A stretch of 62,431 bases of DNA, filler included, from Dugesia japonica (Eukaryota): assembly GCA_001938525.1 (NCBI GenBank). It is 6 parts of 6 records of this genome, joined end to end, with 100 filler letters (N's around TTAATTAATTAA, not from the genome) between each part and the next. Parts side by side here need not be neighbours in the genome. Positions count along the whole stretch, not along the records: positions 31,396 to 41,593 come from MQRL01547312.1; 5 more parts are not named here. One strand, 5' to 3'. The translations under genes were made by a program, and so were the position numbers. The notes beneath the pieces are model-generated. The model did not search any database. It was given only the letters and a program-made list of their open reading frames with translations, and was not told the DNA's origin. This document shows positions 1 through 62,431 of the stretch, piece after piece (position 1 is the first letter of the stretch; each line of letters begins with the position of its first letter).

Positions 1-2153
1 ATTGGTTACATCCAACCTTGTATGAGTGTCGAATAATTACTATTTTACTAAAATAAAGAAAAAGCTTCGATTTTAATAGAAGCTTTTTTTTATTTTAATG
101 AAATCTCAAATGCGATCAATGGTTAAGTCCAACATTTATTCTACCAATAATTGTAATTATAAGACTAATTACTAACTTATTAAAACAATAATGAATGCAA
201 TTGAAATACAGAATTAATTAAATTATGGAATAATATAATTTTTATGCCAGAATAAAATAATTTATAATAGTGAATATTGTAAGTTATGTTGTGGAATAAC
301 TCTGTAATACTTTAAAGAAAATATAATATAAAAATAAATTAAATAAAATAAATAATAAAATACAATAAGATTAAAAAAATTATTTATCTTGCCGCCTTTA
401 ACGGGTTCATTAAAATTCGTTACTTTTCATACTTAAAATGCTTAGTATGAATAATTTTTTCTTGGGACATTGTTTTCCTTAATAAAATTTTTTTCATTTA
501 AAGTTTTGAAATATATCTTTCTCATAAGCAGTTAGTTAACATTAAACGAAGAAATTTTCGTAAAACTGCTACCATATTAAGTAGGGACATTTTGATTTTT
601 TAAATCTTTATTTTAGTAAAGATCTTTATGAAAACATTCCTTCTGAAACTATTGTTTTATACAACATTTAAATTATAGTTTATAACTTCATCTGAAAGTT
701 TAACGTCAACATTTACTAGATATGAATTTATGAACAGTTAAACACTGTTGATTAATTTTCTTTCTAATAGCTCCGGTGGGCGCATATGAGCATGCGATAA
801 GAAGGTTGAAAACCCTTGAATTCACACAACAAATATCTCAACAACTATTATTTACTTAATTTCATAAACATAACATGTAGTGCGAATAAACAGAAAGAGT
901 TCGAAAATATAAAGAACATTGATGTTTATTACATGATGAACAAGTTGGAAAAGTTTTTATTGAATTTAAGACTTATGCAGTCAGAAAAGAAAATTTCAAT
1001 ACTCTATTAGTTGTGAAATTTCGAATAATAAATAACACAATCTTTAAATACCGGAACGTTATATTGTCTAAAATCGTACTATTTCTTCAATCCTATAAAG
1101 CTCAAACCTGTTAAAAAATTAATTTTATTTCGTAATAAAATTGTATACAAATCAAATTCTTAACCGATATAAAAAGAAACCCTGTAAACACGTCTAAAAA
1201 GATGTTATCAACAACGATACATAATGATGTATTAGCTGTTTTTCAACCAGGATTTCTTGACAAGTATAAAAAGAAACAAAAGTCTCTTTAGTTTTCAGAA
1301 TAAGGGTTCAAAAGAGAATTGAATCAAGATGCAAGAATCTGTAATCGATTCTGTATGGTTCACATAAACTTTCCACAATAATTTTACTAATAATTACTGG
1401 CAACGACTATTTATCTCAAATAAAGATTCTTGACAGTAATTTTGAATAACAAGTGATTTGAAAGATCTGATAATGTCGGATAAAATTCTAATGGCAAATT
1501 CTTTAATAATTACTAATATGACTAGATAATAATCAGTCTATTTCAGGTAATGCATATTGACCATAGTCTTCAATTAATTATCTCCAGTAGGTCTACTTGA
1601 TAAAAATGATTTTAATAAATTTCAGAATTGTATTTGATTAAAAAAGATTTATTCTTCTAGTTTGAAGTTTGCAAAACAACAATTTGAGAGTAATTTTTTA
1701 TTTTCTTACATATTAGTTGTTTTTTTCTTATAATTGCTTTCTAATTTTTAAGATAAAATAAATTATTGCTAAATAAAGTTTTAATTTTAACTTTGATTCT
1801 GTCGATTTATTAAGTTTATTTTAAATTCTTTAGATGCGTTTTTTAATTAGATTCACTAAGATTTTCAGTTTGTTATTTATTGTTAAATTGTTTTAATGAC
1901 TGTTTGATTAATAATAACTGTTTTATTAAATTATTTGTTGACTGCATTTGTAAATAATATTCAAATGTTTTTAAGGCTTTGCTTTTGTGGAAATGCTTTT
2001 GTAAACATTTCAAATTAAATAATTAAAACACTTATATATTTCTTATCCGCTTGGCGATTTTATTATTTTTTCTACTGTGACTATTCAATTTTGCGTTTTC
2101 CAACGATTGAATTTCTTTTTTTCTTTGAATGTATTTATTCTGTCTATTAAGTA

Positions 2154-3950
2154 AGTCAACCCTGTTCAATATGAACCCTGCTTAATATGAACAGAGTTTA
2201 ATATGAACATTTAAGTAAAAAATTATTGAAAACTATATGGTTTTCATGGAAATTTGAGTTTTATAATATGAACACTTTATTTTGAACAATGAACAATAAT
2301 AAGTGAAATAAATTAATGATTTCTCCATTTTTTGATGTAAATATTCATTTTCAACTGTCTTTTATGATTAATCTCTAAATTAACCTCCGGGTTATATGCG
2401 GGAAAATACGGTAAGCATCGAAAATAAACAGAAATTATTAAAATTATTTGTTGAAGATAAAGGTTGTTCTCAACGCTTTCTTTCATCAAAATACAATCTT
2501 TCATTAGGTTGTATAAATAATTTAATTAAATTTAGAAACTCCATTTTGAAGTCAAACTTCAATAACAAACAGAAAAAAAAACACATTTACGTAGTGGATA
2601 TCAAATTAATGCCATCCTGTATGAATGGTTCCAGATTCAGAGAACAAGAAATTTCAGTATCAGTTGTGATATATTGAAACAGAAGGCATTAGAATTAGCA
2701 CAGCACTTAGGAAACCATGATTTTAAGGCATCAAATGGTTGACTTAATTCTTTTCTTTTCAGGCATATGATATCGGCCAAAATAATCATTAGGCAATCAA
2801 AAACCATGGATGAAAGGTATATTCTTAATTTTAGGGAATAGTATATGTCAAAAGAATATGAAAATAGAAATGTTTATAATTGTGACGGAACCGGACTATT
2901 CTAAAAATGTTCATTAAACAGAACATATACAATTTCTAAAGAGGACAAGGCAAATGGTGAATTTTCTAAAGATCGAATTACTATACTCTTGGGAGTAAAT
3001 ATAATAGGAGAAAAGTTAAAGCCTTTAGTAATGAACAGATCAAAGAAACCTCGTTGTTTTAAAGATTACTATATAGAAAAACTANCTATTTATTACCGTT
3101 GGAATACAAAGTCTTGGATGACGTTAACAAATTTTCAAGATGGGTTAAAAAATTTGATCAGTATAATGAAAGCAGAGAAGCGAAAAATTTATTATTTTTA
3201 GAAAACGCACCTATTCTCCCAAAAGACTTCAAATTGAGAAACATCGAATTATTCTTTTCCCCATTAAATACGTCATCTCTTATTCAACCTCTTGACCAAG
3301 GTATTACAAAAAGTTTTAAAGACTATTATAAGAAGATTTTAATAGTCAATGACAATTTAATTTAGATAATAATGCTACACACGAGATATGGTGCAAAATG
3401 TTTGATTTGTATCAAGCAGTGATTTGGATTTGAATAGTGTAAAACCAGCGCATATCTCTAATTGTTTTACCAAGTCTTTCGAAAAGAAGAGAATGTTGAA
3501 TGCGATGATTTTCCATGTTTTGAGATTAATCCAAAATTTGATGAACATCTCTTATTTGATCTAGTAGAAAAGTATGAAAAGGAAAGTTCTGAAAAAGAGG
3601 AAACAAATGATAATTCAGTTGAAGTCGTAGAAGATGCAGTAATGACAGGATACGAAGCATATGAGTATGCAAAAAAACTTGAAAAATACTTTCAAGCTAA
3701 TATTCCAAATAAGATGAACAAAATATAGGATCTAATTGATGAAATTCAAGGAGAAAAAGCATCTAGGCAATTAAAAATCACAGACTTTATTAGGTGTCAA
3801 AGAAATAAAAATTGTAATAAATAGGTATAATAAATATTATTTTTCTGAAAATCTTTGTTATTGTTATGTTAATGGATGTTCATATTATTTTTTAATGTGA
3901 ACATTTGAAAAAATTTGTACGCTAGTGTTTATATTGAACAGGGTTGACTG
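2154..3950 (+). mobile_element. pogo/Tigger DNA transposon, full length, decayed
   Basis: TIRs of about 23 bp: AGTCAACCCTGTTCAATATGAAC at 2154 and GTTTATATTGAACAGGGTTGACTG ending at 3950, both flanked by TA. Subterminal AATATGAAC repeats are present, and the TIRs enclose a CENP-B/DDE_1 transposase. Confidence 0.9.
2396..3820 (+). pseudogene. Tigger/pogo (CENP-B-like) DDE transposase with frameshifts and stops
   Basis: Motifs across frames: ILKQKALELA..DFKASNG (CENP-B HTH), VYNCDGTGLF, SKDRITILL, KLKPLV..SKKPRCFK, WNTKSWMT, NTSSLIQPLDQGITKSFK. Confidence 0.9.
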
Positions 3951-5486
3951 TATTTTTAAAAGCGTAAATTTTTAATTATTTTTAAATGTACAATTGCATA
4001 TTATGAAATGGAAATTTTAAATATAAGTTTACAATTTCATTGTTGAAATTTGTAATTTAAATGTTTTGAATTAGTTGAGAACATTAACATTACGTATATT
4101 CCACTTCATCATTTTTACTGTCCATTCTTCTTCATCATCTTTATCGCGAGGCAATGTTTCTTTACATATTCAAAAAGAAAATTCAAAATTGAATTATTAA
4201 TAAAATTAATTAATTAGCAATAAAATACTTCAGCTGTTTTAATAATAGAAAATCTCTTAGAGAAATTTCTTTAATGTCTTCTCAACTACTGCTGTCTAAT
4301 CCAGAGCTAGTAAAAACACGTAAAAAACACGTGAAACTTTTTATACCAATTTATAATTGAAAGTTTCTGCAATATAAATATATAACTTAATTGAAAATTT
4401 GGCAAATTATTTAGAAAATTTGAATTGTTTTATATTTAAATAGTAAATTTTAAATAGTAAAATTTTATATAATTTAAATAATTTAATAAAAAATCTTTTA
4501 ATAATTTATTTAAATAAATTATACATAACATAAATTAAATAAGGCAATTTTGAGAAAAAACTTTCAGAAAGCAAGAATTGTATAGAAGAATTATTTGTGT
4601 TTTAGTAAAGTTTTGAGTTGAAATTCAAATTTTAATTGAATTAAATGAAGCAAACAAATAAATCTAACACAGTCAATTTTAAACAATTATCATGAATAAA
4701 ACTTGATTCATTTTGTGTTATTGTTGACTTTTTTTCTTTGTCAGTTTTTGTCTATATAAAATGTTCTGCCTTCTTTGATACATTCTATTATTTTATAATT
4801 TTTTGATTCACATTGCAATATTTATATCTTACTGCTCAGTGATACCCTAATTCCGGGTCCACTTAGAATTTTAGTGAGCTCAAATGCTAGAGTTTTCTTT
4901 TCTTTACACTTTCAATATAAACAAACAGACCAATATTCCATTAATTGAATTTCTGTGTTCAAAGTTTTATTTAACTGATGTTCGTTTTCCAATAATTTTG
5001 ATATATCGTTTTTTATTGCTTTCATCTCGTTGATAATTTTAATTCAAGTGTTATTAATATTTTTCTGTAAAAAATTTCTTTTTTGACACTTTATATTTCC
5101 TTTAGAAAATTTGTTTTACCGTTATTAATATCATTCCCTCTTCAAAAAAATATCAATTCAATATTAACCATATTAGTTTATATTTGCAACTTATTTAAAT
5201 TGGATCACTGATTTTAATTTTTTAAACTAAATCTCAAAATTAATCTGTATATTCATTTAAAGAATTTTTAAAAAATTAATATCGACGCACCCATAAAAAT
5301 AAGCTTTTCATATACTAAACTTTGTTAAAACTATAATTGAATCAGTATTTATATTGAATTTCTTAAACATTTAAATTTAGTTAGGAATATCACATGAATT
5401 GTAACAGCAAACACGAATAATAATATTTGGATTTTCCAAATACATTACACAATAAATTAATGTAGAAGTTTTCAGTCTTTTTTTTT

Positions 5487-5688
5487 AGCAGCGGAGCACT
5501 GTTTTATACTCTTAACAAATGTGGAGCCACACTATTAAAAATAAGTTATAAATAATAGATACATTGTATACTCATTAAAAATTATTTCTCCATGAAATCA
5601 ATGTATAACTTAAGAAACAAAAATATTTAGAAATAATAAAAGTTCACGGAGCCCTTGAGCTCCACAGACCACACATTGAAAACCACTG
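5487..5688. mobile_element. hAT (Charlie-like) non-autonomous end fragment
   Basis: Ends in TTGAAAACCACTG, the reverse complement of a CAGTGGTTTTCAA TIR, and has GC-rich subterminal GGAGC repeats. No partner TIR was found. Confidence 0.4.
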
Positions 5689-5860
5689 TATTTATGGAAC
5701 TATTAACACACAAACACAATTGGTTTATTATATGTTAAATAATATTTGAATTCTCTCATTCATATATACTTAAAATTCATTTATGCTTATTTTCATTTTC
5801 ATTTATAAATTCTTTTGCAGTCGATTGAAAATAAATGAAAAAATTTAAAAAGTATATATT

Positions 5861-7915
5861 TCACTAAAAACAAAGTATTTAAACAAAGTTTGCTTTATTT
5901 AAATACCATATTACTCCCTATTTAATTCATCGAATGAATCAATAATAGCTAAGGTTCGATTAATTTTATCGACTGAAATATTGTGTTCATGTTCTCGTCT
6001 TTAAACTTTTATTGTCTTATTGTCGTTGCTTCTACTAATGACAGTGAATGGACCTTTGTAAATTGGTTGAAAAGGTCGTTTATTTTCAATTTTGACTCAT
6101 CCTTGCTTGCTGCTTTGTAAGTCTTTAGGCATGAATGACTGTCAAAATTCATGTATTCAGCGTAAGCTACTGTTGTTAAAATAAATTTTCGAGTTTCATG
6201 AAATAGGGATTGAATAATAATAACTCATGGAAGTCGAATAGTTGTGTCTAAAACTAATTGTGATCGAGATAATTGTGTTTTTGGGTTGACTGCATTGCAT
6301 ATTCCTAAAAGCACTTCTGGTAAATCTTCTAAAAATGTTTTATGTGCATTTAGTGTGAGCATCGAGAGAAGTTTTTAGTGCTCGATGTAAACATTCTATT
6401 TTCCCATCACATTCGTGGTGATAAGAAGTTGTTTAGCGATATTCAATTCCCTTATTTTTTTAGGAAGTTGGAAATAAATTTCCCACAAATTGACGCCTGA
6501 TGTCTCTTATAATTATCTCACGAGCACCAAATGTTGAAATTTAATCTCGTGTAAATGTAAAACTGATTAATTTTATGCATTTATTTAGTTAAGTAAAAAA
6601 GCTTCTAAGATGATTCTTGGTTGTACTTTTGATTTGTCAATCATTATATCTGACCCTGCTATTTTTGTTAACACTTTGAGAAATTTGCATAAGCGTTGTT
6701 TCAATCCGTAAATATGAGCGATCATCAAATGTCATAGAATTTTCTAACCGAAAAATTTTCTTGGTGCTGCAATTGACCATTTACGTGTAGTTAGCTAAAA
6801 TGTCAGAGCCGAGAATGGGTTTGTTGACGTCGACAGCAATAAAATTCCATAAAAAAGTTTCATGGAAGACCTCAATTTAGAACAGTGAAGTTCTCTTTCC
6901 ATAAACCGTGATAGCTGAGTTGTCAGCTGACTTCATTTGCAATGTGATTATTGTATTATATATCTGAAAAATTTATTTTGAAAGAATACTTACGTTGGCA
7001 TCCAAATCGATTAGGAGTTGTATGTTGAATTGTTCACGAATATTAGTAACGTGAATACGGCATTTTGTGTTCTGAATAATTTGCGTTAGGTGAGTTCTCA
7101 GACTTCAATGTTACTGAAACAAAGTGCCCTTTACCGGAATATTTCCCAAGAGCATGGCGACTGATATTCTTTGGCACGTTTGCCGAATTTCGAATAGTAA
7201 AAAAAAATAAAGATTGGTGCTGCCATTTTTTCTGTAAATACTTTTTTTTATCCAATTCACAAACTGATTCTTGAGGTTTGATTGTAAATTTATCATATTA
7301 ATTGAACCGTTTTGGTATTCACTCATAATATTTATCGGGAAGTTTAGCTATTTCATCTGATAACATAGTTTTTGTCTCACTAAATGATGTTTAGTGCTAA
7401 TTTGAAGTGTGGTCATGAACCGATATGAGAAGATTACGATTATTGTTCGCGTTGATTTCAGGTTGAGCAATTTTAGACTACGTTTTAATTTCATTAACAA
7501 ATTGTGACGGTTTCCAGTCGTTTAAAGATTGAAATTGAACTAATCTGGTCATAGCCTGATCGGCTGTGATCGACCTCACCTTAATAACGGAAAACTTGAG
7601 ACTATTGTAAGGATTTTCAGAATTTGAATTCATGGCATGTAAAACTGACTCAAAAATGTTTGGCAGTAGATTCATAAAAAAATGAAAATACATCGTTTTC
7701 TGATTTTTGATATTGGATATCTGGAATGCAGCATTCACTTGCGAAACCCAAATATTGCATTGTTAAAAAATGTTGGTATTTTTACTGATAAGTAGCAATT
7801 TTCTAAAAGCTTTATTTATGACACCATTGTTGTAATCGTGTTACAAAATCACTAAAAAATAAATACAGATACGTCAGTATTTAAACAAAATTTCCTTTAT
7901 TTAAATTCCACACAT
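5861..7915 (-). mobile_element. Decayed, internally deleted Gypsy LTR retrotransposon (gag, protease and integrase tail; RT not seen)
   Basis: Minus-strand remnants: gag IWVSQVNAAFQI; protease LLIDLDANVSIL..FLWNFIAVDVNKPILGSDIL; integrase TTSYHHECDGKIECLHRAL and the GPY/F motif FQPIYKGPFTV. A flanking 35-bp direct repeat (5874-5908 vs 7876-7910, 3 mismatches) and a PPT-like AGGGAGT lie at the ends. Confidence 0.7.
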
Positions 7916-10900
7916 TTAAACAACTTAATATTTTAATATGTATTCAAACTTACTTATAATAAAATTCTTAAAAACTTGTTACATACTTTAAATAAATTTC
8001 TTATTAATAATTTTTAATTCTTTCTACACTATATAATCAATTTGTTTTACAGTTTCCAATGATCAAAGATTATTTTCTATATTAAAACTTTTCTTGCTAA
8101 TCTTTGAAATTAAATTTTAAAATAACTTACGTTTAAATGAATCTCTTCTTTAATTTTATGATAAATCACTTTGAATTTGATTCCTATTCAATTTTGGACA
8201 AACCAATTGTTCACCAATCCAATTGTTGACCGTTTCACTATGAAATATTTAATAAGAAATGTTTACACTTAATTTATTTAAGCATTAATTAAATGTTTTT
8301 TTTTACTTAAGTACCGTCAATTAACCACAAACCTTTTCGATTGATTTCATGTTATAAATTCGGAGCCAATAAAAATATTTTTGATCGAATAATTTCAAAT
8401 TCGGTTACTGCTTAGGGTTTTATGGCCGGATAATTTGAACAATCGTTCGTCGAAATATTGAGTAATCTAAAAAAATAGAAAAAAATATCGATCATCACAA
8501 TAAAAATAGTATATTTGAGAAACCAGCTAAAATATTAAAATTTATAATGAAAATACTTAGAAGATCTAAAATTCAAATCTTAAATAAATTTACTTCTATT
8601 TTATTAAACTAACTGAAATACCCGACTTGGTTTGGAAGTGAAAAAATTAAATCATCACTGAATATTTTTTCAATTTGACTGCTTTTAATTCTTTTTACAT
8701 TTTTATCATTTTTTTGATTCTTACTCACTTCACGTTTTTGTTTATAAATGTTTTTTAAAAATTTGTTGGATTGGTGATTTAATTTATTTCAAATTCAATT
8801 CAAAATTATATCACTCTTGACGAATTCAAAAACATTTATTTAGAAACGGAATAAGGTAAAAAACATTTTCAACGAAAGACAATTAAAAGGTTCATTTGAT
8901 GCTGATTTCTCCATTATAAAATATATTATGGTTTTATGTCAAAAATCAAACCGCGAGACCTCACTTAACACGTAAGACCTGTACATATAAATATTATTAC
9001 ATAAATTTCAGCCACACCAAAATAAAGATACAAAAACTTATTTAATTAATTTATTTAAATTTAATTTTAATTAATTAATTTATTTAAACAATCACCATTA
9101 AATATAGTTTTAAATAATATAACTTAATTTTTTAAAATCAATTAAGAAATTAATCTTTCAAAAATATAATATTAACAAGACTCTTCATTATGGTGTTATC
9201 TTGATTTGTCACTTCTTATCTTTCATTGGATATTTGTTTTAGCCTAGTCCAATAGAATTTCAAAAACAAACAAACAAATATTCAATTTTATATAAGATAA
9301 AAGCTTCAATTAAATTATATAAATCAATCCAAAAATTTATTAATCAAATTTATAATATTTATCAATTAATCCAAATCGAAACAGAATTAATAGTAGTCTA
9401 GACAAATTATATAAAATTTTTACAAACAATTAAATTTAAATTATGCATTACTTTTATTTATAAATTTTAAGAATTTTTAAATATCCAGATAAGTTGATAA
9501 TTTATTGCAGACTTAGCAGAAGATTAAATTTCATGAATTAAATTTTGTGGAGGCTTCTTTTATCTTAATAAATTTAGCGCCTGGCTTTTTGTATCTGCCC
9601 AGACTTAATTAATAAAATTTTCTTAAAATTTCTCAATATTGGATGGGAAATTTTTGAAATATTTAAAAAAAACTCACAATTTCCAAAAGAACTTTATTTA
9701 AAATTTAATATCAAAAATACGTTTACTTTTAAATTATATTTAAAGTAATATTTAAACTAATTTAATTAACGTTTGTATATTTTTTTAACATTTAAAGCTC
9801 AAAATTCATAACAGATTTACTAGCAAAGCTGTGTTTATTGGGTTTTTCGGAAATTAATATGTTAAATCAATTTTTAAAATAGATCATAATAAAAATATCA
9901 ATTGCTCAAATGGATATTGATATAATAATTTTAAAAGATATTTAATGCCTTAAAATAGGAAGAAAATATACACTTGAAAAATACAAAAATTACTTTCCGA
10001 ACAACCAAATTTTAAATTTCTGATCTCTATAAATGATGCGGAAAAGAAAAATACAGTACAAAAAATATTTAGAAATCAGTTAGGAAAGAGACCTGGGTTA
10101 TTTGGGNGTTACGACAACATAAAACAAGTTGGTGAGCAGAATAAAAAATTGATTCCAAATGCACATTATAAATGAACTGATCATAAAAGAGTCAACATGA
10201 AAGAACCAAGTTACATAGTTTTTCAAAATATACTATACAAATTAGGAAAAATAAATAAAAAATTTTATTTGACGCATTCATATTATTTCTACAAAACCAT
10301 TTTCATCTGGCGCATCCAATATAGTTGTAGTAAATGCTAGTATCTATAGAAACCTTATTTACAGTTTCAAATTGTTAACTTTTTTGCAAATTATATATAT
10401 ATATATATATATACATAGTATCTATATTCTACGACTCCAATTCAAGTCACAGGCGCATCTTTAAACAAATACCTTATAGGCTTAAAAATATTTAGATGCA
10501 TTCTGTATACAAGTACCAAATAACAAGACAATTTGCAAAAACGTTGGACAGAAATGAGACAGATTATATCATGAGAATAATTTAATTATTAAAACGATCA
10601 TTAACTAACTAAATAAATAAATTTATATCATATTATGTTTCAATAAAAGAATAAACATATAAATAATATTAGATAAATAAATATAAATAGATTACCAAAG
10701 AAATGTGAAGGAAAATTAAATCCTTGTTTACTATTTTTAGAGAAAGAGGTAACCATCAATTATAATAACATAGAGAAACTATTTGGCTCAAAAGACAGAA
10801 AACGTAATAATGTTGACATTTACAAAAATTGGTTTGGTTGAACAAGTAAAAGTAGCAGGTCCAATACACAGATATATAAATAATGTGTCTCCAAATAAGA

Positions 10901-11387
10901 AATACTCAACTCTTGAATATGAGCATAAAGCAAAATCTTAGAAAAAGGTAAAATTACATTTCTTTATTAATTAACATTAATTAGGATGTCTTTTTAAATA
11001 TGTATATAGCATTAATATAACAATGGATATAAAAATACTCATTGATCAAGTAGAGATTAATGAAATCCTAGTACCGATAGGAAATAAGAAATAGGAATGG
11101 TAAAAATTAATTAGTAATGTAATTTCACATCATATTAATTAGATGGTATAAATATGATGCTCAAAGAAATATGAATATATTAAATTAGTTGTATATAAAA
11201 ACTTAGATTAATATAAATAGTAATGTCAATGTAACTTCCAATCACAATTTATTTGAAGTGGAAATGTTACAGTTAATAAATTAGGATTATTGAAAGATAC
11301 ATTGTACAAAAAAGAAAGTTATAAAATAATATTAAAACATATATCAAGTAATGATCACAGATATAATAAAAAAATAAATTTAGTCTA

Positions 11388-11420
<33 letters not shown>

Positions 11421-11467
11421 CAGAATTATCACAAATTTAACGAATTATTAAATGAAATTATATATAT

Positions 11468-11820
11468 ACTACCATTATCAAAAAATACCCGGTAAATCCA
11501 ATTTAAAGTTCACACACAAATGGTATAGATGCAATTCTTATTTTTAATAGTTGCTATATATTTGTTTTACAACATTACAAACGTATAATTTCTGGTGATG
11601 AAACGTGAGTGTTTAAGTATGAAACTCAAACAAAACATCAATCAAGTCAATGGCAGTCTCCGGAAGAGCCAAAACCGAAAAAACCAAGTCATTTTCAGTC
11701 AAAAAAGAAAGGTCATGCTGACCGTTTTCATCGATTACAATGGAGTTGTACACCACGCATTTATTCCGGAAGGTCAAACAGTCACCAAGGAGTATTATCT
11801 AGGTGTTATGAGACGATTGC
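11468..11820 (+). mobile_element. mariner transposase fragment, internally deleted, runs into a gap
   Basis: IISGDET*VFKYETQTKHQSSQWQSPEEPKPKK, then a frameshift to KVMLTVFIDYNGVVHHAFIPEGQTVTKEYYLGVMRRL. Confidence 0.9.
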
Positions 11821-12244
11821 NNNNNNNNNNNNNNNNNNNNNNNNNNNNNNNNNNNNNNNNNNNNNNNNNNNNNNNNNNNNNNNNNNNNNNNNNNNCTCAA
11901 CGATGGCATAAAAAATTTTATTAGTAACTTAAAGAGTGTGAGACCCATCTTGATAACTTCTTATTTCTTGAAACATTTTAATGGATGTTTTTTGTGTAAT
12001 CTAGTAGTGTATGTGGATGAATTAGTATAAAATTTTAAAAAATACAACAATAAAATTACATAATAGTTTTAAACGCCAATTTAAAATATATTTCACTACA
12101 ACACATTTTGATAGATTTTCTATTATCTTCAGTTATAATTTTGTAATACATTTCCAAGTTCTTTTATATTAAAATTTTGATAGTGTAATCTTCAAAAAAC
12201 CAGGTTAATTAAAAATATTTAATAAAGATTTACAAATGTCTGTC

Positions 12245-13200
12245 TAGACATTAATTTTTGAAGCAGTCTATCTAATTATCAATGTCTCACATATAGCTTT
12301 CTTCAATAACCTTTAAAGTTTTTGCACAAAATATTGAATATATGAATATTAGTAACTGAAAACAGCAAAGTACAGCAATAACAAAGTGCATATCAATCAT
12401 CAATGTAAGCATCATTGATTTGAAGCACAACATGGCTAGTCATTAATACATTTGCTGTGAAATTTCATCGTCTTACTTTCAAAAAAGTCTCAATTGACAA
12501 ATTTCGATTTGTCATCAGTTGTTAAAGTTTTTACAATTCAGATAATTCTGCAAGGCCCTGAATAGATGATAATTTTTTGTGTCATATCTCGTGAGTAAGA
12601 TGGGCTAGAGCAAGTTTTCTACTACAACTCCAGAAATTTTTCACAAGTGGAGTGTGTAAAATTATTATAAATAAGCAATAAATGATTCCATTCTGGATGT
12701 TTTTGTGCAATGGCATTTGGATCCATTGTAGTTGTTGACAGCATCTATCCTTTGGTTTGTGGTGTCTTTGTTTCATAATGTTTAGATTTTCTTGCATTAA
12801 TATGTCCAAGAAAGAAAGTTTACATTTACTTTTCATTTCCTTATTAAATATAATATTACTATGTAAAGAATTGATATAATTAAGTAAAGGCTGAATATCT
12901 ACTTGAGAGATATCATCAACATAGCGTTTATGCACTAATAGTTTAATTGCATTAATTAATTCTTTTTTCAATATTCAAAAGAAACAAAGAAGCTAAAGTA
13001 GAAACAAGAAGGGTATACATAACAACCCCATTAATTGGTTTTTAACATTCATCATTTAACGAAAGATGCAAATTAGACATATCAAAAGTTAATAGTTTCC
13101 TAAAAGCAGCCGTATTTCCCATAATTCCTAACAAAGATAATATGTTTCATCTGACAAACAGTGTATAAATAAACTAACAACATCAAAATAACCATGCATT
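12245..13200 (-). mobile_element. Penelope-like retroelement remnant (RT plus GIY-YIG tail)
   Basis: FDVVSLF, NGVVMYTLLVSTLA (decayed GxAMGSPLSPxLA), KRYVDDI, YINSLHSNIIF and LSFLDIL, followed by the C-terminal KAICETLIIR..KIN typical of the PLE endonuclease end. Confidence 0.8.
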
Positions 13201-13212
13201 CAGAAAGATAAA

Positions 13213-13312
13213 NNNNNNNNNNNNNNNNNNNNNNNNNNNNNNNNNNNNNNNNNNNNTTAATTAATTAANNNNNNNNNNNNNNNNNNNNNNNNNNNNNNNN
13301 NNNNNNNNNNNN
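13213..13312. other. Artificial contig linker (44N + TTAATTAATTAA + 44N)
   Basis: A six-frame stop linker, repeated identically five times in the window. Confidence 0.97.
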
Positions 13313-14442
13313 AATTATCATAGATACACCATCCGTATTGAGACACTAGGTAGGTAAATGACAATTAAAACTAAGATAAACTAACTAGTTAATTTAATGA
13401 ACGTAATGATATACAACAAGGAAAACAACTGAATTACATAACCTAATAAACAGATTAGTCAACAGAATGAGACAACTAAAAACTGACTTAACTCAATAAA
13501 ACTAAATAGTCAATCAAACTCGAAAATAAAGTGAAAATTTATTTGTTATTCATCACAAATCTTTACTTCCCCAAATTAATACGTATACCGTTCATTCCAC
13601 GGATTAGCTTCGTAATACGTGGTATTCCAGGCTTGCGAGAACTGGGGGGTCCGTAAACTTGATGTATTCTGGATGCCAATTCAGGACTATAGACCTTTCC
13701 TAGGTAGTTTTTTGCCGCTTTGTTGCCTATTCTACAGAAAGCATATTCGAATTATCCACCAGAATACCCATGCAGACATTAAGAGGATTGGTGACTGGTC
13801 TACTCTTCTTTAGTGCATCATCGATGAGTATAATTTCCCTGTCGTTCCAGAGTTTAAATTTCGGTTCCCTAAAAGAAGACATATATAAGTAACGGATTTT
13901 TATAATAACGGAGTAGAACAAGAGGGTCGAAAACTCCACTTAGATCTAATTTCAGTGGTAGCAGAACTACACCTATCACAACAATGGTAAACAAAATGGA
14001 AAAATTCTAGTTCGGTTGTGCCCTCAGAAACACTCTAAATAGTCAATTAATTATATTGAACCCAAGATAATAATCGTATTAACATTACGACATAGCTGAC
14101 AATAATGAAGTAAAAAAGTAACGCTAAAGTTAATAAAAAGGATGATAGTAATAGTAGAAATGATAAAGGAAAAATGTTAATGATAATAACAACAATAGTT
14201 ATAATAACAATTGTGAATAATGGAGATAAGAAAATTGAACATAAGGATGCCAATATTAATATTGCTACAATGGTAACTTAAACATTTATACTACTAGTAA
14301 CGATAATGAAGAAATAATCATGATTACAGGATAATAATAAAAAATAATAATACTAATAATTCTAATGTAAATGGTGATGTTAATGGGGTTAATAAAAAAC
14401 ACTAATATCATTCGTTAAAACATCAATAATAGCAATAATAAT

Positions 14443-14443
<1 letters not shown>

Positions 14444-14498
<55 letters not shown>

Positions 14499-14602
14499 NN
14501 NNNNNNNNNNNNNNNNNNNNNNNNNNNNNNNNNNNNNNNNNNNNNNNNNNNNNNNNNNNNNNNNNNNNNNNNNNNNNNNNNNNNNNNNNNNNNNNNNNNN
14601 NN

Positions 14603-14666
<64 letters not shown>
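14444..14666. repeat. (TAA)n microsatellite with internal gap, inside an AAT-rich low-complexity tract
   Basis: Pure TAA triplets lie on both sides of an N run. Confidence 0.97.
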
Positions 14667-14674
<8 letters not shown>

Positions 14675-17600
14675 ATGTATAGCAATGGTAATAGTGATAA
14701 ACAAGATTATTAATAAACTCATGAAGGCATTACTGATAAAACTAATAGTTGATAAATTAATTATACGGCATAATATTAATCATAACAATTCCAATTTGGA
14801 TAGTTGAATTCTGTAATTTCTAGAACTCCTTATAGACAAGCTAATGCCAACGGCAATCTAGTATCATTCACAAGGAACTGGCCATTTACGCATTTTTTTA
14901 ATAATACTTTATAATAATATTGAGTTGAGACAAGTTCGTCAAGTTTACAAGGTTTTGCATGGAAATCTAAGCGAGATTATATTGTTGAGTGAATATTTGA
15001 AAAAGATTGTATTACTGTATTATTTGAAATTATTATTGATAATGGTAGTTTGTGCAATTGAACAAGCGGTTTGTATTTGGAAGACCAGAAGCGTTTTGAC
15101 AGGTCTACTGTCGTTAATGATGATGCAATCGAATTAATTATTCTACAACACAATCAATTGCAGAGACTCAAAAATGAAGAAATTTTGAAGGACTTGAATT
15201 TATCAATCGTTACGATGTTTTGATTCCGAATAGGTGGGTAGAAAAGAATTTAAATTTTCAATTCTTTAACGTGTAAGAAACAAGAAGGATACGTTTATGA
15301 AAAGGACAATTACGTATGATGACAAATGAATTACATTTACAAATACCAAGAGTAAAAGAACTTGGCCAAAAAAATGAATAGATATAAAAAAAATTAGAAA
15401 ATAACTGGAAGTAATAAATGAACCAGAGATGTTGAATGAGGAAGAAATATTCAAATCAAGAAAAAGAGAATAATGCTGAAATCGTTAAAATGTAATGAAG
15501 ATTGAAATAATTTTAAAACAATCGAATAAATTAATGAAGTAGAAATTTTTCTCAGATCTTTTTGGAATGATGCAATGAGAGGATTTGACTGTAAATTAAT
15601 AGAGGGATAAGATTTAGTATTCCAACAAGAGTTCTTTAAAGTACAATTCGGTGGATTATTAGACGAACCTACCATTTGCTACCGTCAAAANNNNNNNNNN
15701 NNNNNNNNNNNNNNNNNNNNNNNNNNNNNNNNNNNNNNNNNNNNNNNNNNNNNNNNNNNNNNNNAATATATGTAGAAAGATAAATATTCAGTTTCATAAT
15801 TTGAGAGGATATAATCATTATCATAACCACAAGTATGGTCTCAATTGATTTGCAAATTGAAATCTTCAATCTATCATACAATGAGTGAGAAATGTTTTAT
15901 CCCTCAATTTTATTCATCAATTAAAAATAGCAATTCGATTTATCAATTCATATCAACAGATAAATCAATCAATCGATAAAATCAACAAACTTTTCAACAA
16001 AAGAATATAATGACGGCAAGATAACTTAAACTTTGATTTTCCAATACAATTATGCTACTATTTTAGAAGTACTGAAAGAGATAAGCGTGCCACCAAAATA
16101 GAAAATTAGTGAAGAAGCATATCTGTAGAAAATAAATGTGGAAAACTAAATGATACCGGAATTTAATTGATTACATGTTGCTATATCTTAAGTTGTTGGG
16201 TTTCTTATTACCTGACTTTTTTCAACATTTCGTGTAAGTCTTTGGAGCACACTAAACTGTAACCACTAATATTACATGGAATTCCATGTATCTACATTAA
16301 TGAATCTATAATCATATAGACTAGTATATGAATAAGATTAGTATAATAATTTTTATGTAGAGTTTATTAAAGATGATAAATTAATATTAACTGGTTGTTC
16401 AAGTTTCAAATTTGCAAGGTCGTCTATGAAATATTAAAACAAAACCAATAACACAAAATCTATAACACTCTTCTGATTGAAAGTTTCATTTTTCTCTAAT
16501 TTCTATTATCCTTTAAACAATTTTCTCTGTCATCAAATTAAAGAAAAATAATGTATTAGTGGAAAATATATTATAAAGAATTAAAATTAATAAAATTTTT
16601 CGTCAAAATGAAATCAGATACTGTAATTTTATCTTCATCTTCAGTTAGCTTTAAAATTTCTCAAAAATTTCCCAAGTAAAATTCGAAGAAAATCTTTTAT
16701 TTTACAAATTTAAATAGAAATTATTTTATGTCGATCATGATAAATTTTAATTGATAGAAAATAACTAATTAGAGAAAGAACGATATTGAAAATAATTAGT
16801 TCAAAATAAACTAATAAATTGAGATTTGATCAGATCTGAATTTGATCATTTTTTGCTACTGATAACAATTATACTTTGACAATTGATAAGATTTCAAGGC
16901 TCGATGATGAATTGGTTGAGAGGATTATAGGAATAAATATTAATTAATAATTATAAATAATTGGATTAAAAATAAAATAAAATAAATTTGAAAAATAGAA
17001 AATTGTGATGATTTATTAAGATTCTCAATTGGCGTACGTCATACCATTCAGAGTAGAAGCAAGATAAATAGAAAATAGCAATAATTGTTTGATATAATTT
17101 ATTTCTTTAATTATAATGATAATAATAATAATTGTGAGTTCAACCTGGACTTGGTTATTTATCGGAATTAACCACCTCTTTAAATCACATGAAAAAATAT
17201 AGAAAATCGTTAATTTTACTTAATTTTAACAAAATATATGTTGGGTATTCAACTCAACAAAGTGATTTTTTATGGTTCGTTAACTTTATTATAAAGTATG
17301 TTTTTGAATTTTTAGGAGTTTTGATTTTACCTTTGTGTGTTTGTATAAATATTATATAAGATATATCTTTACTCGAATATTATAAATATGGTAATATATG
17401 TATGTTTGCCCTTATTTAAATAAATCAAATAATCACCTTTAAAACTTTTATTTTTTTATGTATAATACAATATAAATACACGTCACTAATATTCTTAACA
17501 CCTTATAAGCAAGATTTTAAATCTAGTTAGAGATGTCGCCCAGAGAGGTTGGATTCTAACTGATTAAAGTTACTCGAAAAATTGTGTGAATTCAGTCAGT

Positions 17601-18269
17601 ATATATACTGATTTCACTCTCATGCAAACATACCATTAACCAATCAAATTAACGCACTTAAACAAAATAAAAAAATATTTACATAAAAATCAATCGTGCC
17701 TTTCAAAATTATTAATAAAATATTTACATTTACATAAATAAATTAAATCAATCAAAAATCACCACTAAAATATTTACATAAATAATTAGACAAATAATAT
17801 TTTCCAGATCACTTATTAATCAGTCAAAGAAATCGTGATTTTTAGATATGTTGTTAATAAAAATCAATAATATTATTTTCAACTAAATTGTTAAAAAAAA
17901 TTTTTAGAAAACAATGTTCCATTATAATGAATCGATAATATATAATGAGGATTGAGTGTTGAGGATCTGGTTATGTTTGTTATCATGTTATGCGTGTATG
18001 TGTTTTGTGTCTATGATATATGCATGTCTGACTTCTTGATAGATTCAACGCAATAGATCTTTGTTACTCAATTCACATCATCTTTTTTTTGAATCATTTT
18101 AGGGTCATCTAATTAATTTGAACAACTGCTTATATCATGTTTTAATTTTGAACAATCATTTTTATCATGTTTTTAAATTGAACAAAAATTATTATAACAA
18201 ATAAAAATATTATTTTAACAAATAAACAAACTAAATAAAATTTGTTCAAATAGTTATTCTTTTGGTAAC

Positions 18270-19020
18270 ATAGTTTTTTATCTGAGATTATATGGATTTT
18301 GATAAAATAAAATATATTATCGTTGGTTACTGCATATGAACCAATTCGGTTTTTAAGAGAAAATGCTCTCTTATTAACATCAGACAAGTGTGATTCCTGT
18401 GGAAATTTATTTAAAGAATCCAATACAAAAAAAAACAATAACACTGTTTCATGGCGGTGTTTCCAGAAGAATTGTGCAAATTATAGGAAATACGTTTCAA
18501 TCAGAAGAAAATAATTCTTCCAAAAATTTAAGATTTCTCTTTATTCATGTATTCATTTGATATATTTATAGGCCATGGGTAGATCACAAAAGTCAGCCAT
18601 AGAAGACACAGGAGTTTCATAGTCTGTCATTGTTCATTTCTATACAGAAACGAGAAATCAATGTAGAATATTTTAAACGAAATATCCAAAAGGATTGGGT
18701 GGAGAACAACGAATCGTCCAAATAGACGAATCTTTATTTCGGAAATTTTTTTCTTATTTTTTAATTTGTTTCTATTTTCTTATTTAAGATATAAACCAAA
18801 ATATCACAGAGGTCGTACTTCTGAAAATGAGTTGTGGGTTTTTGGCATTGTTAATGATTCGACTAATGCAAATATTTTTTCAATTAATAGAGAACAAAAC
18901 AGCTGCTACATTATTACCCATTATAAAGGGCCATTGTTCAGAAAGGTTCTATCATAATGAGTGATGAATGGAAAGCTTATAGTAAATTAGCAAATGATAA
19001 AAATTACATTCATCTAACAA
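18270..19020 (+). pseudogene. Merlin (IS1016/IS1595-like) transposase pseudogene
   Basis: Zn ribbon CDSC..WRC...C...VSIR, then LGGEQRIVQIDESLF, YKPKYHRGR....WVFGIV and GSIIMSDEWKAY..L....YIHLT. A probable 47-bp intron lies at 18742-18788. Confidence 0.88.
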
Positions 19021-20667
19021 ATATATTCATTAACATCAAAATTCAACTCCATATTAAAATTTCTTTGAAATAAAAACTTTAAACATAAATTTGATATTTT
19101 CAAACAAACTTAAAAATTAATATTTAAAAATGAAAAAGGATAAATATTTTGATTTTAAAATTTCATTACTTATCCAATTTTAAATACACTAAAAACATTT
19201 TACATTCATTTATTTTTATATTTTATTCTATTTAAAATATATTTAAAATTTTACAATTTATTTTATAAATTTTTTCTGATACAAATTTAAATACAAATTT
19301 ATTTTAATAAATTCCACTTTAAAATATAAAACATTTAAATCGGTTTTCAAAAAAACTGTTTTATAATTGTAAAACAAGGAGGATATAAAAGAAACAATAA
19401 CGTTTATCGATTATATTGATTAAAAAAATAGACTAATTCAAAGTTGTTCAGAGTTATGAAACTCTGATAGAAGAAGCATGAAAAAACTAGCAGAGATGAT
19501 ACTATGAAAAAGTAATAGAAAGTTTGAAATGCCGGCTATGTTACATATTTTGTCTTCCTAGTAGAAATGGTAGAGTTTTGGGCTTGTTATAAAAAAGGTT
19601 CACAAAGAAAAATGTGTCATTTATGGAAAATAGGCCAAATTAGAAAGATATTAAAAAATGAAAGTTGAGAGAAATGTAGTAAAGTGGTAAAGAGAGTAAC
19701 ATAAATTTGAAAATGCGAATAAACTTGGGTTAACTAAACGTATTGAAAATAGAATACGTACAAAGAAACAGATCAAACCAATTTTAGAAAGTCGTGCTCA
19801 AAAGTTTTAGTTCTGATAATAAATGAAAACAGTTTGAATCATCTACTAACAACTAAATTCAATTATTTTTGAAGGATTTCAGGAAAGTAAGATAGAAAGT
19901 AAACAAGATTTTTAGGAAAGAAAGTAAAATTTCAATAAAAATCTAAATAATTTAATTTATTTTTAATAGTATTGACGAATCTAAGAGTTAATCATCAAAG
20001 AACACTCGCCATAAATTAAGACTTCTGACGGGAAATGAAAGAAATATTTTTCTGATCTGTTAACCATAAAATATTTTATTAAATAACAAAAATTAATTTA
20101 ACATTTATCTTGATTTAATAAGTTGCAAAGAATTATTTTCCAATTCATTTTATAAACACTTGGATTGAAAGTTTTCATACTTGCTAAACGTAGAATTCAA
20201 TCTTTTACTAAATCAAAATAAATATTTAATAATAAATTTGTTTTATTTATTATTATGTTTATTTATCAATAATCAATTCACAAAATACTTTCATCATTTA
20301 TACCTTCGAAAATTTTCTAGAGTTCAAGAAACATTATTTTTCAGTGACTTCAATAATTTCTACGAAATTATCGTATATTTAGCTGAAATTAAGTCTTTAT
20401 ATTCACTTTAAAATACAAAATAATATTTTAAGGAAATTGCTATTTTATAAAAATATACAATTTAAATTGTAAATGAATATTAAAGTTAATATTAAATACC
20501 TATTATTTTAATATATCATTTCAAAATTAAATTCAAAGAAATATTTAAAAATATTCTTGTAATAAATTGAAATTTAATTTTAATTTTAGAATTTGTTTTC
20601 TAGGTGCTTTTTAACCGAAAACGTTAAACGATTTGTAAAATACTTTCAATATCGTAATATAGTTAGT

Positions 20668-21674
20668 ATGAGTGAAAAAATTAAAATTGGAGTAATTCAG
20701 CTTCAATCAACCTCAAATAAATTAGAAAATTTTGAAATTTGTAAAAAACTTATCGAGGAAGCATCTAAAAATGGTGCAAAGATGGCATTTTTACCTGAGA
20801 ATTTTGATTTTTTGTCGGAATCAAAAGAACAAGCTTTTGAATTAAGTGAAATTCTCGATGGAAATTTGATTAATAATTATAGGAAAATGGCAATGGAAAG
20901 AAATATTTATCTAAGTTTAGGAGGATTTCATAGAAAGGTTTTCAGTTAATTTTACTGTGGAGTTTCTATTTATGAATTTTGAAGAATTTGAAAGAAAACA
21001 GCAAACAGAAAATATTCAATACTCATGTAGTAATTGACAACCGGGGAATAATCAAAGAAACTTACGATAAACTGCACCTTTTCGATGTCGATATTCCCAA
21101 TATGGAGAGCATCCGCGAATCAAGTGTGGTGCAAGCGGGAAGTTGTGTAAAGAAGCCAGTTGAAACGCCTCTCGGATTGATGGGAATGTCGATAGTTTGA
21201 TAAAGTTTATCAGTGAAATAATCAAATTATTTGCTGATTTAGTGTTACGATGTGAGATTTCCCGAGTTGTCACAGAGTTTGCGAGCGTCCTCTGCCAATG
21301 TTCTCACGTTTCCCTCTGCGTTCACGGTGAAAACTGGACAGGCTCATTGGCACGTGTTGTTGCGGGCAAGAGCGGTGGACAATCAATGTTTCGTGATTGC
21401 CGCAGCGCAAGAAGGCCGTCACAACTCAAAACGAACGTCGTATGGGCACTCGCTTGTTGTCGATCCGTGGGGAACGATTATTGCCGAGAGGATCGAGGCT
21501 GGGCCGGGATTATTGATGTGTGATATCGATCTGGGTGTTGTTGACAAGATTCGGGCGAATCTTCCAGTTTTCCAGCATCGCAGGCTCGATTTGTTCCCGC
21601 AACTTTCGCCGCAGGTTCATCCGATCAGTGAGAATTCTTTCTGCCTTTCCTTTTTTCTTTTCTTCCTTCCTTTT
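20668..21674 (+). CDS. NIT1: NIT1-like nitrilase (deaminated glutathione amidase); exons about 20668-20937, 20985-21194 and 21243 to at least 21627; 3' end cut by the contig end
   Basis: The Glu-Lys-Cys triad sits in FLPENFD, YDKLHLFDVD and SI|CYDVRFPE. Also present are FPSAFTVKTGQAHWHVLLRARA and SYGHSLVVDPWG. GT-AG introns of 47 and 48 bp join the frames in phase 0. Confidence 0.93.
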
Positions 21675-21774
21675 NNNNNNNNNNNNNNNNNNNNNNNNNN
21701 NNNNNNNNNNNNNNNNNNTTAATTAATTAANNNNNNNNNNNNNNNNNNNNNNNNNNNNNNNNNNNNNNNNNNNN
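21675..21774. other. Artificial contig linker
   Basis: 44N-TTAATTAATTAA-44N. Confidence 0.97.
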
Positions 21775-21794
21775 TTATTTCTAAATATTTAAAT

Positions 21795-22570
21795 TTAATA
21801 TTGATTAATAAAAATAAAAGTATTACCACCAGTTTTTCTTTTTCTTTCGATCTGACATTTGTGTTGTTTTCCAAACGCGAAGGCTAGAGACTGTAATTGT
21901 ATATCAAGCCTGATTTCGTTTATTTGTTCAGGACTTTTATAATCTAAGCCAATGTTTAAACCATTTGATATTTTTATTCTATTTTCTTCATAAAGCTCGT
22001 TTACTAAAGTTGGCGGATCAAGATTAAACAATTTTACCATATTATGCATTAGAAAACTTATGTTTTTTAATGAATCCATATTGAAATCTAGTTTTTTCAC
22101 GCTTTCTTCTTTTCTTAATAATACCAANNNNNNNNNNNNNNNNNNNNNNNNNNNNNNNNNNNNNNNNNNNNNNNNNNCTTCTTTTCTTAATAATACCAAA
22201 CTATCGAAAAATTGAATTTTCATTAAGGCGTGTAAAACAGCTTCTAGTATATTCTCCAACTTATGTCGATAGAGTAATACCTTATTATTTGAAATCTCCT
22301 CAAAAGCGTCCATGAACATATAGAGACTGTAAACATTTTTTCAAATTTCATGCTTTGTTGGCTTTACAATCGCTTAAGAAATCTATATAATTCAATCTTA
22401 TGTATTTATCCTCAGTATTTTGATTTAATGATGAAAGAAATTTTTGAATTTTGGATTGAGCCATTTCTTTTTTGTATTCTTTTTATATCTCTTTATTTTC
22501 CCGAATACAAATATCAATATTTTTCATCATTTCTTCTTGTTTCAATGATAATGCCTTTATTTTGGTCATA
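21795..22570 (-). pseudogene. Unknown helical protein near a Polinton terminus; upstream part interrupted by stops
   Basis: A 174-aa ORF whose internal N gap is an overlap artefact (LVLLRKE appears on both sides), preceded by a coding-like upstream frame MTKIKALSLKQEEMMKNID. Confidence 0.45.
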
Positions 22571-22734
22571 TTTTATTTAGGAAATCATGAATTTATAAAC
22601 ATGTCAATGTGTTTATATAAATGTATGTAATAAAAATAAATTAATCGGATTGGCTAAAAAATTGAAATAAATTTGATTGGATGTTAAAACCTACATATTT
22701 GAAATACAAATTAACTAAAATCATTTATTTTAAA

Positions 22735-23290
22735 ATGTGTTATAAATTTATTGGAAAATTAACAGATGTTGAAAACGATAATCAAAATGAAGAAGTTGAG
22801 CCAAATTTAGAATATGATGAAAAACAATAGCCTACAACGTCAGATGAAGAGGAAAAATATTTTAAAGCTACGGGTTATTTTTTTAACTGATTTAATATTT
22901 AAAAAATGATTGATTTAGAAAATATTGAATCTGATGTACAAATGATGGAAGAAACAGAGTTGTCGAAATAGACCTGCTAGAAAAATCTTCAAATACATTT
23001 GATAAAGGTTTGACTTAATTTCATTTAAATTATGTTATTTTGTTTTAGATTTGTTACTCGGACTTCTTTAGCCATGCTTTAAGGATAATATAATTTATTG
23101 TGCACCAGAATTGATTTGGTGCAACATAAAACAGATGACTGGAGTGGACATGAAAAGGTGTAGAACATATTCGTCGAATATCATAAAGAAGATATTATTT
23201 GTGAATATTGTTCTGGAAAGAAGAAAGATTTGAAGAGAAAATTTATGAACTCTATCTATCCTGAGTCTTATAAAAGACAATGTTAATAAC
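22735..23290 (+). pseudogene. Unknown acidic spliced gene, divergent from the previous one, decayed
   Basis: An E/D-rich frame (DVENDNQNEEVEPNLEYDE) with GT-AG introns at 22874-22918 and 23008-23048 and in-frame stops. Confidence 0.45.
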
Positions 23291-23389
23291 TTTATGTTAA
23301 TTAACTTAGTTTGTTATTAAATAAATGTTAATTTAAATTTACATTTATTTATTCTATATTATTGTATTAAATACCTTTTCTGGGATAAA

Positions 23390-23709
23390 TAATATTAAGT
23401 CGGCGCGGAAATTAATAATATTAAGTCTGCGCGAGGAGTAAGGGTTAGGTAATTATTAAACCTGTTTGAATGATAGTTGACATTGACCTAAAAATAGTTG
23501 TCATGGAAATTACCTTGACCTACTTTCATTTATCCTTGACTTACCTTTATTCGACCTTGAAATATTCCACCAGAATCGCGTATACGTAGCCATTTTGACC
23601 TTGAAAAAATTTACCACTAATCAGAATCGAGTATATGTAGCCACTTTGACCTAGAAAAATTTTCTACCTCTAGGGGGCGGGTGTCTACATGCGCTACTAT
23701 CTATCTACT
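23390..23709 (-). repeat. Polinton/Maverick-type terminus (right end) with TTGACC subterminal repeats
   Basis: Ends in TGCGCTACTATCTATCTACT (reverse complement AGTAGATAGATAGTAGCGCA). It contains many TTGAC(C/T/A) units and a duplicated AGAATCG.GTATA.GTAGCCA.TTTGACCT.GAAAAA block. Confidence 0.7.
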
Positions 23710-23719
23710 ATGATTTAAT

Positions 23720-24540
23720 GGAGAACGGTGATATTTTAACTCAAACGATGAAACAGAAATATGTTCTGACAGTTTAAATAAATGACATCAATTGTAATGC
23801 TCTTCCTTTGAGCATTGATAATATTTGTGTGAAGTTCCTGGAAATTTATAAATCACTAAAAGGTCTGGCAAATTTTCAGCAAGAAAGACATTTATTGATA
23901 GATATGGATAATTTTGGAATTATAAAGAACAATGTTAACGATATACTTTCATGATAAATAGTGAAGCTTCAAGTTTCAATAAAAATATGGCTAAGAACTT
24001 TGTGAATAATATTTCATTGTAATTTGATAGAAACTACATAAAATTATTAATATCGAGAAAACTGGATTGATTTGAAAAAAATGGCATGGTAAACATTTTT
24101 AAAAAGTAACGAAAGTCGGAACCTAGTTATAAGATTTCATCTGATAATTTACGAGCATTATTATTGTCGATAAAAAAGACTTGGTTTTGACTGGAGGTTC
24201 AATAAAATGTTTGGATCACTGTGGATATATTTGTGATTGGATTAACTAATGTTTAGGGAAAGCATCTAAAGTTTATTAAGAAAAAGAACAGCGTTCCTTA
24301 TAAATCTTGATAAAGTTCTGAAATACTCAAAATAAATCATTTAATTCACTTTGAGTTTCCATTAAATTTTTCTTCTTTCAATTTAAGTACACTCTTTCAT
24401 TGAACCTATAGATCAGGTTGTTCTTTAAGCATCCACAAGCTCTTGAAAAATCTTAAAACTTTAAATAAATATGTTAATGTTGAATCTATCAAGAAATTAT
24501 GGAAACGTTTTCAGTAGAAAATGCAATAGAAAGTATTGTT
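23720..24540 (+). mobile_element. Heavily decayed pogo/Tigger transposase remnant
   Basis: KFSARK..IDRY resembles the FxASxGW..RF motif; SEASS; and SFIEPIDQVV resembles SLIQPMDQGV. Confidence 0.5.
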
Positions 24541-25419
24541 TAATCATCTTGGGTGTATAACTGAGTTTTTTTGGATTTAGTATTTATTTTTTAATTTATT
24601 AATTAATTTAAATTGATAAATAACAAATCAAACAATGTAAAGGTAATGATTTGTTATTTATTAATTTAAATTAATTAATAAATTAATTTTTTCAGTATTT
24701 TCAATCCAGTCAATAATCAAACAACAGTCAGATTGATAGATTTTTTATTGAAATAATTATTAATTTGAAAATATGTTTGGTTTTGTACTTCATCTTTTAT
24801 TTTAATATTTCTCGGAGACTCCCAAATAAAATACTTGTTTTTTCTTTATAACTTTTTATGTATAAGATTTTAACTGTGTTTTTCGTACTAACCGTAAAAT
24901 TTCCTATCGAATAGTATTAATTTCTATAAATTTTGAGTTACTTTTGAAAGTTTTGAAAAATGTCACCAAATCCTGGAGGGCGGCTGTACATATTCGTTAT
25001 GGAGCATTTTTACCGAAACCATATATATTTTTTTTGTACAGTCACTTTTTCCTCCTGACTAAAATAATACTAAATTATAGTCGACAGCAGTTCTCATAGT
25101 TTTGACATTTTTTCACCAAAAAACCTCATTTATTTCAACTTTGACGATTTTAGGTTACCATATTTGAAATCAGCGAACAATTCTTTATCGAATAGACACT
25201 TTGTTTACATATTTGTGAAGGAAAATATTTTCAAAAAAGTTTTATTTGAGAAAAATAATCGCTGTAAAATTCTCTGCAGTTTAGTATAAAAATCTTTGAA
25301 ATCTCAGATATAGAACATATTTTTTCAAAAACTTAGACTGATCATCCAGATTCCCATAAAAATTGATTTAAAAAATTTTAAATTTCATATTATTTAAACA
25401 ACATGATCGGTTTGCCCGG

Positions 25420-25786
25420 ATTTCTATAAAAAATTCCCATAAAAATTTTTTTCCACCTAAAAAAGCTTGAAAACATATTGCTGCTAAAAAACCTAAAAAA
25501 AATTCCTAACTAAATACACAGGGAAATATAAAAACAGTTAAAACTATTACATAAAATTTCACCGATGAAATTAATCTCATGACATAATTTGTGTGCAAAA
25601 AAATTTCCCATCTAAATACACAGGGAAATACGAAAACAGTAACGTAATAGTTATTTAATGATGCAATTTATAATGCAATTTTTAAATTCCCAACTAAATG
25701 CATTAGGATTACATTTCATTACATCACTTACCTGGCGGGGTGGTTACCAAATGTGTGCTGTTCTCGTGCGCTACTATCTATCTACT
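25420..25786 (-). repeat. Second Polinton-type terminus (right end)
   Basis: Shares the 22-mer TGCGCTACTATCTATCTACTAT with 23690-23711 and carries a duplicated AAATACACAGGGAAATA..AAAACAGT. Confidence 0.65.
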
Positions 25787-26061
25787 ATTGACAAATATAG
25801 ATAAGGTAGAAAGTTGAAATGAAAATGATATAATAAAAAGAAAGTGGGTTGTAACAAAAATGCATGAGTTGAATTATGAAAAGAAATAAAAGAAATTTTG
25901 AAAATTGTTCCATTATTTTATGATTTCTTATTAAAAAATTAATGCTTTCATTCAGTACCCCAACAAAAAACGAAGTATTTTTAAAAGTTTAAATTGTAAA
26001 TCAAATTTCATATTTATATTAAATTATTAATTAACATTAAAATTCAAATTTATATCTTTAG

Positions 26062-26197
26062 GAGTATATTATCCTAATTTCGGCACTATTCCTGTTTCAA
26101 TGGTTTGTCCACAATGTCATACACAAATTGCTACCGTTGTCACATTTTCTAATGGAACGTTAACATATCTTCTTGTTATGGGAATATTCTTTTTTGG
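26062..26197 (+). CDS. LITAF: LITAF-domain protein, single exon (N-terminal CxxC plus hydrophobic segment)
   Basis: Bounded by TTTAG| and |GTAACT; translates as VYYPNFGTIPVSMVCPQCHTQIATVVTFSNGTLTYLLVMGIFFFG. Confidence 0.8.
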
Positions 26198-26949
26198 GTA
26201 ACTTAATTTTTTTTACTGTGCTTAATTGATTTTCTTATTAAATATCAATTTTTTGCAGGTAAAAATGTGTTACATTTAGTAAAAAAAATAGTNTATAATT
26301 ATGTTTTAATTATAAATTTTGTATTAAATATTTGGAACTTGCTTAATATTTGTTAATATATTCATTTTACCGCTGAAAATAACATAAATACTATACATTT
26401 TTTTGTAAAAAAGCTTTAGTTTTTTTCACCGTTTTTTGGCGCCAAAGTGTTCACAAGCTGTCAACTGCTCATGAACTTAAATAATATTTGACAATTTTTT
26501 TAAAAGAAAATACGGAAAAATAAAAATATGAAAAATGCAAATATCCTTTAAAAAAATAGTTGAGAATTAATTAATTTATAAGGTAAAATAAAAAAATTCA
26601 TTTCTTAAAATTCTTAATTTTGATAATAAAATTCCAAATGTTAGCAACGAACTAAATAAATATTTGTCAGATAAAAGTTATGAGAACATAAATTTATTTA
26701 ATAAATATGAAGTAGCTTGAATAATTAAAAAAAATTTATATGATTAGTCAAATTATTCTTAAATCTGTGTTCCGCCATTTGACGATTTTGGTTACATAAT
26801 AAAAACATTATGAACCCAATTTTCCAAAATTGAAAATAAGAATAGGTATGAAATGTTATTTATTTAAATGTTTATATGGCGCTGAAATAGTGGTTTACAA
26901 CCAATGCCGCAGTATGGTTTGAAGGAGAAAAATTATTAATCAATTTTTA

Positions 26950-28150
26950 CAATTATTTAGATGCTCGAATGAGAGGTAGAAGGACACGATTCAGGATTAG
27001 TTTTGTTAAACATAAATGAAATAATGTTGTCAATAATAGAGTATATTTCAACAGTTGATGGTGCATATACGAAACTAACCTTTACTTCCAAATCTAAATA
27101 TAATTCATTAAATTATGATAGAAAATGTTTCTTCTGGTGTTTACTGGAATCTCTCAGATTAAATAAAGAAAAACATTAAAGAAATGAAAAAGTTACAAAT
27201 CGTCTATTAAATTCTATGAGTTATATAGATAATTTAATGAGGATTATTAAATGAATTACCCAATTTTAATCGACTATATTAAAACGTTTAAGTTGAAAAA
27301 TAATATTTTAGTGAATGTTTTTCAAATTATTAAATATAAAGTAGTTACTCCACTAATAAAGAACATTTGAAATGGGAAATTAGCGAAGTAGATGAAATTC
27401 ATTGTACAAATATCTTTTGTGATGAAGAGGAAGATAATAAATCTCTAGAATTAAAAAGTTATTATGCTTTATGTACAGATGTGAGTACATTTTTTAAAAA
27501 GAAAATAAATAGACATAGAGTATATTCATGTTTAAATTGTTTGATAGCCTTTTCTTATGAAGAAGGGTTATAAAAACATCGGAGTTTATGTTTAAAACAT
27601 GATTCCATGAGAAATAAATTTCATAAAGACGAATATTTCAGATATAATAAATTTAATTTTAAAAACAAAACGCTTTTTGTAATAATGGCAGATTTTGAGG
27701 CATATAGTATAAAAGAACCATAAAATTTGAAAATTTAGAAAAAAAAAGAACCAAAAATGACAAATAATCTGAAATCCAGTGCAGAACTAGTTCGAGACCA
27801 CGATCATTATTCTGGTGAATTTCATGAATTGGTATGAAAAAATTGTGATTTAAACTCAGAATAAATTTGTGCTTTTATACTTTCATAACGGAAGTAAATA
27901 TGATATTCATCTAATATTTTTCGAACTTTTTTAAAATTAAATATAAAACCACTCGCTAAATTAGATGAAGAGTGTATTTCTTCACAGATTGGGTGTATAA
28001 GAATCCTCGACTCTTTTAGATAACCAATATCATCATTAGAACAGTTAGGTTTAATTTTAAAACCAGAACACTGCGAGATTTTAGACTAAACAGTTTATTG
28101 ATTAATAATAAACCAACGAAGGAAATTTACCCATATAACTATATTTGGAG
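26950..28150 (+). pseudogene. Polinton protein-primed DNA polymerase B remnant A (N-terminal and exonuclease part)
   Basis: KCFFWCL, YSCLNCL....EGL*KH..LC, FVIMADFEA, VRDHDHYSGEF (EndoVII-like insert), FHNGSKYDIHLI and IRILDSFR. Confidence 0.85.
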
Positions 28151-28199
28151 AGAAAAGAAGAAGCATTTGTAAGAATTAATGTAAGAAGCTAGGATGTTA

Positions 28200-31100
28200 T
28201 ATGATAAAAGATTATACAAGAAAATATTTAAAATAAATTTTAAATATTCAAGAAGATGGTGATTGAAAGAATTTCTAAATAGTAGATCAGTTATATGAAG
28301 AGGATATAGTATTACAAAATTTTATTGATAAAGAAAACATGGTTTTACAAAATTTTATTGATGAAGAAGAAGCGCTCGTACTTGGCTCTCTAAATGTTGT
28401 CGATAACTCAATAAATGAATCAGAAATTACAAATGATGAACTGCCATATCATAAAAGATCCGATCAGCATGGTGTTCTAATTGTCTCAACGGATTTAGAG
28501 ACGAAAATGCATTTGTGAAATATGAGCCAATTTGCAGGAGAATANAAACAGGCACCACTCCGTACACCATGGCAATCTAAATGAAATTGGAGTTTTCGGA
28601 TTACTACAAAACAATAACTCCGCCATATGTAATATATGCTGATTTTGGATCAGTATTGGCACTTGATGAGAAATATTTTAATAAACATTTATTCGTTTAA
28701 ACTGGACTGTTGTTGGTGTAAGGATTTGTGTTTAAGAAGATTTTTTAATTTTTATAATTTGCTTTGATATTATTTTATTTTTGAGGTTTTGTAGTATTTG
28801 TTATAAAAGTTGGATAAAGGTTGTTGTTTAAATATTACTGTTAGGTAATTCTTCAATTGGTAATTCATCTTCAAAATCACAACTATTTTTAGACATAATT
28901 TATTTCAGTTCACACAGCTATATCAATTATATAATTATATGAGAACAGAACCATATAAATATTTATCTACAATTTAATCGATTTCTTTTGGCTGAANNNN
29001 NNNNNNNNNNNNNNNNNNNNNNNNNNNNNNNNNNNNNNNNNNNNNNNNNNNNNNNNNNNNNNNNNNNNNNNNNNNNNNNNNNNNNNNNNNNNNNNNNNNN
29101 NNNNNNNNNNNNNNNNNNNNNNNNNNNNNNNNNNNNNNNNNTTTAATATTGGAATTTATATTTACGTTATTTAATATTAATAATAATTAAAGTATAATTT
29201 TTGTAGTTTAGAATTTTGCTGGAATTTAATATTCAGATCCAAGGAATTTTTATAAGAAGAAAGAAACAATCAATTTATTTTGTATGAACAAACCTTTGGA
29301 AACTAATTATAATTTTGTTATTGATACTACCCCTAACAGTTAGTAAACAATATTACCAATCAAGTTAAATACATCCAATTTATTTGAAATGACTATATAT
29401 ATGATGTTTTAAAACTGTATTGAAGAAATCAAGAATAATATTGTTTGCCCTTATTATATGAAAAAAGGAGATAACAAGTTATAATTAATCGTAGCACAAT
29501 AAATGGCATTTACAGCAGCTACTATATTTCATTTTTGTAAAAAGAATTAAAAAGTCCTGTTTGAGATCATGATCACTTTACATGATAGTATATGAGCGCA
29601 ACATGTAATGAATGCAAATTAAGCCGAAGAATAAATATACAACTTCATGTTGTATTTCATAATCTCAAAAGATATGATCTTCATCATATTCTCAACTATA
29701 ACTTGAATGAATTCACATAATGGAACTTCTCCTGTATTCCAACAATATGTGAGAAGTTCCTATGTTTGATTCACCAATCAAAAATCACAGTAAGATTCAT
29801 CGATAGTTATCAATTTATAATTTTATCATTGAACGCAGCAGTAATATCATTAAAATCGTTACCTTTGACGATAAATGAATTCAAAGATAGATGAAAAGCA
29901 ATGTAAAAGGAAATGTTTACATATAATCATGCTACCAGTTATTAAGTTCTGGAAGAAACAGTAAGCATGCCACCGAGATGGGATGAAGTAAATAAGGAGG
30001 AATATAAAATTTTATAATTACAATTATTGTGAGAATAATTGTTGGACTTAACCATTGATCGGATTTGAAATTTCATTNNNNNNNNNNNNNNNNNNNNNNN
30101 NNNNNNNNNNNNNNNNNNNNNNNNNNNNNNNNNNNNNNNNNAATTTTCGACAATAGTCTTCTTCAGGAACATGTTGGCTTCTTGAGATATTCAATGCAAT
30201 AGATCTTTGAATATAAAAAATCATTAAAAATTTGGGAAATAACTGGATATAATAACCTATTGGACTATATGATGGTGTATTTAAAGTTGAATGTTCCTGT
30301 TAGTTGAATCCTTTATAAGTTTCAGGCAAAGTTATGGGTGCATAGTAAAATGGAGCCATTAACATTCTTTGTATTGATGTCATTAAATAAGCCAATTGAA
30401 CTGTTGACTGATAATGATATGTATACTTTTTTCAAAAAATACCAAATTACTTTATATAGATATTAATAATCTATATGATTTGGTACTGAGTCAGAAGTTG
30501 CCGAAGCAGTATTGAATGAATGTAAATATTCAGACCTCAACTCGTTATCTTATAGATACACATTGGATGTGGATATGAATATACCGGCAAATTTTTAAGA
30601 TTACCTGAACATCTTTCAGTAGCAGCGGAACATCAAAGTCCTCCAAACTCAAAAGTGAAAAATATATTACTTACTCATTACCCGAAAATAAATTATGTTA
30701 TACAATGGAGGTTGATTCAAATATGTTTGCAATTAAGTGTACAGGTGACTAATATTCACAGAGTAGTGAAATTTGGTCAGGATACAATATTTAAAAATGA
30801 TATCAATAGAAATACAAAATTGAGATCAAAGTGTCAAACCGAGTAGGAGAAAATTATTTTAGATTATTAAACAACTGCTTGTATGGAAAAACAATAGAAA
30901 ATTTGAAAAGGGGAATAAATTTACGACTGTGCTATTCAGCGAAGAAATTAATAATTTATACTTCAAATGCTGGATTCAGGAAATGAATAAAAATCGCAGA
31001 TAATCTGATAGCTGTTCTTTCTACTAAGGAAATCGTTTGTTTGTATCATCCCAGCTACATTGGGCTAACTGCATTTGACCTCTCAAAATTAAGAATTTAC

Positions 31101-31260
31101 CAATTATGGTACATTGAGTTGGGAATGTATAGGAAAGAAATATATTGTAAAATAAATATAGTAGCCGGCAATACGGATAGTTTTTTCTGGAGGTTGTAGA
31201 TATTAGTTTGGAAAAGCTAATCGGATTGATGATGATGGATCAGATATTGAACACCTCGAA
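28200..31260 (+). pseudogene. Polinton pPolB remnant B (acidic leader, exonuclease, palm)
   Basis: PYVIYADF, DHDHFT..TCNEC, VFHNLKRYDLHHI, FIDSYQF, YIDINNLY...LSQKLP, LLNNCLYGKTIENL and AGNTDSF, with many stops. Confidence 0.88.
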
Positions 31261-31295
31261 TTATTTAATATAAATTTATATATTATTTTAATATA

Positions 31296-31395
31296 NNNNN
31301 NNNNNNNNNNNNNNNNNNNNNNNNNNNNNNNNNNNNNNNTTAATTAATTAANNNNNNNNNNNNNNNNNNNNNNNNNNNNNNNNNNNNNNNNNNNN
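31296..31395. other. Artificial contig linker
   Basis: 44N-TTAATTAATTAA-44N. Confidence 0.97.
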
Positions 31396-31469
31396 GAAAT
31401 TCCCAGGCACATGATTTTCAGTGTTTGTGTGTTGAATATTTATTGCATTTATGTATCAAAAATTCCCAG
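31396..31469 (+). repeat. 74-bp exact direct copy of 32623-32696 (Polinton subterminal repeat unit)
   Basis: GAAATTCCCAGGCACATG...AAAAATTCCCAG is identical at both positions. Confidence 0.9.
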
Positions 31470-33091
31470 TATGTGTGTGTGTGGGATTGTAATACAATTT
31501 GCATTTCTTGTCTAAACATTTTCTGGCATAGCTGTTTTGTCGGAACTTAATTGATCTTAATTAAGTATCATTATAGAAACTTTATGAATATATTATAAAA
31601 ATATCATTATTATATCATTATAACAGAAAAATAGAATCAAAAATCAAATTATTTAGGAGGGAAAGAAGTAATAAACGATAAATAAACAACAATATAATTT
31701 CGAGCAAAACTGTGAAAAAATATATATATTTAAGGAAAGCATGGAGAGTATCAAATGTATTATCCTAAAAGTAAAGATTCGGAAATAGCTGGTAACTATG
31801 GAATAACTATTTGGGCGTTAAATAAAACATTAAAAGAACTACACTTAAAAGCGCTATGAAAATATATGTAAATTTCATACCACACAAGATATATCAGACT
31901 TTTTTTGTTTAGAGCCACAGAAGGAAATTTTACAAGTTTGGAGAGAAGTGGGATAGTAGCGCACAAGCACACTTTGAACCCCAGAAGGGGGCTTACAATC
32001 GTACTATGATTTTTGTGCTTGTTTTATTTTTCTAAGATTTTTTGGATCAAAATTTTTTAGATTGGATTAAATTTTTTTTTTCATCGGATCAGAAATTTTT
32101 GATCCTGATAGTGTGTTTATTTTTAATTTTTAAAATTATTGTGTGTTTGAGTTGCTAAGGGGGTTAATTTAAAGTAGGTCAAGTTGAGTTTGTGTGTGTG
32201 TGAAAGAGTAGAAATAGATTTGAGGGAGGTCTGGGGATCTTGGAAATAATTTTTTTTGGGAGTTTTATGATATGGTTGTGGTTGGACAAAAATTCTGTCT
32301 ATATATTGTCTAAGGGACTTATATGGTAGGATGGATGGTTTGTACTAAAAGTAAGATAGCGCACAAGCACAGGTGTATGAGTTATTCTGGGGTGATTTTT
32401 TGGGAGGTTGTAGGTTGGACTTTTGTGGTTGATGAGTTGTTGGAAAGCCAATGTGATCGGGAGGATTTTGGATGTCGATTGTGCTTTAATTTCTGATTGG
32501 TTGTGGTTGAATTTGATTGGTTGGTGTTTGTAAGTAGTATAAGTGTGTTAAAAAAGATTTTCGGGAGGGGGAAAAGTGTATGGGTTGAAAGAGAATTAAT
32601 TATCGGATTTTAAAAATCAATAGAAATTCCCAGGCACATGATTTTCAGTGTTTGTGTGTTGAATATTTATTGCATTTATGTATCAAAAATTCCCAGGCAC
32701 GTGATTTTCAGTGTATGTGTGTTGCATTCGTGTTGCATCTGAGTTGCATACCTATTGCATTTATAATTAAAAACTATTTACAATAAGAGACTCTTATTAT
32801 TTCACTACTTATAAAGAAAATCATCGACTAGTCATAACAATTAAAAGGAATATTAACAAATCCTATCAATTTTAGCAAATATTAATCAATAGGAACTCAC
32901 AAATAACGAGTATGTGTGTATCGTAACTAGTATATAAGCAAAGATTTACATAAAATTAATTACTTTTACAACTCAAAGTGCAAGAAAATCAACTAACTAA
33001 GGAAAACGTGTCAACAATAACTGTATAACATGTTGAAAATTTATAGATTTCCATAATTACAAGTTGTTCTTTTTGTAGACTTCAATTATCT

Positions 33092-33420
33092 ATGACTTCA
33101 AAGTAATTATTTTTTATTTCATTTTATAAATTAATATGTTATTTTAGAAACCATTTTCAATTAAAAGATTCAAATTTAGTCTGCTTCTATCGGGAATTCA
33201 TGAGAAAGATAGAAATATATTGGAAGCTATGTTCGCTAGATTACGCCGTCAAATTGAAGTTAATGAGGCCATTTATAATGCCTTTAAAGAACGAGATGAA
33301 AACAATTATGAAGATGGCAGTCAATGGATGATTCAAGTGGAGATTAAAGGCTTCGAGAAATCAATTAATTCGGTAGGAGTTATATGGAAAATAAAAAATG
33401 TTGAAAAGAAGAAGAATTAA
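33092..33420 (+). CDS. Small unknown Polinton accessory gene with a probable 45-bp intron (33103-33147)
   Basis: ATG ACT TCA AA|GTAATT...TTTTAG|A continues in an open frame and overlaps ORF 33220-33420 in another frame. Confidence 0.4.
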
Positions 33421-33566
33421 TTTGAACTTATTACATGATTTTAATGAATTTGCTGTTATTTAATAAATATTTATTAATGTTGATTTGTTTTTTATTTAGT
33501 AAAAAGTTTTCTTTAACTTTCAATTATAAACCATGCACTAAAATATGAATTAATTAAAGAAAAAAG

Positions 33567-34196
33567 ATAGAAAGATTAAGAAATGATGCAGTCTATCAAA
33601 TTGTTGGGCCTAGCGGTAGTGGGAAAACATTGTTTATATGTCAATTATTGTAATCAAAGTTATTCAAGTCTAAATTTAAAAACATATACTGACATAGAGG
33701 CGCTGTTGAGGAGCATGAATTGACTAAATCTGAATTTTGTAATATTAAAATGAAAATTATAAATGGTTTTGATAAAAATTGGAACAAAAGATTAAGACCA
33801 GGTGATGTTATTGTTGTTGATGATCTGTATCAGGAGGCAAATAAAGAAAATTATTTCAATAATTTATTCACAAATATATAGAGACATCGTAATGTGACTG
33901 TTATATTTATTACTCAAAACCTATGTCATCAAAGGGGTAGTCATAGAACTCGCAATTTAAACGTGCAATATTTGGGTATATTCAAAAATCCTAGAAATCA
34001 AACTGTTGTTGATTTTCTAGCAAGGCAAGCATATCCCAATAACAGACAATTTCTCATTGAATCATTTCAAGATGCAACCGGAACACCACATGGATATCTA
34101 TTTCTAAACTTTACACAACAATGTCCAGATGATTATAGGGTGAGAACAGATATATTCAACCCTAATGGTATTACAGAATATAAACAAAATAGGTAA
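33567..34196 (+). pseudogene. A32/FtsK-like DNA packaging ATPase
   Basis: Walker A VGPSGSGKT and Walker B VIVVDDL, plus RHRNVTVIFITQNL, FKNPRN and HGYLFLNF, with premature stops. Confidence 0.93.
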
Positions 34197-34209
34197 TTTT
34201 TATTATATT

Positions 34210-34430
34210 ATGTAAAATAGCAAAGTTTAAGAAAATTGTAGTTGATTCAGTTACTGATGGTGATGTTGTTAAACAACGAAAAAAGCTGGATTTGAAGAAA
34301 AAGACAAAATAATCTTATAAGAAAAATTCCCATAAGAAACCATCTCATCGGAAAACGCATGCAAATAAGAAATAAAAATTGAAAAAGTTTAAAAAAACTT
34401 ACAAAAAGTAACAGAAAGAAACTNGAATTG
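34210..34430 (+). pseudogene. Small Lys/Arg-rich ORF, possible DNA-condensing core protein
   Basis: KQRKKLDLKKKTK*SYKKNSHKKPSHRKTHANKK, located directly after the ATPase. Confidence 0.4.
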
Positions 34431-34493
34431 ATGAATGGAAAATGTATATCATTATAAACAATTAACTGGTATGTCTTTGTTATTGAAATACAA

Positions 34494-34812
34494 ATGAAAT
34501 TAGAAAAACATATTCCGTTTTTTACTTCTTTGATTAAATCAAAATCAATGAGAACGAGAATTTTAGAATCGTTTCCACAATATATTACAGATGATTTACT
34601 TTAAATTATTATAAATATTGTTCGTGGTAATGTAAATTTGAGCGAAGCTGAAAAGGAAAGATTGAAAAAACAAAGAAAACCTTACTATTGCTAATAATTA
34701 TAAAACATAGAGATTGATGAGGAAAGTTATACGAGATAATCAAGGTGGTGGATTTATAGCAGCATTACTACCAATTACATTATCAGCATTAGGCTTAACT
34801 CATTTCAAATAA
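34494..34812 (+). pseudogene. Conserved small Polinton protein with C-terminal QGGG|FIAALLP motif
   Basis: MKLEKHIPFF..IINIVRGNVNL..ERLKKQ..NQGGGFIAALLPITLSALG, lying between ATPase and integrase; one stop and a frameshift. Confidence 0.75.
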
Positions 34813-34905
34813 ACAATTTACGCTTTTGACCAATATATTAATAAACAATAGGCGGATTGCAATCATTACCTAATTTTGACTTAAAATTTGCATCGAATTG
34901 TTGTA

Positions 34906-35922
34906 ATGGGGGAACTAAAGATAATATTGACGGATCCAAAAAACCCAGAAGGTTTTCGAGGCGTAGAAAAATTAATGAAAGCAGCTCAAAAAACGAAAAG
35001 AAAGACGAAAGAGTGGTTATCTGAACAGTTAGCGTACAGCATGAACAAACCAATTTCCAACAAAATCATACAAAACATATGGTAATGATGATTTTTGGCA
35101 AATGGATCTAATGAAGATGATTCCATATTCAAAAATTAATAAAGGGTACAAGTATATTTTGACATGTATNNNNNNNNNNNNNNNNNNNNNNNNNNNNNNN
35201 NCTGTTAAATCAAAATCTGCTAATGATATGGAACCAGCAATCAAGTCAATGTTTAAAAATGGACATCCAGATAATATACAAACGGATTTGGGTAAGGAAT
35301 TTTACAATTCCAAGGTGAAAAAACTTATAAATCATCTATGTATAAGCCATTATAGTGTATTCTCTGAGTATAAAGCTGCACATGTAGAGAGATTTATTGA
35401 GAGATGCATTGAAAAGATGCTTTGTACATGTTGATAAAAAGACTTGGATAAATGTTTTACCGAAGCTTATTCATAGTTATAATCATTCTGGTCATAAGGG
35501 ATAAATGGAGCAAGACCGGTTGATGTAAGTACAAACAATCAATTAAAGTTATGGTTATCGCGAAAACAACCAAAAGCAAATAAAAAATCAAAGTATAAAG
35601 TTGGCGATCATGTGAGAATCTCAAACATATTAGCTTCACAATTTATCAAGAATTTCAAAAGTAATTGGGGTGATGAAGTTTGTCGAATAACTAAAATCAA
35701 CATGAAACAAAATCCGGTCATATATGTTATTAAAGATTATGAGGATAATATCGTGTAAGGAAAATTCTATGAGCAAGAATTACACGTCATTCCACCACCA
35801 GAGATATAAAGAATAGAAACAAAAATCAAATCAAAAAATCAAAAAAGAATAAACATTACTATGTAAAGTGGCATGGATACAAAAAACCAGGTTGGATATT
35901 AGCATCACAAATAGTCAATTAG
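34906..35922 (+). pseudogene. Retroviral-like (rve) integrase with C-terminal chromo-like domain
   Basis: DPKNPEGFRG, WQMDL, NKGYKYILTC, IQTDLGKEFYN, KAAHVERF, KYKVGDHVRIS, KFYEQEL and YYVKWHGY...W. Confidence 0.93.
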
Positions 35923-35935
35923 GAAGAAATATCAG

Positions 35936-36992
35936 ATGAAATCGAGTAATTNCTATACACTGTTACCGAGTAATAGCTGTCCACTTATTCATCCTGAGAA
36001 TAATGCTAGTAAATTCATTGTTGAGCTACAAAATACAATTTATATGGATGGTAGTTGGGAAGTTGCTATATTCTCTATTTCCTATATTATCTATTTCCTG
36101 TATAAAACAAGTCGAAAATTGAATACATGACTGCAAAAAATATATTGAATGAAATAACTGAAACAATAAATAACAAGGAAAAAACACTTAGTGTTGATCA
36201 AAAAAAAAATTGAAATATTTGAAAAGAATCTCATAAGATTTTATTGTGATTTTCCATATGTTTTCATATTTTAAGATGCAAATATTGTACACTTAGGATT
36301 TAAATCTAACAAATTATCAAAAGAATTTGGTCATATCTAAGTAAACTTTGCAAATGATGACACAGTACAAAAAGTAAAAATTAAAGTAGCTTATACAGTG
36401 GTGAATTATCACACTTTTCAGTTTAAATATGATATCTACATATCAGAATTGGAACAATTAAGTAAATATTTGACAGAAAATTGCACTCAAATATTTAAGA
36501 AATGTCTTATAAATGCAGATACATATTTTGAATTCGAGCTACAAGATGATGTCAAAAAAGTTTTATTTGATGTCTTGACAAGAACATTAGGATTAGACAA
36601 ACAACAATATTCTCCCATAGATATGAAGGGAGGCGAGTTCAAAGCTATTACCAAATCGAAAATAATGAAGTTACATTAGCAAATGTTCATCTATAGTAAC
36701 CTTGTTGAATCTATAATTGTAAGTGATGTTAGTGTACCTTTGTTGAAATTAATATGGATAGAAAAANNNNNNNNNNNNNNNNNNNNNNNNNNNNNNNNNN
36801 NNNNNNNNNNNNNNNNCTGATGAAGTAGTACAAATAATAATTGAGAATCCAATGTATTTACCTATTGCAACATCATGTATAAACAATATAGAAATTAATA
36901 TCCGCGATGATAATATAAAATTAATCAAATTTCCAAAACATTCAAAAACCCATTTAACTTTACATTTCAGAAAACTAAGTAATGAATCCTGA
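35936..36992 (+). pseudogene. Minor capsid (penton) protein
   Basis: N-terminal LPSNS...PENNASKFIVEL....MDGSWEVA and C-terminal MFIYSNLVESIIVSDVSVPLLK, NPMYLPI, IEINIRDD and LTLHFR. Confidence 0.85.
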
Positions 36993-37430
36993 TATTTTTT
37001 CAATGTATAGTACTAGTCAAGCAGATGGAGAATTGCCTTACTTTCTTGGAAAACAGTATGGATCCGGTTGGTTGAGAACAATAGGGAGATTTGCTTTGCC
37101 TATTCTTAAACGTATTGGTTCATTTGGTATGAAAACAATTCAGGATGTACTAGCTAATGACGGAAAAATACTACCAACATTGAAATCTAATGCATTAGCT
37201 GAGCTTGGAAATGTTATGTCATCATTATCTAGTAGAGTAACCAGTATGATTCCAAAAGTAGCAAACATATTACCGCAAAGTATAACTAACAAAATACCAT
37301 CTGAAATAACTAATATGCTATCAAATCAAGTCAAGACACCACAAAATAGTTGAAAACGTAAGAAATCTCATGGATCACGTATAAACAAACGAATGAGAGG
37401 TCATGGAACAATATTTGACAAATGGTTTGC
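36982..37430 (+). pseudogene. Polinton protein between minor and major capsid genes (QYGSG|W amphipathic, candidate membrane-lytic protein)
   Basis: YSTSQADGELPYFLGKQYGSGWLRTIGRFALPILK; a basic tail KRKK..RINKR..TIF continues beyond the stop at 37351. Confidence 0.75.
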
Positions 37431-38598
37431 GGTAAAACTGAATTATTTATTTTTGATCGACCATCTCCTCAAGCTGTTTTGAAGATGTCTTTACTATGAA
37501 TTCAATTTCTGAATCACAAAGTGACATGGAGTTTTTTATAATTGGATCTCAAACCGAATATTTGGATTTGAATGATATTTTATTGTATATTAAAGTGAAG
37601 GTGGTTGATAAGACTGGTAAAGATTTGACTGACACTCATGATGCAGTTCCAAGTAATTATATGCTGCATACTATTTTCAAGGATGTACTTCTTTCGTTTA
37701 ATAATTTTAAAATTGAAGGTGGAAATGGATCTTATCTTCACAAAGCATTGATTGAAACTATAATAAAGTATAATGGTGATAGTAAGAAATNTCTGTCATG
37801 CAACAATGGGATATAAATCAGAAGCAGATGGGAAAAAGTCTATTAAAATATCAAAACAATTGTCTCTATTCGGTTCATTGCAATTAGATTTCATGCATCA
37901 ACCAAAATACCTTATTCCTGTTGTTAATGTTAAGATTTGTTTGTAATCTGCAGCTAATGAACCTAAATATGTATTACTAGATGCAAAATTAATGGTTAGG
38001 CGAGTATGAGTTGAACCCTCAGTACTAGCTTCTCGTCAAATGGGACTAAAAATCAAAATTCTGATTATCCAATAAGAACCAAAGAAATCGTTGCATTTGC
38101 AATTAGTAAAGATAGTTCATCGTTTTATAAGGAACAAATCTTTGGTGATCGTTGATTACCTAGCCTTAATTTGGTTACATTCCAAAGTGGTTAACAATAT
38201 AATGGTAGCTATAAAATATCGAGTTCAACATTTCAAAATCTAGATGTTGTTTCTGCTTCCTTGACGAAAAACACTGATTATCGAGAAATATATACTCAAA
38301 ATTTTACAAACGATAATTATACCGCAACATATATGCAATCTATAGTACGAAATATGGGATATTTGGATAAGAATGTGAATTGTTGAATAACACTTCAAGA
38401 TTTTAAGGATAATTATCCATTCTTTAAATTTGTTCTTGCTCCATATTTTGATATAAATCAGAGTCAATTACTTCAACAAGGAAATTTGAGATTGGATATC
38501 AAGTTTGTCAAGGCTTTAACTACTCGGCATATGTTATAATTTATGGAGTATTTGAAAAAGAAATTCAGATTAAAGAAAACGGGACAGTATTAGTGTAA
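37422..38598 (+). pseudogene. Major capsid protein (double jelly-roll, hexon-like)
   Basis: MVCGKTELFIF..PSPQ, EFFI....EYLDLNDILLYIKVKV, NYMLHTIF, SYLHKALIETI, LDFMHQPKYLIP and GNLRLDIKF, with frameshifts and stops. Confidence 0.92.
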
Positions 38599-38626
38599 AC
38601 AATATGTTGTGTAATTAGTACATATT

Positions 38627-39008
38627 ATGAAGTAAGTGTTTTTATATTAATGAGTTTTATTTTAATAGTACTATTCAGATTGATCTGATTCCATCAAAGT
38701 GGCTTGGATCAGCATGGTTAGGTGTTTATACGTTAGATAAACTTCCAAATTATATTTCAGTAAACTATAACTTAATTGTCAATACTCATACATCAAATCT
38801 AGGTGGAGAACATTGGATAGTTGTTTACAATAAATTTGCACATATACTTGTATTCGATCCATTAGCATTTTATTATCCATCAATGTTGGTGTCACACTTA
38901 TCGAAAATATCAAAGCCAATAGTCTACAATAAAATCCGATATCAAGATCCATTTACAACTATATGTGGTCAACACTGTTTATTATGGTTGAAAAAACATT
39001 GTACTTGA
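38627..39008 (+). CDS. Adenain-like capsid-maturation cysteine protease, spliced (38627-38631 + 38669-39008), 114 aa, intact
   Basis: MN|TIQID..WLGVYTLDKLP..IVNTHTSNLGGEHWIVV..VFDPL..RYQDPFTTICGQHCLLWL. Catalytic His, Asp and Cys and the oxyanion Gln are all present, with a 37-bp GTAAGT..TAATAG intron. Confidence 0.9.
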
Positions 39009-39371
39009 AAATATTTATTTTTTCTTGTTGTAAAAAAAATAAATGTCTTTTATTGAAATGAAATCTTTGTTATTTATTAAAACTAAGAATAAAAAGAATA
39101 AAATAACAACATTTAGTAATAAAATATTTGTAAGTAAATTAATTAATTAATAAATATTAATATAACTATTAATACATGTTTTTATTATTATTTTGACATG
39201 TTTTATTATCAAAAAATTGAAATTGACTTAAAAGACCACAACGTAATATATCTGCAATCTTTTAAATTAATTTGGCATTTTAAAATACACACATACTCAA
39301 ATTTGATTGGTNAGATTTGAAAACCTTGGTAAAAGTTATTATTATTCATCACAATTTCAAATTATTTTTAG

Positions 39372-40296
39372 AAAACCAGTCAACAATTCAAGAGAGCTTA
39401 AAGTAATTTATTATTAATAATAACATTATTAACTTTTATTTTTAGATTATTATGAATAATCATAAACAAAATCAAAGAAGGTTTATATCACGTATGAATA
39501 CCGTAAGATTGTTATTATATATTATTAATATATTAATTATGTAATTAGAAATTTGACATGGAGTTGAAGGATCTGGGATGTTTCACGTAAGTTTTTTTAT
39601 TATGTTTTTTAAATATTTTTTCATAAGTTAAATTTTATTAAATTTTAAAAACTATTATTAAGAACAAATATTCTATGTCGTGTTCTATGTGTGTTCCATG
39701 ATATAATATTATGAAGAAATGCTCTGTTTATTTAAATGAAAACGTTCTATTCTTTTATCATTTTTCTGAGAAAATTGCATCGCTAATATGCGTTTTATAA
39801 GGAAATTACATCACCAATATGTTTTATTTTGGAAATTTGCATCGCNNATATGTTTTCTATAGACAAATTGCAACGCTAATATGTTTTTTATAGAAGAATT
39901 GCATCGCTAATATGATTTTTAATGGAAAATTGTCTAACCAATGTTTTTTTATCGAAAAATGCCCTAGCTAATATGTTGATTTATAGAAAAAAATGTCCTA
40001 GCTAATATGTTCTTTATATAAAAGAAATATGCTTTTATCATTTTACTATGAAGTATCCTATGCTTTTATAAAGAAAAATGTTATTAAAATCACTATGTTA
40101 TTATTAAATTATTATTAAAATTGTAATTATATTATTAAATAATTTTAGAAAATTGTCAATTATACAACCATTGCGCAAGTGCGAGTCATAATGATGACTG
40201 CCATAGTATCATGGAAAGATACTATGTCCAACGGTTTTATGGAAAAAAATATTGTGTGTCGTAATTGTAAGGTATTAGGTTTAGGTGACTACTAAA
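39372..40296 (+). pseudogene. Multi-exon unknown accessory gene between protease and pPolB
   Basis: GT-AG introns at 39403-39445, 39503-39548 and 39587-40148. The frame stays open across all three junctions (..MNNHKQNQRRFISRMNT|KFDMELKDLGCFT|KLSIIQPLRKCES*) and is followed by a decayed Cys-containing tail. Confidence 0.55.
39771..40020 (+). repeat. Minisatellite of about 8 units of about 30-32 bp (AAATTGCATCGCTAATATGTTTT..)
   Basis: Tandem degenerate units without unique spacers, located in the predicted long intron. Confidence 0.85.
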
Positions 40297-40500
40297 TATT
40301 TTATAAGATACATAAGAAACACTTGTCATGTTCTAGTACAAGTAAAAAGAATATATTAAAATCAATATTAGAAAGGCAGATGAANNNNNNNNNNNNNNNN
40401 NNNNNNNNNNNNNNNNNNNNNNNNNNNNAAGAAATAACAGTTAAAGATGAACCTATTGAAATAATTGTTATTGAAGATGACATTAAAGAAATAACAATCA

Positions 40501-41593
40501 ATGGATGAACTTGCTGAAATAATTGAATATGTTGTTGAAGAAATCATCAATTTAGAACCGGAAGAAGAAACAGCAAATATTGTACAAGAAAAAGCAATCA
40601 ATATTAAATCTGAAATAATTGATGAACTCGATGAAGATATTGTGTTTCGTGAGTTCATGGATGCAGAAGCGGAAAATAATCCAGTTGGTGGATCACCAAA
40701 TTTAACTGTGGATGACGGAGTTATTATAGAATCGGATTTGTATCGTTGTGATAGGATTCTTAAAATAGATGTTTCAAGATGGAATCGTCGTGAAATAATG
40801 TTACCAGAAGCAATAGTTACCAAATTATTTCAGACAATAGAAGAAATGAAACAAGATAAAAATTTAATTTGGGGTGCATGTCGAATTTAAAAGGATAACA
40901 ACAACTACTGATGGTGAGGAAACGGAGTTTAAAACCTGTAGAATGTCAAATAGAGTCGTTGCATTAACTGATAACTTTTTTGAAGATGGAATCAACCAAT
41001 TGAATGAGAAAATAACAATAAGAAGCAAACTAGACTCCAGTTGGATGTTGACCCGAATACTGGAAATTAATTTTAAGATCACAAAGGTTGTAGATATTTG
41101 TCGACTTTCGAGAAAAAGTTATATTCCAACACAGAAAGATTTAATTAAGAAAAAGGCTATTGTAGACGTTAAGAACGATGAAAATTACTGTTTTATTTAC
41201 AGTATTCTTGCTATCACCAAAAAAGATCAAGTTGGAGAAAGGAATAGAATCCGTGTAACATTATATACAAAATACATGTCGGAGCTTATTTTTGATGAGG
41301 AGGATATGCTAATAAAACTGATTGATATACCAGAGTTTGATAGGAATAATCCAGGACTATCCATCAATGTCCTATCATTTAACCAACAATCAGTGGAGGA
41401 TAAAGATGAAGCAGTCATGAAACATCTGAATTTGGATATAATACACCGATCAAAAGTGATAGAGGGAGAAAAAATCTATCTTTTATTACTTGAAAATGAC
41501 AATAAATTTCATTACACCGCAGTAATGTTTCTAAATCATCTAATGAACCAGGATAATAAAGGCCAGGGTGTTCGTATTCAATCAACATGCTGT
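40501..41593 (+). pseudogene. Acidic leader plus N-terminal region of protein-primed DNA polymerase B, cut by the contig end
   Basis: SYIPT..LIKKKAIVDVKNDENYCFIYSIL, IPEFDRNNPGLSINVL and IYLLLLE....FHYTAV; a frameshift near 40875 separates two ORFs. Confidence 0.9.
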
Positions 41594-41693
41594 NNNNNNN
41601 NNNNNNNNNNNNNNNNNNNNNNNNNNNNNNNNNNNNNTTAATTAATTAANNNNNNNNNNNNNNNNNNNNNNNNNNNNNNNNNNNNNNNNNNNN
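41594..41693. other. Artificial contig linker
   Basis: 44N-TTAATTAATTAA-44N. Confidence 0.97.
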
Positions 41694-41715
41694 ATATATA
41701 TTTATGTTTAAAGTA

Positions 41716-41811
41716 CAGGGAAATTTATTTTAATATCGCGAATAACTATAAATTCTTTAACTCGCCATTTTTTAGATTTACGTTTATTGGCGAGTTATAT
41801 AGAATTTACTG
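41716..41811. mobile_element. Tc1/pogo-type MITE of about 96 bp
   Basis: TA-CAG...CTG-TA ends and an internal inverted pair AAATTCTTTAACTCGCCA / TGGCGAGTTATATAGAATTT. Confidence 0.55.
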
Positions 41812-43700
41812 TACATATATATTTCAATATTTTTTTTCTATCTAATATTGAAACAAATGGATCAGAAAAATGATTCTGTTTTAAGAACCATTTATTAATC
41901 AGTTGAATTATAAATAGTTAGGACGGACCTCCAAAAGATGTATTTAGATATTTATAAGGTAATCAAAAAACAAAATACCATATTATAATTTGAACAAATA
42001 TTACATGAAACTTTTGTAATAATTATTAAAAATACGAAATTATTTAACGTACAACAATCCCAATATAATATATGATATATATCATTGATCACATTGATTA
42101 ATCAAAACTAAAAAATAATATGGGTACTATCGGTTAACTCGTTAGAATCAACTAAGAATTCATTAATTCGCAAAGATAATTTAGATAAAATAATTTGATT
42201 AAAATAACAGAAAGACACTGAGAACATTTCGTTTTATTTACGATCTCATTTTTAGAAGAAATCTTCGATAATGAAAATCGAAAGGTAAATCAATTTGATA
42301 AATCAGTAATTTAATAAAGTGTCTTTGTAAAGAAAAAAGGTAGCAATGAAAAAATAGAAATTAACTTTGTAAAACTTATCTAAAATATTTTCTATAATTA
42401 ATAACAATACCTAAAAAATATTGAAACGCAACAGTTTATGATGCAAAATTAGTAATTAGATTATATTTAAAAAATAGAATAAAATTGTAATTAATCTCTG
42501 GGTAAAGTTCAAAAACTAAAAAATAATCAATTTAAATCACGTGTTACGTACGCCACTTGAGTATTTAATGAGAAACGAGAGTTGCAATTTAATAATTTAA
42601 GAATCGAAAAGAATTAATAATCCATTTTAAATACTATATTTAAAATAATAACAGCTTGACGAAACAAGCAAAAGTAAAATTTTAAACATTTAAATGAATG
42701 CATTTAGATTATTTTATTTCATATCAGTATTTTCAATTTGATTGTTTGTTGAAAATCTTTTACAATGCGCAAGACATAACAATAACATTGAAAGATAAAA
42801 AAGCACTTTAAGATACACAGAAATTTAATGTGAATAAATTTCATTTTTAAGAGATCAATTAAAGAACCTGTGTTGATCTCTTCAAATTTCAATTTAGATT
42901 GACATGAGATATTAAATCGTTAGAAATCCCCATAGTTACGTGTGCAACTATGCTTTTAATTCTTATTTTATTTATATAGAAATTATTTTGCGCATATTAG
43001 TTTATAAGTCGAACTTTTAAAATCAGATTTTCAATTCCAAGAAAAATCTATTCAATAATTGTAGTATTAAATAAATTGATTCTCACTACGAAATTGTTCT
43101 TGCTAATAGTCATCATGTAAAATAGTTTGTATTATCAATCCAAAGAAACCAGGTATTTCCATAAAACACCATAATGCATTGACATGTAAATAGATTGACA
43201 GTAATTATTTGAAAAATAAGTCGTTCTCTAATCTTTAAACAAAAAATTGTATGGACCATTTTCAGGGAATTAGAAAAATTAATTTAATAGTAAAAACGAT
43301 TTGTTTTATTTTTTTAAAATTGATAATTTAAACAAATTTTCCATTCGAGAAAATATTTTTTGTTAAATTTCAATAAGAAATTGACAGGAAAAATCTTAAT
43401 GATTGATTACACTCCGATTGGTGAATCCAGAACAAAAGAAAAAAATTATAATATTTTCAGATTATATTTATATCAAAAATTAATAAAAAAGTAGAATTTT
43501 TAATTAACAGTATTTTAATTTAATGTGACAATAATTTTGTGACAATATTTTAATTTACATATTAGAATATGTAAATTCTTCCACTATTATTTACAAATTA
43601 ATTGTATAAACAAAAGATATTGATTTTATTGCTCACAATCAAAATTACAACTTTACAAAACGACCATTATATAAACTTAGTCGGGAAGTTTATTGTATCG

Positions 43701-43985
43701 CAGTGGTTTCCAAACATTTTTGGTTCGCCGTGCTCTTACTATAACAATTTTTTCACGGCGCTCGAAATCATAATATTGATTTCTTATTTTCTAAGTTTTT
43801 AATTTATGGGTTTATATATCTTTCCCAGTTATTTATTTTTCGTTTAGAGTTTGATGTAACAACAAATTGCGAAAATAGGTCAGTGAATTTCTTTTGTCAT
43901 TTGGATTTGCTACTTTTATAGTAGATGTATAATATTGGAAAATTCTCGCGGCGCCAATGTCACACAACTCAAGCGCACTAGATTT
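43701..43985. mobile_element. hAT (Charlie-like) non-autonomous fragment
   Basis: Starts CAGTGGTTTCCAAAC and has CGGCGC-rich subterminal motifs. Confidence 0.45.
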
Positions 43986-45056
43986 AAGATTGGTTTTAAT
44001 TTTCCAAAATTGTGCGGCCTACAACGACAAAATATATTTGCCTTTTACAGATTTAGTGGTCATTTGAACGAAAAATGTTGTATATAACTGGAGAAGAAAA
44101 TCTCCAATTTTAATTTTGGTTTCTAGGCATTACCTTCTATCACATTTATTTTTCAAATTGTTTTTGCCATAACAAAATTAAAAAATATACTCCTTCAAAT
44201 TCGATTTCTAACAGAAATAATTACAGAAATTAAAAATATTTCATTTGTTTAAGTATTAAACTTTGCGATTAAATTCAATTTTCCAAGAGAATCTGTATTA
44301 AAAGCTTCTACAGATTGAATGAAAATTCCATTGTAATAGAATTTATGTGAAACTGCCACATTATAGAAAGTTAGAAATTGTAACAAAAAATCTGTAGTAT
44401 ATTTTGATTATTGATTTATATTTCTAAAAATTATATTGCAACGGAAAAACAGAGCAATCATTGTAGAGAAAAATATTTTTTAACATTAATAAATTGACAG
44501 TAATTAATGTTAATTTATAGAAACAAACCTATTTTTATTTTATTGAACTAACTTAATATTTGTAACTTCCAAACACGAAAATATTTAAATATAAAAAATA
44601 AACTATATTAAATTCATAGTAAATCTAAAAAAATATTTTAAAAATACTTGAATATTTAATGTAACAAGCGTTGTTTCCTTAAAAGTTCAATTAACAAGAG
44701 AATTTATTATATTTAATTTATTAAAAATTACAATTTAGACAATTTAATATTTATCAAATGTCATTTTTCAAAATGGGAAGATCAAAATTGTTTTCTCCTT
44801 TAATTATTTCATTAGATTGTTCAATATTTCGATAAANTTTTCATCAATAACTCTTTAATATCAAAACAAAATAAATTTCAAATAAAAAACTTAGAGAAAA
44901 ATTTTCAAATATTAATCATAAAATACTAAAATATATTTTTACTTTTTATTAAAAATATGTAAATTTGTTTCGTATTTTAATTATATTATATATATTTTAA
45001 TTTTCATTTAATAAAATTGTTAGTAATTTAAGTAATTCAGTTTTAAGTAAAACAAA

Positions 45057-46996
45057 TACATTTCTCAAAAGTAGTGAAATTGGTTCAATAAAACAAAACA
45101 ACAATGAAACGAACACAAATACATGTATTTTTATATTCTTCAAAATATTCAACTTCAGATAATGCGCATTTCTCCTCATCTTTTGATCAATGATTATAAA
45201 CTGTCAGCATACTGAATCTGGATGACAGATTTTAGTATTCTGATGATAGTGCTTTCAATTTATTCTACCGATGATAATTGAGTTCCCCTTGTCGGTTTAT
45301 CAGGATAGTAAACCAAATGAAGTTACATGGCGACAAATCCGGTAAGTACGAAGGCAAGTCTGTAATGCTTTTCTGATAAGGCGTAACGGATAGACAACAT
45401 AGTATACGATCAAGCATTGTCGTGCAATAATCCAAAATCTCTAGTAGTTCGCAGATAATTTCTTTTCTTCCTCATCTTTTCAAAGATATACCTTAGTACA
45501 TCGAAGTAAACATGGAATAAATTCATTATGGATAAAACCCTTGAAATTAAAGAAAGTTATCAACATCCATTTGACTTTTGATTTGGACATCCTTGTAGTC
45601 TTTTTGACGTGTAAAATGTTTTCTCGCCTTTCGAGACTTTGCCTTTTTGTTTAAGGTTCATAGTCTCATTGCCTATGACAATACTTTCAATGAACAAGTT
45701 GTCATTAACGAAGCATCTAATGAAGTTTTTACAGTTAAATTTGTGTAATTCTTTCTGTTCATCACTGAGAATTTTTGAAACAAACCTAGCTACAATGCTT
45801 TCTTTTTCCGAAATTGACCGTCAGTATCTCCATATGCAAACAAATTTTATGATTTTTAGAAAAATAATGGAAAACATGGAAATTAGAGTGCTTTACAAGT
45901 TTCTTGGAATAAATACCTTACCACGAGAGCCGTAGTCAAAGAAACACACGCTGTCGAAGACGGGGGATATATCTCAAAATTACTGCGGTAAAGTGATAAA
46001 GAGGTTTTTCAGAAGGAGGCACAAGTCTGGATGACCTGTTAAGGTCCAGCAGGCCAACACTGTTGGATTATGAAGCCGTCAATCAAAATCTAAAAACTAG
46101 CACTCGCAGATTATCAGATGAATTTGGGGATTCACAATAAACCATTACTCACCAAATACATAAAACAGGGAGGGTCAACAAACGATCTCGAGAAATTCCT
46201 CATTCTCAAGCAGAACAACGCATCAAGATTTTCTGTGTATTGCTAAAGAATCCAACGGATGATCATTGGATCAAACGATTGATATCTGGTGATAAGAAGT
46301 GGATTTACTTTTCTAATACCAACAAGGGAAATCCAGTCAACTCGCTGAATTTATCGCCAAATGAGATCGATTCTTCAGGAAAGCGCTGCTCTGTGTTTGG
46401 TGGAATTACAAAAATGTGATCTATTTCGAACTCCTTTAAAATAACGGGGCAATCGACGCTGAAATCTATTACGCCCAACTCGAGAAAATGCATGCTGCTT
46501 TGTCGTTAAAATACCCGGCTTTGGTCAATCGAAAGCGAGTACTCCTTCAACAGGACAATACAACACCGCGTATATCAGCAATAACCAAACGAAAATTTCA
46601 TGAGTTTAATTCCATTAAACTTCTTTCACATCCTGTTTAATAACCAGACTTGATCCCATCTGATTTTTATCTATTCAGATCTATGGTATATTTCTTTTGT
46701 GAATATATAAAACGTGGAAATCGAGTGTCACAAATTTTTTTAGTCTAAAGAAAATTGATGCTGTCATCGTGGGATTGAGGAACTTGCACAACGTTGGATT
46801 CAATGTATTGAACATAATGGCGTTTATTTTGAAATATAATCTTTTTTAGTTGTCGAGTTAAAAGTTTTGATAATAGTTTTGATTAAATGTGCCCGCGAAC
46901 TTGTGATTCACCCTAATAATTATACCAAACATCTTACGATATATAGCATTTTAAACAAGTATTTAGACCACCACACTACTTTTGAGACACACCTTG
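45057..46996 (-). mobile_element. Outer mariner-type element, decayed, hosting a nested mariner
   Basis: Inverted repeat TCTCAAAAGTAGTG (45063-45076) / CACTACTTTTGAGA (46974-46987). A minus-strand DLPSYLPDLSPCNF near 45320-45360 resembles HPPYSPDLAPCDF. Confidence 0.65.
45640..46916 (+). mobile_element. mariner (DD34D) element with near full-length transposase pseudogene at 45867-46840
   Basis: LISGDKKWIYFSN, KALLCVWWNYKNVIYFELL, LVNRKRVLLQQDNTTP and HPV**PDLIPSDFYLFRSM; the right end reads GAACTTGTGATTCACCCTAA-TA. Confidence 0.92.
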
Positions 46997-48379
46997 TACA
47001 TTTAAATAAACACAGTTTACAATATTATAAAACACAATATTATTAAACACAGTTGACTTTTATAATATTTAAAGAAGAGAATTTAAATAAATAAAATTCT
47101 ATTTGGAAACTAATCGATTAAATAAGATTGATTTATTATGAGAATTAAAATAATTTATAGTTCATTGTAAATAATTATAAAACTGTACATAATAAATAAA
47201 TTTTAAATCTTTTTTACTTTTAAATAAAAAATATATAATTAAATTTGTTTAAAGTTATATTAAGAAATAATAATCTTTAACTAAATAATACTTCAAAAAC
47301 TGGAATTAAAAATATATTTGTCACATATTTCCATTTTGTTATACTCTGTTGGACAATCGGAATAAGGTCATTTTAAAGTAAACTATCTAATTATTAGTTT
47401 TTACTCTTAAATAAGTACATAGTTAGATTTCAAGAATTGGTAAAAAGGAAAAATAATAATATTGATCGATTTTCAGATTTCATTAAAATAAAAGCTTTGA
47501 TCAATACTAAGTCGAAAATTCGAAATATTATCAAAAACTGAAAAAAATTTGATCGAAACTATATATTCATAATATTATACTCATTATCAACATAACAAAA
47601 CTGATAAACCAATTCAATTGCTACAAAATTAAATAGTTGAACTTCTCAACAATAACTTCCATTATCAATAAATCTGCCAGAAATTTTGCGATGATGATAT
47701 TAAATTACTATCCAATATTGGCAATATGAAAAATAATTTCACAGAATCAATTAAAATCTGATTTAAAATAAAAGAATTTTTTTCATTGGAATTGTATGGT
47801 TTAAAAATTAATGCTTTAATAAAGTATTAACAGAGAGCCGAATAATTTTTCAGAATATTGAAAACCTTTGTTTGTGCAAATATTAATTAAAAAATAAAAC
47901 ATTTAAAATGGATATTGTTTAAATAAAATATTGATTTTGTTAAATTTAAGAAAATTTCATGAAAGACAAGTAAAATTTAAGTAATAACGAACAATGGTAG
48001 TTAAAACTTTAACTAATTCCTTTAAAATAATACTTAATCCTAGTTTAGTTTAGTTTATCCAAGATTTATAACTTAATTTTACAAAGTATTCCACGAAATA
48101 TATTGAAAAATAAAACTGAATAAATTTTAGAAATTTCTAACGTTATCTGCTTTTGAACTAGGAAAAAATTACTCTTTTTAATTACCAATCATTTTCTGTC
48201 ATTTTTGAATAGTATCTTTAAATGAATTAGTAATAAATCAAACAAATTTTCTAAAAGCTATATGCAAATTTTTATTTATTATGGGACACAATATTTGTGT
48301 AGAATATTAAGTATGTATTCATTTCTCGCCGGAAAATTATCTTTTTCAAATTAAATTATTGGGTATTTTTAAATTTTTA

Positions 48380-48970
48380 TAATATTTGTAACCACAGCTG
48401 ACAAGATGAGAAACACTGATATTTTGGTCATATGACTGGTGATACTGAAATAATTGGTTTCTTTAAAATCATAACAAACAAAATTGTTGATTTAAGAGTG
48501 TTTAAAAAATCTTATTGACACTACAAAGAACCAAAATAGATAGGAGTGTTCCTGATTACTAAGGTAAAATTTTCTAGTTTACGAATTTATTAGATGACTG
48601 ATAGGCTATTAAGCCGTTTTAGATATTGAAATGACAGGCTATACTGAAAAATCATGTTTGGAGTGGTATACGTATCATAAATGGGATATCTTAAAGGAGA
48701 TGGATTTTCAAATATTAGATTTCCAATGTACTCCTGGAAAATCCTGTCTCTAAATCAGAAGTTGGCAACCTACAACACGCTTGCCATACTTGACACCCCA
48801 AGAAATTATAAATGACACACAGAAGCACATTTAAAATTTAAATATCAATAATTTGATTATGTTTGAAACCAAATTTAGGACCATGAAAGAAGCGTATTAA
48901 TATGATAAACTTGGGGTGAAAATATCCTAAAATAATATATCGGTGGATAAATCATTTGTACATAACTTGA
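48380..48970 (+). mobile_element. Possible piggyBac-like transposase remnant
   Basis: A coding-like patch ending in NISVDKSFV, which resembles the piggyBac S(V/I)DESMV first catalytic Asp. The rest is very decayed. Confidence 0.3.
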
Positions 48971-49885
48971 TCGAATGAAGTTAACTACAAATTAATATAT
49001 ATTTAACTTATATTTAACTTAAATTTCTCATTAAAAGTCTGAAGGAAAATATCTTTTAATTTCAAAATAATAATTAGTCCATCATTATCTAAACCGAAAT
49101 GAAATCAATTAGTTGGATTAAATATTTCATTATATTTTTGTTATTACTAAATTCTGTTTTCAGAGTTGTTTACACAATATAAATAGAAAATTGTTTTCAT
49201 AAAAATGAGAGAAAAAAATCAGCCATATATATTATAATTAAATTATTTGAAATAATATAAACTTAAGAATTTACCTCGAGCATCCGTCTTTCAAATTTTT
49301 CTCGATCTCTAATGTCTTTCTGAAATTACAAATTATATATTACATGGCTTTTTAAAGTTTTGAATCTGAAAATCATAGTTCATTAATTCAATTATGAATA
49401 GAAACTTATTTATAAAATAACTAATTGGAAAACTTTAAAACTACAAATTAGAAGATTAAAGTTATGTTTAAAATTTAGATTTCGCCTAACAAAATTATAA
49501 CCTGAAGAATAAATAGAGAAAAATAATGTATTAATTCAAATAATAAATAACAAATGAACATAACTTTTTCTTTAGAAGGTTTGCTTTAACCATATTTAGC
49601 GCAAAGACAGCAGAATATAAGAAAGGCATTTTGCAACATCTTTCTAGTAATATCTTTAGCTCAGTGTTTAATAAATGTTTTAATTTTCAATGATTTTAGA
49701 GTTTTAATCATTGCAAACAATATTCTGTTCTAGAAATTTATCACAAAACAGTTAATAAGATATGTCGGTTCAAGTCAAAGCTTGATCTTATATTATCTTT
49801 TCAAAAAATTGTAATCATATTTTTCGATTGTAGTTATTTCTTAAATATAATGTAGAATACATCATCTTAATAATTTAATTATTAA

Positions 49886-49888
<3 letters not shown>

Positions 49889-49936
<48 letters not shown>
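49889..49936. repeat. (TTA)n microsatellite at contig end
   Basis: Pure triplet run. Confidence 0.9.
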
Positions 49937-50036
49937 NNNNNNNNNNNNNNNNNNNNNNNNNNNNNNNNNNNNNNNNNNNNTTAATTAATTAANNNNNNNN
50001 NNNNNNNNNNNNNNNNNNNNNNNNNNNNNNNNNNNN
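49937..50036. other. Artificial contig linker
   Basis: 44N-TTAATTAATTAA-44N. Confidence 0.97.
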
Positions 50037-51542
50037 TAATATATCGATTAATGCTTTCGTTGATTGATTTAAGCTGAAACTATTTTCTATTAAAAATGTC
50101 CAATCATATTTCATATAAAAATCTTCGAATTGATTTTTTATTTGGAAAATTTCTCTAATATCATTTTTACAATCCGATGCACTCATGTAATCAAAATCAG
50201 GATTTTCGTAATACAATTCAAAATAAAGTAGAAAATTACAAATTATGTCACAAATTTCTTCAAAGTAATTTGAAGTCCAATTCAAAATTACAATAATTTC
50301 ATCAGTATTTCTATAATTAAACAATAAAAATCTTTCAGTGAAAAATTTAAATGCATAAAATTTTAATTTAATTAAACAGAATTCTTTTCCCAAATTTGAA
50401 ATTGAAGAAGCCCAATTAAAATCCCCGAATTCAGTTTGATCATGATCACTTTCTTTTTTCGATTTCACTCGATAACAGAAAATTAGCAGTTTTACAAAGC
50501 TAAACAAAAACTCTTGATTATAAACAATCTTATCAATTAGATTTATTATATCATACAATAAATCACTAAGATTTTTATAAACAATATTTTTACAATTTCC
50601 AAATAAATAATCATTGGTTAAATTGATTTGTTTTTCTGAATTATGATTGCTACAAATTTCAATATTTACTTCTTCACTTCTTTTAGAATCTAATGGGCAG
50701 TTACCATGGAAAACCATGTATNNNNNNNNNNNNNNNNNNNNNNNNTTATGATTACAAGTTGTAAATTTTCCACTAATTTCTTTATCTACCGAATGTAAAC
50801 AAATCAAACATTGATCAATGTTTTTCAATTTATTATTCGTAATAAGAGCTTTATAAATTGAACGATTATTAATGGTATAGCAAATCATATATGCATTTAA
50901 TAATGGGAAAACTTTTCTTCTTATTTGATATTTGAGTTGGATTTTATCTTTGTCTTCTTTTAACCATAAATCCGAATCTAGATTGATATCATTTAATTCG
51001 AGAAAATGGTTCAATTCATTAATATTTTTATGAAACATTTGATAATTTTGTGCGTTTAATAAAAACATAGACGTTTTGACAAAGTGAAATAGTTTTTTAA
51101 AAATGCTAAACGGTTTGATTGCAAACTTCGAATTGGTTTCTTTGAATAAACGGATAAGTTTCAATAATTTTTTTTCTTCGTTTTTCTTTGTTAATTTCTT
51201 AAGAATTTTGTAATTTTCCGATAAAAATAATTGAGAATTATTGAAATTTCCAATTGATATGAAAAGATATTCCAACCAATCTCTATCAATTTTATTGATG
51301 ACTACTTTCTGACAATTTGACCAGTTTTCACATTGAAATTCAAAAACTGATTTTGTTACTTGTCGTTCAATTGAAAATTCATTGACAATTTCGATTTTCT
51401 CGAAATCAACTGGACATTTTTGATCGTTTGAAAACATGTTATTACAAATACAATTAAAACAAAACACATGATTACATTTGTTTACTGTTAAGTAGTTTTC
51501 ATTAATTAAAGTATCAAAGCACATAATACAAACGCGTTCCAT
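50037..51542 (-). CDS. Intronless protein of at least 500 aa with two RING-finger domains (putative E3 ligase); 3' end truncated
   Basis: CIMC..CNHVFCFNC..CPVD at the N terminus and CLIC..CNH[gap]..CPLD near residue 245, in a 1.5-kb frame with no stops. Confidence 0.85.
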
Positions 51543-51932
51543 TTTTAATATTGATTTTGTTGAAATTAAAACAATTTTTTGAAAAATAAAATTAACGAAA
51601 AATATGAATGGAATTTTAATTTTATTTTTTTCTAAAAATAATTTTTTATTAAAACAACAAAAATTTTTATGTTCATTTAAAATTGTGAAAGTATTAGAAA
51701 AAANNNNNNNNNNNNNNNNNNNNNNNNNNNNNNNNNNNNNNNNNNNNNNNNNNNNNNNNNNNNNNNNNNNNNNNNNNNNNNNNNNNNNNNNNNNNNNNNN
51801 NNNNNNNNNNNNNNNNNNNNNNNNNNNNNNNNNNNNNNNNNNNNNNNNNNNNNNNNNNNNNNNNNNNNNNNNNNNNNNNNNNNNNNNNNNNNNNNNNNNN
51901 NNNNNNNNNNNNNNNNNNNNNNNNNNNNNNNN

Positions 51933-52627
51933 AAAAAATCAAATGTGAAGAAAAGTTAATAATTAATAAACTCAAAGTTTGCAATGACACATAACAAAAA
52001 AAATAATTTTAGAGAAATTCGCCTTTGTTTGTTTGTTATATTTTTCAGTTATTAAGCTTTCACTTTATTCACTTTGGTTTGTTTCATTTTTCGGTTATTG
52101 GTTTTATTGTTAAGCAATAACGTGTAAATATAAATTTGCTGTTTTTTTGCAAATAGAAAAATTATTTCTTTGAANNNNNNNNNNNNNNNNNNNNNNNNNN
52201 NNNNNNNNNNNNNNNNNNNNNNNNTTTGTAAAATATAAAAGAAAATATTTTAATGGTTCAACTATTTATAAAAAGGCAAAATTTTAAACTATGAATTAAT
52301 TATATAATTACACACCTTCACTCGATTTACGGAATTTCGTTATTACGGAATGAAAGAATAAATCCATAAATTCGATATACGTAAAAAAATCAAATGTGAA
52401 GAAAAGTTAATAATTAATAAACTCAAAGTTTGCAATGACACATAACAAAAAAAATAATTTTANNNNNNNNNNNNNNNNNNNNNNNNNNNNNNNNNNNNNN
52501 NNNNNNNNNNNNNNNNNNNNNNNNNNNNNNNNNNNNNNNNNNNNNNNNNNNNNGTTTTATTGTTAAGCAATAACGTGTAAATATAAATTTGCTGTTTTTT
52601 TGCAAATAGAAAAATTATTTCTTTGAA
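51933..52627. repeat. About 240-bp direct duplication around gaps (51933-52173 vs 52384-52627)
   Basis: Near-identical blocks flanked by N runs, probably an assembly artefact. Confidence 0.8.
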
Positions 52628-54277
52628 ACTAAAAAGTTACCCCGACAGTTATCTGAAGCTTTAAACCATTTCGATCCAAATCCTAAAAGAAAATGACTCC
52701 ACCAAAGAATGCAGTTCAAAGGTTTCCCGAAAGATGAACAGCCTTATCAATTACTATTAGTAGCTTTTCTCCGAATCTACTAAAACTAAAAAATATTCAT
52801 TTTTCAAATAAGCACCTCCATCCGAAGAAAATGAATGTAAAAATACTGAAGGACAAACTATAAGTCTTTCTATTGAATGAATTTAAATATTCTTAATTAA
52901 TATTTATGTTTATATAACTAATTTTTATAGCTGTAACTTTTTGTTTCTATTTTTTTATTATAATTAAAACGTGATCGAAAAACACAAAATATTTTTTATT
53001 TTATTGTTTTACAATTGCAATTATTNNNNNNNNNNNNNNNNNNNNNNNNNNNNNNNNNNNNNNNNNNNNNNNNNNNNNNNNNNNNNNNNNNNNNNNNNNN
53101 NNNNNNNNNNNNNNNNNNNNNNNNNNNNNNNNNNNNNNNNNNNNNNNNNNNNNNNNNNNNNNNNNNNNNNNNNNNNNNNNNNNNNNNNNNNNNNNNNNNN
53201 NNNNNNNNNNNNNNNNNNNNNNNNNNNNNNNNNNNNNNNNNNNNNNNNNNNNNNNNNNNNNNNNNNNNNNNNNNNNNNNNNNNNNNNNNNNNNNNNNNNN
53301 NNNNNNNNNNNNNNNNNNNNNNNNNNNNNNNNNNNNNNNNNNAAATTTTATTTTTTTGAAAGTTTTTCAACCTCCCTAACACCTAAAAAGCCCAAAACAT
53401 TTTTTAATGGATTTGGGCAAATTTGTTAATATTTTTTGTTCCTTTTCAAATATTATTATGAAGCCAATTATTTTTTCATTGAATTGTTATTATGTAAAGT
53501 AAATAATTAATATATACACATTTCTTAACTTGCTGTTGGGCTTCGAAGTTTTTGATATTATTGATTTTTTCTTGCGGACACTTTCTCTTTATTAGTCATC
53601 TTCATTCTGTTCATCTTTACTTTATAACATCTTAGTATCCTATACGAGTAGATACCCCAAAAGCCCGCAGAAACTTGATAATGCTTCGTGCCTTGTCCCA
53701 TCTGCCTTCAGTCCATGCAAGACTATGTGGTATTCAGTCTTTGGTTCCCAATTACTCTATGACTGCAGTTATTAATATCCTGGCTTTACTGACTAGTTTG
53801 ATCATTATATAAAATGAGTAAATACGAATAAAAATTTGAAAAGAAAAAGATTTCATTTACACCAACATGATCAGCAATTATTGAATATTATCTATTATTA
53901 TTTCTGGATTGCTCTTCCTTGCTTCTTCCCTATTTGTTGATGCTTGACTTAGTGTACAAAATGTTGCTATTAAAACGCCTTCTCGATTGGCGTACGACTT
54001 GATTATGTCAGCCATTAGTCTACTTGACTGGGATAGAGTCAAGTTGTGATCCTTGAGCCAAGTATTTTGTTCACGGAGCCATGTATTTCTTTGTCCGATT
54101 TCTACAATTTTTTTTGTAATTTTCTTATGTACCGCACACAATTTCTTCTATAGATTGACTGTCGAAGTCACTGACGAATTAGATTTCAAGTTTTACACTG
54201 AATAAATGAACTATTACAAGTAACTTAATCGATCGTAATATCAGTTATTAAGGTTTATAATTAGGGGTCGTTATAGT

Positions 54278-55482
54278 CAAGGCCAGATTTAGATGAAAAG
54301 AGACCCTAAGTTATTCCAATTATGAGGCCCTTTCACCTCCCATTTTTAAGTTTTTTAAAATTACATAAGGGATAATAAAATAAATTATTACTGTGATATA
54401 TATCAATATATTAAATGAAATATGTTGTGATTGGTACTCAACCTCGTCTTGGTCATTATGCTTCTTAATTGAAATTTGATATTTTTAAGTCTTGAAAATG
54501 ACCTTTCTCCAGTATAATTAGTGACTATTAAACTGAGAAACAGCCGTAAGATTGATTCCACATTGGGAAAGGCCACTTAAATATTTTCTTTGAATATTAT
54601 TTGATACAAGTTTGTACGTGTCAATGTGGAATTTTTTGAAGGCTTATGCGTTTGTCTCACATACGTGTTGAAATAAAATAGTTCTTCAGTAAGACTTTGG
54701 TTGTCATTTTCTGGGTATTGTTGCATTAACAGCTCAATACCTCTTTGAAGTTCTACCTTTGATGATGTAAGATCGGAAAGGAAGAAAACTATTTTTTATT
54801 ATATCATCACAAACAGAAACTCTTCTTCCTAAATTTGATTCTAGTTCATTTAATATAAGAATAAATGATTTAATCCTAAATTTATCTCTTGAAGATAGTT
54901 CGTTTAAGGCATAAGAGGCAGATGCATTTTCTTGATTCCCTTGCCGTTTCCTTTTTATCATCTTTCTGGCAGTTTTATTTTCAGTATTTCGCAACGTGTT
55001 TTTGCTTGTTGCTAAAATGCATCAAAATCTTCCCTACTTTGACGTAAAATATCCAAAAGTGACCTTTACCAATCTGCACAACTACTAAGTAAAATATTAG
55101 GGCTTTAAAGATTTTTATTTACTCTAGAAAAATGTCTGAGTATTCGATTCCAGAAATGGAGCATAAATACGAATAAAAATTCTTCCATCTTCTCTAAAAG
55201 ATTGTTGGCCCTCAATCTAATATCATCTTTTGTATTTTTACCTGAATGCACATAATTGAGTGCATTGGGGATATTATTGTAATTTTCTGAAATACCTTCT
55301 GTAGCTTTTGTGTTTGCCTCCCATCTAGTGTCTGATAAATATTTAGGCACTTTAGAATGATGTTTAAAATGTGATTTCAGAACTGCCAATCTTTTTGTGG
55401 AAGACGAAAAGAAGACAACACCAAAAGAATTAACAACATCAAGGAAACAATCAACAGCTGAATGTCCTACTATATTTAAAGA
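54278..55482 (-). mobile_element. hAT transposon 3' part (ZMYM1-like transposase) with terminal repeat
   Basis: LNIVG..AV, FFSSSTKR, KYLSDTRWEA, FMLHFWNRIL and the dimerisation domain FPNV...LRLFL.L.VTN..GERSFSRLK.IK..LRS.M; the end reads CAAGGCCAGATTTAG. Confidence 0.9.
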
Positions 55483-55554
55483 TTATATATTTTAAATTTA
55501 ATTTGTTTAAATATGCCGTATTAAACTTTATTATAAATTTATTATTATTTTGAA

Positions 55555-55825
55555 ATGCCGAAAAGAAAGTGTAATTCCAATTCAAATACTGACTGTGATA
55601 AAGTAATTAAGACTTCTAGAAGAAATATATTCATCGATGATTTTTATGAAATCAAAGAAGAACCATTAGATAGTTTATCCAACAAATGTGAAAGTCACAG
55701 TACAACTGTCGAAACCATACAAAGCGATATTTCTGAATTTGCAAATGTTGAAAGTTTTTCTATGTTAAAAAATAGAATTAATTTATTAGGATCTCATGAC
55801 ACATTTCACAATTCTGATATGTTAG
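55555..55825 (+). CDS. First exon of a probable nuclear protein (NLS and IKEEP motif); downstream exons not seen
   Basis: MPKRK start, a psi-KxE motif IKEEP, and a strong donor AG|GTAAGT at 55826. Confidence 0.6.
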
Positions 55826-56031
55826 GTAAGTTTATATATTTTATTTTCATTAAACTTTTCTATCTAAGTTTTATTTGAGCTTAAAAAGTTTTTTTAAAAT
55901 CTATTTTTAATGAAATATATTTAGAAATAAATTTTAATAATTCGACATTTTTCTCTATAAATTTCTCTCGTTCATTATAAACATGAAATTAATAAATTTT
56001 GTTCTTCTATTACACTTTGGATATGTTGAAA

Positions 56032-56619
56032 TGTTATGGATTAATTCCAACAGTTTATTTGCACTCCATCTCGCTGATAGTGCTCGTCTATGTGGAAAGT
56101 GTAAGAACTGGTCTTCTCGGTTTCACAAACGTGCTTTATTAGTAATTATTCAGGTTAGATAATCCCAATTTACACACTCCACTGTAATGCAAGACTCAAC
56201 GCCACCTGCCAAATCCCGCAGATCCTATCGATATCTTCGTATTATTTTATGAGAACCAAATTCGATTAAGATTGACACGAGTTTAGTTATGTAAAGCAAG
56301 TTGAAATTTTTGTGTGATTAGTGATCTTATTTTTTAAAATTTTCTGTCTAAAAGAGAGTTTAAATTATTGATGAAACATTTAAGTAAACAAATATTAGTT
56401 TAAGGATAAATTAAAATTATTGAATAATAAAGTTTAATTTTTTAATAAATAAAAGTTTTAATTTTTAAATTTTAGAAAAGAAGATCACTAATTAAAACAT
56501 GATTTTAATTTGCTTGTTTAACAATTAATGTTGGTTATAGTTTTGATTTTAATAAAGTATTTTTATGAATTCGGATTTTATTATTGATAATACGACGAGT
56601 TTTCCAAACCCAACTAACA
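56032..56619 (+). repeat. 5' LTR of a Gypsy element
   Basis: TGTTA...TAACA ends, followed directly by the PBS TGGTGGCAGCGG at 56620 (tRNA-Leu type). The left boundary is inferred because no second LTR is present. Confidence 0.7.
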
Positions 56620-59490
56620 TGGTGGCAGCGGTAAACACCGATGCAATCACAGAAAGCTTGTTGCCAAAAGTAGTTTGCAGAGGCAATGATCTAGAAAAGT
56701 TTATTAAACGGTGTGAAATATACTTTGAGGCAAAAAACATGGTTGCTAAGAAAGATCAGGAACGTTGGGTAACATGTATGCATCATGAGGATTTAATGGA
56801 AGCATATGTAAAGACATTGAAGAAAGCTGATGGATATCGAGAGAGATTAGCTTTTGAGAGCAACAGAGACATAATAAAAGATTTACCGAATCTTGTTAGC
56901 TATAAACGTGGGGATGAAGAACTTGAAGTGTTTTTTAAAAAAGTGGAAGATTTGGTCGATAAATCTTTAGCAAATGAAGAGTTGATGCTAATAATTTGTG
57001 CAAATAGTAAAAAAGCAGAAGAAAAGATTATCATGCAAAAATTGGAGAAAGTAGAAGACATAAAAGAAACGTTATCTTTGGTTGAAAAAATAGAAAGAAG
57101 AGAACCTATTAACGTTGTAAAGAGTTACGCTGGTGTAACATGTGAAGGACGTTTCGGAGAACGTATCGGAGAAAGGAGACAAAATATTGAGAGAATTACA
57201 AAAAGAACAAAACCACAGTGTTGGACATGCCAGAGTTATGGGCATACAAAAAGAGAGTATCCAAAACATATGTGGAATGTTGGACTTGTTGCAAAAATGG
57301 GCATTTTAGTAGAAATTTTCAAGACAAGAAACCACCAAAATGTTTTGGGTGTGGTAAAATTGGTCATGTTAGAAGGATGTGCACAGAAAGTGTATGCGGT
57401 AGATGTAAAAGATGCCATATGTATATGCCACAGAGCAGAAGAATGTTATTCGAACATTAGTAAACCTAGACTAGAAGAGAGAAGATACAATTTTAGAAGC
57501 GGACAACAAACAAAAGATTGGAGTCCGACAAAACCAATTCATGCCATTTGCGAAGAATTTGATGACAAAAATGAAGAGAGATTTTCTGAGAGCATAATAG
57601 AAAATGATGATCCACGAAGAGAATACCCAAAAAGCAGGGCTCCATCAGTATAGGAGTTGTTCAGAGCCATCCATTAAACGAGATACCCTTTGAATATCCT
57701 CAAGAGACCGAGAAATGGGATGAGACTAGTAAAGTAAGATTCTTAGTCTACAGATTCTTAAAAAGAGAAAGTTTCAATGATGCGGAAGTTAACAAAGCAG
57801 AAGTGATAGGAATAATTGAAGAGAAACAGAATGTAGAAATTTTGTATGATAAAATGCAAAGGAGACTTAGCATTTCAGTGATGATCAGGGGTTAACAGTT
57901 TGATTATTTGTTAGATACAGGAGCAAGAATAAATATGATGAGCATGAAAGGTTTTAATAGACTTCGAGAAACAATGTTAGAAAAAAAGCGAAGAACGGTT
58001 GCATTGTGAGAATAACAGCTCATTGGAGACAATTGAAAATATACGTCTGGAAGTTGGAGTTTCAGAGGTGTACAAGGAAGTAACATTTATAATAGTAGAG
58101 AAATTAATACCAGATCTAATTGGTATAGTGACATTTCAGAATACGTTTGGATATCATCTTCAGAAAAAGTGCAAAGTAAACATCAATAATCATCAAGGAA
58201 GATTTGTTTGCAACATCGAGGCAAACTTTGGAAGTCAGATACCGACGGGTGAACGATTGAGACATGCAATGGAGATTTTAGATATAAAAAAGATCTTAAA
58301 TTGGCTACGATTATTCAGAATAACGAGAATGTTTTTATGGCGGATAAATGCGAAATTAGATGTACACACTTAACAAAGCATCAAATAATCACTAAAGAAG
58401 GTCCAATCAACATTAAACCGTATCGCCAACCAATAAATCTTAAGGAGAAGATTAAAAAGGCTATCAAGAATCTATATGATAATGGTATCATCCGGTAGTA
58501 TAATTTGCAATAGAATACGCCATTAATCTGTTTTTGGAAAAAGGAAAAAAAGGATATACGATTATGTTTAGACTTTAGACAGCTCAATGCAATAACAGAA
58601 AGACAAGCGTTTCCTATGCCAAATGTGGGAAAAATGCTAGATGCTTTGGAAGGTACGCAGTATTTTAGCTCAATAGACTTGGGAAAGGCATACTACTAAG
58701 TGAGACTCAGTGAAAATTCTCAAGAAAAGACGGCTTTTTCGACCAAACAAGGGAAATTTTGTTTCAATAGAACGTCATTTGGAATTGCAGCAGCACCAGG
58801 TACGTCCCAGAAAATGATGAATAAAGTAATCGGAAAAATAAAAGGAGCGATGGTTTATCTANATGATATTCTCATATTTACCGATACAAAGGAGCAACAA
58901 CAAAGGAGCGAAATAATCAATGGAGTATTAACAGAAATTAAGAAGGCTGGTCTTAGAGTTAATCGGGAAAATGCCAATTCATGAGAAAGGAGATCAAATT
59001 TTTGGGACACGTTATCAGTAAAGAAGGTGTCAAAACAGATCCNNNNNNNNNNNNNNNNNNNNNNNNNNNNNNNNNNNNNNNNNNNNNNNNNNNNNNNNNN
59101 GCAATTACTATCGAAAGTTTATTAAAGATTATTCAAAGAAAGCTAGATTACTGGAACAGCTGTGTAGTGGGCCACGTAACAAGAAAATTGAATGGGCGAA
59201 TGAATTAGAAGACGTTTTTAATGAAATGAAAGAAATACTAATGATGTCTCCAATGTTATGTTTTCCAGATATAAATAGAGGATTTATTTTGGACACGGAT
59301 GCGAGTTTCGATACTATTGTGGCAGTACTATCTCAAAAAGACAACAATGAGCAAGCAAGAGTAATTGAATATGGGTCACACGTAATGGCGAGTCATGATA
59401 AAGGATATTGTACTATGCCGAAAGAATTGCTCGCCACTTACTATTTTTGTATTCATTTCTAACATTACTTATATGGGAAGAGATCATTGG
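56032..59490 (+). mobile_element. Gypsy/Ty3 LTR retrotransposon (gag, protease, RT, RNase H), truncated before integrase
   Basis: gag CCHC knuckles (CFGCGKIGHVRRMC and others), YLLDTGA, IRLCLDFRQLN, YFSSIDL, KTAFST, VYLxDILIF, FILDTDAS and ELLA..HF*HYLYG. Confidence 0.95.
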
Positions 59491-61590
59491 TTGACGTTAC
59501 TCTTTTTAACCCTTTTCTAGATATCGTATGTATTTTAGTATTATAACGTGTTATGTGTATTCTATGTTCTGTGTGAACATCTTCCTAATTATAGAACTCC
59601 TCGTTATTCTTTGCCTCATGCAACACATTTGCCGCATCTTTTAATGGACTACGCATATCAATTGTACCCTCGAAACACAAATCTTTACCTACCGTTTCTA
59701 ACGCAGGCAGATCTACTTTGACCTGTGCATCTACACCGCTGACACAACTTAAATTTTACCATACTCTTTGTTTGGTTTGCCGCCGTGTGAACATAAAACT
59801 CTGATCCGTAACATGATTTATTTCTCGACAATGTTGTCCTAGTTTTGGCCCAATTACTTTTCCATGATATTCCTTCCTGGTTTTGTTTTCGTTAATATAC
59901 GATTCATTGCTATATTCCACTTTATCAGGGCCACTACTAACTTCTTCTTTGAATCTATTCATATCTAGTTTACCATTTGGAGACATTGTTCTCAACAGAG
60001 CTAATCCTATAACACATTGAAACATTGAGTTCTCGACTACTTTCCTTGAATACATACACTTAAAGTCACCATCTGATATCCGACAATCCAATTCCCCGAT
60101 TAAGTTGATTGACTTTCCTGTTACTGTAAGCATCTGAGTTTTTTCTTTACAAATTCTTATTACGTCTTCTTCAATTATTGTTTTAAAATCGATTATGGAT
60201 CTGCTCGCCCGGTGTCTAGCATGCATCTGATTTCTCGGCCATTTATCCTCATCTTTTTCATCAGTACTTCATCACCTGGGATTGTTACCGGGCTTTAATT
60301 CTGCGGTTTTCTTTCTGGATAACAGTTGTATAAATTAGTCCTTCGGGTAGTTACTCGAAAGTGACCTGCTCCATTGATTTCACCGCTTCTATTATTTGGA
60401 CCCCTATAGATCGATTGGCATTCATTCCATCCATAATTACAACTGGGTAATTGTTGATTTCCACTCATCAATTTCCAATTCCATTAACTACCTACTTCAA
60501 TCTGCGATCAATTTCTCCAACAAGGTTTGACGTAATCTATCAAAACTTGGTTTAATTTCATTGAATGCCATTAGCACTTCGATGACATCTAATAACAAAA
60601 CATTTTCTTCTTTATTATTTATTTCTTCCATCGTCGTTTGTAATTCAAATACTTGCCTGATCGTCTGATTATCTCTGTCAAACGAGAGTGGATGCAATAA
60701 CAGTTTACTTTTTTCTGCCTTGATTACTTGTAGCATATTGATCTCTCTTTTTGTTCTCGTCACACTGTCGCATGTTTTTATCGTTCCCTTTTCAATTGAT
60801 TTAAAACTTTTCAATTGATTTAAAACTTAGTGACTTGAGATCCAGCGCATAATCTGACAAAAACTTGGGTATTAGATCTGTCCCCATAATAAAATCTTCA
60901 TCCATTTCCCTCATTGAAATTTATTGTTCCACAGTTCTGTCACCATAGCTTATTCAAAATATCGCTTTTCCTTTCAATTTAACTGGCTGTCCATTTACTC
61001 CCACAGCTAATAACTTTGTTTTCGTCTCAATGTTTTAAGTTTTTACTATTTACAACTGATATCGCTGCTCCAGTGTCAATTTATGCCACCATCATTTGCC
61101 CGTCTACAGAAATCTTAACTGTTAATCTTAGACCGATACTTCTTCCTGTATATATATATACATTCGCTATTGTTCGATTACCCGTTTGTCCTCGAATATT
61201 TGTAAAAGTTTGCTTGAAAGCTTCAGCTCTTTGTTCTATTCGTTTCGTTTTCTGCAAATCACTCAAATCACTTGCTTTGTCTCTCTCTACTGTCTCATTT
61301 AGTCCAATAGTATACCACCCATCTTTTCTCTTCTGGTATTGTTTGGTATACAAATGACACTTCTCTAGCTTCTCTTCCTCATCAAGTTACTTTTCACTAT
61401 CACATTGAATTTCCAAATCAACGCACGCTGCATAACTACTTTTCTCCAACTCATGGTTTGTATCTGATTCTTGCTTTAATGCTTTTCGACTTGACTTAAT
61501 TGTTTTAACCAGTCACTATTGGTTCCACGTTGTATCTGCAGCTCAATTTACCTCTACAGTTATTTTATACATGACCCTTTGTACCCCATC
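59490..61590 (-). mobile_element. Decayed LTR-retrotransposon-derived segment with two aspartic protease domains
   Basis: IDTGAAISVV..GVNGQPV..FIMGTDL (about 61110-60860) and LDTG/ASRSII..TVTGKSINLIG..CVIGLALL (about 60230-59990). Confidence 0.75.
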
Positions 61591-61639
61591 TATCATAATA
61601 TGTATACTTATTAATTCTATTAATTCTTATTAATTCGGC

Positions 61640-62431
61640 AGAATTACAAAATTAGTCAACAATATTCATCAGCAACTGGTTCATATTGCAAAAGGATTTG
61701 AAGCATGGTCAATTGCTATTGATAAACGTACATGCATAACTAATACTTCTCCCTATGCAGTATTTATTAGAGGAGTTGACAAAGCTCTGAATGTAACAGA
61801 AGAATTACTGGATGTATTAACTCTTAAGGGCACAACAACAAGGCGCGACATATTTCATGAACTAGAAATATGCTTTGATAATTCGTGATTACCGTGTAAT
61901 AAACCTGTGTCTGTATCAACTCATGGTGCACCAACGATGTGCTCTAAAAAAATTGGTGTTTTTGGATTAATGAAAGAAATACTGTAACATCTTGGTGTGG
62001 CAGGCAAATTTACAACAGTACATTGTATAATTCATCAAGAAGTACTCTGTTGCAAAGGTCTGCACATGGAAAAAGTTATGGACGTTGTTGTACGTACGAT
62101 CAACTTTATACGTGCAAGAAGTCTCAGTCACAGACAGTTCAATTACTTTCTGTCTACCTTAGACATTGAGTATGGTGAATTACTGTATCACACTGAAGTT
62201 AGATGGTTAAGTAGAAGAAATGTTCGGAAGAGGTTTTTTGCTTTGCAACAAGAAATAGCGCTCTTCATAGCAATGAAGTACAAATATGTTCCTCAACTTG
62301 CTGACTAAGCATTTATATCTCGTTTAGCGTTTCTAATCGATATCACAATGCACCTGGACGAACTGAACTTAAAGCTTCAAGGTGCAAATCAGATGATTGT
62401 TCAAATGTTTGATAGTGTCAAGTCCTTCAAA
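61640..62431 (+). pseudogene. hAT transposase (Buster/SPIN/GTF2IRD2-like), running off the window
   Basis: WSIAID...TNT...VFIRGV, TEELL....KGTTT..DIF, STHGAPTM, HCIIHQEVLC, LLYHTEVRWLSR and LAFLIDIT.HL.ELNLKLQG. Confidence 0.93.

What the first reader, a model, noticed from the sequence alone, without database searches (positions are those of the whole stretch)
31944..41593. Near-complete endogenous Polinton/adintovirus with a full virion module
Seen: one strand carries terminus, ATPase, two small ORFs, integrase, minor capsid, an amphipathic ORF, major capsid, protease, a spliced ORF and pPolB, with tight or overlapping junctions. Established: this is the Polinton/Maverick gene set. Inference: it is the fossil of a virion-forming virus of this host, perhaps an undescribed lineage given its spliced genes and the polymerase placed co-directionally after the capsid block.
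Basis: partly seen in the sequence, partly recalled or inferred. Interest (0 to 1): 0.72.

Follow-up and report, generated by a model that had tools for sequence, protein, structure and literature searches.

The report
Decayed Polinton with spliced protease gene
This is a broken, cut-off copy of a well-known kind of virus-like giant transposon (Polinton/Maverick) in an animal genome, ordinary except that its capsid-maturation protease gene seems to carry a short host-type intron that related elements share.

Summary
The gene set is real. On the + strand, 31944-41593 carries a terminus, ATPase, two small ORFs, integrase, penton, amphipathic ORF, double-jelly-roll capsid, protease and the 5' third of pPolB. 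The virion block has the same order as an intact relative, L004. 'Near-complete' overstates it: the scaffold ends at an artificial linker, so all polymerase motifs and the right terminus are missing. Most genes carry stops or frameshifts. It is one dead copy of a very large family. A polymerase on the same strand is already described (PMC5803895, PMC8097293), so that is no novelty.

The protease gene has a two-codon first exon followed by a 37-nt GT-AG intron (38632-38668). The same intron position occurs in 3 of 4 relatives whose DNA spans the junction; the distant L004 is intronless. Shuffles passed in 1-14 of 20,000. No RNA junction was seen. The 'spliced ORF' before pPolB has only weak support.

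Verdict: a Beta-like adintovirus/Polinton fossil, a modest variant of a known kind. Host and Repbase identity were not determined.

The parts
31296..31395 (.). Artificial scaffold linker (N44-12 nt-N44); left end of the 10,198-nt scaffold
   Evidence: five identical 100-nt linkers in the window
31396..31943 (.). Left flank; single-copy over 31487-31882; its first 74 nt are identical to the internal repeat 32623-32696
   Evidence: 531-nt contig, depth 10.5
31944..32620 (+). Left terminal region (putative TIR), starting with AG; strongly G-skewed (G 186, C 48); right boundary approximate
   Evidence: depth rise; its partner TIR is not on the scaffold
32623..32759 (.). Two-copy 63-nt repeat
33079..33420 (+). 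ORF-A, function unknown; 90-aa exon 33148-33420 behind an intron-like GT-AG stretch 33103-33147; no start found
   Evidence: 28 of 300 shuffles reach 1 pair; no homologue; fold uninformative, pLDDT 59.7
33564..34196 (+). A32/FtsK-type packaging ATPase, 3 in-frame stops; start not identified
   Evidence: (51% to L004)
34202..34460 (+). Small lysine-rich ORF, broken; sits where PM lies in vertebrate Mavericks
   Evidence: translation; no homologue shown
34494..34812 (+). PZ/GasderminX-position ORF ending in a pX-like Q-G-G-G-F motif; broken (my scripts label it 'PW')
   Evidence: weak match to the L004 ORF (E 0.004); that ORF has a weak Adeno_PX match, E 0.045; naming by position
34906..35922 (+). 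rve integrase with chromodomain-like tail; frame changes, 7 stops in the main aligned piece, one N gap
35936..36992 (+). Minor capsid (penton); stops, frame changes, one N gap
   Evidence: ends resemble P-1_CPB/P-XT/P-SP pentons by eye
36982..37428 (+). PW/Cupiennin-position amphipathic ORF with basic tail; one stop at 37351-37353; end approximate, overlaps the capsid start (my scripts label it 'PZ')
   Evidence: (40% to L004)
37422..38598 (+). Double-jelly-roll major capsid protein, in five frame pieces with stops
   Evidence: (pieces 43-81% to P0002)
38627..39008 (+). Adenain-type maturation protease: exon 1 38627-38631, exon 2 38669-39008, the latter without a stop
38632..38668 (+). 37-nt GT-AG intron in the protease gene; same position in L001, L002 and L003 (43 nt each), absent in L004
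39256..39660 (+). Candidate multi-exon ORF-B (intron-like 39329-39371 and 39403-39445; further donors at 39503 and 39587); unproven, limits approximate
   Evidence: no match to pPolB relatives
39756..40028 (.). 31/34-nt tandem repeats upstream of pPolB
40149..41593 (+). 5' third of protein-primed PolB: Cys/His-rich N-terminus, acidic part, then terminal-protein/vOTU-like region with Cys and His motifs kept; frame changes; cut by the scaffold end before any endonuclease, exonuclease or polymerase motif
   Evidence: TP-vOTU layout from PMC11161782, assigned by motif, not by fold
41594..41693 (.). Artificial scaffold linker that truncates the element

Best explanation
A mutationally dead, assembly-truncated genomic copy of a very high-copy Polinton/Maverick family (class Polintoviricetes; Beta-like adintovirus) in an AT-rich animal. 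SHOWN: the gene set and order, the decay, the truncation, the large family, and a GT-AG stretch at one position of the protease gene in this copy and in relatives. FROM ESTABLISHED KNOWLEDGE: in intact members the rve integrase inserts the linear DNA; pPolB is a terminal-protein/vOTU/exonuclease/polymerase precursor that primes replication at the termini; capsid, penton, ATPase and protease form and mature an icosahedral particle. INFERRED: transcripts are made in the nucleus and spliced by the host. The protease can be made only after removal of the 37-43-nt intron, which puts a two-codon first exon lying just behind the capsid stop in frame and gives a Met-Asn start like that of the intronless relative. 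This copy can make neither capsid nor integrase.
For: All seven core genes match intact L004 in the same virion-block order. A relative's capsid model (pLDDT 87.1) matches SGIV, PBCV-1 and virophage capsids; the best BFVD match is a Cotesia sesamiae Mombasa bracovirus protein, a record listed as a Polinton. Stops and frame changes are counted. Run X1 laid 42,165 contigs, 20,824 of them 90-95% alike, with summed depth 3e3-3e5 inside against one depth-10.5 contig on the flank. Intron: present in 4 of 5 DNA records that span the junction (window, L001, L002, L003; not L004); L001 and L002 are near-identical, so three independent cases. All are 3n+1 long and 9-19% GC; donors differ (GTAAGT, GTGAGT, GTAAGA); no in-frame ATG precedes the protease body. 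Shuffles pass in 14, 1 and 8 of 20,000. 6 of 17 protease hits have AT-rich read-through N-termini, judged by eye.
Against: No RNA junction: none of the 15 of 444 joints shown has GT-AG ends. Only 7 of 1486 laid RNA reads in X22 are at least 99% alike, and 82% run on into unlike sequence. P0240, which falls in the window's weakly supported protease subclade, starts directly with Met-Asn; it may be transcript-derived or may have lost the intron. The protease tree is largely unresolved (10 of 19 inner branches open), and intron state does not map to one clade. The shuffle pattern was set after seeing the data. rve and Peptidase_C5 scores of the window's own pieces are below Pfam cut-offs. TIR and TSD are untestable. 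The Beta assignment rests on domain absence and gene position, not on reference sequences.
Confidence: 0.85

Rival explanations
1. The scaffold is a mosaic of several copies of the same family, joined across its three internal N gaps, not one insertion.
For: Gaps at 35170-35201, 36767-36816 and 40385-40428; the family is highly repetitive and no contig shown spans the stretch; the scaffold's first 74 nt duplicate an internal repeat exactly.
Against: The genes continue in register across the gaps and keep L004's order; depth is family-level in every bin from 31736 on. A mosaic would not change the family-level reading.
Confidence: 0.2
2. The protease is made by read-through or frameshift from the capsid gene (a 'Hexain' fusion), or from a non-ATG start, and the GT-AG stretch is just a spacer.
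For: Potential Hexon-Adenain fusions are proposed in 10.1101/2024.03.25.586562 section 16; in L001 and L002 the protease body is in the capsid frame; no spliced read was seen.
Against: The frame offset differs between records (2, 0, 0, 2); L001 and L002 have two tandem stops, and stops intervene in the window and L003. Donor, acceptor and ATG-AA are kept while length and interior vary.
Confidence: 0.1
3. The family spread only as an intracellular transposon; the virion module is carried along but never made particles in this host.
For: [quoted passage not shown] Very high copy number fits transposition. Three protein scans and one motif scan of viral contigs found nothing.
Against: 61 full-length relatives keep a ~407-aa capsid frame with 35 invariant columns and a confident fold, which implies selection on the capsid in the wider clade.
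Confidence: 0.3
4. The scaffold comes from a contaminating free virus, not from host DNA.
For: It is a small unplaced scaffold with no host gene on it.
Against: Stops and frameshifts in most genes; a single-copy flank at ordinary depth in a run of the same organism; thousands of related contigs in that run.
Confidence: 0.02

Closest known systems
Polinton/Maverick elements (class Polintoviricetes; family Eupolintoviridae, formerly Adintoviridae per PMC12166617)
   Same: pPolB, rve integrase with chromodomain-like tail, A32 ATPase, adenain protease, DJR capsid, penton one gene upstream of the capsid, AG-starting terminus, projected size about 13 kb.
   Different: This copy is broken and cut. 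Its protease gene carries an apparent spliceosomal intron, whereas intact vertebrate elements have intronless core genes (PMC8097293).
Beta adintoviruses (Terrapene class; Starrett et al. 2021, PMC8502044)
   Same: 11 of 12 pPolB relatives scanned lack the archetypal PF03175 match and 7 of 12 carry an endonuclease VII domain. No PLA2 match. ORFs sit in the Cupiennin and GasderminX positions. The penton ends resemble the turtle/frog/urchin type by eye.
   Different: Not compared with the reference sequences; P0091 does match PF03175 above cut-off; gasdermin homology was not shown; pPolB lies after the capsid block.
Vertebrate Mavericks (Barreat and Katzourakis 2021, PMC8097293)
   Same: Module int-penton-PW-capsid-protease in the same order; ATPase followed by two small ORFs (PM, PZ positions).
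   Different: Modules usually lie on opposite strands (same strand in Xenopus tropicalis); end motifs are (AGT)2 or (AG)3, whereas the two clean ends in this window start AGTAGA; no introns reported.
Sf Maverick 1 of Spodoptera frugiperda (Geisler 2018, PMC5803895)
   Same: Eight small tandem ORFs and the large polymerase ORF on one strand.
   Different: It has a PLA2 gene and a bidnavirus-like polymerase, i.e. Alpha class by Starrett's criteria.
Repbase Polinton-1_SM / Polinton-2_SM of Schmidtea mediterranea (rows of Table S1 in PMC4028283)
   Same: Full virion module (capsid, penton, ATPase, protease), 14.9 and 15.9 kb. Relevant only if the host is a planarian, which is my guess and comes from no call.
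   Different: Sequences not available here; identity and intron state untested.

Membership tests
Polinton/Maverick | Protein-primed family B polymerase | tested here: inconclusive
   Only the N-terminal third is on the scaffold. It matches 1255 proteins, among them full-length pPolBs with motifs A, B and C. The catalytic part is cut off.
Polinton/Maverick | rve integrase | tested here: met
   Pfam rve E 4e-5, below cut-off; E 1.8e-51 to the intact L004 integrase, which passes rve and Chromo. Broken in this copy.
Polinton/Maverick | A32/FtsK packaging ATPase | tested here: met
   PF04665 33.3 bits against cut-off 22.8; 3 stops.
Polinton/Maverick | Adenovirus-type cysteine protease | tested here: met
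   PF00770 E 0.0016, below cut-off; 43% to the L004 protease, which passes; 9 of 17 hits carry PF00770.
Polinton/Maverick | Double-jelly-roll major capsid | tested here: met
   Model of close relative P0002 matches DJR capsids, best PDB E 1e-16; window pieces are 43-81% identical to P0002.
Polinton/Maverick | Penton near the capsid gene | tested here: met
   One gene upstream of the capsid; matches the L004 ORF in the same position and, by eye, published PX ends. Fold not predicted.
Polinton/Maverick | Long terminal inverted repeats | not testable with these tools
   Right end missing; no genome held. A left end motif is shared with two other ends.
Polinton/Maverick | 6-bp target-site duplication | not testable with these tools
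   Only one end is present; the flanks of the other two ends in the window do not match it.
Vertebrate-type Maverick | Intronless core genes | tested here: not met
   GT-AG intron in the protease gene of the window and of L001-L003; not confirmed by RNA.
Adintovirus (Starrett 2021) | OTU domain at the PolB N-terminus | tested here: inconclusive
   Cys (N-x-C-F-x-Y) and His (H-Y) motifs are present in the window piece and in several relatives; not tested by fold.
Beta adintovirus | Divergent PolB, not the PF03175 archetype | tested here: inconclusive
   1 of 12 relatives matches PF03175; L004 does not; the window's own catalytic region is absent.
Beta adintovirus | Cupiennin and GasderminX genes, no PLA2X | tested here: inconclusive
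   An amphipathic ORF and a pX-motif ORF lie in the expected positions; no PLA2 match; gasdermin homology not shown.
Beta adintovirus | Hexon clusters with the Terrapene reference | not testable with these tools
   No named adintovirus hexon among the 68 hits or the top 50 BFVD rows.
Virion-forming virus | Particles or encapsidated DNA | not testable with these tools
   Needs microscopy or nuclease-protected DNA sequencing.

The most novel reading that the evidence does not exclude
A broad, undescribed clade of invertebrate Mavericks (about 60 metagenomic capsids group with this copy and with L001-L003, apart from L004) makes its capsid-maturation protease only through a conserved, very short spliceosomal intron behind a two-codon exon. 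Virion maturation would then depend on, and might be timed by, the host spliceosome. Intron-blind annotation would have scored these proteases as truncated or missing. In this host the clade has expanded to a very large copy number.
Probability: 0.4. Interest if true: 0.6.

Novelty: new variant of a known kind. Interest (0 to 1): 0.38.

Why it matters
The fossil itself is ordinary. The conserved protease intron, if confirmed, matters in three ways. It contradicts the usual description of animal Maverick core genes as intronless. It gives a simple RNA marker (one junction) for late-gene expression in a family present in very many copies, which would help test whether animal Polintons ever enter a virion-making phase. 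It may explain some 'truncated' or 'absent' protease calls in published tables; that last point is speculation.

Tried and rejected
No genome is held, so intact copies, TIRs and TSDs could not be searched. Viral-contig scans with the capsid alignment, the pPolB piece, P0012 and the 20-nt end motif found nothing. ORF-A has no homologue of 49-158 aa and no Pfam match, only a weak unnamed PHROG (E 0.01); its single-sequence model (pLDDT 59.7) was too poor to search; it does not match L004's ORF in the same position. ORF-B does not match pPolB relatives. The lay showed only 15 of 444 joints and could not be repeated, so splicing is untested by RNA. I first took endonuclease VII as the mark of the Beta class; the parts of Starrett 2021 I read do not say so, and I dropped it as a criterion. 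The idea that the pPolB remains at 26900-31290 are the missing end of this element was rejected: they lie on another scaffold, contain two separate endonuclease-VII stretches and their own N-terminal pieces, and share no DNA similarity. The ends at 23709 and 25786 share only about 20 nt with this terminus and have other flanks. A PDB sequence search with the L004 pPolB found 0 matches. Cluster look-ups gave no organism names. No planarian term was found in the readable part of Starrett's cut supplement. Kapitonov and Jurka 2006 and Koonin et al. 2024 are not held.
Full report
Setting. The window is a string of small scaffolds joined by an identical 100-nt artificial linker at 13213, 21675, 31296, 41594 and 49937. 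The finding lies on one 10,198-nt scaffold (31396-41593) with three internal N gaps. Its right coordinate is simply the scaffold end. No genome is held. Other scaffolds carry a nitrilase gene, a LITAF exon and DDE, mariner and reverse-transcriptase remains. GC is about 25%. The host is therefore a eukaryote, most likely an AT-rich animal with short introns; no call named it, and 'planarian' is only my guess.

Gene content. Identities to L004: ATPase 51%, integrase 38%, penton 32-44%, amphipathic ORF 40%, capsid 27-54% by piece, protease 43%, pPolB 34%. L004 sits in a bacterial bin; I read it as a eukaryotic contaminant. The virion block order is the same as in L004, whose pPolB lies upstream on the other strand. 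The origins are thus concordant. Read with stops as X, the ATPase passes Pfam Pox_A32. The window's rve and Peptidase_C5 scores are below cut-off, while L004's orthologues pass. The capsid frame found 68 proteins, most of about 407 aa. A model of the closest, P0002 (pLDDT 87.1), matches iridovirus, PBCV-1 and virophage capsids and best a Cotesia bracovirus Maverick protein. The Atlas places it by clusters with PF21738 in 30% of members. By position, following PMC8097293 and the text of Starrett's Fig. S2, the amphipathic ORF is PW/Cupiennin and the ORF at 34494 is PZ/GasderminX; my scripts label these two the other way round.

Decay and truncation. The ATPase has 3 stops, the main integrase piece 7 plus frame changes, and the capsid falls into five frame pieces. 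The second protease exon has none. pPolB begins near 40150-40190 with a Cys/His-rich stretch and an acidic part that match relatives' N-termini. It stops at about residue 483 of the 1369-aa P0089, before any endonuclease, exonuclease or polymerase motif. About 2.7 kb and the right terminus are missing, so roughly three quarters of the element is present.

Terminus and copy number. A 12-nt motif near 31944 recurs at two element ends on the previous scaffold (3 matches against 0.12 expected); alignment puts the start at 31944. Laying four runs, DNA run X1 gave 42,165 contigs (4,733 at 99% or more, 11,036 at 95-99, 20,824 at 90-95, 5,572 under 90). Summed depth was 3e3-3e5 inside the element against one depth-10.5 contig on the flank. 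The tool warns that this is no copy number, but it shows a very large family from which this copy has drifted. RNA run X22 laid 1,486 reads from about a quarter of the run, on both strands, 7 of them at 99% or more; X21 laid 73. This fits low family-wide transcription and says nothing about this copy.

A same-strand polymerase is described: Sf Maverick 1 has eight small ORFs and the large ORF on one strand (PMC5803895), and Xenopus tropicalis has both modules on one strand (PMC8097293). The 'spliced ORF' before pPolB shows two 43-nt AT-rich GT-AG pairs on the + strand and none on the - strand; 7 of 300 shuffles reach two. ORF-A shows one (28 of 300 shuffles). The same scan found none in the terminus, flank or pPolB, and one in the 5.4-kb core (7 of 60 shuffles); it used a 40-nt minimum, so that one is not the protease intron. 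Neither ORF has a homologue. These remain plausible and unproven.

The protease intron. No ATG lies in frame before the protease body. Instead ATG-AA at 38627 is followed by GTAAGT, 37 nt of 16% GC, and an AG at 38667-38668; removing this stretch restores the frame and gives a Met-Asn start. L001, L002 and L003 (capsid 54-57% identical over the C-terminal piece) show the same ATG-AA, a GT[AG]AG donor and 43-nt introns. L004 (37%) is intronless and starts Met-Asn directly. That is 4 of 5 records spanning the junction; L001 and L002 are near-identical, L005 ends inside the capsid, and L006 matched only capsid residues 1-173 and was not examined further. Base shuffles of the 75 nt upstream pass the same test in 14, 1 and 8 of 20,000 (pattern set after seeing the data; L002 not run). 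Of 17 protease hits, 6 have AT-rich read-through N-termini, 6 start with Met at or next to the aligned first position, and 5 are uninformative (sorted by eye). Against: P0240 starts Met-Asn yet groups with the window, the protease tree leaves 10 of 19 branches open, and no GT-AG joint is among the 15 of 444 joints shown. A capsid-protease fusion (10.1101/2024.03.25.586562) fits poorly, because the frame offset varies and stops intervene. In a FastTree of one unbroken capsid frame (70 of 72 relatives kept; P0064 and P0068 left out), the window nests with P0002 and P0054. It shares a large group with L001-L003, and L004's group is set apart with support 1.0 under a midpoint root.

Mechanism. Shown: anatomy, decay, truncation, family size, and conserved splice-like signals. 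From the literature: integration by rve, terminal-protein priming with vOTU cleavage (PMC11161782), and capsid assembly genes (PMC4028283). Inferred: host splicing is needed to make the protease; intact members may have formed particles, though none has been observed for this class.

Comparison. It works like, and on the testable features is, a Polinton/Maverick. The Beta class is likely but untested against references: 1 of 12 pPolB relatives matches PF03175 and 7 of 12 match Endonuclease_7. Introns in this virus group are not unheard of: introners fill dinoflagellate eupolintoviruses (PMC12166617), group I introns occur in cryptophyte PLVs (PMC12220804), and three unchecked notes of this scan report introns in Maverick capsid or integrase genes. 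I found no report of a conserved protease intron in searches; most rows were seen only as listings, and Repbase and subscription papers were out of reach.

Papers seen. PMC8502044: parts 1-3 of 6 and the first part of a cut supplement; its Table S1 and protein files could not be seen and may bear on class and host. PMC4028283: passages, supplements S1, S3 (part 1 of 2) and S4; S5 unreadable. PMC8097293: passages and section 7. 10.1101/2024.03.25.586562: passages and section 16. Passages only: PMC11161782, 10.1101/2023.08.22.554363, PMC8532177, PMC5803895, PMC12220804, PMC6431247, PMC12166617, 10.64898/2025.12.11.693146 and 10.64898/2026.06.19.733378.

Verdict. A real but ordinary decayed Polinton with one feature of specialist interest, a probably spliced protease gene conserved among relatives. 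Interest 0.38; new variant of a known kind.

Noticed in passing
window 23690-23709 and 25767-25786 (- strand): Two clean Polinton-type right ends sharing a 20-nt terminal motif, 2 kb apart, with different interiors and flanks. The sequence left of 23709 (21775-23300) looks like short-exon accessory genes.
   Followed up: partly
window 26900-31290: Decayed pPolB remains of the same broad type, apparently two pieces, each with an endonuclease-VII-like stretch; the second runs through motifs B and C.
   Followed up: partly
window 15765-15995: A third small pPolB fragment on another scaffold.
   Followed up: no
L004 1-12666: An intact-looking Maverick in a bacterial metagenome bin (probable eukaryotic contaminant). 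It carries a TBP-like gene (PF00352, E 2.8e-10) after the protease, and its pPolB frame has no ATG start and splice-like signals upstream. L005 and L006 are similar contaminant fragments.
   Followed up: partly
L002 1463-1933; L003 after 1380; L004 10736-11215: A small ORF with an F-x-D-F-x-[GW]-F start follows the protease in relatives; the window has the candidate spliced ORF-B there instead.
   Followed up: no
window 20590-21674: Nitrilase (CN_hydrolase) gene whose last exon is much richer in GC than its first.
   Followed up: no
window 26064-26198: LITAF-like zinc-ribbon exon lying between the Polinton ends and the pPolB remains.
   Followed up: no
window 24591-24686: 40-nt near-perfect (98%) inverted repeat with a 16-nt loop.
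   Followed up: no
window 2384-3365, 11589-11924, 56556-59462: Decayed DDE_1 transposase, mariner transposase and an LTR-retrotransposon pol region.
   Followed up: no
window 50229-51703 (- strand): Long open frame with repeated RING-like Cys/His motifs; one part scanned, no convincing Pfam match.
   Followed up: no
window 40149: An acceptor-like AG at 40147-40148 directly precedes the Cys/His-rich pPolB start, and a strong donor lies at 39587. pPolB may have upstream exons across the tandem repeats, which would make ORF-B its 5' end; untested.
   Followed up: partly
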